Shown here in pieces: positions 1 to 43,243 of a stretch of 43,243 bases of DNA. Where the stretch lies: positions 1-43,243 of the forward strand of contig CAIZYV010000065.1 in NCBI GenBank assembly GCA_903937325.1. The letters run 5' to 3'. How positions within the stretch are numbered: the stretch's first letter is position 1; every line of letters starts with the position of its first letter. Below the pieces are notes generated by a model. It did no database searches. It was not told where the DNA came from and saw only the letters and a program-made list of their open reading frames with translations. The position numbers were made by a program, and so were the translations under genes. This DNA comes from Candidatus Falkowbacteria bacterium (GTDB lineage Bacteria > Patescibacteriota > Patescibacteriia > Patescibacteriales > UBA12465).

Positions 1-1017
1 AATGCCACACCCACGCTGAAAACCTAAATCACGTTGCCAAAGTTCTGGATTCTGCCACAACATGACGGCACCAGCCAAAAATAAAGGAGTCCAAGCCGAA
101 GATAGACGCCCGCGACGCCAAGTATAAAGCATAATACTACCCATCAGCAATGAGCGCCAAGCAGAAGCTTGAGATCCGCTTAAAACGACATACGCGGAAG
201 CTAAAAACAAAGACGGCCAAGCGGCTTGATTCTTATTTAAACCAAAATAGATAAATAAACCGAGCAAAAGATTAAGAAATAAACTAATATGGCCGCCGGA
301 AATAGCGACTAAATGGCTTAAGCCCGCTTTTTGAAAATTTACCTCTTCTTTTGGGTATAAAGTTTTTTTATAGCCCAGAAGAAGAGCGGCAGCTAACCCA
401 GCGGCAGGCTCCGGCAAGGCCGCATTTATCTGGAGTAAGGCCTGTCGTTTAATAAACAAAAGAGAACGCATTAATTTCTGGCCGCCTGCCTGATTTTCAG
501 CCTGCAAAATCTGTGGCCAAACACAAAGACCACCGACACCCTTGGCCGCTAGATAAGCGGCGTAATCGAAATCGGCAAAAACTGGCGGCTTTTCCAAGCG
601 GCAGCGAACGCTAAGTTTATCGCCATAAAATACGCGCGGATAAAGAGGTAAATTAGCCGCTACTTTTTCCCTGCTCGCCCCCTGAGAAAAAGAAGGGCTT
701 AAAGGACACAAAACAACTATTTGTTTATCCCAAGCCGGCTCCGGATCGGCACAAACTTGAAAATTCCAAATCTCTGTCCGCGTAAAATAAGAACGTAAAT
801 AAATATCTACTGGAAAGACGTTCTGCGCTCGCCAAAAACCGACACTCAGGCAAAATAAGAAAAAACAAACATAGCGCCAGCGCGGCCGAGTACGACTAAT
901 AAGAGTTAAAAGCAAAAAAAATAAGGGCCAAAAACGCGGCCAAGACCAAACAAAAAAAGTAGACCCGAAAAGTCCAAAGAAAAAAGCGCCAAGATACCAA
1001 AAAAGAGATGGAGCCAT
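1..1017 (-). CDS. comEC: ComEC/Rec2-family DNA internalisation channel, N-terminal part (3' end runs off the window start)
   Basis: Absent from the supplied ORF track because it is truncated. My own minus-strand translation from the ATG at 1017-1015 gives MAPSLFWYLGAFFFGLFGSTFFVWSWPRFWPLFFLLLTLISRTRPRW... and stays open to position 1. It has a hydrophobic N-terminus, then a soluble stretch, then ...QKAGLSHLVAISGGHISLFLNLLLG. That last segment resembles the conserved SHLxAISGxH segment of the ComEC competence domain. Confidence 0.7.
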   Translation of the reverse strand, partial: MAPSLFWYLGAFFFGLFGSTFFVWSWPRFWPLFFLLLTLISRTRPRWRYVCFFLFCLSVGFWRAQNVFPVDIYLRSYFTRTEIWNFQVCADPEPAWDKQIVVLCPLSPSFSQGASREKVAANLPLYPRVFYGDKLSVRCRLEKPPVFADFDYAAYLAAKGVGGLCVWPQILQAENQAGGQKLMRSLLFIKRQALLQINAALPEPAAGLAAALLLGYKKTLYPKEEVNFQKAGLSHLVAISGGHISLFLNLLLGLFIYFGLNKNQAAWPSLFLASAYVVLSGSQASAWRSLLMGSIMLYTWRRGRLSSAWTPLFLAGAVMLWQNPELWQRDLGFQRGCGI

Positions 1018-1023
1018 CTCTTT

Positions 1024-1029
1024 ATTATA
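1024..1029 (-). promoter_or_regulatory. Putative -10 box (TATAAT) exactly 6 nt upstream of the comEC ATG
   Basis: The minus strand reads TATAAT-aaagag-ATG. No Shine-Dalgarno sequence fits in the gap. The -35 element is weak or unclear. Confidence 0.3.
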
Positions 1030-1068
1030 TAAATCAAGCTTAAATTCTAAATAAACGCGCCGACGCTC

Positions 1069-2166
1069 TTAAGAATTATCCCGTCGCCAATGTAAATAAG
1101 CGGCAATAAAATCTTCCAAGCGTCCATCCATAACTGCCTCGACGTTTGTCTCCTCAAAATTACTACGATGGTCTTTAACAAGCCGATTACCATAAAACCA
1201 ATAAGAGCGCACTTGCTGGCCCCATTCGGCCTTAACCACGCCGCCCTTCAGACGCCTTTCTTCCTCCTCCTTTTTCTGCAATTCCCGTTGTACTAATTTT
1301 GCTCTTAAGACCGAAAAAGCATTTTCTTTATTTTGATGCTGAGAGCGTTCACTTTGACAGCTAACCGTAATGCCAGTCGGTAAATGAACCAGACGCACGG
1401 CCGAGTCGGTAGTATTCACACTCTGTCCGCCTGGACCGCTGGAGCGAAAAACATCCAAACGGATATCTTCATCTTTAATAACTATGGCGGCGGCGGGAAT
1501 ATCCGGAATCACCTCGACCGAAGCGAAAGAAGTTTGGCGCAAACCATCGGCGTTAAAAGGAGAATTACGCAATAAACGGTGAGTACCATTTTCGCTTTTC
1601 AAATTACCATAAGCGCGCAGACCGCTTAATCTCATCATAACACTCTTAATACCAGCTTCATTACCGCTCAAACGATCAATAATTTCCGCTTTAAAGCCTT
1701 GGCTTTCGGCAAAACGTAAATACATTCTTTCTAGCATCTGCGCCCAATCCTGCGCATCAACTCCACCTGTGCCAGCATTAATACTAAGCAAAGCATCTTG
1801 ATCATCGTAAGGGCCGGTATAAAGTGAGGCCGTCTCTAAACGGCTCAAGTCCTTAGCTAAAGAAACAGCTTTTAAGGATAAATCAGCTAGCAACAGCTGA
1901 TCATTTTCCGCCTCCGCCAAGGATGCTAATTCCCGAGCCTCTTTTAAAGAAGCGGCTAAAAGCAGCCATTGCTGGTAATCTTTCTGCAATGTTTCCGCCC
2001 GACGACTAATTTTAACCGCTTGCACCTGATCCTGCCAAAAATCCGATGCCTCCATTTTTAAACGCAAACTATCGGCCTCAATCTTTAAAAGATCGACGCC
2101 CAAAAGTACCGCTAATTCGCGACGGCGTTCATCTAAACTATTAAAAATATTTTCCAGATTATCCAT
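1069..2166 (-). CDS. prfB: Peptide chain release factor 2
   Basis: SPF tripeptide (LLRNSPFNADG) and GGQ motif (SSGPGGQSVNTTDSAVRLVHLPTG). It is a single uninterrupted 365-aa ORF. Confidence 0.9.
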   Translation of the reverse strand: MDNLENIFNSLDERRRELAVLLGVDLLKIEADSLRLKMEASDFWQDQVQAVKISRRAETLQKDYQQWLLLAASLKEARELASLAEAENDQLLLADLSLKAVSLAKDLSRLETASLYTGPYDDQDALLSINAGTGGVDAQDWAQMLERMYLRFAESQGFKAEIIDRLSGNEAGIKSVMMRLSGLRAYGNLKSENGTHRLLRNSPFNADGLRQTSFASVEVIPDIPAAAIVIKDEDIRLDVFRSSGPGGQSVNTTDSAVRLVHLPTGITVSCQSERSQHQNKENAFSVLRAKLVQRELQKKEEEERRLKGGVVKAEWGQQVRSYWFYGNRLVKDHRSNFEETNVEAVMDGRLEDFIAAYLHWRRDNS

Positions 2167-2184
2167 ATAAAAACATAGTACTAT

Positions 2185-2217
2185 AAAAAAATGCCCCCGT
2201 AAACAGGGACATTTTTA
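2185..2217 (-). terminator. Putative intrinsic terminator after rpsI
   Basis: The minus strand reads aaaaATGTCCCtgtttacGGGGGCATttttttt. The stem is GC-containing but imperfect, with one mismatch, and is followed by a 7-T run. It lies 25 nt past the rpsI stop. Confidence 0.45.
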
Positions 2218-2241
2218 GAAAAAAGGTAAAAATGATAAAAA

Positions 2242-2778
2242 TTAGCGCTTGCTCCACTGCGGTCTCTTTCTGGCACCCTTGAAACCGGGTTTCTTTCTTT
2301 CTTTCTTGCGCGGATCACGAGTTAAAAATTTATTAACTTTTAAAGCTTCTTTAAGCAAGGGGTCGAGAATCATTAAAGCTCGAGAAATACCGTGACGGCA
2401 AGCTTCAATTTGACCAGTAACACCACCACCTTTAACAATAATAGAAAAATTCAAATCACGAACATGACCAGTAGCCTTTAAAGACTGAGTAACAATATTA
2501 AGACCTTCGCCAACAAAATATTGAGAGCCCTTCTTACCATTAATCATAATGGCACCCTTACCATCTTTATACATGCGCACTTGAGCAACGGAAGTCTTAC
2601 GACGGCCGACAGTTTTAATATATTCACCGGTAAATTCAACATTTTCCCAAGACGGCGATTCCTTAACAGCTTCTTCAGCTACTATTTTCTTCGCTTTTGT
2701 GGCCTCTTTAGTGACCTCTTCAACAGTTTCCTCGGCCACCGTTTTTTTTACTTTGCTAGTTTTTAATTTCGTTTCCAT
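2242..2778 (-). CDS. rpsI: 30S ribosomal protein S9 with a Lys/Glu-rich N-terminal extension of about 50 aa
   Basis: Core motifs GRRKTSVAQVRM, GGGVTGQIEACRHGISRAL and C-terminal RKKPGFKGARKRPQWSKR. Length is 178 aa against about 130 for typical S9. Confidence 0.9.
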   Translation of the reverse strand: METKLKTSKVKKTVAEETVEEVTKEATKAKKIVAEEAVKESPSWENVEFTGEYIKTVGRRKTSVAQVRMYKDGKGAIMINGKKGSQYFVGEGLNIVTQSLKATGHVRDLNFSIIVKGGGVTGQIEACRHGISRALMILDPLLKEALKVNKFLTRDPRKKERKKPGFKGARKRPQWSKR

Positions 2779-2787
2779 AGAATGAGA

Positions 2788-3144
2788 TTATCTAATAATT
2801 AAGCGCTTCATCTGCGCATCGCGCAGCTTGGTCGGGGGTAGCATCTGCTTAACCGCTCGGCGCAAAACTTCTCCCGGATCCTTACTAAAGACTTCGGACA
2901 TTCTTTTTGTCTTTAAACCGCTGAGATAACCAGAAAAACTGAAATATTTCTTCTGTAAAAGCTTTTTGCCACTAAAAGACATTTTCGAAGCATTAATAAC
3001 TTCGACAATATCGCCGCCATCGATGTGAGGCAAAAATTCTGGCTTGTTTTTTCCGCGCAGAATCATAGCGATCTGGCTGGCTAGACGGCCGGAGGCCTGA
3101 TCACTAGCGTCAATTTTATGGATTTTTCTTTCAATTTTATTCAT
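2788..3144 (-). CDS. rplM: 50S ribosomal protein L13 (short form)
   Basis: ASGRLASQIAMILRGKNKPEFLPHIDGGDIVEVINA is the L13 signature region. I moved the start to the ATG at 3144 (MNKIERK). The track start at 3192 would overlap rplQ. Confidence 0.85.
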   Translation of the reverse strand: MNKIERKIHKIDASDQASGRLASQIAMILRGKNKPEFLPHIDGGDIVEVINASKMSFSGKKLLQKKYFSFSGYLSGLKTKRMSEVFSKDPGEVLRRAVKQMLPPTKLRDAQMKRLIIR

Positions 3145-3160
3145 ATTGATTGCGCGTAAA

Positions 3161-3511
3161 TTAAACGAGTTCGATCTGCACCATTTCGGCACCGTCGCCT
3201 TGGCGCGGACCGAGTTTAGTCATGCGCGTATAGCCACCCGGACGATTAAAATAACGCTGACCTAAAACTTCCATCGCTTTTTTAACAGCATTTTTTTGAA
3301 GCAAAACCTTAATCAAGCCTCGACGAGCATTCAAATCACCAACCTTAGCAGAGGTAATCATTCTTTCTACTAGAGGGCGGACGACTAAGGCTTTCGCTTT
3401 GGTGGTCTTTACTTTTTCATAAATCAGGATGCTTGAGGCTAAATTACGGAGCATTAACTCACGTGGCCCTTTGGCACGATCCAAGATTTTATTCGCATTT
3501 TTATGACGCAT
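3161..3511 (-). CDS. rplQ: 50S ribosomal protein L17
   Basis: MRHKNANKILDRAKGPRELMLRNLASSILIYEKVKTTKAKA is a typical L17 N-terminus. The gene sits directly after rpoA, as in the alpha operon. Confidence 0.9.
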   Translation of the reverse strand: MRHKNANKILDRAKGPRELMLRNLASSILIYEKVKTTKAKALVVRPLVERMITSAKVGDLNARRGLIKVLLQKNAVKKAMEVLGQRYFNRPGGYTRMTKLGPRQGDGAEMVQIELV

Positions 3512-3538
3512 ATATTAAGAGTATTAGATAAGAAGCGT

Positions 3539-4345
3539 TTATTTCTTACTTTTCTTTTTTGTCGGCTTAACCGCATCTTCAACGGGGACGACCGCTTCTT
3601 CTTCAGTATTTAAAAGAGCGTCTTGAACCTCTTCTTCTAAAATCGGGGCCGATTCTAAAGATTGAGGCAAAAGCGCGCTGAACTGATCGACTAAAATTTG
3701 AGCCGCTTGATTAAAAGCTTCCATCGGGCTCAAAGTACCATCGGTGCGAAGATCAATCAGGAGCTTGTCCCAATTAGTCATCTTACCAACACGAGTATTT
3801 TCTACATCTAAGCTAACAGCCAACACCGGAGAAAAGATAGAATCAATTTCGATATAGCCTAATTCATTGTTTTCCCGCTTAGCACCTTCGCTCAAACGAT
3901 AACCACGGCCAGGGCGAGCAACTATCTCTACTTCCAAAAAAGCTTTTTCTTCGGTCAAAGTGGCTAAAACTAATTCTGGATTTTCTATTTCTACCTGACT
4001 GCTCTTAGTAATATCGGCAGCGGTGACAACTTTTTTGCCTTTAACTTTTAATTCCAAGCGAAGCTCTTCATCACCATGTATTTTCAAGCGCAATTGCTTG
4101 ATATTCAACATAATCTCCAAAACATCTTCCTGAATACCAGGGATAGTCATAAATTCATGACTCGCACCTTTGATTTTTACACCAACAACAGCGGCTCCCG
4201 GTAAAGAAGATAAGAGTACACGGCGTAAAGAATTACCCAAAGTCATGCCGTAGCCAGGATATAAAGGCTCAACGGTAATTACTCCTTCGTTTGCATTCTT
4301 CCCCGCAAGGAAATCTACTTTTTTTGGCAAAGCGATATTTTCCAT
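3539..4345 (-). CDS. rpoA: DNA-directed RNA polymerase alpha subunit, N-terminal (assembly) domain only
   Basis: VEPLYPGYGMTLGNSLRRVLLSSLPGAAV is the alpha-NTD signature. The start is placed at ATG 4345 (MENIALPK). The protein is 268 aa and ends in an acidic linker plus KKKSKK, with no HhH alpha-CTD. Confidence 0.85.
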   Translation of the reverse strand: MENIALPKKVDFLAGKNANEGVITVEPLYPGYGMTLGNSLRRVLLSSLPGAAVVGVKIKGASHEFMTIPGIQEDVLEIMLNIKQLRLKIHGDEELRLELKVKGKKVVTAADITKSSQVEIENPELVLATLTEEKAFLEVEIVARPGRGYRLSEGAKRENNELGYIEIDSIFSPVLAVSLDVENTRVGKMTNWDKLLIDLRTDGTLSPMEAFNQAAQILVDQFSALLPQSLESAPILEEEVQDALLNTEEEAVVPVEDAVKPTKKKSKK

Positions 4346-4427
4346 AAAAACATATACCAGCAACGCGCAGTTATACATCAGCCCCGTCGAAACGGTTCCG
4401 ACGCCTCCTCAGCGCGCTAGGCGGCAA

Positions 4428-5060
4428 TTATTTTGAATAATATTCGATGATCATCTGCACATTAATATTTGTTGGCAGATCGTTATCAGCTGGTTCATGC
4501 AAAACCTTTGCCTTTAAATCGGCAGCTTGCAGATTCAACCAGGCCGGCATTTCCGCTTTTTTCAATCTTTCGCTGATCTGCTTGAAATATGGACTCTTAC
4601 GGCTACGAGCACGAACGGAAATTTCTTGTCCCTGTTTAACGATATAGGAAGCAATATCAGTTTTCACATCATTAACGGCAAAATGACCATGGTTTACTAA
4701 TTGACGAGCCTGATTTCTTGACGTGGCAAAACCAAGACGGAAAATAACATTATCCAAGCGCATTTCTAACAAGCGTAAAAAATTCTTACCGGAATCACCA
4801 GGTTTCTTTGAAGCCTTTTCGAAGGTCAAGCGAAATTGCTTTTCCATCACGTTATAATACTTCTTCGCTTTCTGTTTTTCCATCAGCTGAGTACCATAAT
4901 CACTTAATTTACGGCGACCACGAGTCGGGCCATGAAATCCCGGAGGATAATTACGCTTAACCATGGCGCATTTCGGAGTATTACACCGCTCGCCTTTTAA
5001 GAATAATTTTTCGCCGACACGGCGACATTGCTGACAGCTACTGTCTAAATTTCTTCCCAT
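4428..5060 (-). CDS. rpsD: 30S ribosomal protein S4
   Basis: N-terminal Cys cluster (CQQCRR...C..PKC) and an S4 RNA-binding domain (LEMRLDNVIFRLGFATSRNQARQLVNHGHFAVN). Confidence 0.9.
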   Translation of the reverse strand: MGRNLDSSCQQCRRVGEKLFLKGERCNTPKCAMVKRNYPPGFHGPTRGRRKLSDYGTQLMEKQKAKKYYNVMEKQFRLTFEKASKKPGDSGKNFLRLLEMRLDNVIFRLGFATSRNQARQLVNHGHFAVNDVKTDIASYIVKQGQEISVRARSRKSPYFKQISERLKKAEMPAWLNLQAADLKAKVLHEPADNDLPTNINVQMIIEYYSK

Positions 5061-5123
5061 ATTGATGTTTTATTCAGATCCCTCGACTAAGCTCGGGATG
5101 ACAGTTTAATTACTTAAATAAAC

Positions 5124-5738
5124 TTATACTCTTCTCGGCTTCTTCGGGCGGCAACCATTGTGAGGCACTGGAGTAGTATCCTTAATTGCTGATACTTCTA
5201 AACCATTGGCGTTTAAAGCGCGGATAGCTGCTTCTCTACCTGTACCGACTCCGGAAACAAAAACGCTAACTTCTTGCAAACCATATTCTTCTTTAGCTTT
5301 CTGGACAGCAATCTTGGTAATAATCTGAGCAGCATAAGGAGTCGCTTTTTTAGCGCCCTTAAAACCGGCCATGCCAGCACTCGCCCAAGAAATAACGTCA
5401 CCGTTAGCATCAGCTAAAGTAACCATGGTGTTATTATAAGTCGCATTGATATAAGCGTTGCCGACTTTAACCGTACGAGCAGCACGCTTTTTACGTTTTT
5501 TTACCAATTTCTTTTTAGCGCGCGCCTGCTTATTCTTTTCTAATTTTTGCTTGATTTCTTCCGGCAATTCTTCATCAGCTCCGGAATCTAAAGAAAAAGC
5601 CGGACCTTCATCGCGATCATCATCAGCATCTTCTGCAACGGCGGCTTTAGCCTGAACCGGAGCGACTGATGCATCAGTAGAAACAGGGGCGATTGCCGCA
5701 TTTTCTTCTTCAAGTTTTAAATTCTTTTCTTCGGACAT
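5124..5738 (-). CDS. rpsK: 30S ribosomal protein S11 with an acidic/Ala-rich N-terminal extension of about 75-80 aa
   Basis: Core [44 protein letters not shown] and C-terminal [16 protein letters not shown]. Length is 204 aa against about 130 for typical S11. Confidence 0.9.
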
Positions 5739-5778
5739 AGTACTTTATTGATAAATTAATCGAAAGGGTGTCTAAGAC

Positions 5779-6171
5779 CTAGGTCTTTAAACCCGCCTTA
5801 GCACGACCACTCACAGCTGTTAAACGCTTATTACCGCGAACAGTACGACTGTTAGTCTTGGTGCGTTGGCCGCGAACAGGCAAATTACGCATATGGCGTA
5901 GACCGCGATAGCAACCGATTTCTTTCAATCGCTTGATATTGCTCGCGACTTCGCGACGCAAATCGCCTTCGACGGTATGCTTTTTTTCAATTTGTTCACG
6001 CAGAAGATTAGCTTCTTCCTCCTTCAAGTCTTTGACTTTCGTCTCTGGCTTGATATTGACCGCCGCTAAAATCTTCTTCGCTCGGCTGTTGCCGATGCCG
6101 TAGATATAAGTTATAGAGATATCAACTCGTTTGTCGTTGGGGATGCTTACACCCGCAATTCTAATAGCCAT
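5779..6171 (-). CDS. rpsM: 30S ribosomal protein S13
   Basis: [35 protein letters not shown] and [24 protein letters not shown]. Confidence 0.9.
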
Positions 6172-6217
6172 AATAATAAATGTTTAGATTCCGCTAATAG
6201 CGAATCCTAATGCTTAG

Positions 6218-6331
6218 TTATCCTTGTCTTTGCTTATGCTTGGGATTTTTACAGATCACATACACGCGGCCTTTGCGGCGGACAGTCTTACAATCCTTGC
6301 AGATTTTTTTAGCACTCGCTCTTACTTTCAT
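6218..6331 (-). CDS. rpmJ: 50S ribosomal protein L36
   Basis: Below the ORF-track size cut-off. My own translation gives [37 protein letters not shown] followed by a stop (37 aa). It sits between infA and rpsM, as in the canonical operon. Confidence 0.85.
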
Positions 6332-6388
6332 AAAGTAATAGAAAAAATATAAATAAAATGGGTTAAATCTAAATTAAAGCGCTTGTTA

Positions 6389-6646
6389 TTAGAGGCGGAA
6401 AACAACCCGGCCTTTAGTCAGATCGTAGGGGCTAATCTGCAAGCGTACGCGATCACCGGGAAGAAGGCGAATTTTATTCATTCTCATCTTACCGGAAAGA
6501 TGTGCCAATATTTCATGGCTGCTATCAAGCTTAACACGAAAAGTAGCGGCGGGCATAAGTTCTAACACTTCTCCCTGCATTTCTAAAAAATCTTTGGCAT
6601 TCAAAGTTTCCGTGGTCTCTTGATTTTTAGCTTTATGTTTTGACAT
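6389..6646 (-). CDS. infA: Translation initiation factor IF-1
   Basis: MQGEVLELMPAATFRVKLDSSHEILAHLSGKMRMNKIRLLPGDRVRLQISPYDLTKGRVVFR is the S1-like IF-1 fold. I prefer the ATG at 6646 to the GTG at 6652. The N-terminal extension is about 15 aa. Confidence 0.9.
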   Translation of the reverse strand: MSKHKAKNQETTETLNAKDFLEMQGEVLELMPAATFRVKLDSSHEILAHLSGKMRMNKIRLLPGDRVRLQISPYDLTKGRVVFRL

Positions 6647-6659
6647 TAACACAAAAAAA

Positions 6660-6690
6660 TTTGATAAAGACAGACTCTAGCCTTATCAAA
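6660..6690 (-). promoter_or_regulatory. Terminator-like or leader hairpin abutting the infA start
   Basis: The minus-strand RNA forms UUUGAUAAGG-(11 nt loop)-CUUUAUCAAA, a 10-bp stem with one G.U pair. It is followed by UUUUUUU and then GUG/AUG of infA. The stem is AT-rich and therefore weak. Confidence 0.35.
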
Positions 6691-6738
6691 ATTTTTGAAA
6701 TATTCCTGTTTAATCTTTATTCGATGCTCAATGGCAAT

Positions 6739-6767
6739 AGTATATAGACAAGCGTGACAATTGTCAA
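6739..6767 (-). promoter_or_regulatory. Sigma70-like promoter for the infA/alpha operon
   Basis: The minus strand reads TTGACA (6767-6762), a 17-nt spacer, then TATACT (6744-6739). The -35 lies inside a perfect 12-bp palindrome, TGACAATTGTCA (6755-6766). Confidence 0.45.
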
Positions 6768-6790
6768 TACTAGGGCGTCAAGACGTCTCT

Positions 6791-8605
6791 TTACTCTAAA
6801 ATTGCTTTAATTCGTCGCACACCAGCCGAGGAAGCTTCTTCTTTCTGAATCTTGAAATTACCTAATAATCGTAAATTATTTACATGAGGACCGCCGCAAA
6901 TTTCGCGGGAAAAAATATCATCCCAAGTGGCTTGATTCTGACCGTTATCGCGACCGACCGTATAGACTTTTACAGTTTCACCATATTTAGAATCAAAGAC
7001 GCCAGTAGCGCCAGAATTTTTTGCCTCTAGTAAAGAAATTTCTTCGCAGGCAACTGTCAAAGACTTGCCAATCGCTTCGTTAACCAGATTTTCAACAGTT
7101 TTAATCTGTTCAGGACTCATTTTTTCTGTATGAGAAAAATCAAAACGTAAACGTTCAGACGTAATATTGCTACCTCTCTGTGCTACATGATCTCCTAAAA
7201 CGCGTCGCAAAGCGGCCAATAATAAATGAGCGGCCGTATGTAATTTAGTCGTCTCCTCGCTGTGATCAGCCAGGCCACCTTTAAACTTTCCCGCCGAAGC
7301 GGTACGAGAGAGTTCTTGATGTTTTTGCAACTCTTGAAAAAAACCATCACGATCGATACGCCAACCACGCTCTTGTGCAATTTCTAAACTTAATTCTAAA
7401 GGAAAGCCATAACTTTGATAAAGCCTAAAAGCATCTGAACCAGAAAGGCAGTTATTATTAACCTGTAATTTATCAAATTCTTTTAAACCATTTTCCAAAG
7501 TACGCTGGAACTTCTCTGTTTCTTTAATAATCTCTTCATTAATAAAATTAGAATTATCTTGCAGCTCCGGATATGTTAAAGCATAAATAGAAAGAACGGC
7601 AGAAGTCAATTCAGCAATCCAGGAAATATTATTTTTAACATCAATACCAATTTTACCAGCTCGAACAATTGCTCGGCGCAATAAACGACGAACAACATAA
7701 CCCTGACCGACATTAGAAGGCGAAACTCCTTTTTGATCACCGATGATAAAAACGGACGCTTTAATATGATCGGCAATAATACGTATTGAACGGGTAATTT
7801 CGGGGCTTGAGTTATAAACTTGACCAGACAGTTCTTCAATCCGCTTGATAATCGGCCAAAAAAGCTCCGTCTGATAATTATCACTGCCATTCAAAACTGC
7901 CATTACTCTTTCTAAACCGAGGCCAGTATCGACATTCTTTTGCTCAAGCAAACGGAAATTGCCATCAACGTCTTTGAAATACTGCATAAAGACATTATTC
8001 CAAATTTCCACCCAAAGAGGATTATCATCATTGAAAGAAGAAGGCACGGTCTGAGGATCGCCGGTCCAATAAAAAATCTCTGTATCCGGACCGCAAGGGC
8101 CACTTTGACCAGCCGGACCCCACCAATTATTTTTCTTTGGCAACTTAGCGATACGTTCTGTCGGTAAGCCTAAACCCTGCCAAATAGCAAAAGACTCTTG
8201 ATCAAAAGGCGCGTCTTGATCGCCTACAAATACAGACACTGCTAATAATTTCGAATCTAAAGCAAGCCAAGCTGAATCCGTTAAAAATTCCCAACTCCAC
8301 GTAATAGCTTCCTGCTTAAAATAATCGCCTAAAGACCAGTTCCCCATCATTTCAAAAAAAGTATGGTGTGTCGCGTCACCGACTTCATCAATATCGCCCG
8401 TCCGAATACATTTTTGTGCATCAACTAGTCGTGAGCCACCCGGGTGCTTCTCTCCCAAAAGATAAGGAACGAGAGGATGCATTCCAGCGGTAGTAAATAA
8501 AACTGTCGGATCATTTTCCGGTAAAAGTGAGGCGCTAGAAATAATCGCATGCCCCTTGCTCTTAAAAAAATCTAAATATTTTTGGCGTAATTCGTTAGCA
8601 GTCAT
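6791..8605 (-). CDS. alaS: Alanyl-tRNA synthetase lacking the C-Ala domain
   Basis: Class II catalytic core (FTTAGMHPLVPYLLG, FFEMMGNWSLGDYFK) and editing-domain metal ligands (HTAAHLLLAAL, CGGPHV). The protein ends right after the editing domain at 604 aa. Confidence 0.9.
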   Translation of the reverse strand: MTANELRQKYLDFFKSKGHAIISSASLLPENDPTVLFTTAGMHPLVPYLLGEKHPGGSRLVDAQKCIRTGDIDEVGDATHHTFFEMMGNWSLGDYFKQEAITWSWEFLTDSAWLALDSKLLAVSVFVGDQDAPFDQESFAIWQGLGLPTERIAKLPKKNNWWGPAGQSGPCGPDTEIFYWTGDPQTVPSSFNDDNPLWVEIWNNVFMQYFKDVDGNFRLLEQKNVDTGLGLERVMAVLNGSDNYQTELFWPIIKRIEELSGQVYNSSPEITRSIRIIADHIKASVFIIGDQKGVSPSNVGQGYVVRRLLRRAIVRAGKIGIDVKNNISWIAELTSAVLSIYALTYPELQDNSNFINEEIIKETEKFQRTLENGLKEFDKLQVNNNCLSGSDAFRLYQSYGFPLELSLEIAQERGWRIDRDGFFQELQKHQELSRTASAGKFKGGLADHSEETTKLHTAAHLLLAALRRVLGDHVAQRGSNITSERLRFDFSHTEKMSPEQIKTVENLVNEAIGKSLTVACEEISLLEAKNSGATGVFDSKYGETVKVYTVGRDNGQNQATWDDIFSREICGGPHVNNLRLLGNFKIQKEEASSAGVRRIKAILE

Positions 8606-8616
8606 ATTGCATAAAA

Positions 8617-9639
8617 TTAAATTATATTAACTTCCGGCTCAATCTTAACGCCGAATTTTTTAAAAACGGCTTTCTGTACACGATTAATGTGAGCTAAGGC
8701 CTGCTTGACGCTTGCCCCGCCATAATTTACCAAAATTAAAGCCTGTTTTTCATACATGCCAATCTGACCAAAACGCTTCCCCTTAAAACCAGCCCCTTCA
8801 ATCAACCAGCCGGCTGGGATTTTAAGCAGATTAGCCTTAGAAGCAGGAAAAGATTTAATTTCCGGAAATTTTTTTTGCAATTTCTTGAAATTCGTAAAAG
8901 AAATTTCTGGATTCTTAAAAAATGAACCGGCATTAGCAAGCAATGAAGGATTGGGTAATTTACTATCACGAATTTGCCGGATAATTTCCGCTAATTGCTT
9001 GATGTTTGGCTTTTTTATGCCCTGCTCACTTAATTTTACTCGAATGTCGCCGTAATCCAAATGAAGAACTGGGTGCTTACTTAATTTTAAGACCAGACTA
9101 GTAATAAAATACCGACCCTTATATTTATTCTTAAAAATACTGTCGCGATAAGCGAAGGCGCAATCTTTGACGGTAAATACTTTTTCTTTACCTGTTTTTA
9201 AATCAAGGGCGCGTAAACTAAAAAAAGAATCTTTTAATTCTACACCGTAAGCACCAATATTTTGTACGGGTGCCGCTCCGACCGTGCCGGGAACATAATA
9301 TAAGTTTTCTGCACCACCCCAACCTCTTTCGACCGTAAAATAAACTAAAGAGCTCCACCATTCTCCGGAACGCGCCTCAACCCAAACAGCGGAACGACTT
9401 TCTTTAATGACACTAACTCCTTTAAGCTCATTTTTTAAAACTAAAGCTTTAAGCGGCCGACTGATTAAGAGGTTGGAACCGCCGCCCAGAACAAAAATCG
9501 GTAAATCATGCAAACGAGCAAAAACAATCGCTTCTTTTAATTCATTTTCTTCTTTAATAACTGCGAAATAGGCGGCTTTTGCCCCAATTTTTAAAGTCGT
9601 ATAAGGCGTCAAATCAACTTGTTTTAATATCTTAAGCAT
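8617..9639 (-). CDS. murB: UDP-N-acetylenolpyruvoylglucosamine reductase
   Basis: FAD-binding N-terminus (TPYTTLKIGAKAAYF, VLGGGSNLL), YYVPGTVGAAPVQNIGAYGVE, and a C-terminal MurB domain (AGSFFKNP, AGWLIE). Confidence 0.85.
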   Translation of the reverse strand: MLKILKQVDLTPYTTLKIGAKAAYFAVIKEENELKEAIVFARLHDLPIFVLGGGSNLLISRPLKALVLKNELKGVSVIKESRSAVWVEARSGEWWSSLVYFTVERGWGGAENLYYVPGTVGAAPVQNIGAYGVELKDSFFSLRALDLKTGKEKVFTVKDCAFAYRDSIFKNKYKGRYFITSLVLKLSKHPVLHLDYGDIRVKLSEQGIKKPNIKQLAEIIRQIRDSKLPNPSLLANAGSFFKNPEISFTNFKKLQKKFPEIKSFPASKANLLKIPAGWLIEGAGFKGKRFGQIGMYEKQALILVNYGGASVKQALAHINRVQKAVFKKFGVKIEPEVNII

Positions 9640-9645
9640 AAGGAT

Positions 9646-9651
9646 ATTATA
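9646..9651 (-). promoter_or_regulatory. Putative -10 box (TATAAT) exactly 6 nt upstream of the murB ATG
   Basis: The minus strand reads TATAAT-atcctt-ATG. A weak hairpin with T-rich tail, possibly the ABC-gene terminator, lies just upstream at about 9695-9712. Confidence 0.3.
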
Positions 9652-9728
9652 ACCTGAAAAAAGAGAAAAAGTCTATATAATAAAAGCGACCGTTGAAAAA
9701 CGGCCAACTTTTAAAAATCAAAAATATT

Positions 9729-11537
9729 TTAATCAAGTTCACCAAGCGCTTGCAGCGATAAAAGTTTGGCATACAAGCCACCAGAAACCTGAGCTAATTC
9801 TAAATGACTACCCTCTTCTTTAATCATCCCATTTTCTAAAACGATAATCTTATCTGCTTTCTTAATGGTACTTAAACGATGGGCAATAATGATAACGGTA
9901 CGGTTATGGCCAATATGGCTTAAAGCCTCCTGGATTAAACGTTCGCTTTGGCTGTCTAAATTCGAAGTCGCTTCATCAAAAATTAAGATTTTCGGATCGG
10001 CTAAGATGGCTCGAGCAATACCAAGGCGTTGACGCTGGCCACCAGATAATTTTATGCCTCGTTCTCCAACCAAAGTATCATAACCCTTATCCAGTTTAAT
10101 AATAAATTCTTCCGCGTTAGCGATGCGAGCGGCCGCTATAATTTCTTCTTGACTAGCCTGTGGATAAGCGTAACTAATATTATCACTGACGCTGACATCA
10201 AAAATTTCTACTTCCTGGGGGACGATGGCTAAACAGCGACGATAAGCAAAAAGATCAAAATCACGAATATCACGGCCGTCAACCAAAACTTTACCAGCAC
10301 TGGGATCATAATGACGATATAACAAGCGAGCAATAGTCGTTTTACCTCCGCCGGAAGGACCGACTAAAGCCAGCGTTGTGCCAGAACTAACCTTAAAACT
10401 TACATTATTTAAGGCCTGGGCTTTAGCCTCACGATAGCAGAAAGACACGTTCTTAAATTCAATCTTACCTTGAAGCTTAACGGGCTTTATCGCTGTAGCG
10501 CTATTTTTAATTTCACTTTCCGAGCGGAATAAGAGAAGTAAGCGGCTAACGCCTTCTCGGCCCTCTTCCATTCGATCATAAAAACGAGACAAACGGAAAG
10601 TCGAAGCATAAGCCTTTTCGCTAAGAGTAAAGGCAAAAATTAAAGTACCGACGCTCATACTACCGCGATAAACAAGATAAACACCTAAAAATAAAACCGC
10701 CGCCCGACCAATATCAACTATTAAATTTCGACCCAAGCCAATTTTCATCATCCAACCCCACTGCTTATTTTCATTATCGCGAATACCGGCTTTAATATTG
10801 CTAAATTCCGCTAACTCCCTGTCCTCCTGAACAAAAGACTGAACAGCATTAATATTGATAATAGACTGAGTCATCTTACCGGAAGCAACTTCGTAAGAAC
10901 GGTAGATTTCTTTGCGTACCGGATACATCCGTGCATTCGACCAATAAGTGACAAGAATAAACAAGGAAGAAAAAAATAAAAAAGAGGCGCCAATTCGCCA
11001 ATCAGCCCAAAACAAAGCCGGTATAGTCAAAATAAGCTGCACTAAGGTCGGCGACACTTCCCAGCCGATATTATTTATCAAAGTAGAAATACGATCGACG
11101 CCGCGCTCAATCTTCACAATTTTGCCGCCGGTATTTTCTTTCTCATGATAACCGAGGCTCAAATCCAAGAGCTTAGCCTGTGATTTTAAAGCCAAATGAT
11201 ATTCAATCTTGACCAAAAGCTTCAAGATGCCGCGATCACCAAAATACTGAACAACTGAGCGTATTTGATCAGAACCGAGATATAAAACAATCAGCCAAAG
11301 TAAAAAATTAAGATCTGTCGCCGGAAAATTATAAAGACCATCGATCAGTAATTTTAAAATATAAGGCTTGGACAAATCAAAAATCGCCCCCAAAACAGTA
11401 ATACTGAGGATAAAATAAATCAAACGGCGGAAAGGCAAAAGCAAACGCCAAAATTCCCGCCAGAACTCTCCCCAGGCTAAACTTGGTTTTTTCTTTTCAG
11501 CCTCTTCTTTCTCTGTTTGTGTAGACACTAGCGACAT
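9729..11537 (-). CDS. ABC exporter, fused permease and ATPase (MsbA/type I exporter-like)
   Basis: N-terminal half with about six hydrophobic segments. Walker A GPSGGGKTT, signature LSGGQRQR, Walker B ILIFDEATS, H-loop IAHRLS. Confidence 0.85.
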   Translation of the reverse strand: MSLVSTQTEKEEAEKKKPSLAWGEFWREFWRLLLPFRRLIYFILSITVLGAIFDLSKPYILKLLIDGLYNFPATDLNFLLWLIVLYLGSDQIRSVVQYFGDRGILKLLVKIEYHLALKSQAKLLDLSLGYHEKENTGGKIVKIERGVDRISTLINNIGWEVSPTLVQLILTIPALFWADWRIGASFLFFSSLFILVTYWSNARMYPVRKEIYRSYEVASGKMTQSIININAVQSFVQEDRELAEFSNIKAGIRDNENKQWGWMMKIGLGRNLIVDIGRAAVLFLGVYLVYRGSMSVGTLIFAFTLSEKAYASTFRLSRFYDRMEEGREGVSRLLLLFRSESEIKNSATAIKPVKLQGKIEFKNVSFCYREAKAQALNNVSFKVSSGTTLALVGPSGGGKTTIARLLYRHYDPSAGKVLVDGRDIRDFDLFAYRRCLAIVPQEVEIFDVSVSDNISYAYPQASQEEIIAAARIANAEEFIIKLDKGYDTLVGERGIKLSGGQRQRLGIARAILADPKILIFDEATSNLDSQSERLIQEALSHIGHNRTVIIIAHRLSTIKKADKIIVLENGMIKEEGSHLELAQVSGGLYAKLLSLQALGELD

Positions 11538-11682
11538 AAAAATTTTTTGAAAACGAATAGTAGAAATTTTAATAATACAACCATCAAATTACAGCAAGTG
11601 CTCTTTTTCTATCATAGCGATATCATTGACAAAAAGCAAATTATCTACTAAAACATATTACAGAACTTTAAAAATAAAGATA

Positions 11683-12351
11683 ATGAAAGAAAAAGCAAGA
11701 ATTACGGAACTGTGCGTCCGCCTGGAAAAAAGCACCGAAATCAAAAATCGTGTAGAAATAATCCGCAACATATCGGCTTATTTTACCACCAACAACTTAG
11801 AGGTGATTACCCACCGCCTACCCGCTCTGAAAAGTACGGCTTGCCTAAACCTTATAGCTTTTGATAGCTTGATGGCCACTTACTTTACCCAAAGTCGGCA
11901 AGTAGAAAAAATCTGGCCAAGAGTACAAGGGGAGGAACATCAAAAAAGACTAGCGGGAAGATATTTACGGCTAATAAGTAAAGAATTCAGCGAAGGTGAT
12001 AATATTAAAAAAATCATAATATTTGAGCAAAACAATAATTATGAACTAACCAGTGGAGATAAGCTAGAACAAGCGCGTCATACCTTCTGCCAAAACCGCT
12101 GGCAAGAAATGGTAGCCATGATAAACAGTAGCCACAAAGGCTTAATGATTTATCAAAAATTAAAAAACAAAAAAAGACCGGGCGCCGAAATCTGGACGAG
12201 CGTTGCTGCCTTAAAAACCATCAATATTTGGTTAAGCGACAAAAACGCAGAAGAGATAGCAAAACAATACGAAAATTTCATTACCAATTTTTCCGAGCAC
12301 CTCGATCAAACCAAAATGTTAATTGCTCAGAAAATACTATACAAAATTTAA
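11683..12351 (+). CDS. Hypothetical soluble protein (222 aa from the ATG; the track ORF starts at TTG 11626)
   Basis: An open frame on the strand opposite its neighbours. I recognise no motif. It is predicted hydrophilic and helical by eye. A possible promoter is TTGACA (11626-11631), 17 nt, then TAAAAC. Confidence 0.45.
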   Translation: MKEKARITELCVRLEKSTEIKNRVEIIRNISAYFTTNNLEVITHRLPALKSTACLNLIAFDSLMATYFTQSRQVEKIWPRVQGEEHQKRLAGRYLRLISKEFSEGDNIKKIIIFEQNNNYELTSGDKLEQARHTFCQNRWQEMVAMINSSHKGLMIYQKLKNKKRPGAEIWTSVAALKTINIWLSDKNAEEIAKQYENFITNFSEHLDQTKMLIAQKILYKI

Positions 12352-12366
12352 ACCAACAAAATAAAG

Positions 12367-12828
12367 ATGAAAAATATTCTCGTATTTTTACAGGGCAAAC
12401 ACACGCCAGCTAAAGAAAGTTTCATGAAAAACTTATCGGCAATGCTACCGAAACATGTTTTTCAAGTAATCTACGAAGGAGAAAACCCTTTTGTAACAGA
12501 AGTGACCATAACAGGCGAGGTCGATTTCTTCTTTGTTGAAACTAGCCGCCAAGATATAATGGCCATCATCGCCATGGCAACAATAAAATTTTGGCGCGAC
12601 GGCACTAATCAAGAAACAACAAAACTATTCCAAAAAATTATATTTTTCGGGCTAGAAGATTACAAAAATGATAGTGGGGTTACGAAAAAAATAATGCCAC
12701 CAACAACCCGATATTTTTTAGAAAAACTACGCTCAACTTATATTGAAGGTGTGGAAGCGGAAAAAGGTGGAGGGGTGTATAAATTCGAGCGGTTAAAATT
12801 ATTTTTGGACAAACCTAAGACGATATAA
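12367..12828 (+). CDS. Hypothetical protein (153 aa)
   Basis: Starts 15 nt after the previous ORF and is followed by a strong terminator. The N-terminus MKNILVFLQGKHTPAKES looks like a beta-strand followed by a degenerate P-loop. This is only a resemblance. Confidence 0.45.
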   Translation: MKNILVFLQGKHTPAKESFMKNLSAMLPKHVFQVIYEGENPFVTEVTITGEVDFFFVETSRQDIMAIIAMATIKFWRDGTNQETTKLFQKIIFFGLEDYKNDSGVTKKIMPPTTRYFLEKLRSTYIEGVEAEKGGGVYKFERLKLFLDKPKTI

Positions 12829-12840
12829 TATCGCTAAAAT

Positions 12841-12875
12841 AAAACCCGGGTGTCTCAGTACAACCGGGTTTTTTC
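12841..12875. terminator. Bidirectional intrinsic terminator between convergent genes
   Basis: aaaACCCGG-(14 nt loop)-CCGGGTtttttc. The stem is a perfect 6-bp GC-rich stem extendable by A/T pairs. T-runs are available on both strands. Confidence 0.7.
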
Positions 12876-12880
12876 ATAGA

Positions 12881-14284
12881 TTATTTTTTATCCAGCAATC
12901 TTTCTCCAACTCGGAAAATATCACCCGCCCCCATTAAAAGAAGCAAATCATCTGGGTGCAAAATTTTTCTTAACCAAATTAAAGATTTATCGAAATCAGA
13001 TAGATAGACAGCCGGCTTCTTCCGACCAGCATATTTTATCGCTTTAACTAAATCACGGCTGGAAATGCCTCCCTGCTTTTCGCGAGCCGAGCCGTATATT
13101 TCTAAAATTCCCAAAACATCGGCTGCCGCGAAACTAGCAACAAATTCAGGAAATAAAGCCTGCGTCCGTGTAAAAGTATGCGGGTGAAAAAGAACGACCA
13201 AGCGCTTATCCGGATAAGCCTCCTTAAAAGCTTGCAAAGTTGTTTGTACTTCTGTCGGATGGTGACCATAATCATCAAAGACGGGAATATTTTGATAATG
13301 CCCGATTAATTCCGAACGTCTAGCTGTCCCCTTAAAAGCAGCTAAAAACTTTTTCAATAATAGGGGATCAAAACCAAGAGCTAAGCCACTGGCCAAAACA
13401 GCCAAAGCATTTTCAATATTATGTTTTCCTAGCAGACAAATTTTAAATTCCCCCCAATCATTAACTTGAAAATATTGCCAGAGACCTTCTCGACGCAAAG
13501 AATGACCCAAGAGAGAAACGGGCGCCTGATGCCGACCGAGCTTATCCGCTAAAGCATAAGTAAAAATCTTTCCCTTAACCTGCGGGAGTAAACGCCTGAT
13601 ATTAACATCGGCCGCATTAGCGACCAAAAAATCACCGGTCTTAAGTTTGGCAATAAAATCGGCAAAAACTCGAAAGTAAGCGCGCTTATTTTTAAAATAA
13701 TCAGGATGATCAAAATCAATATTATTTAAAACAATGCCCCTGGGCTGCAAATATTGCAGCTTATTTTGATATTCATCGGCTTCGGCAATAAAATAATTTG
13801 ATTTTCCCACAAGCGCACTACCCTGAAATTGAGGCACGCGCGCACCGACAAGAACATTGGGGTCAAGACCGGCTTGTTTTAAAACAAAACCAAGCCAAGC
13901 GGCGGTTGTAGTCTTGCCATGGCTACCGCAAACAGCGATACCTTGATAAGTGTTGAATAAAGCGCTAATCGCTTGCGCATAATTTAAAACTGGGTATTTC
14001 TTAAATTTTTCGGTATTAGTAAATAGATAATTCAGTTCAAGATTATTATCAGGCGTATAGGCGCTGGAATAAATTATCACAGATCGAGCAGGAATTTTAG
14101 ACGAATCAAAACCAACCCGCACGGGAATATGCGCACGTCGCAACACCTGATCTGTCATAAATACATCAGCGAGATCAACGCCGCTGATTGATTTACCACG
14201 CGCACTTAAAAACTGCGCCAACATTGTCATGCCCACGCCCTTAATACCGATTAAATAAAAATTCTGATAAGCTAATAAATTCAT
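12881..14284 (-). CDS. murC: UDP-N-acetylmuramate--L-alanine ligase
   Basis: N-terminal Rossmann (IGIKGVGMTMLAQFL), Mur ligase P-loop (CGSHGKTTTAAWL), and a C-terminal Mur ligase domain. It sits next to murG. Confidence 0.85.
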   Translation of the reverse strand: MNLLAYQNFYLIGIKGVGMTMLAQFLSARGKSISGVDLADVFMTDQVLRRAHIPVRVGFDSSKIPARSVIIYSSAYTPDNNLELNYLFTNTEKFKKYPVLNYAQAISALFNTYQGIAVCGSHGKTTTAAWLGFVLKQAGLDPNVLVGARVPQFQGSALVGKSNYFIAEADEYQNKLQYLQPRGIVLNNIDFDHPDYFKNKRAYFRVFADFIAKLKTGDFLVANAADVNIRRLLPQVKGKIFTYALADKLGRHQAPVSLLGHSLRREGLWQYFQVNDWGEFKICLLGKHNIENALAVLASGLALGFDPLLLKKFLAAFKGTARRSELIGHYQNIPVFDDYGHHPTEVQTTLQAFKEAYPDKRLVVLFHPHTFTRTQALFPEFVASFAAADVLGILEIYGSAREKQGGISSRDLVKAIKYAGRKKPAVYLSDFDKSLIWLRKILHPDDLLLLMGAGDIFRVGERLLDKK

Positions 14285-14287
14285 AGA

Positions 14288-15382
14288 TCAATTTAACAAA
14301 TCTTGTATTATTTGTGCCCCCTGCTCCGACGCCTTGGCCGGAAACATTGTTTTGATTTTAGTGGATAAAGACTGGCGTCGATTAGTGTCTTGCCACAAAG
14401 ACAATAAAATATCAGCCAATTTCTTCCCTTCCGTTTTATCTTGGTCTAAGACAATGGCCGCCTCGGCTTCTTGAAAATAAGCAGCATTATCTTCTTGATG
14501 TGAACGAGGGATGGGCAACAGAACGGAAACTTTTCCCAAAAGAGATAATTCTGTCATAATTCCCAAACCAGCTCGAGACAAGACTAAATCAGCTAAGGAT
14601 AATAATATTTTAAAATCAGCGTGACTAATATTCTCGATAGCGTTATAAAATTCTCGACTAGGCGCATCCTCAGATTTATCAACTCCAGTTTGATGGATTA
14701 TCTGCCAATCAGTCGGTAAAAAATCTAGAACTTGATAGAACAAGTAATTAAGTTTTAAAGCGCCACGACCACCACCGGTCACTAGTAAAAAAGGATGATT
14801 TTTATTGAGACCGAACTTTTGTCTAATCGCTTCTTGATCTAACAAAGTCGCTTGCTGGACATCACTTGGATTACCAATAAAAACAGCGCAAGAACCATAA
14901 TCATTCAAAGATTTAGGAAAAGCGACGCTTATTTTGGTGGCGATTGGCGCCATTAAACGATTGGCTAAACCAGGGCGAACATCCTGTTGATGCACTAAAA
15001 TCTTAATATTCCTTAAGCGGCCGGCCCAAGCTAATGGCACGCTAGCGAAAGAACCGGCAGAAATAATTAAATCAGGACGAAGACGATGTAAAAGTCGACT
15101 AGCACAAAAAAAAGCTTGAATGATCTTAAATATATCTAAAAAATTTTTAACAGAAAAATACCGCCGCCATTTACCAGCCGGAAGAGCATAATATTCCGCT
15201 CCTAGCCGTTGAAAAATATCACCAAACAATTCTTTTTCTAAAAAAGGATCATTGCCGACAAAAACAAAACGAGCTTTAGGATTAATCTGCTTATAAGCTA
15301 AAGCTAAAGCTAAAGGCGCCGTGCTGGGTCCGCCAGTACCACCGCCGGAAATAAGAATTAAATAATCTTTAATGTCTTTCAT
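14288..15382 (-). CDS. murG: Lipid II synthase MurG (undecaprenyl-PP-MurNAc-pentapeptide GlcNAc transferase)
   Basis: ISGGGTGGPSTAPLALA is the glycine-rich N-terminal loop, and the protein has GT28 architecture. I prefer the ATG at 15382 (MKDIKDY) to the track's TTG at 15427. It overlaps the ftsW stop by 14 nt. Confidence 0.85.
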   Translation of the reverse strand: MKDIKDYLILISGGGTGGPSTAPLALALAYKQINPKARFVFVGNDPFLEKELFGDIFQRLGAEYYALPAGKWRRYFSVKNFLDIFKIIQAFFCASRLLHRLRPDLIISAGSFASVPLAWAGRLRNIKILVHQQDVRPGLANRLMAPIATKISVAFPKSLNDYGSCAVFIGNPSDVQQATLLDQEAIRQKFGLNKNHPFLLVTGGGRGALKLNYLFYQVLDFLPTDWQIIHQTGVDKSEDAPSREFYNAIENISHADFKILLSLADLVLSRAGLGIMTELSLLGKVSVLLPIPRSHQEDNAAYFQEAEAAIVLDQDKTEGKKLADILLSLWQDTNRRQSLSTKIKTMFPAKASEQGAQIIQDLLN

Positions 15383-16526
15383 GTTTACTGTGTTTACTGT
15401 GTTTACTGATATTGGCCAAGATGCCAATCGCCATTAGAGTAGAAATAATTGAAGAGCCGCCGGCCGAAGCAAAAGGCAGAGGCACCCCTGTCATCGGAAT
15501 CAAATTAAGCATTCCGCCGATATTAAGGAAAGTCTGAACTGCCAACCAGGCAATTATTCCAGTGGCCAAGGCGCTACCATAAATATCAGGTGCATGTTGA
15601 GCAATTTTTAAGCCGCGTAAAAAAACAAAAATATATAAAACAATTAAAAGAACACTGAAAACAAAACCGATTTCTTCAGCAATTATTGGAAAAATTGAGT
15701 CGCCCCAGACTTCCGGCAAATACATAAATTTCTGGCGACTTTGGCCCAGACCGCGACCAAACCAACCGCCGGAACCAACGGCAATCAAAGATTGATTTAT
15801 TTGATAACATTCTTCCTGTAAATCATAAGCAGGGTCTTGATAGCAACGAAAGCGGTCATTCTGGTAAGAAGAGCTAGCATAAAATAAAAGAGCCAACGCA
15901 GAGGCACCCAAAAAAATTGTGAGGATAATATGAGAAAACTTACCACCGGCAACAAAGAATGCCGCAAAAGCTGAACATAAAATAATAAAAAGAGTGCCAA
16001 GATCTGGCTGAGCCATCATCAATAAAACGATTATAACTAAGCTACTTAAAAACGGAATAATACCACTCGCCGCATTCTGCAGTTGTCCCCTTTTTGCCTC
16101 CAGCCAAGTAGCCAAATAAATAAGAAAACTTAATTTTACTAATTCGGAAGGTTGTAAGGATTGGCCAAAAATAATAATCCAACTGCGGGCGCTGCCATGT
16201 TCTGCTCTCAAACCAGGAATAAAAACTAAAACTAAAAGTAAAATAGAAAAAATCAGAGCCGATAAAGCATAACGTCGCCAAAGCCGATAATCAATGCGAT
16301 AAAAAATAAAAAAAAGACCGATACCAAGAACGACCGCCACTAACTGACGAAAAAAGAAATGATAAGTATTGCCATATTTAGCATAAGAAACAACGGCAGA
16401 GGCGCTAGAAAGCATAACTAAACCAATAACAAGTAAAGCGCCGACGCCAAAAAGAAAATAAGGATCAGCTTCATGCTCTTGCGCGCTCGGCGACCAGAGA
16501 TTTTTAATTTTTTGCACTATTTTCAT
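15369..16526 (-). CDS. ftsW: SEDS-family peptidoglycan glycosyltransferase (FtsW by context)
   Basis: Polytopic membrane protein carrying the SEDS motifs QPSELVKL, PDLGT, LPEVWGDSIFPIIAEE and GVPLPFASAGGSS. It lies between mraY and murG. Confidence 0.8.
   Translation of the reverse strand: MKIVQKIKNLWSPSAQEHEADPYFLFGVGALLVIGLVMLSSASAVVSYAKYGNTYHFFFRQLVAVVLGIGLFFIFYRIDYRLWRRYALSALIFSILLLVLVFIPGLRAEHGSARSWIIIFGQSLQPSELVKLSFLIYLATWLEAKRGQLQNAASGIIPFLSSLVIIVLLMMAQPDLGTLFIILCSAFAAFFVAGGKFSHIILTIFLGASALALLFYASSSYQNDRFRCYQDPAYDLQEECYQINQSLIAVGSGGWFGRGLGQSRQKFMYLPEVWGDSIFPIIAEEIGFVFSVLLIVLYIFVFLRGLKIAQHAPDIYGSALATGIIAWLAVQTFLNIGGMLNLIPMTGVPLPFASAGGSSIISTLMAIGILANISKHSKHSKHERH
15382..15408. repeat. 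Perfect 3 x 9-bp tandem repeat (TGTTTACTG) at the ftsW/murG junction
   Basis: Read directly from the sequence. It encodes (SKH)x3 in the FtsW C-terminal tail. Confidence 0.9.
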
Positions 16527-16533
16527 AAAATAA

Positions 16534-17583
16534 TCACCACTGTTTATCCGCTAAAAAAATCATCAACCCTAAAACCGCACCTAAAGCGGAAATTACCCAA
16601 AAACGCATGACTATTTTTGCTTCCGACCAGCCAATAGCTTGAAAATGATGATGAATAGGAGAAGAGATAAATACTTTCTTGTGTCTTATCTTCTTGGATA
16701 ATATTTGAATGATGACAGATAAAGATTCCACTAAAAAAATAAAACCAATTAAAGGTAGAAGAAGGGCGCTATTAGTCAGCATCGCAATCACCCCCAAAGT
16801 AACACCTAAGCTCATAGCACCAGTATCACCCATATAGAAACGGGCGGGAGGAATATTAAACCACAAAAAAGCTAGTAAAGCGCCAATTATAACCCCGCAA
16901 AAAGCCGCTAATTCATAGCGACCCAAAACAAAGGCAATAATACCGTAAGCGGCAAAAGCAATCATCAAAGTGCCGCCGGCTAAACCATCAAGACCGTCTG
17001 TTTCGTTAACCGAAAAAGAAGTGGCCACAATGACAAAAATAAAAACCGGAATATACCACCAAGATATTTCGAAATTACCAAAAAAAGGTAAATGTAAGAC
17101 TGTCCAATCAAGTTTAAAATAGAACCATAAAGCGCCGGCAGTAGCAATAAGCGTATAGATCAAAAGGCGATGTTTTAATTTTAACCCCCCGCCACCAAAC
17201 ACGCCGTGGCCACTAACATCCAGCCAATCATCAATTAAGCCAATAATCGCACTAGCCACTAAAGCACCTAATGGTAATAAAGTTTCTGAACGTGAGAAAA
17301 AATTTAAATATTTAAAAATATCACCAGGCAGGACATCAGCTAAGAAAGAAAAAAGAACCATAAAAACTAAAACAGTCCCCCAAATAAGCAAGCCTCCCAT
17401 GGTTGGCGTGCCCGCTTTATGCGCATGCAATTTACTAAAAACTGGCGTTTCCCCATTATTACGTATCTGTTTACCCAACTTATATTTATATAAAAAGTTT
17501 GTCAGCGCCGGCGTACAAGCGATGGCAAAAATAAAAGCGAGAGTTGAAAGTAATAAAATTTTTACAATATAAAAAACCATCAT
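16534..17583 (-). CDS. mraY: Phospho-N-acetylmuramoyl-pentapeptide transferase
   Basis: TPTMGGLL, NETDGLDGLAGG, FYMGDTGAMSLG and PIHHHF motifs. Confidence 0.9.
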   Translation of the reverse strand: MMVFYIVKILLLSTLAFIFAIACTPALTNFLYKYKLGKQIRNNGETPVFSKLHAHKAGTPTMGGLLIWGTVLVFMVLFSFLADVLPGDIFKYLNFFSRSETLLPLGALVASAIIGLIDDWLDVSGHGVFGGGGLKLKHRLLIYTLIATAGALWFYFKLDWTVLHLPFFGNFEISWWYIPVFIFVIVATSFSVNETDGLDGLAGGTLMIAFAAYGIIAFVLGRYELAAFCGVIIGALLAFLWFNIPPARFYMGDTGAMSLGVTLGVIAMLTNSALLLPLIGFIFLVESLSVIIQILSKKIRHKKVFISSPIHHHFQAIGWSEAKIVMRFWVISALGAVLGLMIFLADKQW

Positions 17584-17589
17584 ATAAAC

Positions 17590-18057
17590 TTAAGCGAGAA
17601 AATTAATCAAATAAACAGAAGTTAAGGCAGAAGCAGCCAGTAATTGAGAGAGTAAAGAGGCAAGACCAAAAGCATGAGCTAAAAAATGAAAATGCTCGCG
17701 CCGAGAAAAGAAAGTTAAAATGAAAAAATTAATAATTAAAACAGCCAAAGCTAACAGAGGTATATTAAAAGCTCGCCGAGAAGATCCGACAGAATCGATA
17801 CCGAAATCAACATTATAATGAGCTACAAAAAGATCACTGCCGATAACTACAAACAAACGATAAGCAAAAAACCACAACAAAATTTGTAATGACAAAGATA
17901 GCCAAAGATACCAATGATTAGGTCGATAATGCCAATAAACGACTAAAGCATCAGAAAAACGGCGACGAAGCGAATACCAACGGTTATAAAGAGAAAAATT
18001 CATATTTTTTAGAAAGTAGGCGAAATATTGGCCAGAAAAGGCCAAATGACCGAACAA
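17590..18057 (-). CDS. Hypothetical integral membrane protein (start uncertain: TTG 18057 or ATG 18003)
   Basis: Three to four hydrophobic segments and Trp/Tyr-rich loops, with no motif I recognise. It ends 6 nt before mraY. Confidence 0.45.
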   Translation of the reverse strand: MFGHLAFSGQYFAYFLKNMNFSLYNRWYSLRRRFSDALVVYWHYRPNHWYLWLSLSLQILLWFFAYRLFVVIGSDLFVAHYNVDFGIDSVGSSRRAFNIPLLALAVLIINFFILTFFSRREHFHFLAHAFGLASLLSQLLAASALTSVYLINFLA

Positions 18058-18103
18058 TAAGTCAATCGCAACTTTAAACTTATTCTATCATATTATCAAG
18101 CAT

Positions 18104-18132
18104 TTTAAAAATCAAGCGGATAATGATATAAT
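18104..18132 (+). promoter_or_regulatory. Extended -10 promoter for the plus-strand glycosylation operon
   Basis: TTTAAA (18104-18109), 17 nt, then TGaTATAAT (TG at 18124-18125, TATAAT at 18127-18132). The ATG at 18139 follows after exactly 6 nt. Confidence 0.4.
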
Positions 18133-18138
18133 AAATTT

Positions 18139-19257
18139 ATGCCTGAAAAAATAATCAAAACCCTTTGCCGCTATGCCCGTGCACACGGGCATGCTCACTT
18201 ACGCCTAGAAAAAAAAGGTGATCATTTGCTCTGCGTTTGCGGCCTCGGCCAAACAAGTGAATATTTACATCTTGATCGAAAAACAGAACATAATATCACA
18301 GAGACCTTCAGACGATTGGTTGGAGCGGCTGACAATGATTTATTTTCCGATAAACGCTTCAAAATAGCAGACAACAAGCAGCCGATCAGCGGTCGAGCCA
18401 CTCTTTTGCCCTATGATCAAGGAGAGAAACTTTTTATTACTCTCAGTACTGAAAAACCAGCCTTAAGACGTCTATCTGCTTTAGGCCTAAATCGTGAACA
18501 ACAAGCGCTTATTAAAACAAACTTAAAAAAGAAAAGCGGTTTGATTATTATTGCCGGCGGACCAGAAGAGGGCGCCAGCAGCACTTATTATTCCCTGCTC
18601 TCAATCATTGCTAGTAGCGGTGATCGCAGTATTTATTCCTTAGAAGATTATCCTGTTTTAGAAAATAAAGGTGTCAATACAATAAATCTGCGTAAATATA
18701 GCGATCCAAAAACAGCAATAGAAAAAGTCAATCATTTAGACAGTGAGGTTATTGGTATAGACGCTGCTCTACAAGTAGATGATATTAAAGCTCTATGGCA
18801 AAGCGCTCGCAGTGGCCGCTTGATCATTGCGACTTTACCGGTTGCGAGCGCCGCTCTAGCTGTCAAACTATTGCGCCAATCTGGTTTAAGCGCTGCCGAT
18901 ATCGCCTCTCAAATTATTTTTATCAGTGCCCAAAAATTATTTAAACGTCCTTGTCCGCGCTGCCTTCACATCTTCGACCCAGGACTGGAAATAAAGAAAA
19001 AAATAAATAAGCGTTGGCCGGCGGCCAATCTCTGCTGGCCAAAAAAATTATTTTATAATCGCGGTTGTTCTCTTTGCCAAAAAACTAATCGAGAATCAAA
19101 AACAGCCGTTTTTGAAATAATGCGCTTCTGGCCAGATGGACGTTTACAGGACGGTTATGAAGCAATGATTAAAGATGCCCTTGATAAAACCGGACTCGGC
19201 TTGATTAACATTGAGGAAATTGCCAACTGGGCGATGCAGACAACAAAAAAGATATGA
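18139..19257 (+). CDS. PilB/GspE-family secretion-ATPase homologue with degenerate catalytic motifs (pseudo-ATPase)
   Basis: Colinear with the N2 plus ATPase core of T2SS/T4P ATPases and keeps the CPRC...CSLC tetracysteine. The Walker A reads GGPEEGASST, and the Walker B Glu and His box are lost. See findings. Confidence 0.65.
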   Translation: MPEKIIKTLCRYARAHGHAHLRLEKKGDHLLCVCGLGQTSEYLHLDRKTEHNITETFRRLVGAADNDLFSDKRFKIADNKQPISGRATLLPYDQGEKLFITLSTEKPALRRLSALGLNREQQALIKTNLKKKSGLIIIAGGPEEGASSTYYSLLSIIASSGDRSIYSLEDYPVLENKGVNTINLRKYSDPKTAIEKVNHLDSEVIGIDAALQVDDIKALWQSARSGRLIIATLPVASAALAVKLLRQSGLSAADIASQIIFISAQKLFKRPCPRCLHIFDPGLEIKKKINKRWPAANLCWPKKLFYNRGCSLCQKTNRESKTAVFEIMRFWPDGRLQDGYEAMIKDALDKTGLGLINIEEIANWAMQTTKKI

Positions 19258-19913
19258 AGATAGCCTGTGTTATCCCCGCTTATAATGAAGACCGGTATCT
19301 AAACACCGTGATAGCGAAAGTAAAAGCCTTTGTCGATTTTATTATAGTTGTCGATGACGGCTCAGATAAACGCGCAAGTGAACTGGCTCAAAAAGCCGGC
19401 GCTTTTGTATTAAGGCACATAATTAATCGCGGACAAGGAGCCGCCCTGCAAACAGGCAGTGACTACGCTTTGCAATTAGGAGCCGACATTATTGTCCATT
19501 TTGACGCCGATGATCAATTTGCCGCCGCCGAAATACCAGATATTATCGCCCCAATAATCAAAGGAGAAGCGGATATTGTCTTTGGTTCACGATTCTTAGG
19601 AAAAGAGTCAAATCTGCCATGGATAAAAAAATATTTAATCTGGCCTCTCGGCCGTTTAATTAACCGATTTTTTGGCGTTCACACCAGCGATCCACAAAGT
19701 GGTTTTAGGGCCTACACCAAAGAAGTAGCAGAAAGTTTTCGCATCGAAAATGACCGAATGGCTCATTGCAGCGAAATTTTAATCAAACTCGGTCGCGGTC
19801 GTTGGCGCTTTAAAGAAGTACCAATAACAGTCACTTATCACGAATATGGGCAAAAATTCTCTGGCGGCATCCGTATTCTCAAAGATCTTTTCATTCAAAA
19901 AATAAATCAATAA
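19254..19913 (+). CDS. Family 2 glycosyltransferase, polyprenol-phosphate sugar synthase-like (DPM1/GtrB type, no TM tail)
   Basis: CVIPAYNE, VVDDGSD, and the DxD-type FDADDQ. Its ATG overlaps the upstream TGA (ATGA at 19254-19257). Confidence 0.8.
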   Translation: MKIACVIPAYNEDRYLNTVIAKVKAFVDFIIVVDDGSDKRASELAQKAGAFVLRHIINRGQGAALQTGSDYALQLGADIIVHFDADDQFAAAEIPDIIAPIIKGEADIVFGSRFLGKESNLPWIKKYLIWPLGRLINRFFGVHTSDPQSGFRAYTKEVAESFRIENDRMAHCSEILIKLGRGRWRFKEVPITVTYHEYGQKFSGGIRILKDLFIQKINQ

Positions 19914-19937
19914 ATAGTAAAAAATAACCCTAATATT

Positions 19938-20255
19938 ATGCTGCAGCAAAGCATCGCCCTCATCTTTATAGCCATTTTTATCTGGCGCTTATTTACGCAA
20001 AGAAAAAAACAAACAATCAACAACAACGAATTTATTTTTTGGTTAGCCTTCTGGTTGATTGGTGCTTTGGCTATTATTTTCATTCGATTACTGGACAAAC
20101 TACTTATCACTGCTGGTTTTTCTGGTTCCGGTATTAATTTCTTGCTCTATCTTGCCGTTATTACTTTATTTTATTTAATTTTTAAATTACGTTTAAAAAT
20201 AAGCAAATTAGAAAAGAGCTTAACTGATTTAGTGCGCGAACTTGCCCTTAAATAA
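19938..20255 (+). CDS. Small membrane protein (DUF2304-like by size, topology and GT2 adjacency)
   Basis: 105 aa with three to four TM segments and a C-terminal amphipathic helix (KISKLEKSLTDLVRELAL). The family assignment comes from memory of typical GT2-DUF2304 pairs and is not verified. Confidence 0.45.
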   Translation: MLQQSIALIFIAIFIWRLFTQRKKQTINNNEFIFWLAFWLIGALAIIFIRLLDKLLITAGFSGSGINFLLYLAVITLFYLIFKLRLKISKLEKSLTDLVRELALK

Positions 20256-20277
20256 TAACGCTAAAAAGACAATCGCT

Positions 20278-21450
20278 ATGAAAATCGCCCAAATTGTCTG
20301 TGCTTTTCCACCCTATGCCGGCGGCATTGGTCAAAGCGCTTATCGTCTTGGAGAAATCTTAAGTCGCGAACATCAAGTGAGCACTTTTACTCTCGCCCCT
20401 GATGACGGGAAATTACCGTCCGCGCCTTTAGGTGTACAACGCGTATTTTTTTTACGCCCAAAAATTCGTTTTGGCCACGGCGCCCTACCTTTAAGTCTAC
20501 CCTTCCGATTGCTTTCTTACGATTTACTTTATTTGCACTATCCTTTTTTTGGCACCGATGCTTTAATTCTATTACTTACAAGACTGAAGAAAAAACAACG
20601 CCTAATTATTCACTATCACATGGATACGCCGGCACTACCAGGCATAAAAAAGATACTAGCGGCTCCTTCGCGCTTTCTCTTAAAAAGTTTGATAAAAAGA
20701 GCAGAAAAAATTATTGTCAGCAGCCGTGATTATGCCGAAAATGGTCAACTAGCCAAAAGCGCCGCTCTTTATCCAGAAAAAATAAAAGCTATCCCTTTCG
20801 GAATAGAAACAGAAGTCTTCCGCCCAAAAATAAAAACTCAAAGCCAGAATATTGCCAAACAAGCGACCGATATAATTGATTTTGTAACCAGGCGTTTTAT
20901 AAAGAGGGGCGGACATGTTTTGCTTTTTGTCGGAGGCTTGGATAATGCTCATTATTTTAAAGGCTTGAATATTCTTCTGCGCGCCATACCATTAGTGAAA
21001 GCGCCGATAAGTCTTAATATTATCGGTGACGGCGATCTGCGTCCAAATTATGAAAAAGAGGTGGCGACGTACGGATTAAAACAAAAAGTGCGCTTCCTCG
21101 GAAGAGTCAGCGAGGAAGAGTTGATCAGACAATATCAGAGCGCGGATCTCCTAATTTTACCTTCAATAAATAAACATGAAGCTTTCGGCCTAGTACTAAT
21201 TGAAGCAATGTCTTGCGGCCTGCCTCTTATCGCCAGCAACTTGCCTGGTATGCGCAGTGTTTTTAATGATGGAGAACAAGGCCTGTACTGCAAAGCGGGT
21301 GATGTTGATGATTTAGCAGAAAAAATAAGCTCATTAGTACAAGATGAAAAAAGACGCCAGCAAATGGCAAAAGCAGCCAGAGCCCTAGCTCAAGAAAAAT
21401 ACGCCTGGGAAAAAATCGCCGATAAAATTTTAGATGAATTTTCCGAATAG
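20278..21450 (+). CDS. Family 4 (GT-B, Glycos_transf_1) glycosyltransferase
   Basis: The start is moved to ATG 20278 (MKIAQIVCAFPPYAGGIG). The C-terminal E-x7-E region is EAFGLVLIEAMSCGLPLIAS. Confidence 0.8.
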   Translation: MKIAQIVCAFPPYAGGIGQSAYRLGEILSREHQVSTFTLAPDDGKLPSAPLGVQRVFFLRPKIRFGHGALPLSLPFRLLSYDLLYLHYPFFGTDALILLLTRLKKKQRLIIHYHMDTPALPGIKKILAAPSRFLLKSLIKRAEKIIVSSRDYAENGQLAKSAALYPEKIKAIPFGIETEVFRPKIKTQSQNIAKQATDIIDFVTRRFIKRGGHVLLFVGGLDNAHYFKGLNILLRAIPLVKAPISLNIIGDGDLRPNYEKEVATYGLKQKVRFLGRVSEEELIRQYQSADLLILPSINKHEAFGLVLIEAMSCGLPLIASNLPGMRSVFNDGEQGLYCKAGDVDDLAEKISSLVQDEKRRQQMAKAARALAQEKYAWEKIADKILDEFSE

Positions 21451-21458
21451 AAACAAAT

Positions 21459-22517
21459 ATGATTATTGGAATAGCTAACAACCTATATCCTCCTTACGGC
21501 CGCGGTAGCGGCGCTGAAGTTATTGTAATTAAAACAGTGCAAGAATTACGCGCCGCCGGACATGAAGTATTTGTCATCAGCACAAAACCGTTAAAATCAA
21601 AACAAGAAGACAGCAGCGACTGTTATTATTTTACTTCGGCTTATCATTCTTTAGCTTCTTGGTCGCCATTCAAAAAAATGGCTTGGCATTGCCAGCAATT
21701 ACTCTTCTCTGGAAACAGGCGACGCCTGAATAAAATTTTAAAAGAAAGACGGCCAGATCTATTTGTTACTCATAATCTCATTGGCCTGGGCTTCAGCTTA
21801 CCAAGCTTATTATTTAAACTCCATATCAGACACGAACACATTTTACATGATATACAATTACTCCACCCTTCAGGTTTAATGTATTTCGGCCAAGAAAAAA
21901 TAATTTGTTCCCCGCTCGCTCGCTTTTACCAATTTTTCACACGACGCGCCTTCAAGAAAGCCGATTTAATTATTTCGCCTTCTCGCTGGCTTTTGAACAC
22001 GCATCAAGAAAGAGGTTTCTTCAAAAAACAGGAGAGTCGAATACAAAAAAATTTTCAGCTCGACAAACCAATAAAAAAAGAACCGAAACAGCCTCTAAAT
22101 TTTCTTTTTACTGGCCAGCTGGAAAAGCATAAAGGCATAGACATGCTGCTACGCGCTTGGCAGGAAGCTTCTCTACCGGAAGCCAAACTCAGTATTGCTG
22201 GCGGAGGCTCTTTAGCAAAGATGGTAGCGGAACAAGCGGAAAAGCAAACCAATATCCACTATCTCGGCTATCTTGACCGCGAAGGAATAGATCAAGCTCT
22301 GCAGAAAGCTGATATTATTATCGTACCCTCTTTAGTCTATGAAAATTCTCCCACCAGCCTTTGGGAAGCCGCTGCTCGAGGACTATGCGCTATTGCCTCT
22401 GATATCGGTGGTATACCGGAAATGAAAGACGAGCTTCACCTCACCCTGTTTCCGCCCGGAAACTTACAAGCTTTAATAGCCGCCATTAAAGAAGCGGCCG
22501 ACAAAAAAAATAAATGA
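21459..22517 (+). CDS. Family 4 (GT-B) glycosyltransferase
   Basis: MIIGIANNLYPPYGRGSGAEV is the N-terminal GT-B loop. The C-terminal half contains FTGQLEKHKGID and ENSPTSLWEAAARGLCAIASDIGG. Confidence 0.75.
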   Translation: MIIGIANNLYPPYGRGSGAEVIVIKTVQELRAAGHEVFVISTKPLKSKQEDSSDCYYFTSAYHSLASWSPFKKMAWHCQQLLFSGNRRRLNKILKERRPDLFVTHNLIGLGFSLPSLLFKLHIRHEHILHDIQLLHPSGLMYFGQEKIICSPLARFYQFFTRRAFKKADLIISPSRWLLNTHQERGFFKKQESRIQKNFQLDKPIKKEPKQPLNFLFTGQLEKHKGIDMLLRAWQEASLPEAKLSIAGGGSLAKMVAEQAEKQTNIHYLGYLDREGIDQALQKADIIIVPSLVYENSPTSLWEAAARGLCAIASDIGGIPEMKDELHLTLFPPGNLQALIAAIKEAADKKNK

Positions 22518-22526
22518 CAAACAATA

Positions 22527-22553
22527 AACGCCGCCACAAAAAGTGACGGCGTT
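22527..22553. terminator. Putative bidirectional terminator between convergent operons
   Basis: AACGCCG-(13 nt loop)-CGGCGTT is a perfect 7-bp stem. A T-rich tract follows on the minus strand (tttattgtttg) and only TTT on the plus strand. Confidence 0.5.
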
Positions 22554-22575
22554 TAAAAAACTAAACAAATATTGA

Positions 22576-23598
22576 TTAAGACTGAAAACCGCGCAGACGC
22601 TTCTGGGCTTGTAAAGAAAAAATTGTTTTCTTTAAACCATTTTCTAGCGTCACAACCGGCATCCAATTCAAAGATTCTTTAGCTAAAGAAATATTAGGCA
22701 AAACCAACTCACTAATAAAAAGACGGCTGTCAGCATAAATTATTTTCGATTCAGAATTTGTTTCTCGAATAATCATCATCGCTAAATCGGTGAAATTAAC
22801 ATCAACATCGGAACCGATATTTATCGGCCCAGCCTGTTTTGAATCCATAAATTTCAGCGCTGCATCAATAACATCTTCAATATAACAGAAAGAAGAAGAA
22901 AAACGATCATCGCCAAAAATACACAAATCTTTGCCGTCTAAAGCATTATTAATAAAATCAGGAATCATTTGATCATCATTAAGTTCCATCCGCGGACCAT
23001 AAACCCGAAAAAGTCTAATTATTTTAGTATCTAACTGAAAAATATCGCGATAGTTACTAATTAAAGTCTCGGCAAAGCGCTTGCCCTCATCATAAGAGCT
23101 GCGCGCCGATAAATGATCAAAAGAACCAAGTTCATTTTCATCAACTTTGCGATCAAAATCCTCAACAGAACGGGGACCGTAAACAACCGAAGAAGAAAAG
23201 TGCAGGAATTTCGCTTTTGTTGCTACCGCAAGATTTAATAAATTAACTAAGCCCACAGAATTAACTGCTAAAGTTGCCAGGCGATTATCTAAAAAATAAC
23301 GCGGTGACATCGGGCAAGCTAAATTATATATTTCCTGCAAGCCCTGAAATTCCAGCTTAAATTTTTTCAATTCCGGTAAATTAAGCCAATCGATTGTTTT
23401 TGTTATATCCTGATTAATAAAAACAAAATCGGAATTAGAAAGAAGATGGTCAATATTGCCCTCACTGCCGGTAGAAAAATTATCGACACAAATTACCTTG
23501 CAGGTCTTAAGCAATTCATCGCACAAATGCGAGCCGATAAAACCGGCGCCACCGGCGACCAACACATTTTTCTTGTCAAAAATTACTTGTTTAGACAT
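22576..23598 (-). CDS. Extended-SDR NDP-sugar enzyme, UDP-glucuronate decarboxylase (UXS)-like
   Basis: VAGGAGFIGSHLCDELL, DNFSTG, and the SSS...YDEGKRFAE catalytic Ser/Tyr/Lys. The start is placed at ATG 23598 (MSKQVIF). The longer track ORF would overlap the upstream gene. Confidence 0.7.
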   Translation of the reverse strand: MSKQVIFDKKNVLVAGGAGFIGSHLCDELLKTCKVICVDNFSTGSEGNIDHLLSNSDFVFINQDITKTIDWLNLPELKKFKLEFQGLQEIYNLACPMSPRYFLDNRLATLAVNSVGLVNLLNLAVATKAKFLHFSSSVVYGPRSVEDFDRKVDENELGSFDHLSARSSYDEGKRFAETLISNYRDIFQLDTKIIRLFRVYGPRMELNDDQMIPDFINNALDGKDLCIFGDDRFSSSFCYIEDVIDAALKFMDSKQAGPINIGSDVDVNFTDLAMMIIRETNSESKIIYADSRLFISELVLPNISLAKESLNWMPVVTLENGLKKTIFSLQAQKRLRGFQS

Positions 23599-23602
23599 AT
23601 TA

Positions 23603-25630
23603 TTAATTAATAAAGTCGAAAATGCCGACATTGACACCGCCGGTAAAATCAACAGCAAAAGCATAAAAAGATTCTTTGAGCTCACCTAGGCCACTAAAAA
23701 CGCGGACATGAGGAGTGGCCCCAGGACGAGTACCCACCACGATATCCGCCCGACCATCGTTATCTAAATCACCAGCGGCCACATTAACGCCTCCTTGCCA
23801 ATTACGGCCATAGACCAAAAAAGATTTTTTTAATACGGCTTTATTGGAAAATATTTTTAAAAGTGGTTCTCTGCCCGGGCCAGGAGCAACAATAATTTCC
23901 GCCTTATTACGATCCGCTCGACCATCAAGATTTGCTACTGCTACTTGAACGCCTCCACGAAAACTTTTTTCAAAAGCTAAAAATTGACCCTGTAAATAGC
24001 CACGGCGATCAAAAATTTTAATATCGGAAGAGCCTCCCTGACCACGCCCGACAACAATTTCCGCCGCACCTTGGCCATCTATATTACCGGCGGCAACGTT
24101 AACTCCGCCACGAAAACTTTCTTCAAAAGCAAAAAATTGTCCTTTCAGGCGACCCTTATGATCAAAGATACGGACATGGGGACCACCGCCAGCACCAGCG
24201 CCAACAATAATTTCCGCCAAACCATCATCATTTACATCAGCCAGGGCTAAGCTAAAACCGCCTTTAAAACGGCGATCAAAAACTAAGAAACGGCCACGAT
24301 GCTTGCCATCCGGACCATAGATATCAACGAAAGGTTCTTGACCGGCAGAAGCAGCTATCACCAATTCACTTTCATTATTACCATCAACGTCACCGGAAGC
24401 AAAAACACCATTACTAAAAAGATTTAAAGAGCGGCGCTCTAAAATAATACCACTTTTATCACTGATTATTATCTCCGAACTACTAGCAGCCACTACTGGA
24501 CTAAAAACTAAACGGCCAAGGCGAGCATACAAACGCTCCTGAGCAGCGGACAAAGCACGATCAAGATTTATACGACCAGAACCCAATTGACTCAAATAGG
24601 TGGGATTAAGTCGGCTAATATTGTCAGTCGACTGCAACAAAACGGTCACAATTTCCGTTGGACTAAGTTGAGGATTAATTTCCGCTATTAAAGCCAAGGA
24701 ACCGCTGATAACTGGAGCAGCCATAGAAGTCCCTGACCAAAAGCCATCATAATATTTATCTCTTTCTTTAGGGTTGCCGCCGTAAGTTATGGTGCTAAAA
24801 AAACTAACCCCTGGAGCAGCAATATCGACACATTTAAAACCATAGCTGGAAAAATCAGCTTTTTGATCTAAAGCATCAGTAGCTGCCACACCAATTACCA
24901 TATTCTCTCCGTTCTTACCGTCATAACAAGCCGGATAAATCGGATTTTTATCAGTATTATAGCCTTCGCCATCAGACTGCTCATTACCAGCGGCAGCAAC
25001 AACAATCACTCCAGCGTCATAAGCGCGCTGGATGGCATCTTGTAGAGCTTGGCTGTAACTAAAACCGACAAAGCTTAAATTAATAATATCAGCGCCATTA
25101 TGAACGGCGTAATCAATAGCGCGAACCACAGCGCCAATACGCCCCTCACCGCGGTCATTTAAGGCTCGTAAAGACATGAGTTTCGCCCGCCAAGTTAAAC
25201 CGGTAATTCCCTGCCGATTATTGCCAGTAGCCGCAATAATGCCGGCAACCATCGTGCCGTGAGAAATACCAGATTCTGTCCAATTGTCATCAAACTTAGG
25301 TGAAGGGTCAGGAATATTTTGTACAAAATCCCAGCCGTTTATATCGTCAATAAAACCATTACGATCGTCATCAATTTTATTGCCAACCACTTCACGCTCA
25401 TTAATCCAGATATTATCTTTTAAATCAGGATGATTCGTTTGTACGCCAGCATCAACAACGGCAATAATAATATCAGGACTGCGATTAATTTTTTCCCAAG
25501 CCGCCGGCGCTTTAATACGAGCAAGATACCACTGCTGATTATAGTAATAATCATTAGGCAAAAAGCTGGCTCCGGCAACCGGAACCACAAGAAATAAAAA
25601 TGCAAAAAAAGATGCCACGAATCGTTTCAT
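23603..25630 (-). CDS. Secreted subtilisin-family (S8) serine protease fused to a C-terminal FG-GAP-type beta-propeller
   Basis: Signal peptide MKRFVASFFAFLFLVVPVAGA. Triad D60 (AVVDAGV), H124 (SHGTMVAG) and S302 (GTSMAAP), with oxyanion N216 (AAGNE). Residues 408-675 hold about 5.2 repeats of the form GG-V-x-V-A-x-G-D/N-x-D-G-x-x-E-I-V-V-G...F. Confidence 0.8.
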   Translation of the reverse strand: MKRFVASFFAFLFLVVPVAGASFLPNDYYYNQQWYLARIKAPAAWEKINRSPDIIIAVVDAGVQTNHPDLKDNIWINEREVVGNKIDDDRNGFIDDINGWDFVQNIPDPSPKFDDNWTESGISHGTMVAGIIAATGNNRQGITGLTWRAKLMSLRALNDRGEGRIGAVVRAIDYAVHNGADIINLSFVGFSYSQALQDAIQRAYDAGVIVVAAAGNEQSDGEGYNTDKNPIYPACYDGKNGENMVIGVAATDALDQKADFSSYGFKCVDIAAPGVSFFSTITYGGNPKERDKYYDGFWSGTSMAAPVISGSLALIAEINPQLSPTEIVTVLLQSTDNISRLNPTYLSQLGSGRINLDRALSAAQERLYARLGRLVFSPVVAASSSEIIISDKSGIILERRSLNLFSNGVFASGDVDGNNESELVIAASAGQEPFVDIYGPDGKHRGRFLVFDRRFKGGFSLALADVNDDGLAEIIVGAGAGGGPHVRIFDHKGRLKGQFFAFEESFRGGVNVAAGNIDGQGAAEIVVGRGQGGSSDIKIFDRRGYLQGQFLAFEKSFRGGVQVAVANLDGRADRNKAEIIVAPGPGREPLLKIFSNKAVLKKSFLVYGRNWQGGVNVAAGDLDNDGRADIVVGTRPGATPHVRVFSGLGELKESFYAFAVDFTGGVNVGIFDFIN
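23606..24409 (-). repeat. In-frame coding repeats of about 150 bp (FG-GAP blades), partly conserved at the DNA level
   Basis: For example, ccacgaaaactttYttcaaaagcWaaaaattg recurs near 23955 and 24108. Blades begin at about aa 408, 458, 509, 560, 614 and 665. Confidence 0.7.
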
Positions 25631-25726
25631 AACATCTCCATCATAACATATTTGCCTATTTATTCAAAGATTTTTTCCGACCTTATAATATATTTATCTC
25701 TCTTATAATAACAGGTATTTATCGTC

Positions 25727-26938
25727 TTATTTTTCCTCCAAAATCGATAATGTCTCTCGGGCCGACTGTTCCCAACTAAAATGAGACACTTGCTGCAAAC
25801 CTTGAGCTGATAGAGATTTAGACAAAGATTCATCTTTATAAATCCTTGTCATAGCACTAGCAATCGCCTGCTTATCGCGAGGGTTAAAATAAAGGGCGGC
25901 TTCACCGGCTATCTCTCTTAAAACTGGTAAGTCGGATAAAAGCGCTGGGACTCCGCAGGCCATGGCTTGCAAAGCCGGAATACCAAAGCCCTCATGCAAA
26001 GTAGGAAAAACAAAAGCCCGGGCAGAACTGAAGATGGCCGGTAAATCTTCTTCCACCACCCAACCAGGCATCATAACTGATCGCCCAAGATCATATTCTT
26101 CAATAATATATTTGACTTCATCATAACCAAAACCGGCGTTACCAATCATCACTAATTTAACGTCGCTCGAAGGATTAACTTCTTTAAAAATGGCAAAAGC
26201 TTCGACTAAAGCCGCGGTATTTTTCTTCTTTTCTAAGCGGCCAACATAAAGAAAAAAAGGCTCATCGAGGCTATATTTTTCTAAAATTTTCCGACGTTGA
26301 GGATTGTCTGACCAAGGCTGATACAAATCACGGGGATAACCGTTATGCACCATTCTAATTTTATCAGCATATTTATCCGTATAAATATCAATTATTTCTT
26401 GTTTAGTAAAAGAGGAAACAGCGATAATTCGAAATGCATGCCGTAAAGCATAAGCAGTCGACCAGATTAAATAATCAAGAGAATTAGAGTTAAAACGACC
26501 GCAAGTAAACAGACGGATGATAAAATTAAAAAAACGCTTGAGCCATTCAGTCTCCAGGCGAACACCTTTCTTCTGGTATAAATCGCTTTCACGCGCAAAA
26601 GCGATATCATGAATAGTGTTGACCGTCCGACGCGGATGAATTAAAGGTAAGGAATGAGCAGGAACAAAAAGAACATCAGGAGCATGCATTAGCATTTCCC
26701 AAGATAAACGCCCTAAAGTCCAAAAATAAGGCCATGGCCAACGTAAAATTTGTAAACGAAAATTTGGATAAGCTTTTAAAGCAGCGGCTAAATCATTAGC
26801 CGGCGCCTTATCCAAATATAAAATATATTGATTGTTCCGATCAATGGCGGCCAAGTTTAAAATGATATAAAAAGAATACCATTCCGTCCCGGTGCGCAAA
26901 GAACGATTGGCGCGCGACGCGTCAATGCCAATAATCAT
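25727..26938 (-). CDS. Family 4 (GT-B) glycosyltransferase
   Basis: YVGRLEKKKN and EGFGIPALQAMACGVPALLSD form the E-x7-E region. It starts 13 nt after the mreB-paralogue stop. Confidence 0.8.
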   Translation of the reverse strand: MIIGIDASRANRSLRTGTEWYSFYIILNLAAIDRNNQYILYLDKAPANDLAAALKAYPNFRLQILRWPWPYFWTLGRLSWEMLMHAPDVLFVPAHSLPLIHPRRTVNTIHDIAFARESDLYQKKGVRLETEWLKRFFNFIIRLFTCGRFNSNSLDYLIWSTAYALRHAFRIIAVSSFTKQEIIDIYTDKYADKIRMVHNGYPRDLYQPWSDNPQRRKILEKYSLDEPFFLYVGRLEKKKNTAALVEAFAIFKEVNPSSDVKLVMIGNAGFGYDEVKYIIEEYDLGRSVMMPGWVVEEDLPAIFSSARAFVFPTLHEGFGIPALQAMACGVPALLSDLPVLREIAGEAALYFNPRDKQAIASAMTRIYKDESLSKSLSAQGLQQVSHFSWEQSARETLSILEEK

Positions 26939-26951
26939 AAGATGAAAAAAT

Positions 26952-27959
26952 CTATTTAGTCGCTAAAATACTCCGCTTATAGGAATCAAGATTGTCTAAG
27001 GCAATACCTGTGCCTTTCACTACACAAAGCAAGGCGTCGTCGGCAACATAGGCAGGCACGCCGGTAGCACGGGAAACAAGCTGATCCATATTGCGCAGTA
27101 AGGAACTCCCACCAGAAAGAATAATACCTTTATCCATAATATCAGCCGATAATTCTGGAGGTGTTTTTTGTAGAACTCTCTTAGCGGCAGAGATAATCGC
27201 TTCTAGCTCAGTCTGAATCGCTTCGGTAACATCATCACTGGAAACAGTAATACTACGAGGCAAGCCAGTCACAATATCTCGCCCGCGTATTTCCATATAT
27301 AATTTATCTTCTATATATAAAGCGGAACCAATATTAATTTTTATTTCTTCAGCTGTTCGCTCACCGATAGCCAGATTATATTTCTTGCGGACATGTTCTA
27401 AAATAGCGGCGTCAAATTTATTACCACCGACACGAACAGAAGTCGAAGCGACAATACCACCTAAAGAAATTACGGCCATTTCAGCTGTTCCGCCACCAAT
27501 ATCAATAATCATATGACCAGTAGCGGAACCAATAGGAATATCGGCACCAATAGCGGCAGCAATCGGTTCTTTAATAATATAAGCAGCTTTAGCACCAGCA
27601 GCAATCGTTGCTTCGATAACGGCACGGCGCTCAGTCGAAGAGATGCCGGCCGGCACTGCTACCATAACTTCCGGACGAAATAAGCGAATGCCACCTAAAG
27701 TTTTATTGATAAAATAACGAATCATTGCTTCAGTAGTTCGATAATCAGCAATCACTCCGTCTTTCAAAGGACGGGCAGCAACAATAGTATCAGGCGTGCG
27801 GCCGAGCATATCTTTGGCCTCATTACCGACAGCTAAAATTTTATTATCTTCTAAAGAAACGGCAACAACGGAAGGCTCATTAATAACAATACCCCGGCGC
27901 GGCAAATGCACCAAGGTATAAGTTGTCCCGAGATCGATGCCGATACGTTTTATAAACAT
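26952..27959 (-). CDS. mreB: Actin-like MreB paralogue (second copy)
   Basis: IGIDLGTTYTLV, NEPSVVAV, DIGGGTAEMAVISLGG and ILSGGSSLLRNMD, which together form a full actin-fold ATPase motif set. Confidence 0.85.
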   Translation of the reverse strand: MFIKRIGIDLGTTYTLVHLPRRGIVINEPSVVAVSLEDNKILAVGNEAKDMLGRTPDTIVAARPLKDGVIADYRTTEAMIRYFINKTLGGIRLFRPEVMVAVPAGISSTERRAVIEATIAAGAKAAYIIKEPIAAAIGADIPIGSATGHMIIDIGGGTAEMAVISLGGIVASTSVRVGGNKFDAAILEHVRKKYNLAIGERTAEEIKINIGSALYIEDKLYMEIRGRDIVTGLPRSITVSSDDVTEAIQTELEAIISAAKRVLQKTPPELSADIMDKGIILSGGSSLLRNMDQLVSRATGVPAYVADDALLCVVKGTGIALDNLDSYKRSILATK

Positions 27960-28018
27960 AAATTAAACAAAAATCAAACAAAAAATTTAAAAAGCGATCT
28001 TATTTTCAATGATTCTTT

Positions 28019-28047
28019 ATATTATCCCAAATAAGCCTAAGTGTCAA
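28019..28047 (-). promoter_or_regulatory. Sigma70-like promoter for the mreB-paralogue operon
   Basis: The minus strand reads TTGACA (28047-28042), a 17-nt spacer, then TAATAT (28024-28019). This is about 55 nt upstream of the ATG at 27959. Confidence 0.5.
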
Positions 28048-28078
28048 AACAGTCGGCTAAAATTAGCGGCATTTTTCC

Positions 28079-28507
28079 CTATTCTTCGTAAGTATCAGCC
28101 GCATCTTCTTCTTCCTCTTTAGCTTGATTGCCAATAATTTTCTTTACCTTTTCAGCAAACTCATAAGTATCAAATTCTTCCTTAATAAAATAATAATCGG
28201 CCCCCATTTCTAAACTCCTTTTTTTACTATCTTCATCACTTAAATCAGTAAAAATAAAAATTGGTAAATCACCTAACTCATCATCTTCCCTTACCCGTTT
28301 AACTACCTCAAAACCATCTAATTTTGGTAATATTAAATCCAAAATCAAATAATCAGGAGCAAAATCACGTACTTTGTCCAAGAGCTCTTCAATTTCATCC
28401 TCACCCTCATTTACTTCTACTACAAATTCATCAGCACTAAGCTGCGCCTCTAGACCATAGAGAATATTGACATCATCTTCGAGAATAAAAATTTTTTTGC
28501 TTGACAT
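28079..28507 (-). CDS. Stand-alone response-regulator receiver domain with an acidic C-terminal tail
   Basis: CheY-like residues E10/D11/D12, D57 (LILDLILP), T87 and K109. The tail is KEEEEDAADTYEE. There is no output domain and no histidine kinase in the window. Confidence 0.8.
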   Translation of the reverse strand: MSSKKIFILEDDVNILYGLEAQLSADEFVVEVNEGEDEIEELLDKVRDFAPDYLILDLILPKLDGFEVVKRVREDDELGDLPIFIFTDLSDEDSKKRSLEMGADYYFIKEEFDTYEFAEKVKKIIGNQAKEEEEDAADTYEE

Positions 28508-28525
28508 ATGTTTGACGATCTGAGG

Positions 28526-28545
28526 CTGTCATGAAAAAATGACAG
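28526..28545 (-). promoter_or_regulatory. Perfect 7-bp hairpin in the 5' region of the receiver-domain gene
   Basis: CTGTCAT-gaaaaa-ATGACAG lies 18 nt upstream of the ATG at 28507. No T-run follows on the minus strand, so it is not a canonical terminator. Confidence 0.3.
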
Positions 28546-28569
28546 ATACAAAAATAAATCTATCTAATT

Positions 28570-29544
28570 TTATGAATTAATTTTCTTTAAAGGGCGCCAC
28601 CAGCTTTCATTTTGCCGGTACCAGTCTACTGTATCCGCCAAACCTTGTTCGAAAGAAATTTGTGGCGACCAGCCCAATTCCTTAGAAGCTTTGCTAAAAT
28701 CAATGGCATAACGCAAATCATGGCCAGGACGATCACCAACATGTTCAATAAAACTTTCATCTCTACCTGTTAAATTCAGTATTTGTTTAGTAATTACCAA
28801 ATTACTGCGTTCACTATCGCCACCTAAACAATAAGTTTCACCTATCCGTCCTTTACGTAGAATCAAATCAACACCACGATTATGATCATTAACATGAATC
28901 CAGTCACGGATGTTACCGCCCTGACCATACACCGGAACCTTGCGGCCGTCAATCAAATTAGTAATAAACAAAGGAATCAACTTTTCCGGATATTGATAAG
29001 GGCCGTAATTATTAGAACAATTAGAAATCGTCACCGGTAAGCGATGAGTATGATAATAAGCGCGGACTAAATGATCGGCGGCAGCTTTAGAAGCACTATA
29101 AGGAGATCGCGGATCATAGGCGGTGCTTTCCTGAAAACGAGGACTATCAAAAGATAAAGAACCAAAAACTTCATCGGTAGAAATATGATGAAAACGAATG
29201 CCACCATGCTTCTTAGCGGCCTCAAGTAAAACGCGCGTGCCCTCAATATTAGTTCGGACAAAAGCGGCGCTGTTTAAAATAGAACGGTCAACATGACTTT
29301 CGGCCGCAAAATGAACGATAGCATCCACACCAACCATCAAACTATCAACTAACTCGATATCAGCAATATCACCGTGCACAAAGCGATAATTCGGCTTATC
29401 CGCGATAGTTTTTAAATTTTCCAAATTACCAGCGTAAGTTAAGGCATCCAGATTAATGATATCATCATCAGGATAAGTATTAAGCCAGTAATGAATAAAA
29501 TTAGCGCCGATAAAGCCGGCGCCACCGGTAACTAATAATTTCAT
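28570..29544 (-). CDS. rfbB: dTDP-glucose 4,6-dehydratase
   Basis: MKLLVTGGAGFIGANF, STDEVFG and YSASKAAADHLVRAY. The length (324 aa) and C-terminus are typical of RmlB. Confidence 0.85.
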   Translation of the reverse strand: MKLLVTGGAGFIGANFIHYWLNTYPDDDIINLDALTYAGNLENLKTIADKPNYRFVHGDIADIELVDSLMVGVDAIVHFAAESHVDRSILNSAAFVRTNIEGTRVLLEAAKKHGGIRFHHISTDEVFGSLSFDSPRFQESTAYDPRSPYSASKAAADHLVRAYYHTHRLPVTISNCSNNYGPYQYPEKLIPLFITNLIDGRKVPVYGQGGNIRDWIHVNDHNRGVDLILRKGRIGETYCLGGDSERSNLVITKQILNLTGRDESFIEHVGDRPGHDLRYAIDFSKASKELGWSPQISFEQGLADTVDWYRQNESWWRPLKKINS

Positions 29545-29547
29545 AAA

Positions 29548-29943
29548 TTATGATTTTAAACGGGCACTAATTTCTTCGGCTTCACCAGAATTATAAGGAG
29601 CCGAGGGCCAAAGATTAAGATTATCACCAGACTGACGAGGAATGACATGAAAGTGAAGATGAGGGACGGTTTGCCCAGACACAGAATCATTATTTTCTGT
29701 AACATTATAACCGCCATAACCAAGTTTATCTTTCAATAAGAGACCCATTTTTTTAACAACAATAATCAGGGCGCTGAGATCTTCTTCGGAAACTTCCTCA
29801 ATATTAAGTACGTGCTTCTTAGGCAAAACGAGCATATGACCAGGAAAAACAGGGCTAATATCTAACATAGCGAGAACCTTTTCATCCTCATATATTTTAT
29901 AACTTGAAATATCGCCGGCTATGATTTGACAAAAAATACACAT
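29548..29943 (-). CDS. HIT-family (Hint-branch) nucleotide hydrolase/transferase
   Basis: N-terminal CIFCQI and the histidine triad HLHFHVIP. Confidence 0.8.
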   Translation of the reverse strand: MCIFCQIIAGDISSYKIYEDEKVLAMLDISPVFPGHMLVLPKKHVLNIEEVSEEDLSALIIVVKKMGLLLKDKLGYGGYNVTENNDSVSGQTVPHLHFHVIPRQSGDNLNLWPSAPYNSGEAEEISARLKS

Positions 29944-29967
29944 AAATTAAAAAATTAACGACAGTAT

Positions 29968-30417
29968 TTATATTTTATACGGGCTATTTGGATCTATTTC
30001 CCAGCGAATTTCATCTATCTCTTCCTTTTTCAAAATACCTTTATACAACTTATCCGGAAAATTAATGGACAGAGCCGACGTTTCAGAAATACATTGATAA
30101 CCGTGCACAACGCCCGGAGGCACAAGCACTGAACAAGGATTATCCTCCCCTACTTCAATTTCCATCTTCTCGCCGAAAGTCTTAGATTCAGCCCGACGAT
30201 CCCAAAGGTGTAAGCGAAAACGACCGGGACCAATAAAAATAAAATAATCGCTCTGATAGACATGCTCATGCGGGCCACGAATAACGCCGGGCAAAGTTAA
30301 GCTGACATAAGACATTGCCGGAGCCGAATCAAGTTCATCGCGCCGATAAATTTCCGTTAACCAACCGCGCTCATCCTCATATTTCTTGAGTTCCCTAACA
30401 ATAACGCCGCTTATCAT
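29968..30417 (-). CDS. Short RmlC-like cupin (dTDP-4-dehydrorhamnose 3,5-epimerase-like)
   Basis: YEDERGWLTEIYR, GVIRGPHEH and PPGVVHGYQC resemble the RmlC D-x-RG-x-F-x-E, RG-x-H and HGF blocks. It is only 149 aa. Confidence 0.55.
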   Translation of the reverse strand: MISGVIVRELKKYEDERGWLTEIYRRDELDSAPAMSYVSLTLPGVIRGPHEHVYQSDYFIFIGPGRFRLHLWDRRAESKTFGEKMEIEVGEDNPCSVLVPPGVVHGYQCISETSALSINFPDKLYKGILKKEEIDEIRWEIDPNSPYKI

Positions 30418-30423
30418 AAATAT

Positions 30424-31407
30424 TTATTTTATTTTTCTTAAATCTAAGAGTCCGCTCTGCGCGCCGAAATGAGCAATTTTCGAAGCAGCGTTCCTCGCTC
30501 CCAAGTATAATGACTTTTTTATATCACCCCGGCTAAGTATCATGCCAATCAAGAAAGAAGAATTAAAAACATCACCAACGCCAGTGACATCTACGCGCTT
30601 TTTTTCTTTAATTATGTCTTGATGGTAAAAATTACGACCGTCATAAACATCAGCTCCTTCTTGTCCACTGGTGATTAAAACAATATTAGGACCAGCCGCT
30701 TTTAAAATAGGCAAAATATTTTTTACATCTTTAAAAAAATCCAAACCTTTACGACGATAAGAAGCCGAACTTAAAACCAATTCAAGTGCTTCATCCTTAT
30801 TAACGCATAAAATTTCGGTACGCTTCAAGAAGGGAGATAATTTTTTTAAACCAAGCTTATATTGACTTGCCCCCGGGTTCCAAACAATTTTTGGTTTTTT
30901 TGCAGAAAAAATCTGCTTAGCCGTCTTTTGCCAATTACCAGATAAAGAGGCTAAATAAATATATTCCGTCTGTTCTAATAAAGCTTTTTCCTTAAGACTG
31001 ATGGCCAAATTTTCGTTGGCTAAACGATTACTAAAAATAATACGCTCGCCTTCATCTGACACCAGAATAAAAGATAAACCGGTGAACGCTGATGGACTAA
31101 TAGACATCAGAGAAGTCGCCACACCTCGGCCTTTTAAATTAGCTAAAACCGCTCGGCCGCTTTCATCTCCTCCGATATTAGCCAAACAAGCCACCTTAAA
31201 ACCTGAATTGGCAAAATTTACAGCTGCATTAGCGGCGCCACCACCGAAAAGGTGATGGAAACTATTAACTTTAATCTTCGCTCCGTATTCAAAAGCTAAT
31301 AATTTCTGACGCAAAAGATCGCGATGATTATCGATCATAATGCCATCAGAAGTTAAAAAAACAATATCGCGAGTCGCCCCGCCGATACTAATAAAATTAT
31401 ATTTCAT
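30424..31407 (-). CDS. PfkB/ribokinase-family carbohydrate kinase
   Basis: PfkB signature 1 is GGGAANAAVNFA. Signature 2 is DVTGVGDVFNSSF. Confidence 0.75.
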   Translation of the reverse strand: MKYNFISIGGATRDIVFLTSDGIMIDNHRDLLRQKLLAFEYGAKIKVNSFHHLFGGGAANAAVNFANSGFKVACLANIGGDESGRAVLANLKGRGVATSLMSISPSAFTGLSFILVSDEGERIIFSNRLANENLAISLKEKALLEQTEYIYLASLSGNWQKTAKQIFSAKKPKIVWNPGASQYKLGLKKLSPFLKRTEILCVNKDEALELVLSSASYRRKGLDFFKDVKNILPILKAAGPNIVLITSGQEGADVYDGRNFYHQDIIKEKKRVDVTGVGDVFNSSFLIGMILSRGDIKKSLYLGARNAASKIAHFGAQSGLLDLRKIK

Positions 31408-31438
31408 AAAATTAAAACTGCTAACATAATAACATAAA

Positions 31439-31978
31439 TTATCGCCCTTTCAAAAAAAATGGTTGCAAACGGCGACTAGCCAGAGCCAGGAGATTAAAAA
31501 ATAAGGCTACCAAGAAAACACCCAAGGCTAAACTCCAGGCTAATGATTCCCAAAAAGTGGCGGAAAACAAAAATAAGCGACCAGAAGAACCGGACCAATC
31601 AAAAATAACCAACAAAATATTAAAAATAAAAGCTTCAGCAGTGATTCCGATAATGCTTAGCAAAAGGAAAGAATATAAAGAACGGTTAGTTAAAACATTT
31701 TCTAAAACAAAATACATAATCACAGCACTTAAAAATAAAGACAGCAAGGACAAACCAAAGGGATGGAAGCTAAAAACATCTATAAAAAAACCAGCCGCTA
31801 AAGCTAAAAACCAAACACGATCACGACTAACCATTAAACAAGAAAAAATAATGGCGATTAAAATAATATCCAGATTACTCCATGGCCAAGGCAAGAAAGA
31901 AATTAAAGAAAATTGTACTAGAGCTAAAAACGCCGCCAAAGATAAGAAAATTAAAAATGAAAAAATCTTTTTATACAT
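31439..31978 (-). CDS. mreD: Rod shape-determining protein MreD (by position and topology)
   Basis: A 179-aa protein with about five TM segments, starting 3 nt after the mreC stop. Confidence 0.55.
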   Translation of the reverse strand: MYKKIFSFLIFLSLAAFLALVQFSLISFLPWPWSNLDIILIAIIFSCLMVSRDRVWFLALAAGFFIDVFSFHPFGLSLLSLFLSAVIMYFVLENVLTNRSLYSFLLLSIIGITAEAFIFNILLVIFDWSGSSGRLFLFSATFWESLAWSLALGVFLVALFFNLLALASRRLQPFFLKGR

Positions 31979-31981
31979 AAA

Positions 31982-32797
31982 TTAAGGCAAAACAACAGCC
32001 ACAACCGTTAAATTATAAAGAGAGGCAATCGGTTCAATACTGACATCCTGCCAAATTTCATTACTTTGATTATTAACCTGAGCAACGCGACCAATTACTA
32101 GACCACGAGGAATATTGTCGCCTAACCCAGAGCTGATAACAATATCACCTTCTTTTATTTGCTCCATCTGCGGAATATAATTCATTTTAATGGTCAGGCC
32201 AAGTTCCCCCTCGGAAAGTCCGATGGTTTTAGTGCCGTTTAAAATAGCAGCCGCTAGCTGGCAGTTATTGCCGGTCGTCAAACAAGCTCTAGAACTATTA
32301 TCTTTTACTTCGATAATTTTGCCGATGATTACACCAGATTCATTAATTACTCCAAGACCAGTAATAATTCCATCTTTAGAACCTCTGTCTAAAATGATAT
32401 CCTGAGCATTACCTTCGGCATCAAAAAGATTCTGCCTGGAAACGATATTAGCGCTAACCAAACGATAATGATTATTATTATTTAAAAAATTTAATTGTTG
32501 GCGCAATTTGTTATTTTCCTCGACTAAGAGTTGTAATTGTGCCTGATCAACAATAGCAAGCACCAGTTTATTTTCTGCCACCGTTAATTTAGCCACAATC
32601 TCTTCAATAGAATTGGCATCATTCGGCCTCCCTTGGAACCAAGTGCTTAAACCATGCAAAGACTTGCCCAGAGGCCTAATCGCTATCGTCAAGCTATTTT
32701 CTAAAGGTCGCGACAAACGGGAAAAATGAGCAAAAAAAATAAAGGCGATAATAAAAAGCCAAAGCCAAATCTTTTTAATTTTCCAGGCTAAACGCAT
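31982..32797 (-). CDS. mreC: Rod shape-determining protein MreC
   Basis: N-terminal TM segment, coiled coil (LVEENNKLRQQLNFL), and beta domains with GDIVISSGLGDNIPRGLVIGRV. Confidence 0.75.
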   Translation of the reverse strand: MRLAWKIKKIWLWLFIIAFIFFAHFSRLSRPLENSLTIAIRPLGKSLHGLSTWFQGRPNDANSIEEIVAKLTVAENKLVLAIVDQAQLQLLVEENNKLRQQLNFLNNNNHYRLVSANIVSRQNLFDAEGNAQDIILDRGSKDGIITGLGVINESGVIIGKIIEVKDNSSRACLTTGNNCQLAAAILNGTKTIGLSEGELGLTIKMNYIPQMEQIKEGDIVISSGLGDNIPRGLVIGRVAQVNNQSNEIWQDVSIEPIASLYNLTVVAVVLP

Positions 32798-32800
32798 AAT

Positions 32801-33847
32801 TTATTTATCTAAAACAACATTGCTAAGGGTAACCTTGGCCAATAATTCTGGATCGCTAATTAAAATACCGGCGCCACGAACAACGCAAGTTAAGGGGTCG
32901 TCAACAATCTTTACAGGAATCTTAGCAGCAATTGAAATTGCCTGGTCAAGACCACGCAATAAAGCTCCACCACCAGATAAGTAAATACCGCTTTCATAAA
33001 TATCGGACACGAGCTCTGGAGGTGTTGTTTCTAAAATTGTCTTAATATTTTCGATTATCTTGCTAACGGTACGGCTAATTGCTTCTCTAATTTGCTTATC
33101 ATTAACCATGATGGCTTTTGGTAAACCGTTGATCAAATCGCGACCACGTACTTCCATTTCCTGAGTTTCAGCTCCAGGTATAGCTGAAGCAATGTTAATT
33201 TTTATCTCTTCCGCCAACTGTTCCCCAATCAAAATATTAAATTCTTCTCGAATATATTCAATAATATTATTATCAAATTCATTCCCAGCTAAACGCAGAG
33301 ATTTCCAGGTAACAACGCCACCTAAAGAAATAACAGCGATTTCCGTGCTCCCGCCGCCAATATCAACAATCATCGTGGCGGTCGCCTCAGTAACGGGCAA
33401 ATGAGCGCCGACGGCCGACGCCATTGCTTCTTCAACTAAATAAACTTTGCGCGCGCCAGCGGAACGAGCAGCATCTTCAACCGCTTTCTTTTCTACTTCG
33501 GTCAAATCTAAAGGAATACCAATAACAACGCGCGGACGAGGAACTAAAGCAAAATGCTCACGATGAACTTTATTGATAAAATATTTCAACATTTTTTCTG
33601 TCACTTCAAAATCAGAAATAACCCCGTCTATCATTGGTTTAATTGCTTCAATATGAGCAGGTGTTTTGCCGACCATTTTCTTAGCGGCCAAACCAACTTC
33701 TAGAATTTCATTAGTACGCTTGTTAATCGCCACAACAGACGGCTCATTAATAACTAAACCTTTATCGCTAACGACGATAAGCGTATTTTTAGTACCAAGG
33801 TCTATACCTAAATCATGACTAAATTTACCGATAAGTTTATTGAACAT
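32801..33847 (-). CDS. mreB: Rod shape-determining protein MreB
   Basis: LGIDLGTKNTLI, NEPSVVAI, DIGGGSTEIAVISLGG and YLSGGGALLRGLD. It is followed by mreC and mreD. Confidence 0.9.
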   Translation of the reverse strand: MFNKLIGKFSHDLGIDLGTKNTLIVVSDKGLVINEPSVVAINKRTNEILEVGLAAKKMVGKTPAHIEAIKPMIDGVISDFEVTEKMLKYFINKVHREHFALVPRPRVVIGIPLDLTEVEKKAVEDAARSAGARKVYLVEEAMASAVGAHLPVTEATATMIVDIGGGSTEIAVISLGGVVTWKSLRLAGNEFDNNIIEYIREEFNILIGEQLAEEIKINIASAIPGAETQEMEVRGRDLINGLPKAIMVNDKQIREAISRTVSKIIENIKTILETTPPELVSDIYESGIYLSGGGALLRGLDQAISIAAKIPVKIVDDPLTCVVRGAGILISDPELLAKVTLSNVVLDK

Positions 33848-33857
33848 AAATCAAAAA

Positions 33858-35294
33858 TTAATAGCTTTTAGCAAAAAACCAATCATGTTTAGCCGGCTGG
33901 CCACTAATAAAACATTGAGACTGGCTCGGTCCTTCTTTTTCATATTCAGGCGGCAAGCAGCGGGAAACCATGCCGAACCTTTCTTTTAACATTTTTTCCG
34001 TTTTTGGATCCTCACTCCAACTAGCACGAAACCAGCCAGAACGGTCGTCTATCTCATCCCAACTCTTAATTGTATAAATATGATTGCGCGTATACTCATC
34101 AGCTTGCTGATAAAGATTGGTATGAATACTGGCCATTAATTTTTCCAAATAAACAGGCAAATCGGCCAAAAGAATATTTTCCTTACTATCAAGATCGCGA
34201 CGAAATACTGTTACCGTCGCCGCTCCGGCTTCTTGACCACCTATTTCTAAACGTACTGGCACACCGCGCACTTCCCAATAATTAAATTTGAAACCGGGAG
34301 TCTGATTATCGCGCTCATCAATCTTCAAACGATATTTAGTACCTAAAAATTCTTTAATTTGCCGAGAATAAGAAAGAACAATTTCTTTTCCGGCATCATC
34401 CCGATAAATTGGCACTATCACTACCTGAATAGGAGCAATATTAGGCGGCAAGCGTAAACCATTATCATCGCCATGCACCATAATCAAAGCGCCAACGGAT
34501 CGCCAAGATAAACCCCAGCTATTTTGGTGGCCAAGATGGCTTTCACCATCAGCTCCTAAATAGTTAACGCCAAAAACAGAAGCAAAATTAGTCCCTAAAT
34601 AATGGCTGGTTGCACCCTGAATTGCCTTACCGTCTTTTGCCATCAGTTCCGCTGTCATAGTTGTTACTGCTCCAGCGAATTTTTCATTTTCTGATTTGCG
34701 ACCGACAAAAGTCGGAATGGCCATAAATTCATAAATATCACGATAGATGCCGAGCATTTTTATCATTTCCGATCGAGCTTCTTCCTCGTTAGCAAAAACA
34801 GTATGACCTTCTTGCCATAAAAATTCACTCCAGCGCAAAAAAGCACGCGGGCGCTTTTCCCAACGCACAACATTTGCCCATTGATTTAAACGCAAAGGCA
34901 AATCTTTATAACTTTGAATCCATTTGGCATAAGTCTTATACATCGCCGCCTCACTAGTCGGCCTAATTGCCAGCTTATTAACCAATTCTTCCCCGCCGGC
35001 ATGAGTAACAACCGCTAATTCCGGCGAGAAACCTTCAACGTGACTTTTTTCAGCTTCAAGATTTTCCAAAGGCACAAAAATAGGAAAATAAACATTCTCA
35101 ACCCCATCATCCTCAAGACGACGGCTAAGTTCCGCTTTAATTAATTCCCAGATTTTCAAACCATAAGGGCGAACTATACCGCAACCACGTACTTCCGAGC
35201 TTTCCGCTAATTCCGCTTCCCTAACCACATCCTGATACCAGGCCGGAAAATCATCCGCTTGTTTAGTAATAGTTTTTTTCTCTGATTTGGCCAT
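33858..35294 (-). CDS. proS: Prolyl-tRNA synthetase, archaeal/eukaryote-like type
   Basis: N-terminal FPAWYQDVVREAELAE...RGCGIVRPYG, class II motifs, and a C-terminal domain ending in the conserved terminal Tyr (...FAKSY). Confidence 0.85.
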   Translation of the reverse strand: MAKSEKKTITKQADDFPAWYQDVVREAELAESSEVRGCGIVRPYGLKIWELIKAELSRRLEDDGVENVYFPIFVPLENLEAEKSHVEGFSPELAVVTHAGGEELVNKLAIRPTSEAAMYKTYAKWIQSYKDLPLRLNQWANVVRWEKRPRAFLRWSEFLWQEGHTVFANEEEARSEMIKMLGIYRDIYEFMAIPTFVGRKSENEKFAGAVTTMTAELMAKDGKAIQGATSHYLGTNFASVFGVNYLGADGESHLGHQNSWGLSWRSVGALIMVHGDDNGLRLPPNIAPIQVVIVPIYRDDAGKEIVLSYSRQIKEFLGTKYRLKIDERDNQTPGFKFNYWEVRGVPVRLEIGGQEAGAATVTVFRRDLDSKENILLADLPVYLEKLMASIHTNLYQQADEYTRNHIYTIKSWDEIDDRSGWFRASWSEDPKTEKMLKERFGMVSRCLPPEYEKEGPSQSQCFISGQPAKHDWFFAKSY

Positions 35295-35315
35295 ATATTT
35301 TAAAATTATCTCTAT

Positions 35316-35900
35316 TTAGCGGCTATTAATTTTCTTTAAAGCGGCTTTAACGCGAGCACCACTATCGGATAAGCTCGGATCCAAATTATTTAGAGCTAGG
35401 CGTGCATCAGGCAAGGAATAACCCAGAGACATGAGAGCATCTAATTCATCACTGAAACCAACTGGCAAATTAGCGGCCGAGAGAACGGCGCCGTCAACGC
35501 TTCTAATTAATTTATTTTTTAATTCTAAAACTATCCGTTCCGCAGTTTTTTTCCCGATACCAGCAACCTTAGTCAACAAAGCGGCATCATCTCGTATCAC
35601 TGCCTCCCGAATATCATTAATTGCGGCGATAGAAAGAACACCAAGCGCCGATTTCGGACCAACACCGGATACTGATAATAACATTTGAAATAATTCTAGC
35701 TCCTCAAGATTACGAAAGCCATAAAGGTCAGAAGCATCCTCCCGTACTTGATGAGATAAATAAAATTCCTGCTCAGCGCCTATTTTAACAGACGACAGCA
35801 GTGATTCGCCGGCAAAAATCTGGTAGCCGACCTTATTAACCTCTAATATCAGGTAATTATTACTTTTAGCCAAAACTTGGCCGCATAAATAGGCAAGCAT
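35316..35900 (-). CDS. ruvA: Holliday junction branch-migration protein RuvA
   Basis: An OB N-terminus (LILEVNKVGYQI), two HhH motifs (VSGVGPKSALGVL and VAGIGKKTAERIVLEL), and a domain III tail. Confidence 0.85.
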   Translation of the reverse strand: MLAYLCGQVLAKSNNYLILEVNKVGYQIFAGESLLSSVKIGAEQEFYLSHQVREDASDLYGFRNLEELELFQMLLSVSGVGPKSALGVLSIAAINDIREAVIRDDAALLTKVAGIGKKTAERIVLELKNKLIRSVDGAVLSAANLPVGFSDELDALMSLGYSLPDARLALNNLDPSLSDSGARVKAALKKINSR

Positions 35901-35951
35901 ATATTTTCAGTATAGTATATCTGTTGCTTTAATTAAATCTTGACAAAATAA

Positions 35952-36902
35952 CTAGAAACGTTTAATGCGAATTAGGCCGGAAAGCGTTATAATTTCCACT
36001 CCCTGTTTTTCGATTTCATCCAAAATTAAATTCATCCCCAAAGAATCGGAAGACATATGCCCAGCGATAATAACATTGATATGATATTTCTCCGCTTCCT
36101 TGCGATGCTCTTCGCCCATATGCATACCAATAACGGTACCAATTCCATATTGTGCCATCTTCTCATAAATATCTTTAGAACCACTGGTGCCACCGGTAAA
36201 TTCTGTTACCACCACCTTACCCAAGCTACGCTCGGGCGCACCGGCAAATATTTTCGGACCAGCCTTCAAAGCTTCAGCCGCCGCATATTCCGGAATCGTT
36301 TTCAAAAAATCCACTAACTCACCAACAGTCTCAAGCTTATCTCCTTCCTGGGCAAGAGCATTAATAATAAATTGCGCGGAAAGATTATCGGCTGGCGTAT
36401 GTAAACACATAAAATCGAGACCTAGCAAACGCGCTAAATCAACGGAACGCTGATGATTTATCGGACTAACACCACGAGTAACCTCAGAAATGCGTGGCTG
36501 AATAAGAGATTCGGCAATATTTATCGGCACACCATATTGCGCTAAAACTTGAGCCTGTAAATGCATAACGGTTGAGAGATCGGCTAACGCCTCTCCCTCG
36601 GGATGATGAGCAATGACTAAATCAATATCACCACGCTGTTTAGCGTATAAGAGTTCAGAGCCTTCAATATCAATGCCGGCGATTATTTTTTTAATCACTT
36701 TATCACCACTAGTACATAAGACACGAGAATCAGAATAAGGATTTTCTAAAGATTCATTATCAAAAGATTTTTTCTCTTTTTCGCTCATCTCCTCATATTT
36801 TTTCAAGCTTTTTGCCAAATGGCGACGAACGTAATCTTCACCTCGTAAATCCGCTTTAATTCCTTGAGCAATGGCTGATTGATATATTCCTTGTGTAGTC
36901 AT
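35952..36902 (-). CDS. NIF3/DUF34-like dinuclear-metal-centre protein
   Basis: VIAHHPEG, CLHTPADN and IIAGHMSSDSLGMN parallel the HHG, HLPLDAH and GHHATE blocks of YbgI/NIF3. This rests on resemblance only. Confidence 0.5.
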   Translation of the reverse strand: MTTQGIYQSAIAQGIKADLRGEDYVRRHLAKSLKKYEEMSEKEKKSFDNESLENPYSDSRVLCTSGDKVIKKIIAGIDIEGSELLYAKQRGDIDLVIAHHPEGEALADLSTVMHLQAQVLAQYGVPINIAESLIQPRISEVTRGVSPINHQRSVDLARLLGLDFMCLHTPADNLSAQFIINALAQEGDKLETVGELVDFLKTIPEYAAAEALKAGPKIFAGAPERSLGKVVVTEFTGGTSGSKDIYEKMAQYGIGTVIGMHMGEEHRKEAEKYHINVIIAGHMSSDSLGMNLILDEIEKQGVEIITLSGLIRIKRF

Positions 36903-36919
36903 ATTTACAATTTAATTAA

Positions 36920-37981
36920 TTATTTAATTATTCTAATTTCTCCTGCATCCGCATCAACGGTTATTAAATCGCCGCTTTTTAATATTTTTGTAGCTACTTG
37001 TGTGCCAATGATGCAAGGCTTTTTTAATTCTCTAGCAGTAATTGCCGCATGTGATAGAATCCCACCGGCATCAGTCACAAAAGCTCCAGATTTTTTCATA
37101 AACGGTAGGTACTCCGGCCGTGTCATACCGGTAACCAAAATATCACCAGTAGAAAATTCACCCTGATAATGCAAAGGATCGTTTATAATTCTTGCCCGAC
37201 CACTAACTTTGCCAGGATAAGCAACCTGCCCTTTAATAACATCAGAAAAAGAATTAGGCGTAATAATATTTTCTATTTTTTCCGCCTCCTCACCGACAAA
37301 ATTCCAGTGATCACCTAAATTAAAAAATTGAGCCGCTAATATAAATCTATTTTGCAATAATTCTTTATTCGGCAAAGGACGATTTTGTAAATAAGCGCGA
37401 AGCTCATCTTTAGTTGTGCAAAGGATTAATTCCGGACTTAAAGCGGTAAATTCAGCAATTTGTTCGGCAATCTTAGTCATAAATATTTCCTGATCATGGA
37501 AAACCGGCTCAGCATATACACGTGCCTCCTCCAAAACTGCCAGATATTTGTCTAATTGCTCTGGGTCGAGATAATCAACAATATATTTAATATAAATATG
37601 AGAAAGATAATAAACAGTAATCTGCTCCCAAAAATTATCGTAAATAGCTAAATCAATCTTTTTAGCAGCATATTTTTTCATAAATCCTAAAGCATCATCG
37701 GCATCAGATTTAAGAGCATTCGCTAAAAATATCGGTTTGTTTTTATCTTTCTTTATCTCTCCTATTAAATATCCACAAAAAATATCACGATCAGCCCGGC
37801 TAACCCAGCAATCACTGGATAATTGTCGATGGATATAAACAACCCGAGGATAAGCCGGCTTTCCGCTTAAAGATGGTCTAATTGACCACATTTCTCCAAA
37901 TTGAGAACAGGAGTGAAAGCTCCACTTACCAGACCAGACTTTCAGCCAATCACGCCTATTTTTCAACTCTTGAATATCCAT
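36920..37981 (-). CDS. Protein with a C-terminal PEP-utilising-enzyme mobile (swivel phosphohistidine) domain and an uncharacterised N-terminal region of about 260 aa
   Basis: The C-terminus reads GQVAYPGKVSGRARII...GDILVTGMTRPEYLPFMKKSGAFVTDAGGILSHAAITARELKKPCIIG, which is the PF00391-type pattern with the phospho-His in SHAAI. Confidence 0.65.
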   Translation of the reverse strand: MDIQELKNRRDWLKVWSGKWSFHSCSQFGEMWSIRPSLSGKPAYPRVVYIHRQLSSDCWVSRADRDIFCGYLIGEIKKDKNKPIFLANALKSDADDALGFMKKYAAKKIDLAIYDNFWEQITVYYLSHIYIKYIVDYLDPEQLDKYLAVLEEARVYAEPVFHDQEIFMTKIAEQIAEFTALSPELILCTTKDELRAYLQNRPLPNKELLQNRFILAAQFFNLGDHWNFVGEEAEKIENIITPNSFSDVIKGQVAYPGKVSGRARIINDPLHYQGEFSTGDILVTGMTRPEYLPFMKKSGAFVTDAGGILSHAAITARELKKPCIIGTQVATKILKSGDLITVDADAGEIRIIK

Positions 37982-37985
37982 ATGA

Positions 37986-38897
37986 TTATATTTGCCCTCT
38001 TAATTTCTTAATCCTTTCTGTAATAGGAGGATGAGTCATCATCATCTTCGCAAACCAAGATATTTTTTCATTCTCTTCTTTACCTTTAAACGGAGAAACA
38101 ATATACATATGCGCCGTTGCTCGATTCGCTGCCTCCAAGGGCTCGCGGTCACCACTTATTTTTTCTAAGGCTCGCGCTAGGCCTTCCGGATAACGAGTTA
38201 AAAGAGCAGCATCCGCATCGGCGGCAAATTCTCTTTTCCGCGAAACAGCCAGTCGCAGAAGCTGAGCGAAAAGTGGCGCTAAGATAGAAAAAACAATAGC
38301 TAAAATAAACATTATTGTTCCCAGCTGATTATTATCATTATTATTATGTTTGCGACCACCAAAAAATGACCAACGACGAAACCAATCAGCCAACAAAACA
38401 ACAATACCAACCAGCACAGTTGCAATCGTCGAAATTAAAATATCGCGATTACCAATATGTGATAATTCATGAGCAATTACGCCTTCTAACTCCACTTTTT
38501 CTAATTTTCCTAAAATACCAGAGGTAACAGCGATGGCGGCGTGATGAGGGTCTCGACCAGTGGCAAAAGCGTTAGGGGCACTGTCTTCAATAATATAAAT
38601 TTTTGGCAGAGGCAGACCGGCAGCAATACAAAGATTTTCTACTAAACGATAAAGTTCGCGGTTATTATTTTTATCTATTTCTTTAGCCTGCGACATTGCC
38701 AAAACGATCTTATCGCTAAACCAATAACTAATAAAACTCATCGAGATACTTATAAAAACCGCTATATAAACAATAGCGACATCATCCATCGCTAAAGAAA
38801 AAATATAACCGACCAACATTATAAAGATGAAAAACCCGGTCATTAAAAACCAGGTTTTTCTTTTATTGACGGCACTATATGAATATAAATTTGTCAT
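37986..38897 (-). CDS. htpX: M48-family zinc metalloprotease HtpX
   Basis: HELSHIGNRD (HExxH), four TM segments, and a distal E in REFAADA. Confidence 0.85.
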   Translation of the reverse strand: MTNLYSYSAVNKRKTWFLMTGFFIFIMLVGYIFSLAMDDVAIVYIAVFISISMSFISYWFSDKIVLAMSQAKEIDKNNNRELYRLVENLCIAAGLPLPKIYIIEDSAPNAFATGRDPHHAAIAVTSGILGKLEKVELEGVIAHELSHIGNRDILISTIATVLVGIVVLLADWFRRWSFFGGRKHNNNDNNQLGTIMFILAIVFSILAPLFAQLLRLAVSRKREFAADADAALLTRYPEGLARALEKISGDREPLEAANRATAHMYIVSPFKGKEENEKISWFAKMMMTHPPITERIKKLRGQI

Positions 38898-38907
38898 ACT
38901 TAATCCC

Positions 38908-39666
38908 TTATTTATTCTCTTGGGTCATTTTTTTGGCAAAACCGTCAAAAGCTCTTAATACTTCAACCGGGGTCAAGAAAACAACGGTATTAGACTGATC
39001 GGAAGAAATATCATTTATCGCTTGTAAGGTGCGCAAGTGCAAGGCTCCTGGAGTTTCGGCTAAAACTTTAGCGGCCTGAGAAATATTAGCGGAAGCTGCT
39101 AATTCACCTTCAGAATTAATAATTACGGCCCGCTTCTCTCTTTCTGCTTCTGCTTGTTTAGCGATTGTTCTTTCCATTGATTCCGGTAAAGATACATCTT
39201 TTAATTCAACATTATTAACGTGAATGCCCCAGTCTCCGGTTTCTTTTTCGACTATTTCCCGGATACGATCAGCAATTTTATCGCGCTGAGCAAGTAATTC
39301 ATCTAAGGTAACTTCGCCAACGATGTTGCGCATAGTAGTTTGTGCGTATTGGGAGATGGCGTATTGATAGTTTTCAACTTCAATGATAACTTTTTCTGCC
39401 GCCACAACTTTATAATAAATCACCGCGTTAACGGTTACAGAGACGTTATCGCGAGTAATTGCTCTTTGATCAGGCACGTCAACTGCTTTAATACGTACAT
39501 CGACTTTGCGAAAAGATTGAAAAATAGGAATTAATATGCGCCAACCAGGTTGCATGACATAGGAATAACGGCCCATGGTAAAGACCACTCCCCGTTCATA
39601 CTGATTAACTTGCTTTAAAAAAGCGAGGATTAAAATAATGACAGCGACAATAATGTAAATCCACAT
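38908..39666 (-). CDS. SPFH/band-7 (stomatin-like) membrane-scaffold protein
   Basis: N-terminal TM segment, an SPFH core (YERGVVFTMGRY...DNVSVTVNAVIYYKV) and a coiled-coil region AEAEREKRAVI. Confidence 0.8.
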   Translation of the reverse strand: MWIYIIVAVIILILAFLKQVNQYERGVVFTMGRYSYVMQPGWRILIPIFQSFRKVDVRIKAVDVPDQRAITRDNVSVTVNAVIYYKVVAAEKVIIEVENYQYAISQYAQTTMRNIVGEVTLDELLAQRDKIADRIREIVEKETGDWGIHVNNVELKDVSLPESMERTIAKQAEAEREKRAVIINSEGELAASANISQAAKVLAETPGALHLRTLQAINDISSDQSNTVVFLTPVEVLRAFDGFAKKMTQENK

Positions 39667-39686
39667 ATATTTTTTATTAAATAATT

Positions 39687-40280
39687 TTAAAATTTAACGG
39701 CTACCACTTCTTTTTCCTCTTCAGCCGCCGCAAAGAAAGCATAATCTTTAAAACCAAGCATGCGCCCGAAAATATTAGTCGGAACACTCTGCAATTTAGT
39801 ATTGAAATCGCGAGCATTGGTATTATAGAAACGACGAGAAGCCATAATCTTATCTTCCGTATCAGTTAAATCGCGCTGCAATTCTAAAAAGTTTTGATTC
39901 GCTTTTAAATCGGGATAGTTTTCCGCTAAAGCAAAAATGGATTTTAAGGTTGAAGATAAAGTATTTTCCGCTTTTACAACAGCCGCCGGATCATGACTGG
40001 CCTGAGCGCTAACTGCGTTATTACGAGCCGCCACTACCTGGCTAAAAGTTTCCTGCTCATGCGCGGCATAACCTTTGACCGTTTCTATCAAATTAGGAAT
40101 TAAATCATGACGTCTCTTTAATTGGACATCTATATCGCTCCAAGCTTCATCCACTCTATTTTTAGAACTGATAAGACCATTGTACATAGCCACAAGAGCT
40201 AGGGCCAAAAGCACAATGACTCCGATAATAATCCAAGTAGTCATAAATATTGTAAGCGATCGAAAAATATCTTTTTCCAT
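39687..40280 (-). CDS. lemA: LemA-family membrane protein
   Basis: N-terminal TM segment, then YNGLISSKNRVDEAWSDIDVQLKRRHDLIPNLIETVKGYAAHE, which is the LemA signature region. I prefer the ATG at 40280 to the TTG at 40286. Confidence 0.8.
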   Translation of the reverse strand: MEKDIFRSLTIFMTTWIIIGVIVLLALALVAMYNGLISSKNRVDEAWSDIDVQLKRRHDLIPNLIETVKGYAAHEQETFSQVVAARNNAVSAQASHDPAAVVKAENTLSSTLKSIFALAENYPDLKANQNFLELQRDLTDTEDKIMASRRFYNTNARDFNTKLQSVPTNIFGRMLGFKDYAFFAAAEEEKEVVAVKF

Positions 40281-40307
40281 CGGCAAATTTAATGAATTAA
40301 CCCTATA

Positions 40308-40336
40308 ATTATAGCAGAAAAAAGGATTTTTGTCTA
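40308..40336 (-). promoter_or_regulatory. Sigma70-like promoter for the lemA operon
   Basis: The minus strand reads TAGACA (40336-40331), a 17-nt spacer, then TATAAT (40313-40308). The -10 lies within the perfect 12-bp palindrome CTATAATTATAG (40303-40314). The -35 starts 5 nt after the ileS stop. Confidence 0.5.
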
Positions 40337-40340
40337 AAAG

Positions 40341-43243
40341 CTAAGCGAGCACAATTTGCACGTTTAAATCACTACTTTCTAATTTAAGCTTCTTTTCGGC
40401 TAAAACCTGATCAGCTCGACCAAGCTGTAGCGAAAGAGCTAAAGTTGCTTTTTTTAATTCCGCTCCCGCCTCAATAAGCCAAGCCGACACCCCATCATCA
40501 ACTTCAATCCACACCGCAATTTTATCAGCTACAGTCAAGCCAGCTTCTTTGCGTAAAACATTAATCGTGCGAATCAATTCACGCTTGTTACCTTCAAGTT
40601 GTAATTCCGGCGTTATCACGGTATCTAAAACTAGACTCAACTTATCTTCTCCACCCTTCCACACAATCTGACTGACATTCAACTCAGCAGCAATAAGAAG
40701 TTGATAATCCATCGGCAATTCGCCGCCACCGGTAAATTCTGCCTGATGAAGCATTTGTCTAATCTTTATACCGGCTGTATCGCGAGCAGCTAAACCTTGC
40801 TCCACCGCTTGACGAGCCAGAGCCATCGCCGTTAATCCTGCTTCTTCGTCCTTATTTAAAACACCTAATTCCGGCCAAGTTTCCAAATGAACAGATTGAC
40901 CGCGTTGTTTCAAGCAATTTCCTGATACTTCTTGCCACAAGCGTTCAGCTATAAAAGGCAAAAAAGGAGCAATCAATTTAGCCAATGTCAAAAGGACAAA
41001 ACTAATCATTGCTAGCGCCGCCTGCTTATCATTTATATCATCACTCTTAAAGCGGTCGCGACTGCGCCGTAGATACCAGGTAGATAACTCATCAATAAAC
41101 TCAGTAATCGGCCGCATCGCTTTTGGTAGATTATAATTTTCCATCGCTGCTGTTACTTCAGTAGATAAAAATTTTAATTTCGCCAAAATCCAAGCATCTA
41201 AAATATTATTAGATGATACTTCCCGATTATCATAATCCGGAGCATAGGTCGCATAAAAACGAAAGACATTCCATAAAGTCATAACATTCTTACGTAATGC
41301 CTCCTGCACGCCATTTTCACTAAAATTAAGATTCTCCGCCTGCATAACCGGCGAAGATAATAAATAAGCGCGCAAAGCATCAGCACCGTATTTTTCCATC
41401 ACTAAAGAAGGATCGGGATAATTTTGTAGACGCTTAGACATCTTCTTGCCATCCTCAGCCAAAACAATGCCATTAACAATCACATTTTGAAAAGCATGGC
41501 CGGACATAATACCGCCGGCAATGACATGCAAATAATAGAACCAAGCACGAGTCTGATCAGCTCCCTCAGCAATAAATTGCGCCGGAAAATTATTTTCCAG
41601 TTTTTCTTTATTTTCAAAAGGGTAATGAAGTTGAGCGTAAGGCATTGATCCCGATTCAAACCAGCAATCAAGTACATCGCTTATACGTTTCATTTCACTA
41701 CCGCATTCCGCACAAGGAAAAACCAAGTGATCAACTTTATCCTTATGAATATCAGTCACTTTTTCGCCGCTTAGCTCTTCTAATTCTTTAACAGACGACA
41801 AGACGCGGTAATGACCAGACGGACATTCCCAAATCGGAATTGCACTAGCCCAAAAACGTTGGCGAGAAATAGACCAATCGCGCGCGCCCTCCAGCCAATT
41901 GCCAAAACGGCCATTTTTTATATAATCGGGCGACCAATTTATTTTCTTGGCAGTCTCTAGTAATTTATCTTTTATTTTTGTAACACCAACGAACCAGGAA
42001 GAGGTAGCATAATTTATCAAAGGAGTATCACAGCGCCAACAATGCGGATAGCTGTGCTCGTATTTTTCTTTATGAAAAAGTAAATTATGTCCGGCTAGAT
42101 ATTTAATAATTTCCACATCGGTCGCCATATGATCTTCAAGTGGCTTGACGTGCAGGCCCAGGAAATCCTTAACCTCGTCTTTAAATACACCATCTAGACC
42201 GACGTGTTGAATAAAAGGCAAAGATTCTTGTTTGCCTAAATTCATGTCATCTTCACCAAAAGCGGGAGCAATATGAACTACGCCGACGCCATCGGTCGTG
42301 GTGACAAAATCAGCCGCGTAAATTTTCCAACCATTATTATGATTTCCTAAATTAAGATCAGTAGCATAATAATCAAAAAGGGGCTTATATGATTTACCCA
42401 CCAAATCTTTACCCTTAAACTGGGCCACGATATCAACCGATTTTTCCTTAAAAATTTCTGATAAGCGTTCCTTCGCTACTATATATAATAAATTATCTGA
42501 TTTCACTTTTACATATTCAATATCCTTGCCCACGGCCAAAGCAACATTACCAATCAATGTCCAAGGAGTTGTCGTCCAAGCGAGAACATAAGTGCCCGGC
42601 TCATCAAGCAGCTCAAATTTAGCAATTACCGAAAGATCCTTAATATCTTTATAACCTTCCGTTACTTCCGACTGCGACAAAGTCGTTTCGCAGCGCGGAC
42701 AAATATGCATAGAACGATAATCTTTGTATATCAAGCCTTTATCCCACAATTTCTTAAAAACCCACCAAACCGATTCCATGAAATCAAGATCCATCGTCTT
42801 ATAAGCATTGTTAAAATCTGCCCAGCGTCCGAGGCGACCAATTACCCGCTCCCACTCATCAGCATAAGTCATCACCTTAGAGCGGCAAAGAGCATTAAAT
42901 TTATCAATACCTAAATCTTCTATTTCTTTTTTGCTCTTAGTGCCTAGCTCTTTTTCAACAATATTTTCAATCGGCAAACCATGACAGTCCCAGCCCCATT
43001 TACGAAAAACGCGATAACCACGCATTGTCTGATAGCGCGGCACAACATCCTTCATAATACTAGCGACAAGATGACCATAATGAGGGGTACCGGTGGCAAA
43101 GGGGGGGCCATCATAAAAAACATATTCTCCTTTTACTGCTTCCTTGGTTAAAGATTGATCAAAAATATGAGCATCTTGCCAAAACGTCAACACAGTTTCC
43201 TCTGCTTCCGGAAAACCAAGTTTATCTCCATCAATTCTAGGCT
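40341..43243 (-). CDS. ileS: Isoleucyl-tRNA synthetase, type 2 (eukaryote-like); the 5' end runs off the window
   Basis: HIGH motif (GTPHYGHL), KMSKS (KMSKRLQNYPDP) and a CP1 editing domain. The frame stays open upstream of the track's TTG to the window end (PRIDGDKLGFPEAEETVLTFWQ). Confidence 0.9.
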   Translation of the reverse strand, partial: PRIDGDKLGFPEAEETVLTFWQDAHIFDQSLTKEAVKGEYVFYDGPPFATGTPHYGHLVASIMKDVVPRYQTMRGYRVFRKWGWDCHGLPIENIVEKELGTKSKKEIEDLGIDKFNALCRSKVMTYADEWERVIGRLGRWADFNNAYKTMDLDFMESVWWVFKKLWDKGLIYKDYRSMHICPRCETTLSQSEVTEGYKDIKDLSVIAKFELLDEPGTYVLAWTTTPWTLIGNVALAVGKDIEYVKVKSDNLLYIVAKERLSEIFKEKSVDIVAQFKGKDLVGKSYKPLFDYYATDLNLGNHNNGWKIYAADFVTTTDGVGVVHIAPAFGEDDMNLGKQESLPFIQHVGLDGVFKDEVKDFLGLHVKPLEDHMATDVEIIKYLAGHNLLFHKEKYEHSYPHCWRCDTPLINYATSSWFVGVTKIKDKLLETAKKINWSPDYIKNGRFGNWLEGARDWSISRQRFWASAIPIWECPSGHYRVLSSVKELEELSGEKVTDIHKDKVDHLVFPCAECGSEMKRISDVLDCWFESGSMPYAQLHYPFENKEKLENNFPAQFIAEGADQTRAWFYYLHVIAGGIMSGHAFQNVIVNGIVLAEDGKKMSKRLQNYPDPSLVMEKYGADALRAYLLSSPVMQAENLNFSENGVQEALRKNVMTLWNVFRFYATYAPDYDNREVSSNNILDAWILAKLKFLSTEVTAAMENYNLPKAMRPITEFIDELSTWYLRRSRDRFKSDDINDKQAALAMISFVLLTLAKLIAPFLPFIAERLWQEVSGNCLKQRGQSVHLETWPELGVLNKDEEAGLTAMALARQAVEQGLAARDTAGIKIRQMLHQAEFTGGGELPMDYQLLIAAELNVSQIVWKGGEDKLSLVLDTVITPELQLEGNKRELIRTINVLRKEAGLTVADKIAVWIEVDDGVSAWLIEAGAELKKATLALSLQLGRADQVLAEKKLKLESSDLNVQIVLA

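What the first reader, a model, noticed from the sequence alone, without database searches (positions are those of the whole stretch)
18104..22553. Candidate novel system: opposite-strand operon in which the dead secretion ATPase is translationally coupled to a GT2, a small membrane protein and two GT4s
Five plus-strand genes form a compact unit in an otherwise minus-strand region. The unit is bounded by an extended -10 promoter (18104-18132) and a hairpin terminator (22527-22553).

The pseudo-ATPase stop overlaps the GT2 start (ATGA at 19254-19257). The remaining gaps are 24, 22 and 8 nt. The GT2 is the soluble polyprenol-phosphate-sugar-synthase type. It is followed by a 105-aa membrane protein with three to four TM segments and two GT-B transferases.

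The locus has no Wzx/Wzy/ABC flippase, no pilus platform and no secretin. A hexameric-ATPase scaffold that has lost catalysis and is hard-wired to a glycan assembly line is not an arrangement I recognise from described O-antigen, capsule, teichoic-acid or pilin-glycosylation loci.

As inference only, the pseudo-ATPase may act as a membrane-proximal scaffold or regulator. It could couple lipid-linked glycan synthesis to a type IV pilus/competence machine or to the adjacent divisome (the mraY cluster is divergent from it).
Basis: inference. Interest (0 to 1): 0.75.

Follow-up and report, generated by a model that had tools for sequence, protein, structure and literature searches.

The report
Dead PilB relic beside glycan genes
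The five-gene unit is real, but its "dead secretion ATPase" is a conserved, inactive descendant of the pilus motor gene pilB, still sitting where a whole pilus operon lies in related bacteria, and the sugar-transferase genes after it are a known module that about half of the relatives carry without it.

Summary
Observation confirmed. Five plus-strand genes (18139-22517) lie behind a conserved extended -10 promoter and ahead of a strong hairpin: a 372-aa PilB/GspE-core protein without Walker lysine, catalytic Glu or His box, then a 219-aa GT2, DUF2304 and two GT4s. The first stop and second start overlap (ATGA).

- GT2 + DUF2304 is the known GacI/GacJ (PpgS/Rv3632) type of polyprenyl-phosphate-sugar synthase pair.
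- In related Patescibacteria, the slot divergent from mraY-orf~140 holds an intact 573-aa pilB heading a pilB-pilC-pilins-pilM-pilN operon (4 of 5 contexts looked up). In other lineages an intact pilB sits directly before the same GT2 cluster.
- Across 60 informative metagenome loci with the orthologous GT2, the upstream slot holds intact pilB (6), degenerate 288-418-aa forms (21) or no such gene (33).

It is not a decaying pseudogene. The fold is intact (pLDDT 86, TM 0.79 to PilF), length is fixed, and dN/dS is 0.06-0.08, the same as GT2. It is best read as a lineage-specific PilB-derived pseudoenzyme of unknown, dispensable role. A direct link to the glycan module is possible but unproven.

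The parts
18104..18132 (+). Extended -10 promoter (TTTAAA-17-TG-n-TATAAT). The -10 ends 6 nt before the ATG, so the mRNA is probably leaderless.
   Evidence: Best-scoring site of the scan. TGnTATAAT and its 6-nt distance to the ATG are conserved in 10 relatives (A4).
18077..18103 (-). Conserved intergenic block (consensus TATTGTATCATATTATT...). It is a candidate divergent promoter of the orf155-mraY (dcw) operon.
   Evidence: Conserved columns in A4. Minus-strand promoter-like hits at 18115-18087, 18109-18082 and 18099-18071. Function is inferred.
18139..19257 (+). PilB/GspE-core pseudo-ATPase, 372 aa (N2D + CTD + Zn-finger subdomain). It has no N-terminal MshEN domain, Walker Lys, catalytic Glu or His box.
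   Evidence: PF00437 81 bits. Motif comparison. AF2 pLDDT 86 and Foldseek TM 0.79 to PilF 5oiu. dN/dS 0.06-0.08. Occupies the slot of pilB in relatives.
19254..19913 (+). Short soluble GT2 of the polyprenyl-phosphate-sugar synthase (GacI/PpgS) type. Its start overlaps the upstream stop (ATGA).
   Evidence: PF00535 81 bits. Best NCBIfam PpgS at 157 bits, below the equivalog cut-off of 370. Closest PDB sequences are DPMS 5mlz and ArnC. D84-A-D86 and 90 other positions are invariant in 9 orthologues.
19938..20255 (+). DUF2304 small membrane protein (105 aa, about three TM segments), the GacJ/Rv3632-type partner of the GT2.
   Evidence: PF10066 67.8 bits against a cut-off of 25.5. GacJ/Rv3632 bind and stimulate their GT2 (paper 10.1101/180810). 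Found after the GT2 in nearly all 93 loci.
20278..21450 (+). GT4 (GT-B) glycosyltransferase a. The likely start is ATG 20278; the longest ORF starts at TTG 20242.
   Evidence: PF00534 140 bits and PF13439. Relatives align from about residue 10-13.
21459..22517 (+). GT4 (GT-B) glycosyltransferase b.
   Evidence: PF00534 92 bits and PF13439 62 bits. Syntenic in relatives.
22525..22555 (.). 13-bp G+C-rich hairpin between convergent genes. The U-run is on the minus strand, so it terminates the epimerase gene and is possibly bidirectional.
   Evidence: dG -16.7 kcal/mol, z -6.4.
17590..18057 (-). orf155, a multi-TM protein of no known family and the first gene of the divergent mraY-ftsW-murG-murC block. 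It marks the orthologous slot in all relatives.
   Evidence: No Pfam or NCBIfam hit. Homologues lie next to mraY in L001-L058 and L094-L098.
22576..23685 (-). Convergent NAD-dependent sugar epimerase/dehydratase. With S8/FG-GAP, GT4c and MreB it forms the conserved right flank, and in rearranged relatives it lies directly upstream of the GT2.
   Evidence: PF01370 139 bits. Synteny.

Best explanation
**What it is.** The unit joins two things of different origin.

(a) Genes 2-5 are an envelope-glycan module of a known kind.
- A GacI/PpgS-like GT2 works with its DUF2304 (GacJ/Rv3632-like) membrane partner. Together they make a polyprenyl-monophosphate sugar on the cytoplasmic face.
- Two cytoplasmic GT4 enzymes follow.
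- The module works with the neighbouring epimerase and GT4c genes.
- Any flippase or GT-C transferase must be encoded elsewhere.

(b) Gene 1 is the positional descendant of pilB.
- In related Patescibacteria the site divergent from mraY-orf~140 carries the type IV pilus operon pilB-pilC-pilins-pilM-pilN.
- In the lineage of the window the rest of that operon is gone from the locus, and the glycan cluster abuts pilB.
- The pilB copy has lost its N-terminal MshEN domain (about 200 aa) and its ATP-binding and hydrolysis residues.
- It keeps the N2D-CTD-Zn fold.

**Shown.**
- The gene is kept under strong purifying selection, so it makes a working non-catalytic protein (a pseudoenzyme).
- It is repeatedly shortened or deleted in sister lineages that keep the glycan cluster, so the glycan module does not need it.

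**Inferred.**
- It no longer powers a pilus.
- It most likely survives as a nucleotide-independent oligomeric adaptor.
- As the leaderless first cistron, its translation feeds ribosomes into the overlapping GT2 start.
- Whether its partner is the GT2/DUF2304 complex or pilus parts encoded elsewhere is open.
For: **Motif loss.**

**Intact fold.** AF2 pLDDT 86, pTM 0.80. Foldseek TM 0.79 to PilF 5oiu_C, also EpsE and Geobacter PilB.

**A bounded family.**
- Clade members score 423 bits or more against the family profile, while true PilBs score 130 or less.
- The exhaustive search adds 34 short cluster representatives. Of these, 31 lack the His box, 26 lack the catalytic Glu and 10 lack the Walker Lys.

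**Selection.** dN/dS is 0.060, 0.063 and 0.082 at dS 0.67, 0.63 and 0.16. GT2 gives 0.059, 0.048 and 0.094 for the same pairs.

**Slot homology.**
- L095-L098 show murC..murG-ftsW-mraY-orf129-137 (-) | pilB 573 aa-pilC-pilin-like ORFs-pilM-pilN (+).
- L094, L031, L035, L081 and L084 show an intact pilB directly before GT2-DUF2304-GT4-GT4.
- mraY is 70-73% identical and orf155 is recognisable in those loci.

**Graded series at the slot.** Forms of 579, 418, 360, 290 and 0 aa occur. The slot count is 6 intact, 21 degenerate and 33 none among 60 informative metagenome loci.

**Phylogeny.** In an NJ tree the short forms are monophyletic (0.95-0.99) and sister to the slot-PilB clade.

**GT2/DUF2304.**

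**Promoter conservation.**
Against: - The sister relation of the short forms to the slot PilBs has only 43% bootstrap support in a simple NJ tree, and long-branch attraction could create the short-form clade. An old paralogue that replaced pilB at the slot is not excluded.
- I could not scan whole genomes of the clade. It is unknown whether a canonical pilB and pilus genes exist elsewhere.
- Where a T2SSE-family gene is present it is always the immediate upstream neighbour of GT2 (40 of 40 loci), usually within 30 nt or overlapping. This holds in a second left-hand context too (after the epimerase in L068 and L086). That fits a real partnership as well as it fits inheritance.
- No flippase or GT-C enzyme was found in the window, so the fate of the lipid-linked sugar is unexplained.
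Confidence: 0.7

Rival explanations
1. One reading: the dead hexameric ATPase is a dedicated scaffold or regulator of the GT2/DUF2304/GT4 assembly line, and the five genes form a new functional system.
For: - ATGA overlap or gaps of 30 nt or less between the T2SSE-family gene and GT2 in most loci that have both.
- The adjacency is kept in two different left-hand contexts (L068, L086).
- Purifying selection is equal to that on GT2.
- No pilus genes lie in the 43-kb window.
Against: - 33 of 60 informative loci keep the cluster without any such gene.
- The partner varies from an intact 579-aa PilB to 288-aa stubs without the Zn domain. That is hard to square with one conserved interface.
- The adjacency is explained by descent from a pilB-headed operon.
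- The epimerase is packed just as tightly against GT2 in rearranged loci.
- In most clade members an opposite-strand gene separates GT2 from DUF2304.
Confidence: 0.17
2. The protein still belongs to pilus biology. It would be an inactive PilB paralogue that joins or regulates a type IV pilus or competence machine encoded elsewhere (for example mixed hexamers with a canonical PilB, or binding to PilC/PilM), and its position next to GT2 would be incidental.
For: - Complete N2D-CTD-Zn core with conserved N2D arginines R73 and R86 and Asp-box E169.
- Patescibacteria commonly carry more than one PilB (paper PMC11623550).
Against: - The N-terminal domain of canonical PilB is lost.
- No pilus gene or pilin-like motif lies in the window or in the flanks of 13 clade loci.
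- None of the 120 best canonical-PilB hits comes from a contig with the length of a known clade contig. This is weak evidence because the list is truncated.
Confidence: 0.12
3. It is a non-functional relic, an ORF kept open only by chance or because its translation drives the overlapping GT2 start.
For: - Repeated truncation and loss in sister lineages.
- It evolves faster than its neighbours over long distances: 52-63% identity against 71-80% for GT2 and 86-91% for MraY.
Against: - dN/dS is 0.06-0.08 in unsaturated pairs.
- Length is fixed at 364-372 aa.
- 36 positions are invariant across 22 sequences down to 34% identity.
- The predicted fold is confident.
Confidence: 0.03

Closest known systems
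PilB / PilF / GspE (EpsE) assembly ATPases of type IV pili and type II secretion (Pfam T2SSE PF00437)
   Same: - Same N2D + CTD fold, including the tetracysteine Zn subdomain (Foldseek TM 0.79 to 5oiu_C, 0.72 to 1p9w).
- Asp-box Glu and N2D arginines are kept.
- It sits at the genomic slot that holds pilB in relatives.
   Different: - No N-terminal MshEN/T2SSE_N domain.
- Walker Lys, catalytic Glu and both His-box histidines are replaced.
- It scores 78 bits against an equivalog cut-off of 676.
- No pilC, pilM or pilins nearby.
GacI/GacJ of Streptococcus pyogenes and PpgS/Rv3632 of Mycobacterium tuberculosis (GT2 + DUF2304 polyprenyl-phosphate-HexNAc synthase pairs)
   Same: - A short soluble GT2 followed by a roughly 105-113-aa three-TM DUF2304 protein.
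- PpgS is the best NCBIfam match (157 bits).
- The published partners form a complex, and the small protein raises the activity of the GT2.
   Different: - Below the equivalog cut-off, so the sugar is unknown.
- No Wzx-like GacK or GT-C GacL/Rv3779 counterpart was found in the window.
- In most clade relatives an opposite-strand gene separates the two.
Dolichyl-/undecaprenyl-phosphate glycosyltransferases with solved structures (DPMS 5mlz, ArnC 9hwj/9bhc)
   Same: The GT-A catalytic domain aligns over residues 1-209 (E 3e-14 to 2e-8).
   Different: Those enzymes carry their own C-terminal membrane helices. Here the membrane part is a separate DUF2304 protein.
Non-catalytic members of motor-ATPase families, e.g. 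archaellum ArlH/FlaH (recalled from memory, not tested here)
   Same: A RecA-type motor relative kept as an accessory subunit without normal hydrolysis.
   Different: It belongs to a different family (KaiC-like) and still binds ATP. No evidence here of a motor partner.

Membership tests
T2SSE secretion/pilus ATPase superfamily (PF00437) | Domain match above Pfam's gathering score | tested here: met
   81 bits against 24.9, residues 64-330.
T2SSE secretion/pilus ATPase superfamily (PF00437) | N2D + CTD two-domain fold | tested here: met
   AF2 pLDDT 86, pTM 0.80. Foldseek TM 0.79 to PilF and 0.72 to EpsE over about 383 columns.
Active PilB/GspE ATPase | Walker A GxxGxGK[ST] | tested here: not met
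   GGPEEGAS, with Lys replaced by A146. The clade consensus is EENGA[ST]ST.
Active PilB/GspE ATPase | Walker B with catalytic Glu (DPDxxxVGEIRD) and His box (TGHxxxSTLHT) | tested here: not met
   DSEVIGIDAALQ and SGRLIIATLPVA. Glu -> A209; His -> R227 and P234.
Active PilB/GspE ATPase | Tetracysteine Zn-binding motif | tested here: met
   C272, C275, C310 and C313 are conserved in 21 of 22 clade sequences.
PilB proper (type IVa pilus assembly ATPase, TIGR02538) | N-terminal MshEN/T2SSE_N domain and equivalog score | tested here: not met
   No PF05157 hit. 372 aa against about 570. 77.8 bits against a cut-off of 675.65.
PilB proper (type IVa pilus assembly ATPase) | Encoded with pilC, pilM/N/O and pilins | tested here: not met
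   None in the window and no pilin-like N-terminal motif. The orthologous slot in relatives does carry them.
GacI/PpgS-type polyprenyl-phosphate-sugar synthase (GT2) | GT2 GT-A domain with a DxD motif in a short form without its own TM helices | tested here: met
   PF00535 81 bits. 219 aa. D84-A-D86 invariant in 9 orthologues.
GacI/PpgS-type polyprenyl-phosphate-sugar synthase (GT2) | Equivalog-level match to PpgS (NF058614) | tested here: not met
   Best family, but 156.9 bits against a cut-off of 370. It is a family-level relative and the sugar is not assignable.
GacI/GacJ-type pair | Adjacent DUF2304 small membrane partner | tested here: met
   PF10066 67.8 bits, 24 nt downstream. The pairing is described in the paper read.
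GacI/GacJ-type pathway | Flippase (Wzx/GtrA-like) and GT-C transferase that use the lipid-linked sugar | tested here: not met
   No such Pfam family among the 44 window ORFs of 100 aa or more. They may lie elsewhere in the genome.
GacI/GacJ-type pathway | Polyprenyl-P-HexNAc synthase activity stimulated by the small protein | not testable with these tools
   Needs a membrane enzyme assay.
Wzx/Wzy- or ABC-dependent O-antigen/capsule locus | Wzx + Wzy, or Wzm/Wzt, and an initiating phosphoglycosyltransferase in the locus | tested here: not met
   None in 18104-22553. Only an MsbA-type ABC exporter at 9729-11537 and MraY.
Pilin glycosylation systems (PglL/TfpO O-oligosaccharyltransferase, TfpW GT-C) | Oligosaccharyltransferase or GT-C next to pilin genes | tested here: not met
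   No Wzy_C or GT-C family hit and no pilin gene in the window.

The most novel reading that the evidence does not exclude
The PilB-derived pseudoenzyme has been recruited as a nucleotide-independent ring or adaptor. It would dock on the GT2/DUF2304 polyprenyl-phosphate-sugar synthase and tie envelope glycan synthesis to the cell-wall (dcw/MreB) machinery. That would be a motor protein turned into a glycosylation scaffold, with natural intermediates (Walker A kept but Glu/His lost; 418-aa and 360-aa forms) still present in sister lineages.
Probability: 0.15. Interest if true: 0.7.

Novelty: new variant of a known kind. Interest (0 to 1): 0.35.

Why it matters
**Annotation.** Public records call these proteins 'PilB-like', 'TadA' or 'T2SS/T4P ATPase'. 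They cannot be ATPases, so counting them as evidence of pili or competence in Patescibacteria genomes would mislead.

**Biology.** The locus offers a natural series at one chromosomal slot:
- an intact pilus motor;
- forms that keep only the P-loop;
- fully dead but strongly conserved forms;
- loss of the gene.

This makes the birth of a pseudoenzyme from a secretion ATPase directly testable in organisms with tiny genomes, where useless genes rarely persist.

**The glycan genes.** They extend the GacI/GacJ-type module to Patescibacteria, whose envelope polymers are essentially unknown. In itself that is an ordinary finding.

Tried and rejected
- **Synteny in the genome collection.** All 10 loci are fully syntenic over 20 kb (MreB 95-97% identical), so the conserved order there says nothing specific about gene 1 and GT2. 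I rejected it as evidence and moved to more distant GT2 orthologues.
- **Word-indexed protein searches.** These suggested a tiny family of about 26 clusters. The exhaustive search showed a wider and more degenerate family.
- **Looking for a canonical PilB of the window clade through contig-length fingerprints.** No match among the 120 rows shown. This is inconclusive because the list is cut at 73% identity.
- **Biopython NJ with bootstraps.** It timed out, so I replaced it with my own NJ. Support for the key node is only 0.43.
- **Literature searches** for 'pseudo-ATPase' + 'type IV pilus' and for 'PilB' + 'degenerate Walker'. No papers were found in the library. This is not proof of absence.
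- **Defence-system reading of the GT4s.** The PF20706 'GT4-conflict' hits are far weaker than the general GT4 families, so I rejected it.
- **Co-folding of gene 1 with GT2/DUF2304.** The structure tool does not offer this.
- **Pilin motif search in all window ORFs.** Nothing found.

Full report
**1. What is in the sequence**

Five plus-strand ORFs lie between minus-strand blocks:
- 18139-19257 (372 aa)
- 19254-19913 (219 aa)
- 19938-20255 (105 aa)
- 20242/20278-21450
- 21459-22517

On the left are orf155, mraY, ftsW, murG and murC. On the right are an epimerase/dehydratase, an S8 subtilase with FG-GAP repeats, a third GT4 and MreB.

The 22-nt gap uses ATG 20278, which the alignments to relatives support.

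Pfam and NCBIfam give T2SSE (81 bits), GT2 (81 bits; best NCBIfam PpgS at 157 bits, below the equivalog cut-off), DUF2304 (67.8 bits) and two GT4 proteins.

*Promoter.* The site at 18104-18132 is the best of the scan and has the TG of an extended -10. The TGnTATAAT and its 6-nt distance to the start codon are conserved in ten relatives. A leaderless transcript follows by inference.

*Hairpin.* The hairpin at 22525-22555 is strong (dG -16.7 kcal/mol, z -6.4). Its U-run lies on the minus strand, so it first of all ends the convergent epimerase gene.

**2. The ATPase is dead but not decaying**

Aligned with EpsE, PilF and PilB:
- the Walker A lysine is A146;
- the catalytic Glu of GEIRD is A209;
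- the two His-box histidines are R227 and P234;
- the Asp-box E169-D170 and the four cysteines remain.

The N-terminal roughly 200 residues of a true PilB are absent. There is no PF05157 hit, and the protein scores 78 bits against a PilB cut-off of 676.

The fold is intact. AlphaFold2 on a 22-sequence alignment gives pLDDT 86 and pTM 0.80. The model superposes on the N2D-CTD core of PilF (TM 0.79), EpsE and Geobacter PilB over its whole length.

Relatives of 364-372 aa share the same substitutions and 36 invariant positions.

In unsaturated pairs dN/dS is 0.060, 0.063 and 0.082 (dS 0.67, 0.63, 0.16). This matches GT2 (0.059, 0.048, 0.094). A decaying pseudogene is therefore excluded.

**3. GT2 + small membrane protein is a known pair**

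DUF2304 is the family of GacJ and Rv3632. GacJ forms a detergent-stable complex with the GT2 GacI, lowers its Km for undecaprenyl phosphate and raises its Vmax. Rv3632 stimulates PpgS. The two genes are often adjacent or fused (paper 10.1101/180810, read).

The window GT2 has the short soluble form and a conserved D-A-D. Its closest solved relatives are polyprenyl-phosphate glycosyltransferases, DPMS and ArnC.

The enzymes that would flip and use the lipid-linked sugar were not found in the window. An MsbA-type ABC exporter lies at 9729-11537 and dTDP-sugar genes at 28570-30417.

**4. Comparative context**

*Close relatives.* Ten genome loci and the contigs of two distant members (33% and 38% identity) show the same order. 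The whole 20-kb block is syntenic there, so that result does not discriminate.

*More distant GT2 orthologues.* I fetched 80 metagenome loci carrying orthologous GT2 genes (51-81% identity). I annotated them with the window proteins and a family profile. Among the 60 loci with enough upstream sequence, the slot before GT2 holds:

| Slot content | Loci |
|---|---|
| 574-579-aa PilB with every motif intact | 6 |
| Degenerate T2SSE-family gene | 21 |
| No such gene | 33 |

The degenerate forms fall into three groups:
- 418 aa with the Walker Lys lost but the Glu kept;
- 288-364 aa with GK[ST] kept but Glu and His lost, many without the Zn domain;
- the 369-372-aa form of the window clade.

Where there is no such gene, orf155 is directly divergent from GT2 in 5 loci. 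In most of the others the cluster is rearranged so that the epimerase gene lies upstream of GT2, directly so in 23 loci.

*Spacing.* Overlaps or gaps of a few nucleotides are seen both with T2SSE genes and with the epimerase.

*The wider family.* The exhaustive profile search found 34 short cluster representatives. Of these, 31 lack the His box, 26 lack the Glu and 10 lack the Walker Lys.

**5. The slot is the pilB slot**

The intact PilBs at the slot belong to a highly conserved Patescibacteria PilB group (73-100% identity among the best 120 hits).

Of the five contigs looked up, four (L095-L098) show this arrangement:

murC..murG-ftsW-mraY-orf129-137 (-) | pilB-pilC-four small ORFs-a ~410-aa ORF-pilM-pilN-like.. 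(+)

The small ORFs have pilin-type N-termini such as GFTLLEII.

The fifth contig (L094) shows pilB directly followed by GT2-DUF2304-GT4-GT4, with pilM further on, on the other strand.

MraY is 70-73% identical to the window's, and orf155 is recognisable.

A neighbour-joining tree groups the short forms (0.95-0.99) and puts them next to the slot PilBs, but with only 0.43 support.

The simplest history has four steps:
1. A pilus operon was headed by pilB, divergent from the dcw genes.
2. The glycan cluster came to lie next to pilB.
3. The other pilus genes were lost from the locus.
4. The stranded pilB lost its N-terminal domain and its catalytic residues.

**6. How it most likely works**

*Shown:*
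- a non-catalytic, well-folded, selected protein;
- a glycan module that many relatives keep without it.

*Inferred:*
- The glycan module works like GacI/GacJ plus cytoplasmic GT4s.
- The pseudo-ATPase is an accessory, dispensable adaptor.
- As the first cistron of a probably leaderless mRNA, its translation may help load ribosomes on the overlapping GT2 start.

My probability estimates for its role:

| Role | Probability |
|---|---|
| Real partnership with GT2/DUF2304 | about 0.15-0.2 |
| Role with pilus parts encoded elsewhere | about 0.1 |
| Other role, not identified | the remainder |

**7. Novelty**

The glycan genes are members of known kinds. The pseudo-ATPase is a variant of the T2SSE family, and I found no paper on it in the library. 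The absence of a paper there is not proof.

Public annotation as a 'PilB-like ATPase' is misleading.

**8. Limits**

- I had no whole-genome access to clade members.
- No multimer modelling was possible.
- The tree is a simple distance tree.
- The promoter and terminator are consensus matches, supported by conservation only.

Noticed in passing
L001 11826-12272 (-), L003 11812-12261 (-), L004 11816-12334 (-), L005 11810-12244 (-), L006 11799-12221 (-), L009 9211-9642 (-), L011 11824-12249 (-): Most relatives carry a minus-strand gene for a 140-172-aa multi-TM protein between GT2 and DUF2304. It has the N-terminal motif MKxxW..GLxWFxxIYxLVR and no Pfam family. It is absent from the window, L007 and L016. 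Where present, it splits the five genes into two transcription units.
   Followed up: partly
proteins P0063-P0081: Proteins of about 1000 aa with two tandem T2SSE ATPase cores, both with intact Walker A, Walker B and His box. They scored among the best matches to the family profile.
   Followed up: no
window 18124-18141 and alignment A4: The extended -10 (TGATATAAT) ends exactly 6 nt before the ATG in the window and in ten relatives. This leaves no room for a Shine-Dalgarno site, so the first gene is probably translated from a leaderless mRNA.
   Followed up: partly
window 22525-22555: The hairpin between the convergent GT4b and epimerase genes has its U-run on the minus strand (UUAUUGUUUGU...). 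On the plus strand it is followed by UUUAAAAAA.
   Followed up: yes
window 22576-23685 (-) and 23603-25630 (-): The longest epimerase ORF (GTG start) overlaps the end of the S8 subtilase ORF by 83 nt. Most relatives align only from about residue 25-30, so the real start is probably further downstream.
   Followed up: no
window 23603-25630 (-): A 675-aa secreted S8 subtilase fused to FG-GAP/beta-propeller repeats. It is conserved next to the glycan cluster in nearly all related loci, in both arrangements.
   Followed up: no
window 26952-27959, 32801-33847, 31982-32797, 31439-31978 (all -): Two MreB paralogues, MreC and a likely MreD (179-aa multi-TM protein, no Pfam hit) lie in one 43-kb stretch of what appears to be a small Patescibacteria genome. 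They sit together with murB, murC, murG, ftsW and mraY.
   Followed up: no
window 9729-11537 (-): An MsbA-type ABC exporter (ABC_membrane + ABC_tran) lies next to the mur genes. The same gene sits beside murC in L095. It is a possible lipid-linked-glycan flippase candidate.
   Followed up: no
L035 4793-5899 (+), L043 664-2253 and 2774-3517 (+), L094 6494-8782 (+): In lineages with an intact pilB before the GT2 cluster, one or two large secreted proteins without Pfam families lie between orf~138 and pilB.
   Followed up: no
window 17590-18057 (-) and homologues in L001-L058, L094-L098: orf155, a roughly 130-155-aa multi-TM protein without a family, is always the first gene upstream of mraY in these Patescibacteria, whatever lies across the divergent promoter. 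It may be an unrecognised dcw-cluster component.
   Followed up: partly

What the first reader, a model, noticed from the sequence alone, without database searches (positions are those of the whole stretch)
18139..19257. PilB/GspE-type secretion ATPase core with every catalytic motif degraded but the zinc tetracysteine retained
The 372-aa product is colinear with the N2 plus C-terminal ATPase core of type II secretion / type IV pilus assembly ATPases. The matching blocks are:
- HAHLRLEK (cf. ASDIHIEP).
- GRATLLPYDQGEKLFITL (cf. RVSxxPxxxGEKxVxRL).
- SIYSLEDYPV (cf. IxTIEDPVE).
- SGRLIIATLPVASAALAVKLL (cf. TGHLVxSTLHTNxAxxxxxRL).
- ISAQKLFKRPCPRC (cf. AQRLVRxLCxxC).
- GCSLCQKTNRESKTAVFEIM (cf. 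GCxxCxxTGYxGRxxxxExL).

The catalytic motifs, however, are degraded. The P-loop GPTGSGK[ST]T reads GGPEEGASST (aa 140-149, nt 18556-18585), so the invariant Lys is Ser and the second Gly is Ala. The Walker B / catalytic Glu stretch DPDVIMVGEIRD reads DSEVIGIDAALQ. Both His-box histidines are gone (GH to GR, LHT to LPV). The CxxC...CxxC pair (C272/C275 and C310/C313) is intact.

This looks like a folded pseudo-ATPase that cannot hydrolyse ATP. It has no N1/MshEN domain. No pilC/pilM/pilN/pilO/pilin or secretin gene is nearby.
Basis: partly seen in the sequence, partly recalled or inferred. Interest (0 to 1): 0.7.

Follow-up and report, generated by a model that had tools for sequence, protein, structure and literature searches.

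The report
Dead PilB-like ATPase heading glycan operon
A conserved but catalytically dead relative of the motor ATPases that build pili and secretion systems is the first gene of a cell-envelope sugar operon in a group of uncultured ultra-small bacteria (Patescibacteria), which suggests the motor fold was reused as a non-enzymatic partner of glycan synthesis.

Summary
ORF 18139-19257 (+) encodes a 372-aa PilB/GspE-family protein (Pfam T2SSE E=9e-23; family profile vs EpsE E=2e-34; Foldseek PilF/EpsE/PilB E~1e-27) comprising N2 and C-terminal domains, with no N1 domain. The Walker A Lys (Ala146), the catalytic Glu (Ala209) and both His-box histidines are gone; the CxxC...CxxC pair is intact. 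One detail is wrong: Lys maps to Ala146, not Ser, and Gly145 is kept.

It is not a pseudogene. About 25 intact orthologues exist, and dN/dS is 0.06, like neighbouring MurG and GT2. The former P-loop is among the most conserved segments, re-fixed as EENGA[ST]STYYSLL.

New here:
- It is the end point of a Patescibacteria-specific subfamily that lost the His box, then the Glu, then (at least five times independently) the Lys.
- In 26 of 26 loci the gene is the first, apparently leaderless cistron of an operon: T2SSE-like, GacI/PpgS-like GT2 (ATGA overlap), GacJ/Rv3632-like DUF2304, GT4, GT4.
- This operon is divergent from an unknown 137-aa membrane protein followed by mraY-ftsW-murG. No pilus genes are nearby.

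Most likely it is a non-catalytic scaffold or regulator of polyprenyl-phosphate-sugar envelope glycan synthesis. That function is inferred, not shown.

The parts
18139..19257 (+). T2SSE-like pseudo-ATPase gene, 372 aa. The N2 domain is about aa 1-105, followed by a linker; the C-terminal RecA-like domain with its zinc module is about aa 119-366.
   Evidence: ORF and translation; Pfam T2SSE; PDB sequence and profile hits; AF2 model and Foldseek; 25 orthologues; dN/dS 0.06.
18556..18585 (+). Former Walker A / P-loop, GGPEEGASST (aa 140-149). The Lys is Ala146; Gly145 and Ser147 are kept. The clade consensus is A-x-E-E-N-G-A-[ST]-S-T.
   Evidence: Alignments to EpsE; family table; 97th percentile of conservation.
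18631..18654 (+). Asp-box remnant IYSLEDYP (aa 165-172). Y166, S167, E169 and P172 are invariant in the clade.
18736..18774 (+). Former Walker B / catalytic-Glu stretch LDSEVIGIDAALQ (aa 200-212). The Gly-Glu of GEIRD is now Asp208-Ala209.
18811..18849 (+). Former His box SGRLIIATLPVAS (aa 225-237). His1 is Arg227 and His2 is Pro234.
18952..18963 (+). First CxxC of the tetracysteine zinc motif (C272, C275).
   Evidence: Both Cys are invariant in the clade and align to CPDC of EpsE.
19066..19077 (+). Second CxxC of the tetracysteine zinc motif (C310, C313).
   Evidence: C313 is invariant and C310 is present in more than 90% of sequences; aligns to CPKC of EpsE.
18104..18132 (+). Promoter-like site: TTTAAA, 17 nt, then TGATATAAT (extended -10), ending 6 nt before the ATG with no Shine-Dalgarno sequence. 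This implies a leaderless first cistron. The -35 hexamer is palindromic and is shared with a divergent promoter-like site on the minus strand (18109-18082).
   Evidence: The TGnTATAAT-N6-ATG geometry is conserved in 12 of 16 loci inspected, including distant ones. The transcription start site is inferred, not mapped.
19254..19257 (+). ATGA stop/start overlap between the pseudo-ATPase and the GT2 gene, indicating translational coupling.
   Evidence: The same overlap occurs in 19 of 25 loci; the rest have gaps of 4-22 nt.
19254..19913 (+). GT2 glycosyltransferase of the GacI/PpgS type (a polyprenyl-monophosphate-sugar synthase-like enzyme), 219 aa.
   Evidence: Pfam Glycos_transf_2. The best NCBIfam match is PpgS at 157 bits, below the cut-off of 370, followed by AglJ and dolichyl-P hexose transferase.
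19938..20255 (+). DUF2304 small membrane protein (GacJ/Rv3632 family), 105 aa.
   Evidence: Pfam DUF2304, E=1e-18. GacJ and Rv3632 are DUF2304 proteins that bind and stimulate their GT2 partner (10.1101/180810; PMC9671496).
20242..21450 (+). GT4 glycosyltransferase a.
21459..22517 (+). GT4 glycosyltransferase b, the last gene of the operon.
22525..22555 (.). Hairpin with a 13-bp stem, terminator-like, at the end of the operon. It lies between the operon and the convergent epimerase gene.
17590..18003 (-). TM137: a conserved 137-aa membrane protein of unknown family, the first gene of the divergent TM137-mraY-ftsW-murG-mur ligase operon. It evolves at the same fast rate as the pseudo-ATPase and is a candidate membrane partner (speculative).
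   Evidence: Synteny; matching divergence; no Pfam, NCBIfam or PDB match; AF2 pLDDT 88.
16534..17583 (-). mraY, with ftsW, murG and a Mur ligase downstream on the minus strand. This is the conserved divergent neighbour block.

Best explanation
The gene encodes a stably folded, zinc-stabilised PilB/GspE-fold protein (N2 domain plus C-terminal domain) that has lost ATP hydrolysis and is maintained by purifying selection. It is a pseudo-ATPase, not a motor and not a pseudogene.

It belongs to a Patescibacteria-specific subfamily of N1-less T2SSE proteins whose catalytic apparatus was dismantled stepwise. The His box went first, then the catalytic Glu, and last (repeatedly and independently) the Walker A Lys. 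This implies that the subfamily's function stopped depending on ATP turnover early in its history.

The subfamily is always the first, apparently leaderless cistron of a five-gene envelope-glycan operon. It is usually translationally coupled to a GacI/PpgS-like GT2, which is followed by a GacJ/Rv3632-like DUF2304 membrane activator and two GT4 enzymes. The operon sits back-to-back with the mraY-ftsW-murG cluster.

The most likely mechanism (inferred) is that the protein acts as a non-catalytic, probably oligomeric, cytoplasmic scaffold or allosteric subunit. It would organise or regulate the membrane-proximal synthesis of a polyprenyl-phosphate-linked sugar and its downstream glycan. It would be fixed in one conformation, because the former nucleotide pocket is re-fixed with acidic residues (E-E-N-G-A) next to the retained arginine fingers.

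Shown here: fold, motif states, conservation, selection and gene context.
Inferred: inability to hydrolyse ATP, zinc binding, oligomeric state, leaderless transcription, and above all the physical or functional link to the glycan enzymes.
For: **Fold and family:**

**Loss of Lys, Glu and both His, with Cys4 retained:**. These residues are described as completely conserved in the family (10.1101/082750) and as present in all extension ATPases, with the zinc motif essential (PMC11656802).

**Not decaying:**
- 25 full-length orthologues at 34-63% identity, and all 26 locus copies are intact.
- NG86 dN/dS is 0.060 for L001 vs L009, against MurG 0.064, GT2 0.059, GT4b 0.094 and MraY 0.008.
- The former P-loop is in the 97th percentile of conservation.

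**Degeneration series and repeated Lys loss:**

**Context:**
- Identical gene order in 26 of 26 loci, down to about 25% identity, including the Lys-retaining, Glu-retaining and Cys-less members.
- ATGA overlap with GT2 in 19 of 25 loci.
- Conserved TGnTATAAT-N6-ATG geometry.
- Terminator after GT4b.

**Partner identity:** the GT2 is PpgS-like and its neighbour is DUF2304. GacI/GacJ and PpgS/Rv3632 are experimentally characterised GT2 plus activator pairs.

**Precedent that a PilB can signal to polysaccharide synthesis without ATPase activity:** M. xanthus PilB Walker A mutant (PMC5544727; PMC11656802).

**No pilus or secretion genes** in the window or in any locus.
Against: - The link to the glycan enzymes rests only on gene order, translational coupling and co-transcription signals. 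The whole 17-kb block, including the dcw genes, is syntenic across these genomes, so part of the linkage may be inherited gene order rather than selected linkage.
- No gene fusion with GT2, DUF2304 or GT4 was found.
- The retained Ser147, Asp-box Glu and arginine fingers leave room for residual binding of a nucleotide or another phosphate ligand.
- GacI/GacJ and PpgS/Rv3632 systems in other bacteria work without any T2SSE-like protein.
- The organisms are uncultured, and nothing is known about their envelope glycans.
Confidence: 0.55

Rival explanations
1. It is a trans-acting accessory or regulator of a type IV pilus (or competence pilus) machine encoded elsewhere in the genome. For example, it could be a dead subunit that caps, poisons or mixes into PilB hexamers, or that occupies the PilC platform. 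On this view its position next to glycan genes is only inherited gene order.
For: - The closest sequence and structural relatives are all pilus or T2SS extension ATPases.
- Patescibacteria commonly carry type IV pili with canonical PilB/PilT (10.1101/2024.11.25.624915).
- Interplay between paralogous pilus ATPases is documented (PMC11656802).
- The retained N2D-CTD architecture and arginine fingers are the elements used for inter-subunit packing.
- In one distant locus (L023) a pilin-like protein with a weak N_methyl motif sits inside the dcw block.
Against: - No pilus gene is adjacent in 26 of 26 loci.
- The N1 domain, which links extension ATPases to the PilM/GspL stator, is absent.
- The gene is translationally coupled to a GT2, not to a pilus gene.
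- The subfamily diverges to about 25% identity, much faster than MraY or GT2, which is hard to reconcile with co-assembly into conserved PilB rings.
Confidence: 0.15
2. It works with the divergently transcribed cell-wall/division block (TM137, MraY, FtsW, MurG) rather than with the downstream glycosyltransferases. For example, it could be a cytoplasmic ring docking on TM137 to organise lipid I/II synthesis or septal peptidoglycan synthesis.
For: - The arrangement with TM137-mraY is back-to-back in 26 of 26 loci.
- The two promoter-like sites share one palindromic -35 hexamer.
- TM137 and the pseudo-ATPase are the two fastest-evolving genes of the block, and their divergence values track each other: 61/62, 56/55, 55/52, 41/35, 40/32, 30/29 and 37/31%.
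- TM137 is a confident but unmatched membrane fold with an N-terminal cytoplasmic helix.
Against: - The correlated divergence is confounded by shared phylogeny and rests on only seven points.
- The pseudo-ATPase is co-directional with and overlaps the GT2, whereas TM137 is on the other strand.
- TM137 shows no similarity to PilC/GspF/PilM/GspL platforms or to DUF2304.
Confidence: 0.15
3. It is still a nucleotide-binding, or even slowly hydrolysing, NTPase that uses a non-canonical pocket. It would then be a nucleotide-sensing switch rather than a pure scaffold.
For: - Gly145, Ser147, the Asp-box Glu169, Asp201 and both N2-domain arginines are retained.
- The former P-loop is under strong constraint.
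- Sister groups keep GxxxxGK[ST] (P0026, P0042-46), and some also keep the Glu (P0077, P0065, P0063). Some pseudoenzymes relocate catalytic residues (PMC10211241 abstract).
Against: - The Lys is Ala, Ser, Val or Leu throughout the clade, and the loop carries two conserved acidic residues that should repel phosphates.
- The catalytic Glu and both His are absent.
- No clade-specific new Lys appears. K75 is also conserved in the Lys-retaining relatives.
- Lys was replaced independently at least five times, which argues that phosphate binding is dispensable.
Confidence: 0.07
4. It is a decaying pseudogene, a relic of a pilus ATPase gene that merely remains open by chance.
For: The catalytic residues are missing. 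The protein is among the fastest-evolving in its block.
Against: - All 26 copies are intact and of nearly constant length, 364-372 aa in the clade.
- dN/dS is 0.06, equal to neighbouring enzymes.
- Many residues are invariant, including the four Cys.
- The promoter and the coupled junction are conserved.
Confidence: 0.01

Closest known systems
PilB / GspE (EpsE) / PilF extension ATPases of type IV pili and type II secretion (Pfam PF00437 T2SSE; PilB/GspE clade of PilT-like ASCE ATPases)
   Same: - The bilobed N2D plus CTD fold (Foldseek E~1e-27, TM up to 0.80).
- Colinear sequence blocks.
- The tetracysteine zinc motif typical of the PilB/GspE clade.
- The GEK motif, the Asp-box Glu and the two N2-domain arginines are retained.
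   Different: - No N1/GSPII (MshEN) domain.
- The Walker A Lys, the catalytic Glu and both His-box histidines are replaced.
- It scores about 77 bits against equivalog cut-offs of 617-675.
- It is never next to pilC/gspF, pilM/N/O, pilins or secretins, in 26 of 26 loci.
- It is embedded in a glycosyltransferase operon.
M. xanthus PilB acting as a signalling protein for exopolysaccharide production (Black et al. 2017, PMC5544727)
   Same: A PilB-fold protein influences polysaccharide production independently of ATP hydrolysis. The Walker A (K327A) variant supports EPS production, and the nucleotide-free form is proposed as the signalling state. The protein here is in effect a natural, permanent Walker A mutant sitting in a glycan operon.
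   Different: M. xanthus PilB is a full-length, active pilus motor with N1 c-di-GMP-binding motifs, and it acts through the Dif chemosensory pathway. Here there is no N1 domain, no pilus context and no Dif genes. Any effect would have to be direct and is unproven.
GacI/GacJ (Streptococcus pyogenes) and PpgS/Rv3632 (Mycobacterium tuberculosis): a polyprenyl-phosphate HexNAc synthase with a DUF2304 activator
   Same: The two genes immediately downstream are a PpgS-like GT2 of the same size (219 aa against a 226-position model) and a DUF2304 protein, adjacent and co-directional as in gacIJ and Rv3631/Rv3632.
   Different: The known systems have no T2SSE-like component. The GT2 here scores 157 bits, below the PpgS equivalog cut-off of 370, so the sugar and the acceptor are unknown. 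No GT-C transferase or Wzx-type flippase was seen in the operon.
Non-catalytic or hydrolysis-deficient ATPase-like accessory subunits of filament machines, e.g. archaeal FlaH/ArlH (a KaiC/RecA-like partner of FlaI) and TadZ/CpaE (an atypical ParA/MinD-like protein). This comparison comes from my own knowledge and was not checked here.
   Same: The concept is shared: a P-loop-fold protein kept for assembly, localisation or regulation rather than for energy supply.
   Different: These belong to different protein families. They remain attached to their filament machines and generally still bind nucleotide. The protein here belongs to the motor family itself and sits outside any filament locus.

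Membership tests
T2SSE / PilT-like secretion ATPase superfamily (Pfam PF00437) | Significant match to the family profile, above the curated threshold | tested here: met
   81 bits against a gathering cut-off of 24.9, E=8.9e-23.
T2SSE / PilT-like secretion ATPase superfamily (Pfam PF00437) | Bilobed N2D plus RecA-like CTD fold | tested here: met
   AF2 pLDDT 82.8. Foldseek top hits are PilF, EpsE and PilB at E~1e-27 with TM 0.72-0.80. This is a predicted model, not an experimental structure.
T2SSE / PilT-like secretion ATPase superfamily (Pfam PF00437) | Walker A motif GxxGxGK[ST] with the invariant Lys | tested here: not met
   The sequence reads GGPEEGASST and the Lys column holds Ala146. Across the clade the column holds A, S, V or L.
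T2SSE / PilT-like secretion ATPase superfamily (Pfam PF00437) | Walker B with the catalytic glutamate (the ...GE[IM]RD stretch) | tested here: not met
   DSEVIGIDAALQ; the Glu column holds Ala209.
T2SSE / PilT-like secretion ATPase superfamily (Pfam PF00437) | His box (GH...LHT) | tested here: not met
   GR227...L233-P234-V235.
T2SSE / PilT-like secretion ATPase superfamily (Pfam PF00437) | Asp-box glutamate and the two arginine fingers | tested here: met
   E169 is invariant. R73 and R86 are present in at least 90% of the clade and align with the DGR and R[VI]S arginines of EpsE. Their identification as the arginine fingers rests on my own knowledge.
T2SSE / PilT-like secretion ATPase superfamily (Pfam PF00437) | ATP binding and hydrolysis; hexameric ring | not testable with these tools
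   This needs purified protein (ATPase assay, ITC, SEC-MALS or cryo-EM) or multimer prediction.
PilB/GspE clade (extension ATPases) | Tetracysteine zinc-binding motif in the CTD | tested here: met
   C272, C275 and C313 are invariant and C310 is present in more than 90% of sequences. They align to CPDC...CPKC of EpsE. Zinc occupancy itself was not tested.
PilB/GspE clade (extension ATPases) | N-terminal N1/GSPII (MshEN, PF05157) domain | tested here: not met
   There is no PF05157 hit. The protein starts directly with the N2 domain, whereas canonical hits carry PF05157.
PilB/GspE clade (extension ATPases) | Scores above the NCBIfam equivalog cut-offs for PilB, GspE, TfpB or ComGA | tested here: not met
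   44-78 bits against cut-offs of 300-850.
PilB/GspE clade (extension ATPases) | Genomic association with a platform protein (PilC/GspF), pilins or pseudopilins, and alignment proteins | tested here: not met
   None were found in the 43-kb window or in the flanks of 26 loci. Whole genomes were not searched.
Pseudoenzyme (a conserved, catalytically deficient homologue of an enzyme family) | Enzyme fold retained, key catalytic residues lost, gene conserved under purifying selection | tested here: met
   Fold; residues lost; dN/dS 0.06 and 25 intact orthologues. Lack of activity is inferred, not measured.
GacI/GacJ - PpgS/Rv3632 type module (the neighbouring genes, not the finding itself) | A GT2 polyprenyl-phosphate sugar synthase adjacent to a DUF2304 small membrane protein | tested here: inconclusive
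   DUF2304 scores above the Pfam cut-off (67.8 against 25.5), and the adjacency is conserved. The GT2's best match is PpgS, but at 157 bits it is below the equivalog cut-off of 370. Enzymatic specificity is unknown.

The most novel reading that the evidence does not exclude
The T2SSE-like ring, the unknown membrane protein TM137 and the GacI/GacJ-like pair may be parts of a previously unrecognised, Patescibacteria-specific envelope-glycan assembly or export machine that evolved from a type IV filament motor. Ancestrally it would have been ATP-driven: members such as P0077 and P0065 still have the Lys and the Glu. It could, for example, have handled or translocated a polyprenyl-phosphate-linked sugar or a glycan next to the lipid II pathway. 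In lineages such as this one it would have become a purely structural, nucleotide-independent ring. That would be the first case of a secretion or pilus motor fold recruited to lipid-linked glycan biosynthesis.
Probability: 0.15. Interest if true: 0.8.

Novelty: new variant of a known kind. Interest (0 to 1): 0.55.

Why it matters
PilB/GspE-type ATPases are treated as obligate motors. Reviews state that all members have the Walker A, Walker B and catalytic Glu motifs, and databases label this protein 'PilB', 'TadA' or 'T2SS/T4P ATPase'.

The protein described here is a conserved member that cannot be a motor, sits in a different pathway context, and has a graded natural series of intermediates. 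This has four consequences:
1. It corrects a systematic mis-annotation that inflates pilus and secretion inventories in Patescibacteria genomes.
2. It offers a natural experiment on which parts of the fold matter when catalysis is removed. The zinc module, the arginine fingers and the P-loop backbone are kept, while the His box, the Glu and the Lys are expendable.
3. It points to an uncharacterised, deeply conserved envelope-glycan operon next to the lipid II genes in organisms whose surface chemistry probably governs their episymbiotic lifestyle.
4. It echoes the ATPase-independent signalling role of M. xanthus PilB in polysaccharide production, suggesting that such moonlighting can become a protein's only function.

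Tried and rejected
- **Pseudogene:** rejected. All copies are intact and dN/dS is 0.06.
- **Mis-alignment hiding a Lys/Thr pair in the P-loop:** rejected by the profile alignment to EpsE.
- **TM137 as a cryptic PilC/GspF/PilM-type platform or a DUF2304 paralogue:** there are no Pfam, NCBIfam, PADLOC or PHROG hits and no PDB sequence hit. hhalign against DUF2304 gives probability 0.3%. Foldseek finds no match despite a confident model, with a best E of 2.4.
- **Rosetta-stone fusions of the T2SSE-like domain with GT2, DUF2304 or GT4:** none among the hits. The ~1000-aa hits are tandem canonical ATPase modules.
- **Defence-system or phage origin:** there are no PADLOC hits, and only a generic PilB-like PHROG. 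The window has no tRNA or Rfam features.
- **Metagenome scan with the broad alignment A2:** this failed for lack of a conserved stretch. It was repeated with A3 and yielded 10 loci.
- **Context of the near-canonical intermediate P0063:** uninformative, because the contig is only 2.8 kb.
- **Inspecting the model for a Glu-Arg salt-bridge network in the former active site:** not possible, because coordinates are not exposed.
- **Reading the model's conformation:** the AF2 model fits 2 of 6 chains of PilB 5tsh well (TM 0.76-0.78) and 4 poorly (about 0.64). This is the same 2:4 split as the open and closed interfaces. I did not map chains to interfaces, and an AF2 inter-domain pose is weak evidence, so no conclusion is drawn.
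- **Exact taxonomic placement of the window organism below 'Patescibacteria':** not obtained. One relative is labelled Candidatus Falkowbacteria.
Full report
**1. Observation.**
- It matches Pfam T2SSE (PF00437) at E=8.9e-23, 81 bits against a cut-off of 24.9, over aa 64-330.
- It hits the PilB, GspE, TfpB and ComGA equivalog models of NCBIfam only weakly, at 44-78 bits against cut-offs of 300-850.
- Against PDB sequences the best match is V. cholerae EpsE (1p9r, E=1.8e-16), followed by PilF and PilB. PilT-type retraction ATPases are barely detected.
- A profile built from 25 orthologues raises the EpsE match to E=1.8e-34 and extends it over profile positions 4-326, which covers the whole N2 domain plus C-terminal domain.
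- An AlphaFold2 model built with that alignment is confident (pLDDT 82.8, pTM 0.79; above 90 over most of the C-terminal domain). Foldseek places it with PilF 5oiu, EpsE 1p9w/1p9r and PilB 5tsh/5zfr at E~1e-27 and TM up to 0.80, well ahead of BfpD, DotB and PilT.

**2. Motif states.**
- GPTGSGKSTT aligns to GGPEEGASST (aa 140-149, nt 18556-18585).
- DPDVVMVGEIRD aligns to DSEVIGIDAALQ, so the catalytic Glu is Ala209.
- TGHLVxSTLHT aligns to SGRLIIATLPV, so His becomes Arg227 and His becomes Pro234.
- Both CxxC pairs are present (C272/C275 and C310/C313).

Two details need correcting. First, the Walker A Lys aligns to Ala146, not to a Ser. Gly145 is retained, and it is invariant across the whole subfamily. 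The Mg-ligand Ser/Thr is retained as Ser147. Second, not everything in the nucleotide site is gone. The Asp-box Glu (E169) is invariant, and the two N2-domain arginines that align with the DGR and R[VI]S arginines of EpsE/PilB (R73, R86) are conserved in at least 90% of the clade.

[quoted passage not shown] A 2024 review says all extension ATPases have these motifs and that the zinc site is essential (PMC11656802).

**3. Not a pseudogene.**
- A search of 5.8 billion proteins found about 25 full-length orthologues (364-372 aa, 33-63% identity), all from uncultured Patescibacteria.
- Only about 10 of 185,579 GTDB species representatives carry one.
- All copies in the 26 loci examined are intact ORFs.
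- For the one genome pair with unsaturated synonymous divergence (L001 vs L009, dS=0.67), Nei-Gojobori dN/dS is 0.060. In the same pair MurG is 0.064, GT2 0.059, GT4b 0.094, MraY 0.008 and FtsW 0.014.
- Within the clade the former P-loop segment (aa 139-154) lies in the 97th percentile of conservation among windows of the same length. It is fixed in a new state, A-x-E-E-N-G-A-[ST]-S-T-Y-Y-S-L-L. The R86 segment, the GEK motif, the first CxxC region and the C-terminal helices are similarly conserved, whereas the former Walker B and His-box segments are only average.

The site has therefore been re-fixed, not eroded.

**4. A family-wide degeneration series.**
An exhaustive profile search of 1.84 billion representatives showed that the clade is the tip of a larger subfamily of short (335-390 aa), N1-less T2SSE-like proteins. 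The motif table shows a gradient:

| Stage | Members | Walker A Lys | Catalytic Glu | His box | Cys4 |
|---|---|---|---|---|---|
| Canonical | reference ATPases | kept | kept | kept | kept |
| Early | P0063, P0085, P0077, P0065 | kept | kept | lost | kept |
| Middle | P0062, P0026, P0042, P0043, P0045, P0046, P0057, P0060 | kept | lost | second His lost in all; first His kept in P0042/P0043 | kept |
| Late | window clade, P0025, P0040, P0041 | lost | lost | lost | kept |

- In a rough neighbour-joining tree, the Lys is replaced independently in at least five lineages: A/S/V/L in the window clade, L in P0050 (which still keeps the Glu), S in P0069, and R in P0056, in P0075/P0084 and in P0181.
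- One subclade of about 335-352 aa has lost the tetracysteine module altogether.

The pattern says that ATP turnover became dispensable early in this subfamily. The window protein is the most complete expression of that trend while still keeping the zinc module.

**5. Genomic context.**
- The window is a housekeeping region of a Patescibacteria-type genome (about 40% GC). It carries ribosomal proteins, RpoA, aminoacyl-tRNA synthetases, MurB, a Mur ligase, MurG, FtsW, MraY, two MreB paralogues, MreC and many sugar-nucleotide and glycosyltransferase genes. It has no pilus or secretion genes.
- The pseudo-ATPase gene is followed by a 219-aa GT2, which it overlaps by the 4-nt ATGA, then a DUF2304 membrane protein, two GT4 glycosyltransferases and a strong hairpin terminator.
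- Upstream and divergent lies a 137-aa membrane protein of unknown family (TM137), followed by mraY-ftsW-murG and a Mur ligase.
- This exact order is present in 26 of 26 loci wherever the contig extends. That includes members at about 25-30% identity that keep the Lys and the Glu, and the Cys-less subgroup.
- The ATGA overlap is present in 19 of 25 junctions; the others have gaps of 4-22 nt.
- An extended -10 promoter-like element (TGnTATAAT) ends exactly 6 nt before the ATG, with no Shine-Dalgarno sequence, in the window and in 11 of 15 other loci inspected, including distant ones. This suggests a leaderless first cistron. The transcription start is inferred, not mapped.

**6. The partners.**
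- The GT2's best NCBIfam match is PpgS, the mycobacterial polyprenyl-phospho-N-acetylgalactosaminyl synthase (157 bits, below the equivalog cut-off of 370). The next matches are archaeal AglJ and dolichyl-phosphate hexose transferase.
- DUF2304 is the family of GacJ and Rv3632. GacJ forms a detergent-stable complex with the GT2 GacI, lowers its Km for undecaprenyl phosphate from 18.7 to 1.1 uM and raises Vmax several hundred-fold. Rv3632 likewise stimulates PpgS (10.1101/180810; PMC9671496).

The operon therefore most plausibly makes a polyprenyl-monophosphate-linked sugar and elaborates a glycan, at the cytoplasmic face of the membrane, next to the lipid I/II genes.

**7. Mechanism.**
What is shown: a PilB/GspE fold with a retained zinc motif, missing catalytic residues, strong purifying selection, a re-fixed acidic 'P-loop', and an invariant position at the head of a glycan operon.

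What I infer: the protein is a non-catalytic, probably oligomeric, cytoplasmic scaffold or allosteric subunit of that glycan pathway. The conserved E-E-N-G-A loop beside the retained arginine fingers and the new Arg227 could form a self-occupied pocket that holds the two lobes in one state. This could not be tested, because model coordinates are not exposed.

A functional precedent exists. M. xanthus PilB regulates exopolysaccharide production independently of ATP hydrolysis, and its Walker A mutant, i.e. the nucleotide-free form, is the active signalling state (PMC5544727; PMC11656802).

I put 0.55 on this combined explanation. The pseudo-ATPase part is near-certain; the glycan-partner part is roughly even odds.

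**8. Rivals.**
- **(a) A trans-acting regulator of a pilus machine encoded elsewhere (0.15).** The fold and the prevalence of type IV pili in Patescibacteria favour it. The missing N1 domain, the absence of pilus neighbours in 26 of 26 loci, and the fast divergence argue against it.
- **(b) A partner of the divergent TM137-MraY-FtsW-MurG block (0.15).** TM137 and the pseudo-ATPase are the two fastest-evolving genes of the block, and their divergence values track each other. The two promoter-like sites share one palindromic -35 hexamer. However, TM137 has no detectable relationship to any pilus platform protein or to DUF2304, and the rate correlation is confounded by phylogeny.
- **(c) Residual nucleotide binding (0.07).**
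- **(d) Pseudogene (0.01, refuted).**

**9. Comparison with known systems, and novelty.**
By fold and descent this is a member of the T2SSE superfamily and of the PilB/GspE clade (tetracysteine motif). It fails the defining catalytic features, the N1 domain, the equivalog thresholds and the genomic association with platform and pilin genes. It should therefore not be filed as a PilB, GspE or TadA, which are its current public labels.

Searches of the paper library for pseudoenzyme, catalytically inactive or degenerate members of this family, and for such proteins in Patescibacteria, returned nothing relevant. The one Patescibacteria pilus study notes well-conserved Walker boxes in its PilB and PilT.

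I rate it a new variant of a known kind: a pseudoenzyme branch of a well-known motor family, in a new pathway context.

**10. Limits.**
- All organisms are uncultured.
- Context inference is weakened by the general synteny of the region.
- dN/dS rests on one unsaturated pair, plus one near-saturated pair at 0.085.
- The tree is a rough NJ tree.
- Zinc binding, oligomeric state, lack of ATPase activity and any protein-protein contact remain untested.

Noticed in passing
window 17590-18003 (-): TM137 is a conserved 137-aa membrane protein, always the first gene upstream of mraY in these genomes. It has an invariant HYNVDFGID beta-hairpin loop and a YLINF C-terminus. It has no Pfam, NCBIfam, PADLOC, PHROG or PDB match and no Foldseek match, despite a confident AF2 model (pLDDT 88). 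It evolves as fast as the pseudo-ATPase. The ORF listing extends it to a TTG start at 18057 (155 aa), but the homologues are 135-139 aa.
   Followed up: yes
window 18082-18139: The 81-nt divergent intergenic region holds two back-to-back promoter-like sites with extended -10 elements: plus strand TGATATAAT ending at 18132, and minus strand TGATAGAAT ending at 18082. Their -35 hexamers are the same palindromic TTTAAA (18104-18109). The plus-strand -10 ends 6 nt before the ATG, implying a leaderless mRNA. The block cATTTTAAAAATCAAG...TGnTATAAT is conserved across many loci.
   Followed up: partly
proteins P0047-P0055, P0058, P0059, P0061, P0064, P0066, P0073: These are proteins of about 980-1050 aa made of two complete, canonical PilB-like modules in tandem. 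Both halves carry GPTGSGKTT-type Walker A, GEIRD, His box and tetracysteine motifs, and each is preceded by an N-terminal domain. They outrank ordinary PilBs in the profile search only because they contain two domains. Their taxonomic origin was not checked.
   Followed up: partly
proteins P0070, P0072, P0075, P0081, P0083, P0084, P0092, P0105, P0174, P0177, P0181; loci L027, L028: A subclade of the same operon-linked family (335-352 aa) has deleted the whole tetracysteine zinc module. It mostly keeps GK[ST] or GR[ST] in the P-loop, the opposite combination to the window protein. The gene context is identical.
   Followed up: partly
window 18166-18240 (aa 10-34 of the pseudo-ATPase): A clade-specific N-terminal cluster contains conserved Cys and His residues: C10 and C32 in at least 90% of sequences, C34 frequent, and a G17-H18-x-H20 motif that replaces the canonical ASDIH of the N2 domain. 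This could be a second metal site. It is absent from the distant relatives.
   Followed up: no
L001 9826-10248, L003 9799-10227, L005 9799-10221, L006 9824-10249 (all minus strand): A 140-142-aa gene with no Pfam hit sits on the opposite strand between GT2 and DUF2304 in several close relatives. It is cleanly absent from the window (only 24 nt between GT2 and DUF2304) and from the distant loci L020, L022, L023, L025 and L027.
   Followed up: no
L023 2363-4186 (-): In one distant relative a 607-aa protein is inserted between murG and the Mur ligase inside the dcw block. It has weak pilin-type N_methyl and BNR-like hits.
   Followed up: no
window 26952-27959 (-) and 32801-33847 (-), with 31982-32797 and 31439-31978: The window has two MreB paralogues (Pfam E~1e-133 and 1e-135). 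One is next to MreC and a weak MreD-like ORF. The other is next to a GT4 and a response-regulator receiver protein.
   Followed up: no
record titles of L008, L013, L014; names of P0023, P0062: Several MAGs carrying this Patescibacteria-type locus are labelled Gammaproteobacteria, Bacillota or Planctomycetota in their public records. These labels are probably binning or taxonomy errors.
   Followed up: no
window 22576-23685 (-) and 23603-25630 (-): The epimerase/dehydratase ORF, as listed from a GTG start, overlaps the end of the upstream S8 peptidase/FG-GAP gene by 83 nt. The Pfam match begins at aa 40, so the true start is probably further downstream. The S8-FG-GAP protein, the epimerase and a third GT4 are also syntenic in most loci.
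   Followed up: no
window 11626-12351 (+) and 12367-12828 (+): Two adjacent plus-strand ORFs (241 and 153 aa) between the ABC transporter and the Mur ligase have no Pfam or NCBIfam match. Relatives have one ORF of 222-235 aa at this position.
   Followed up: no
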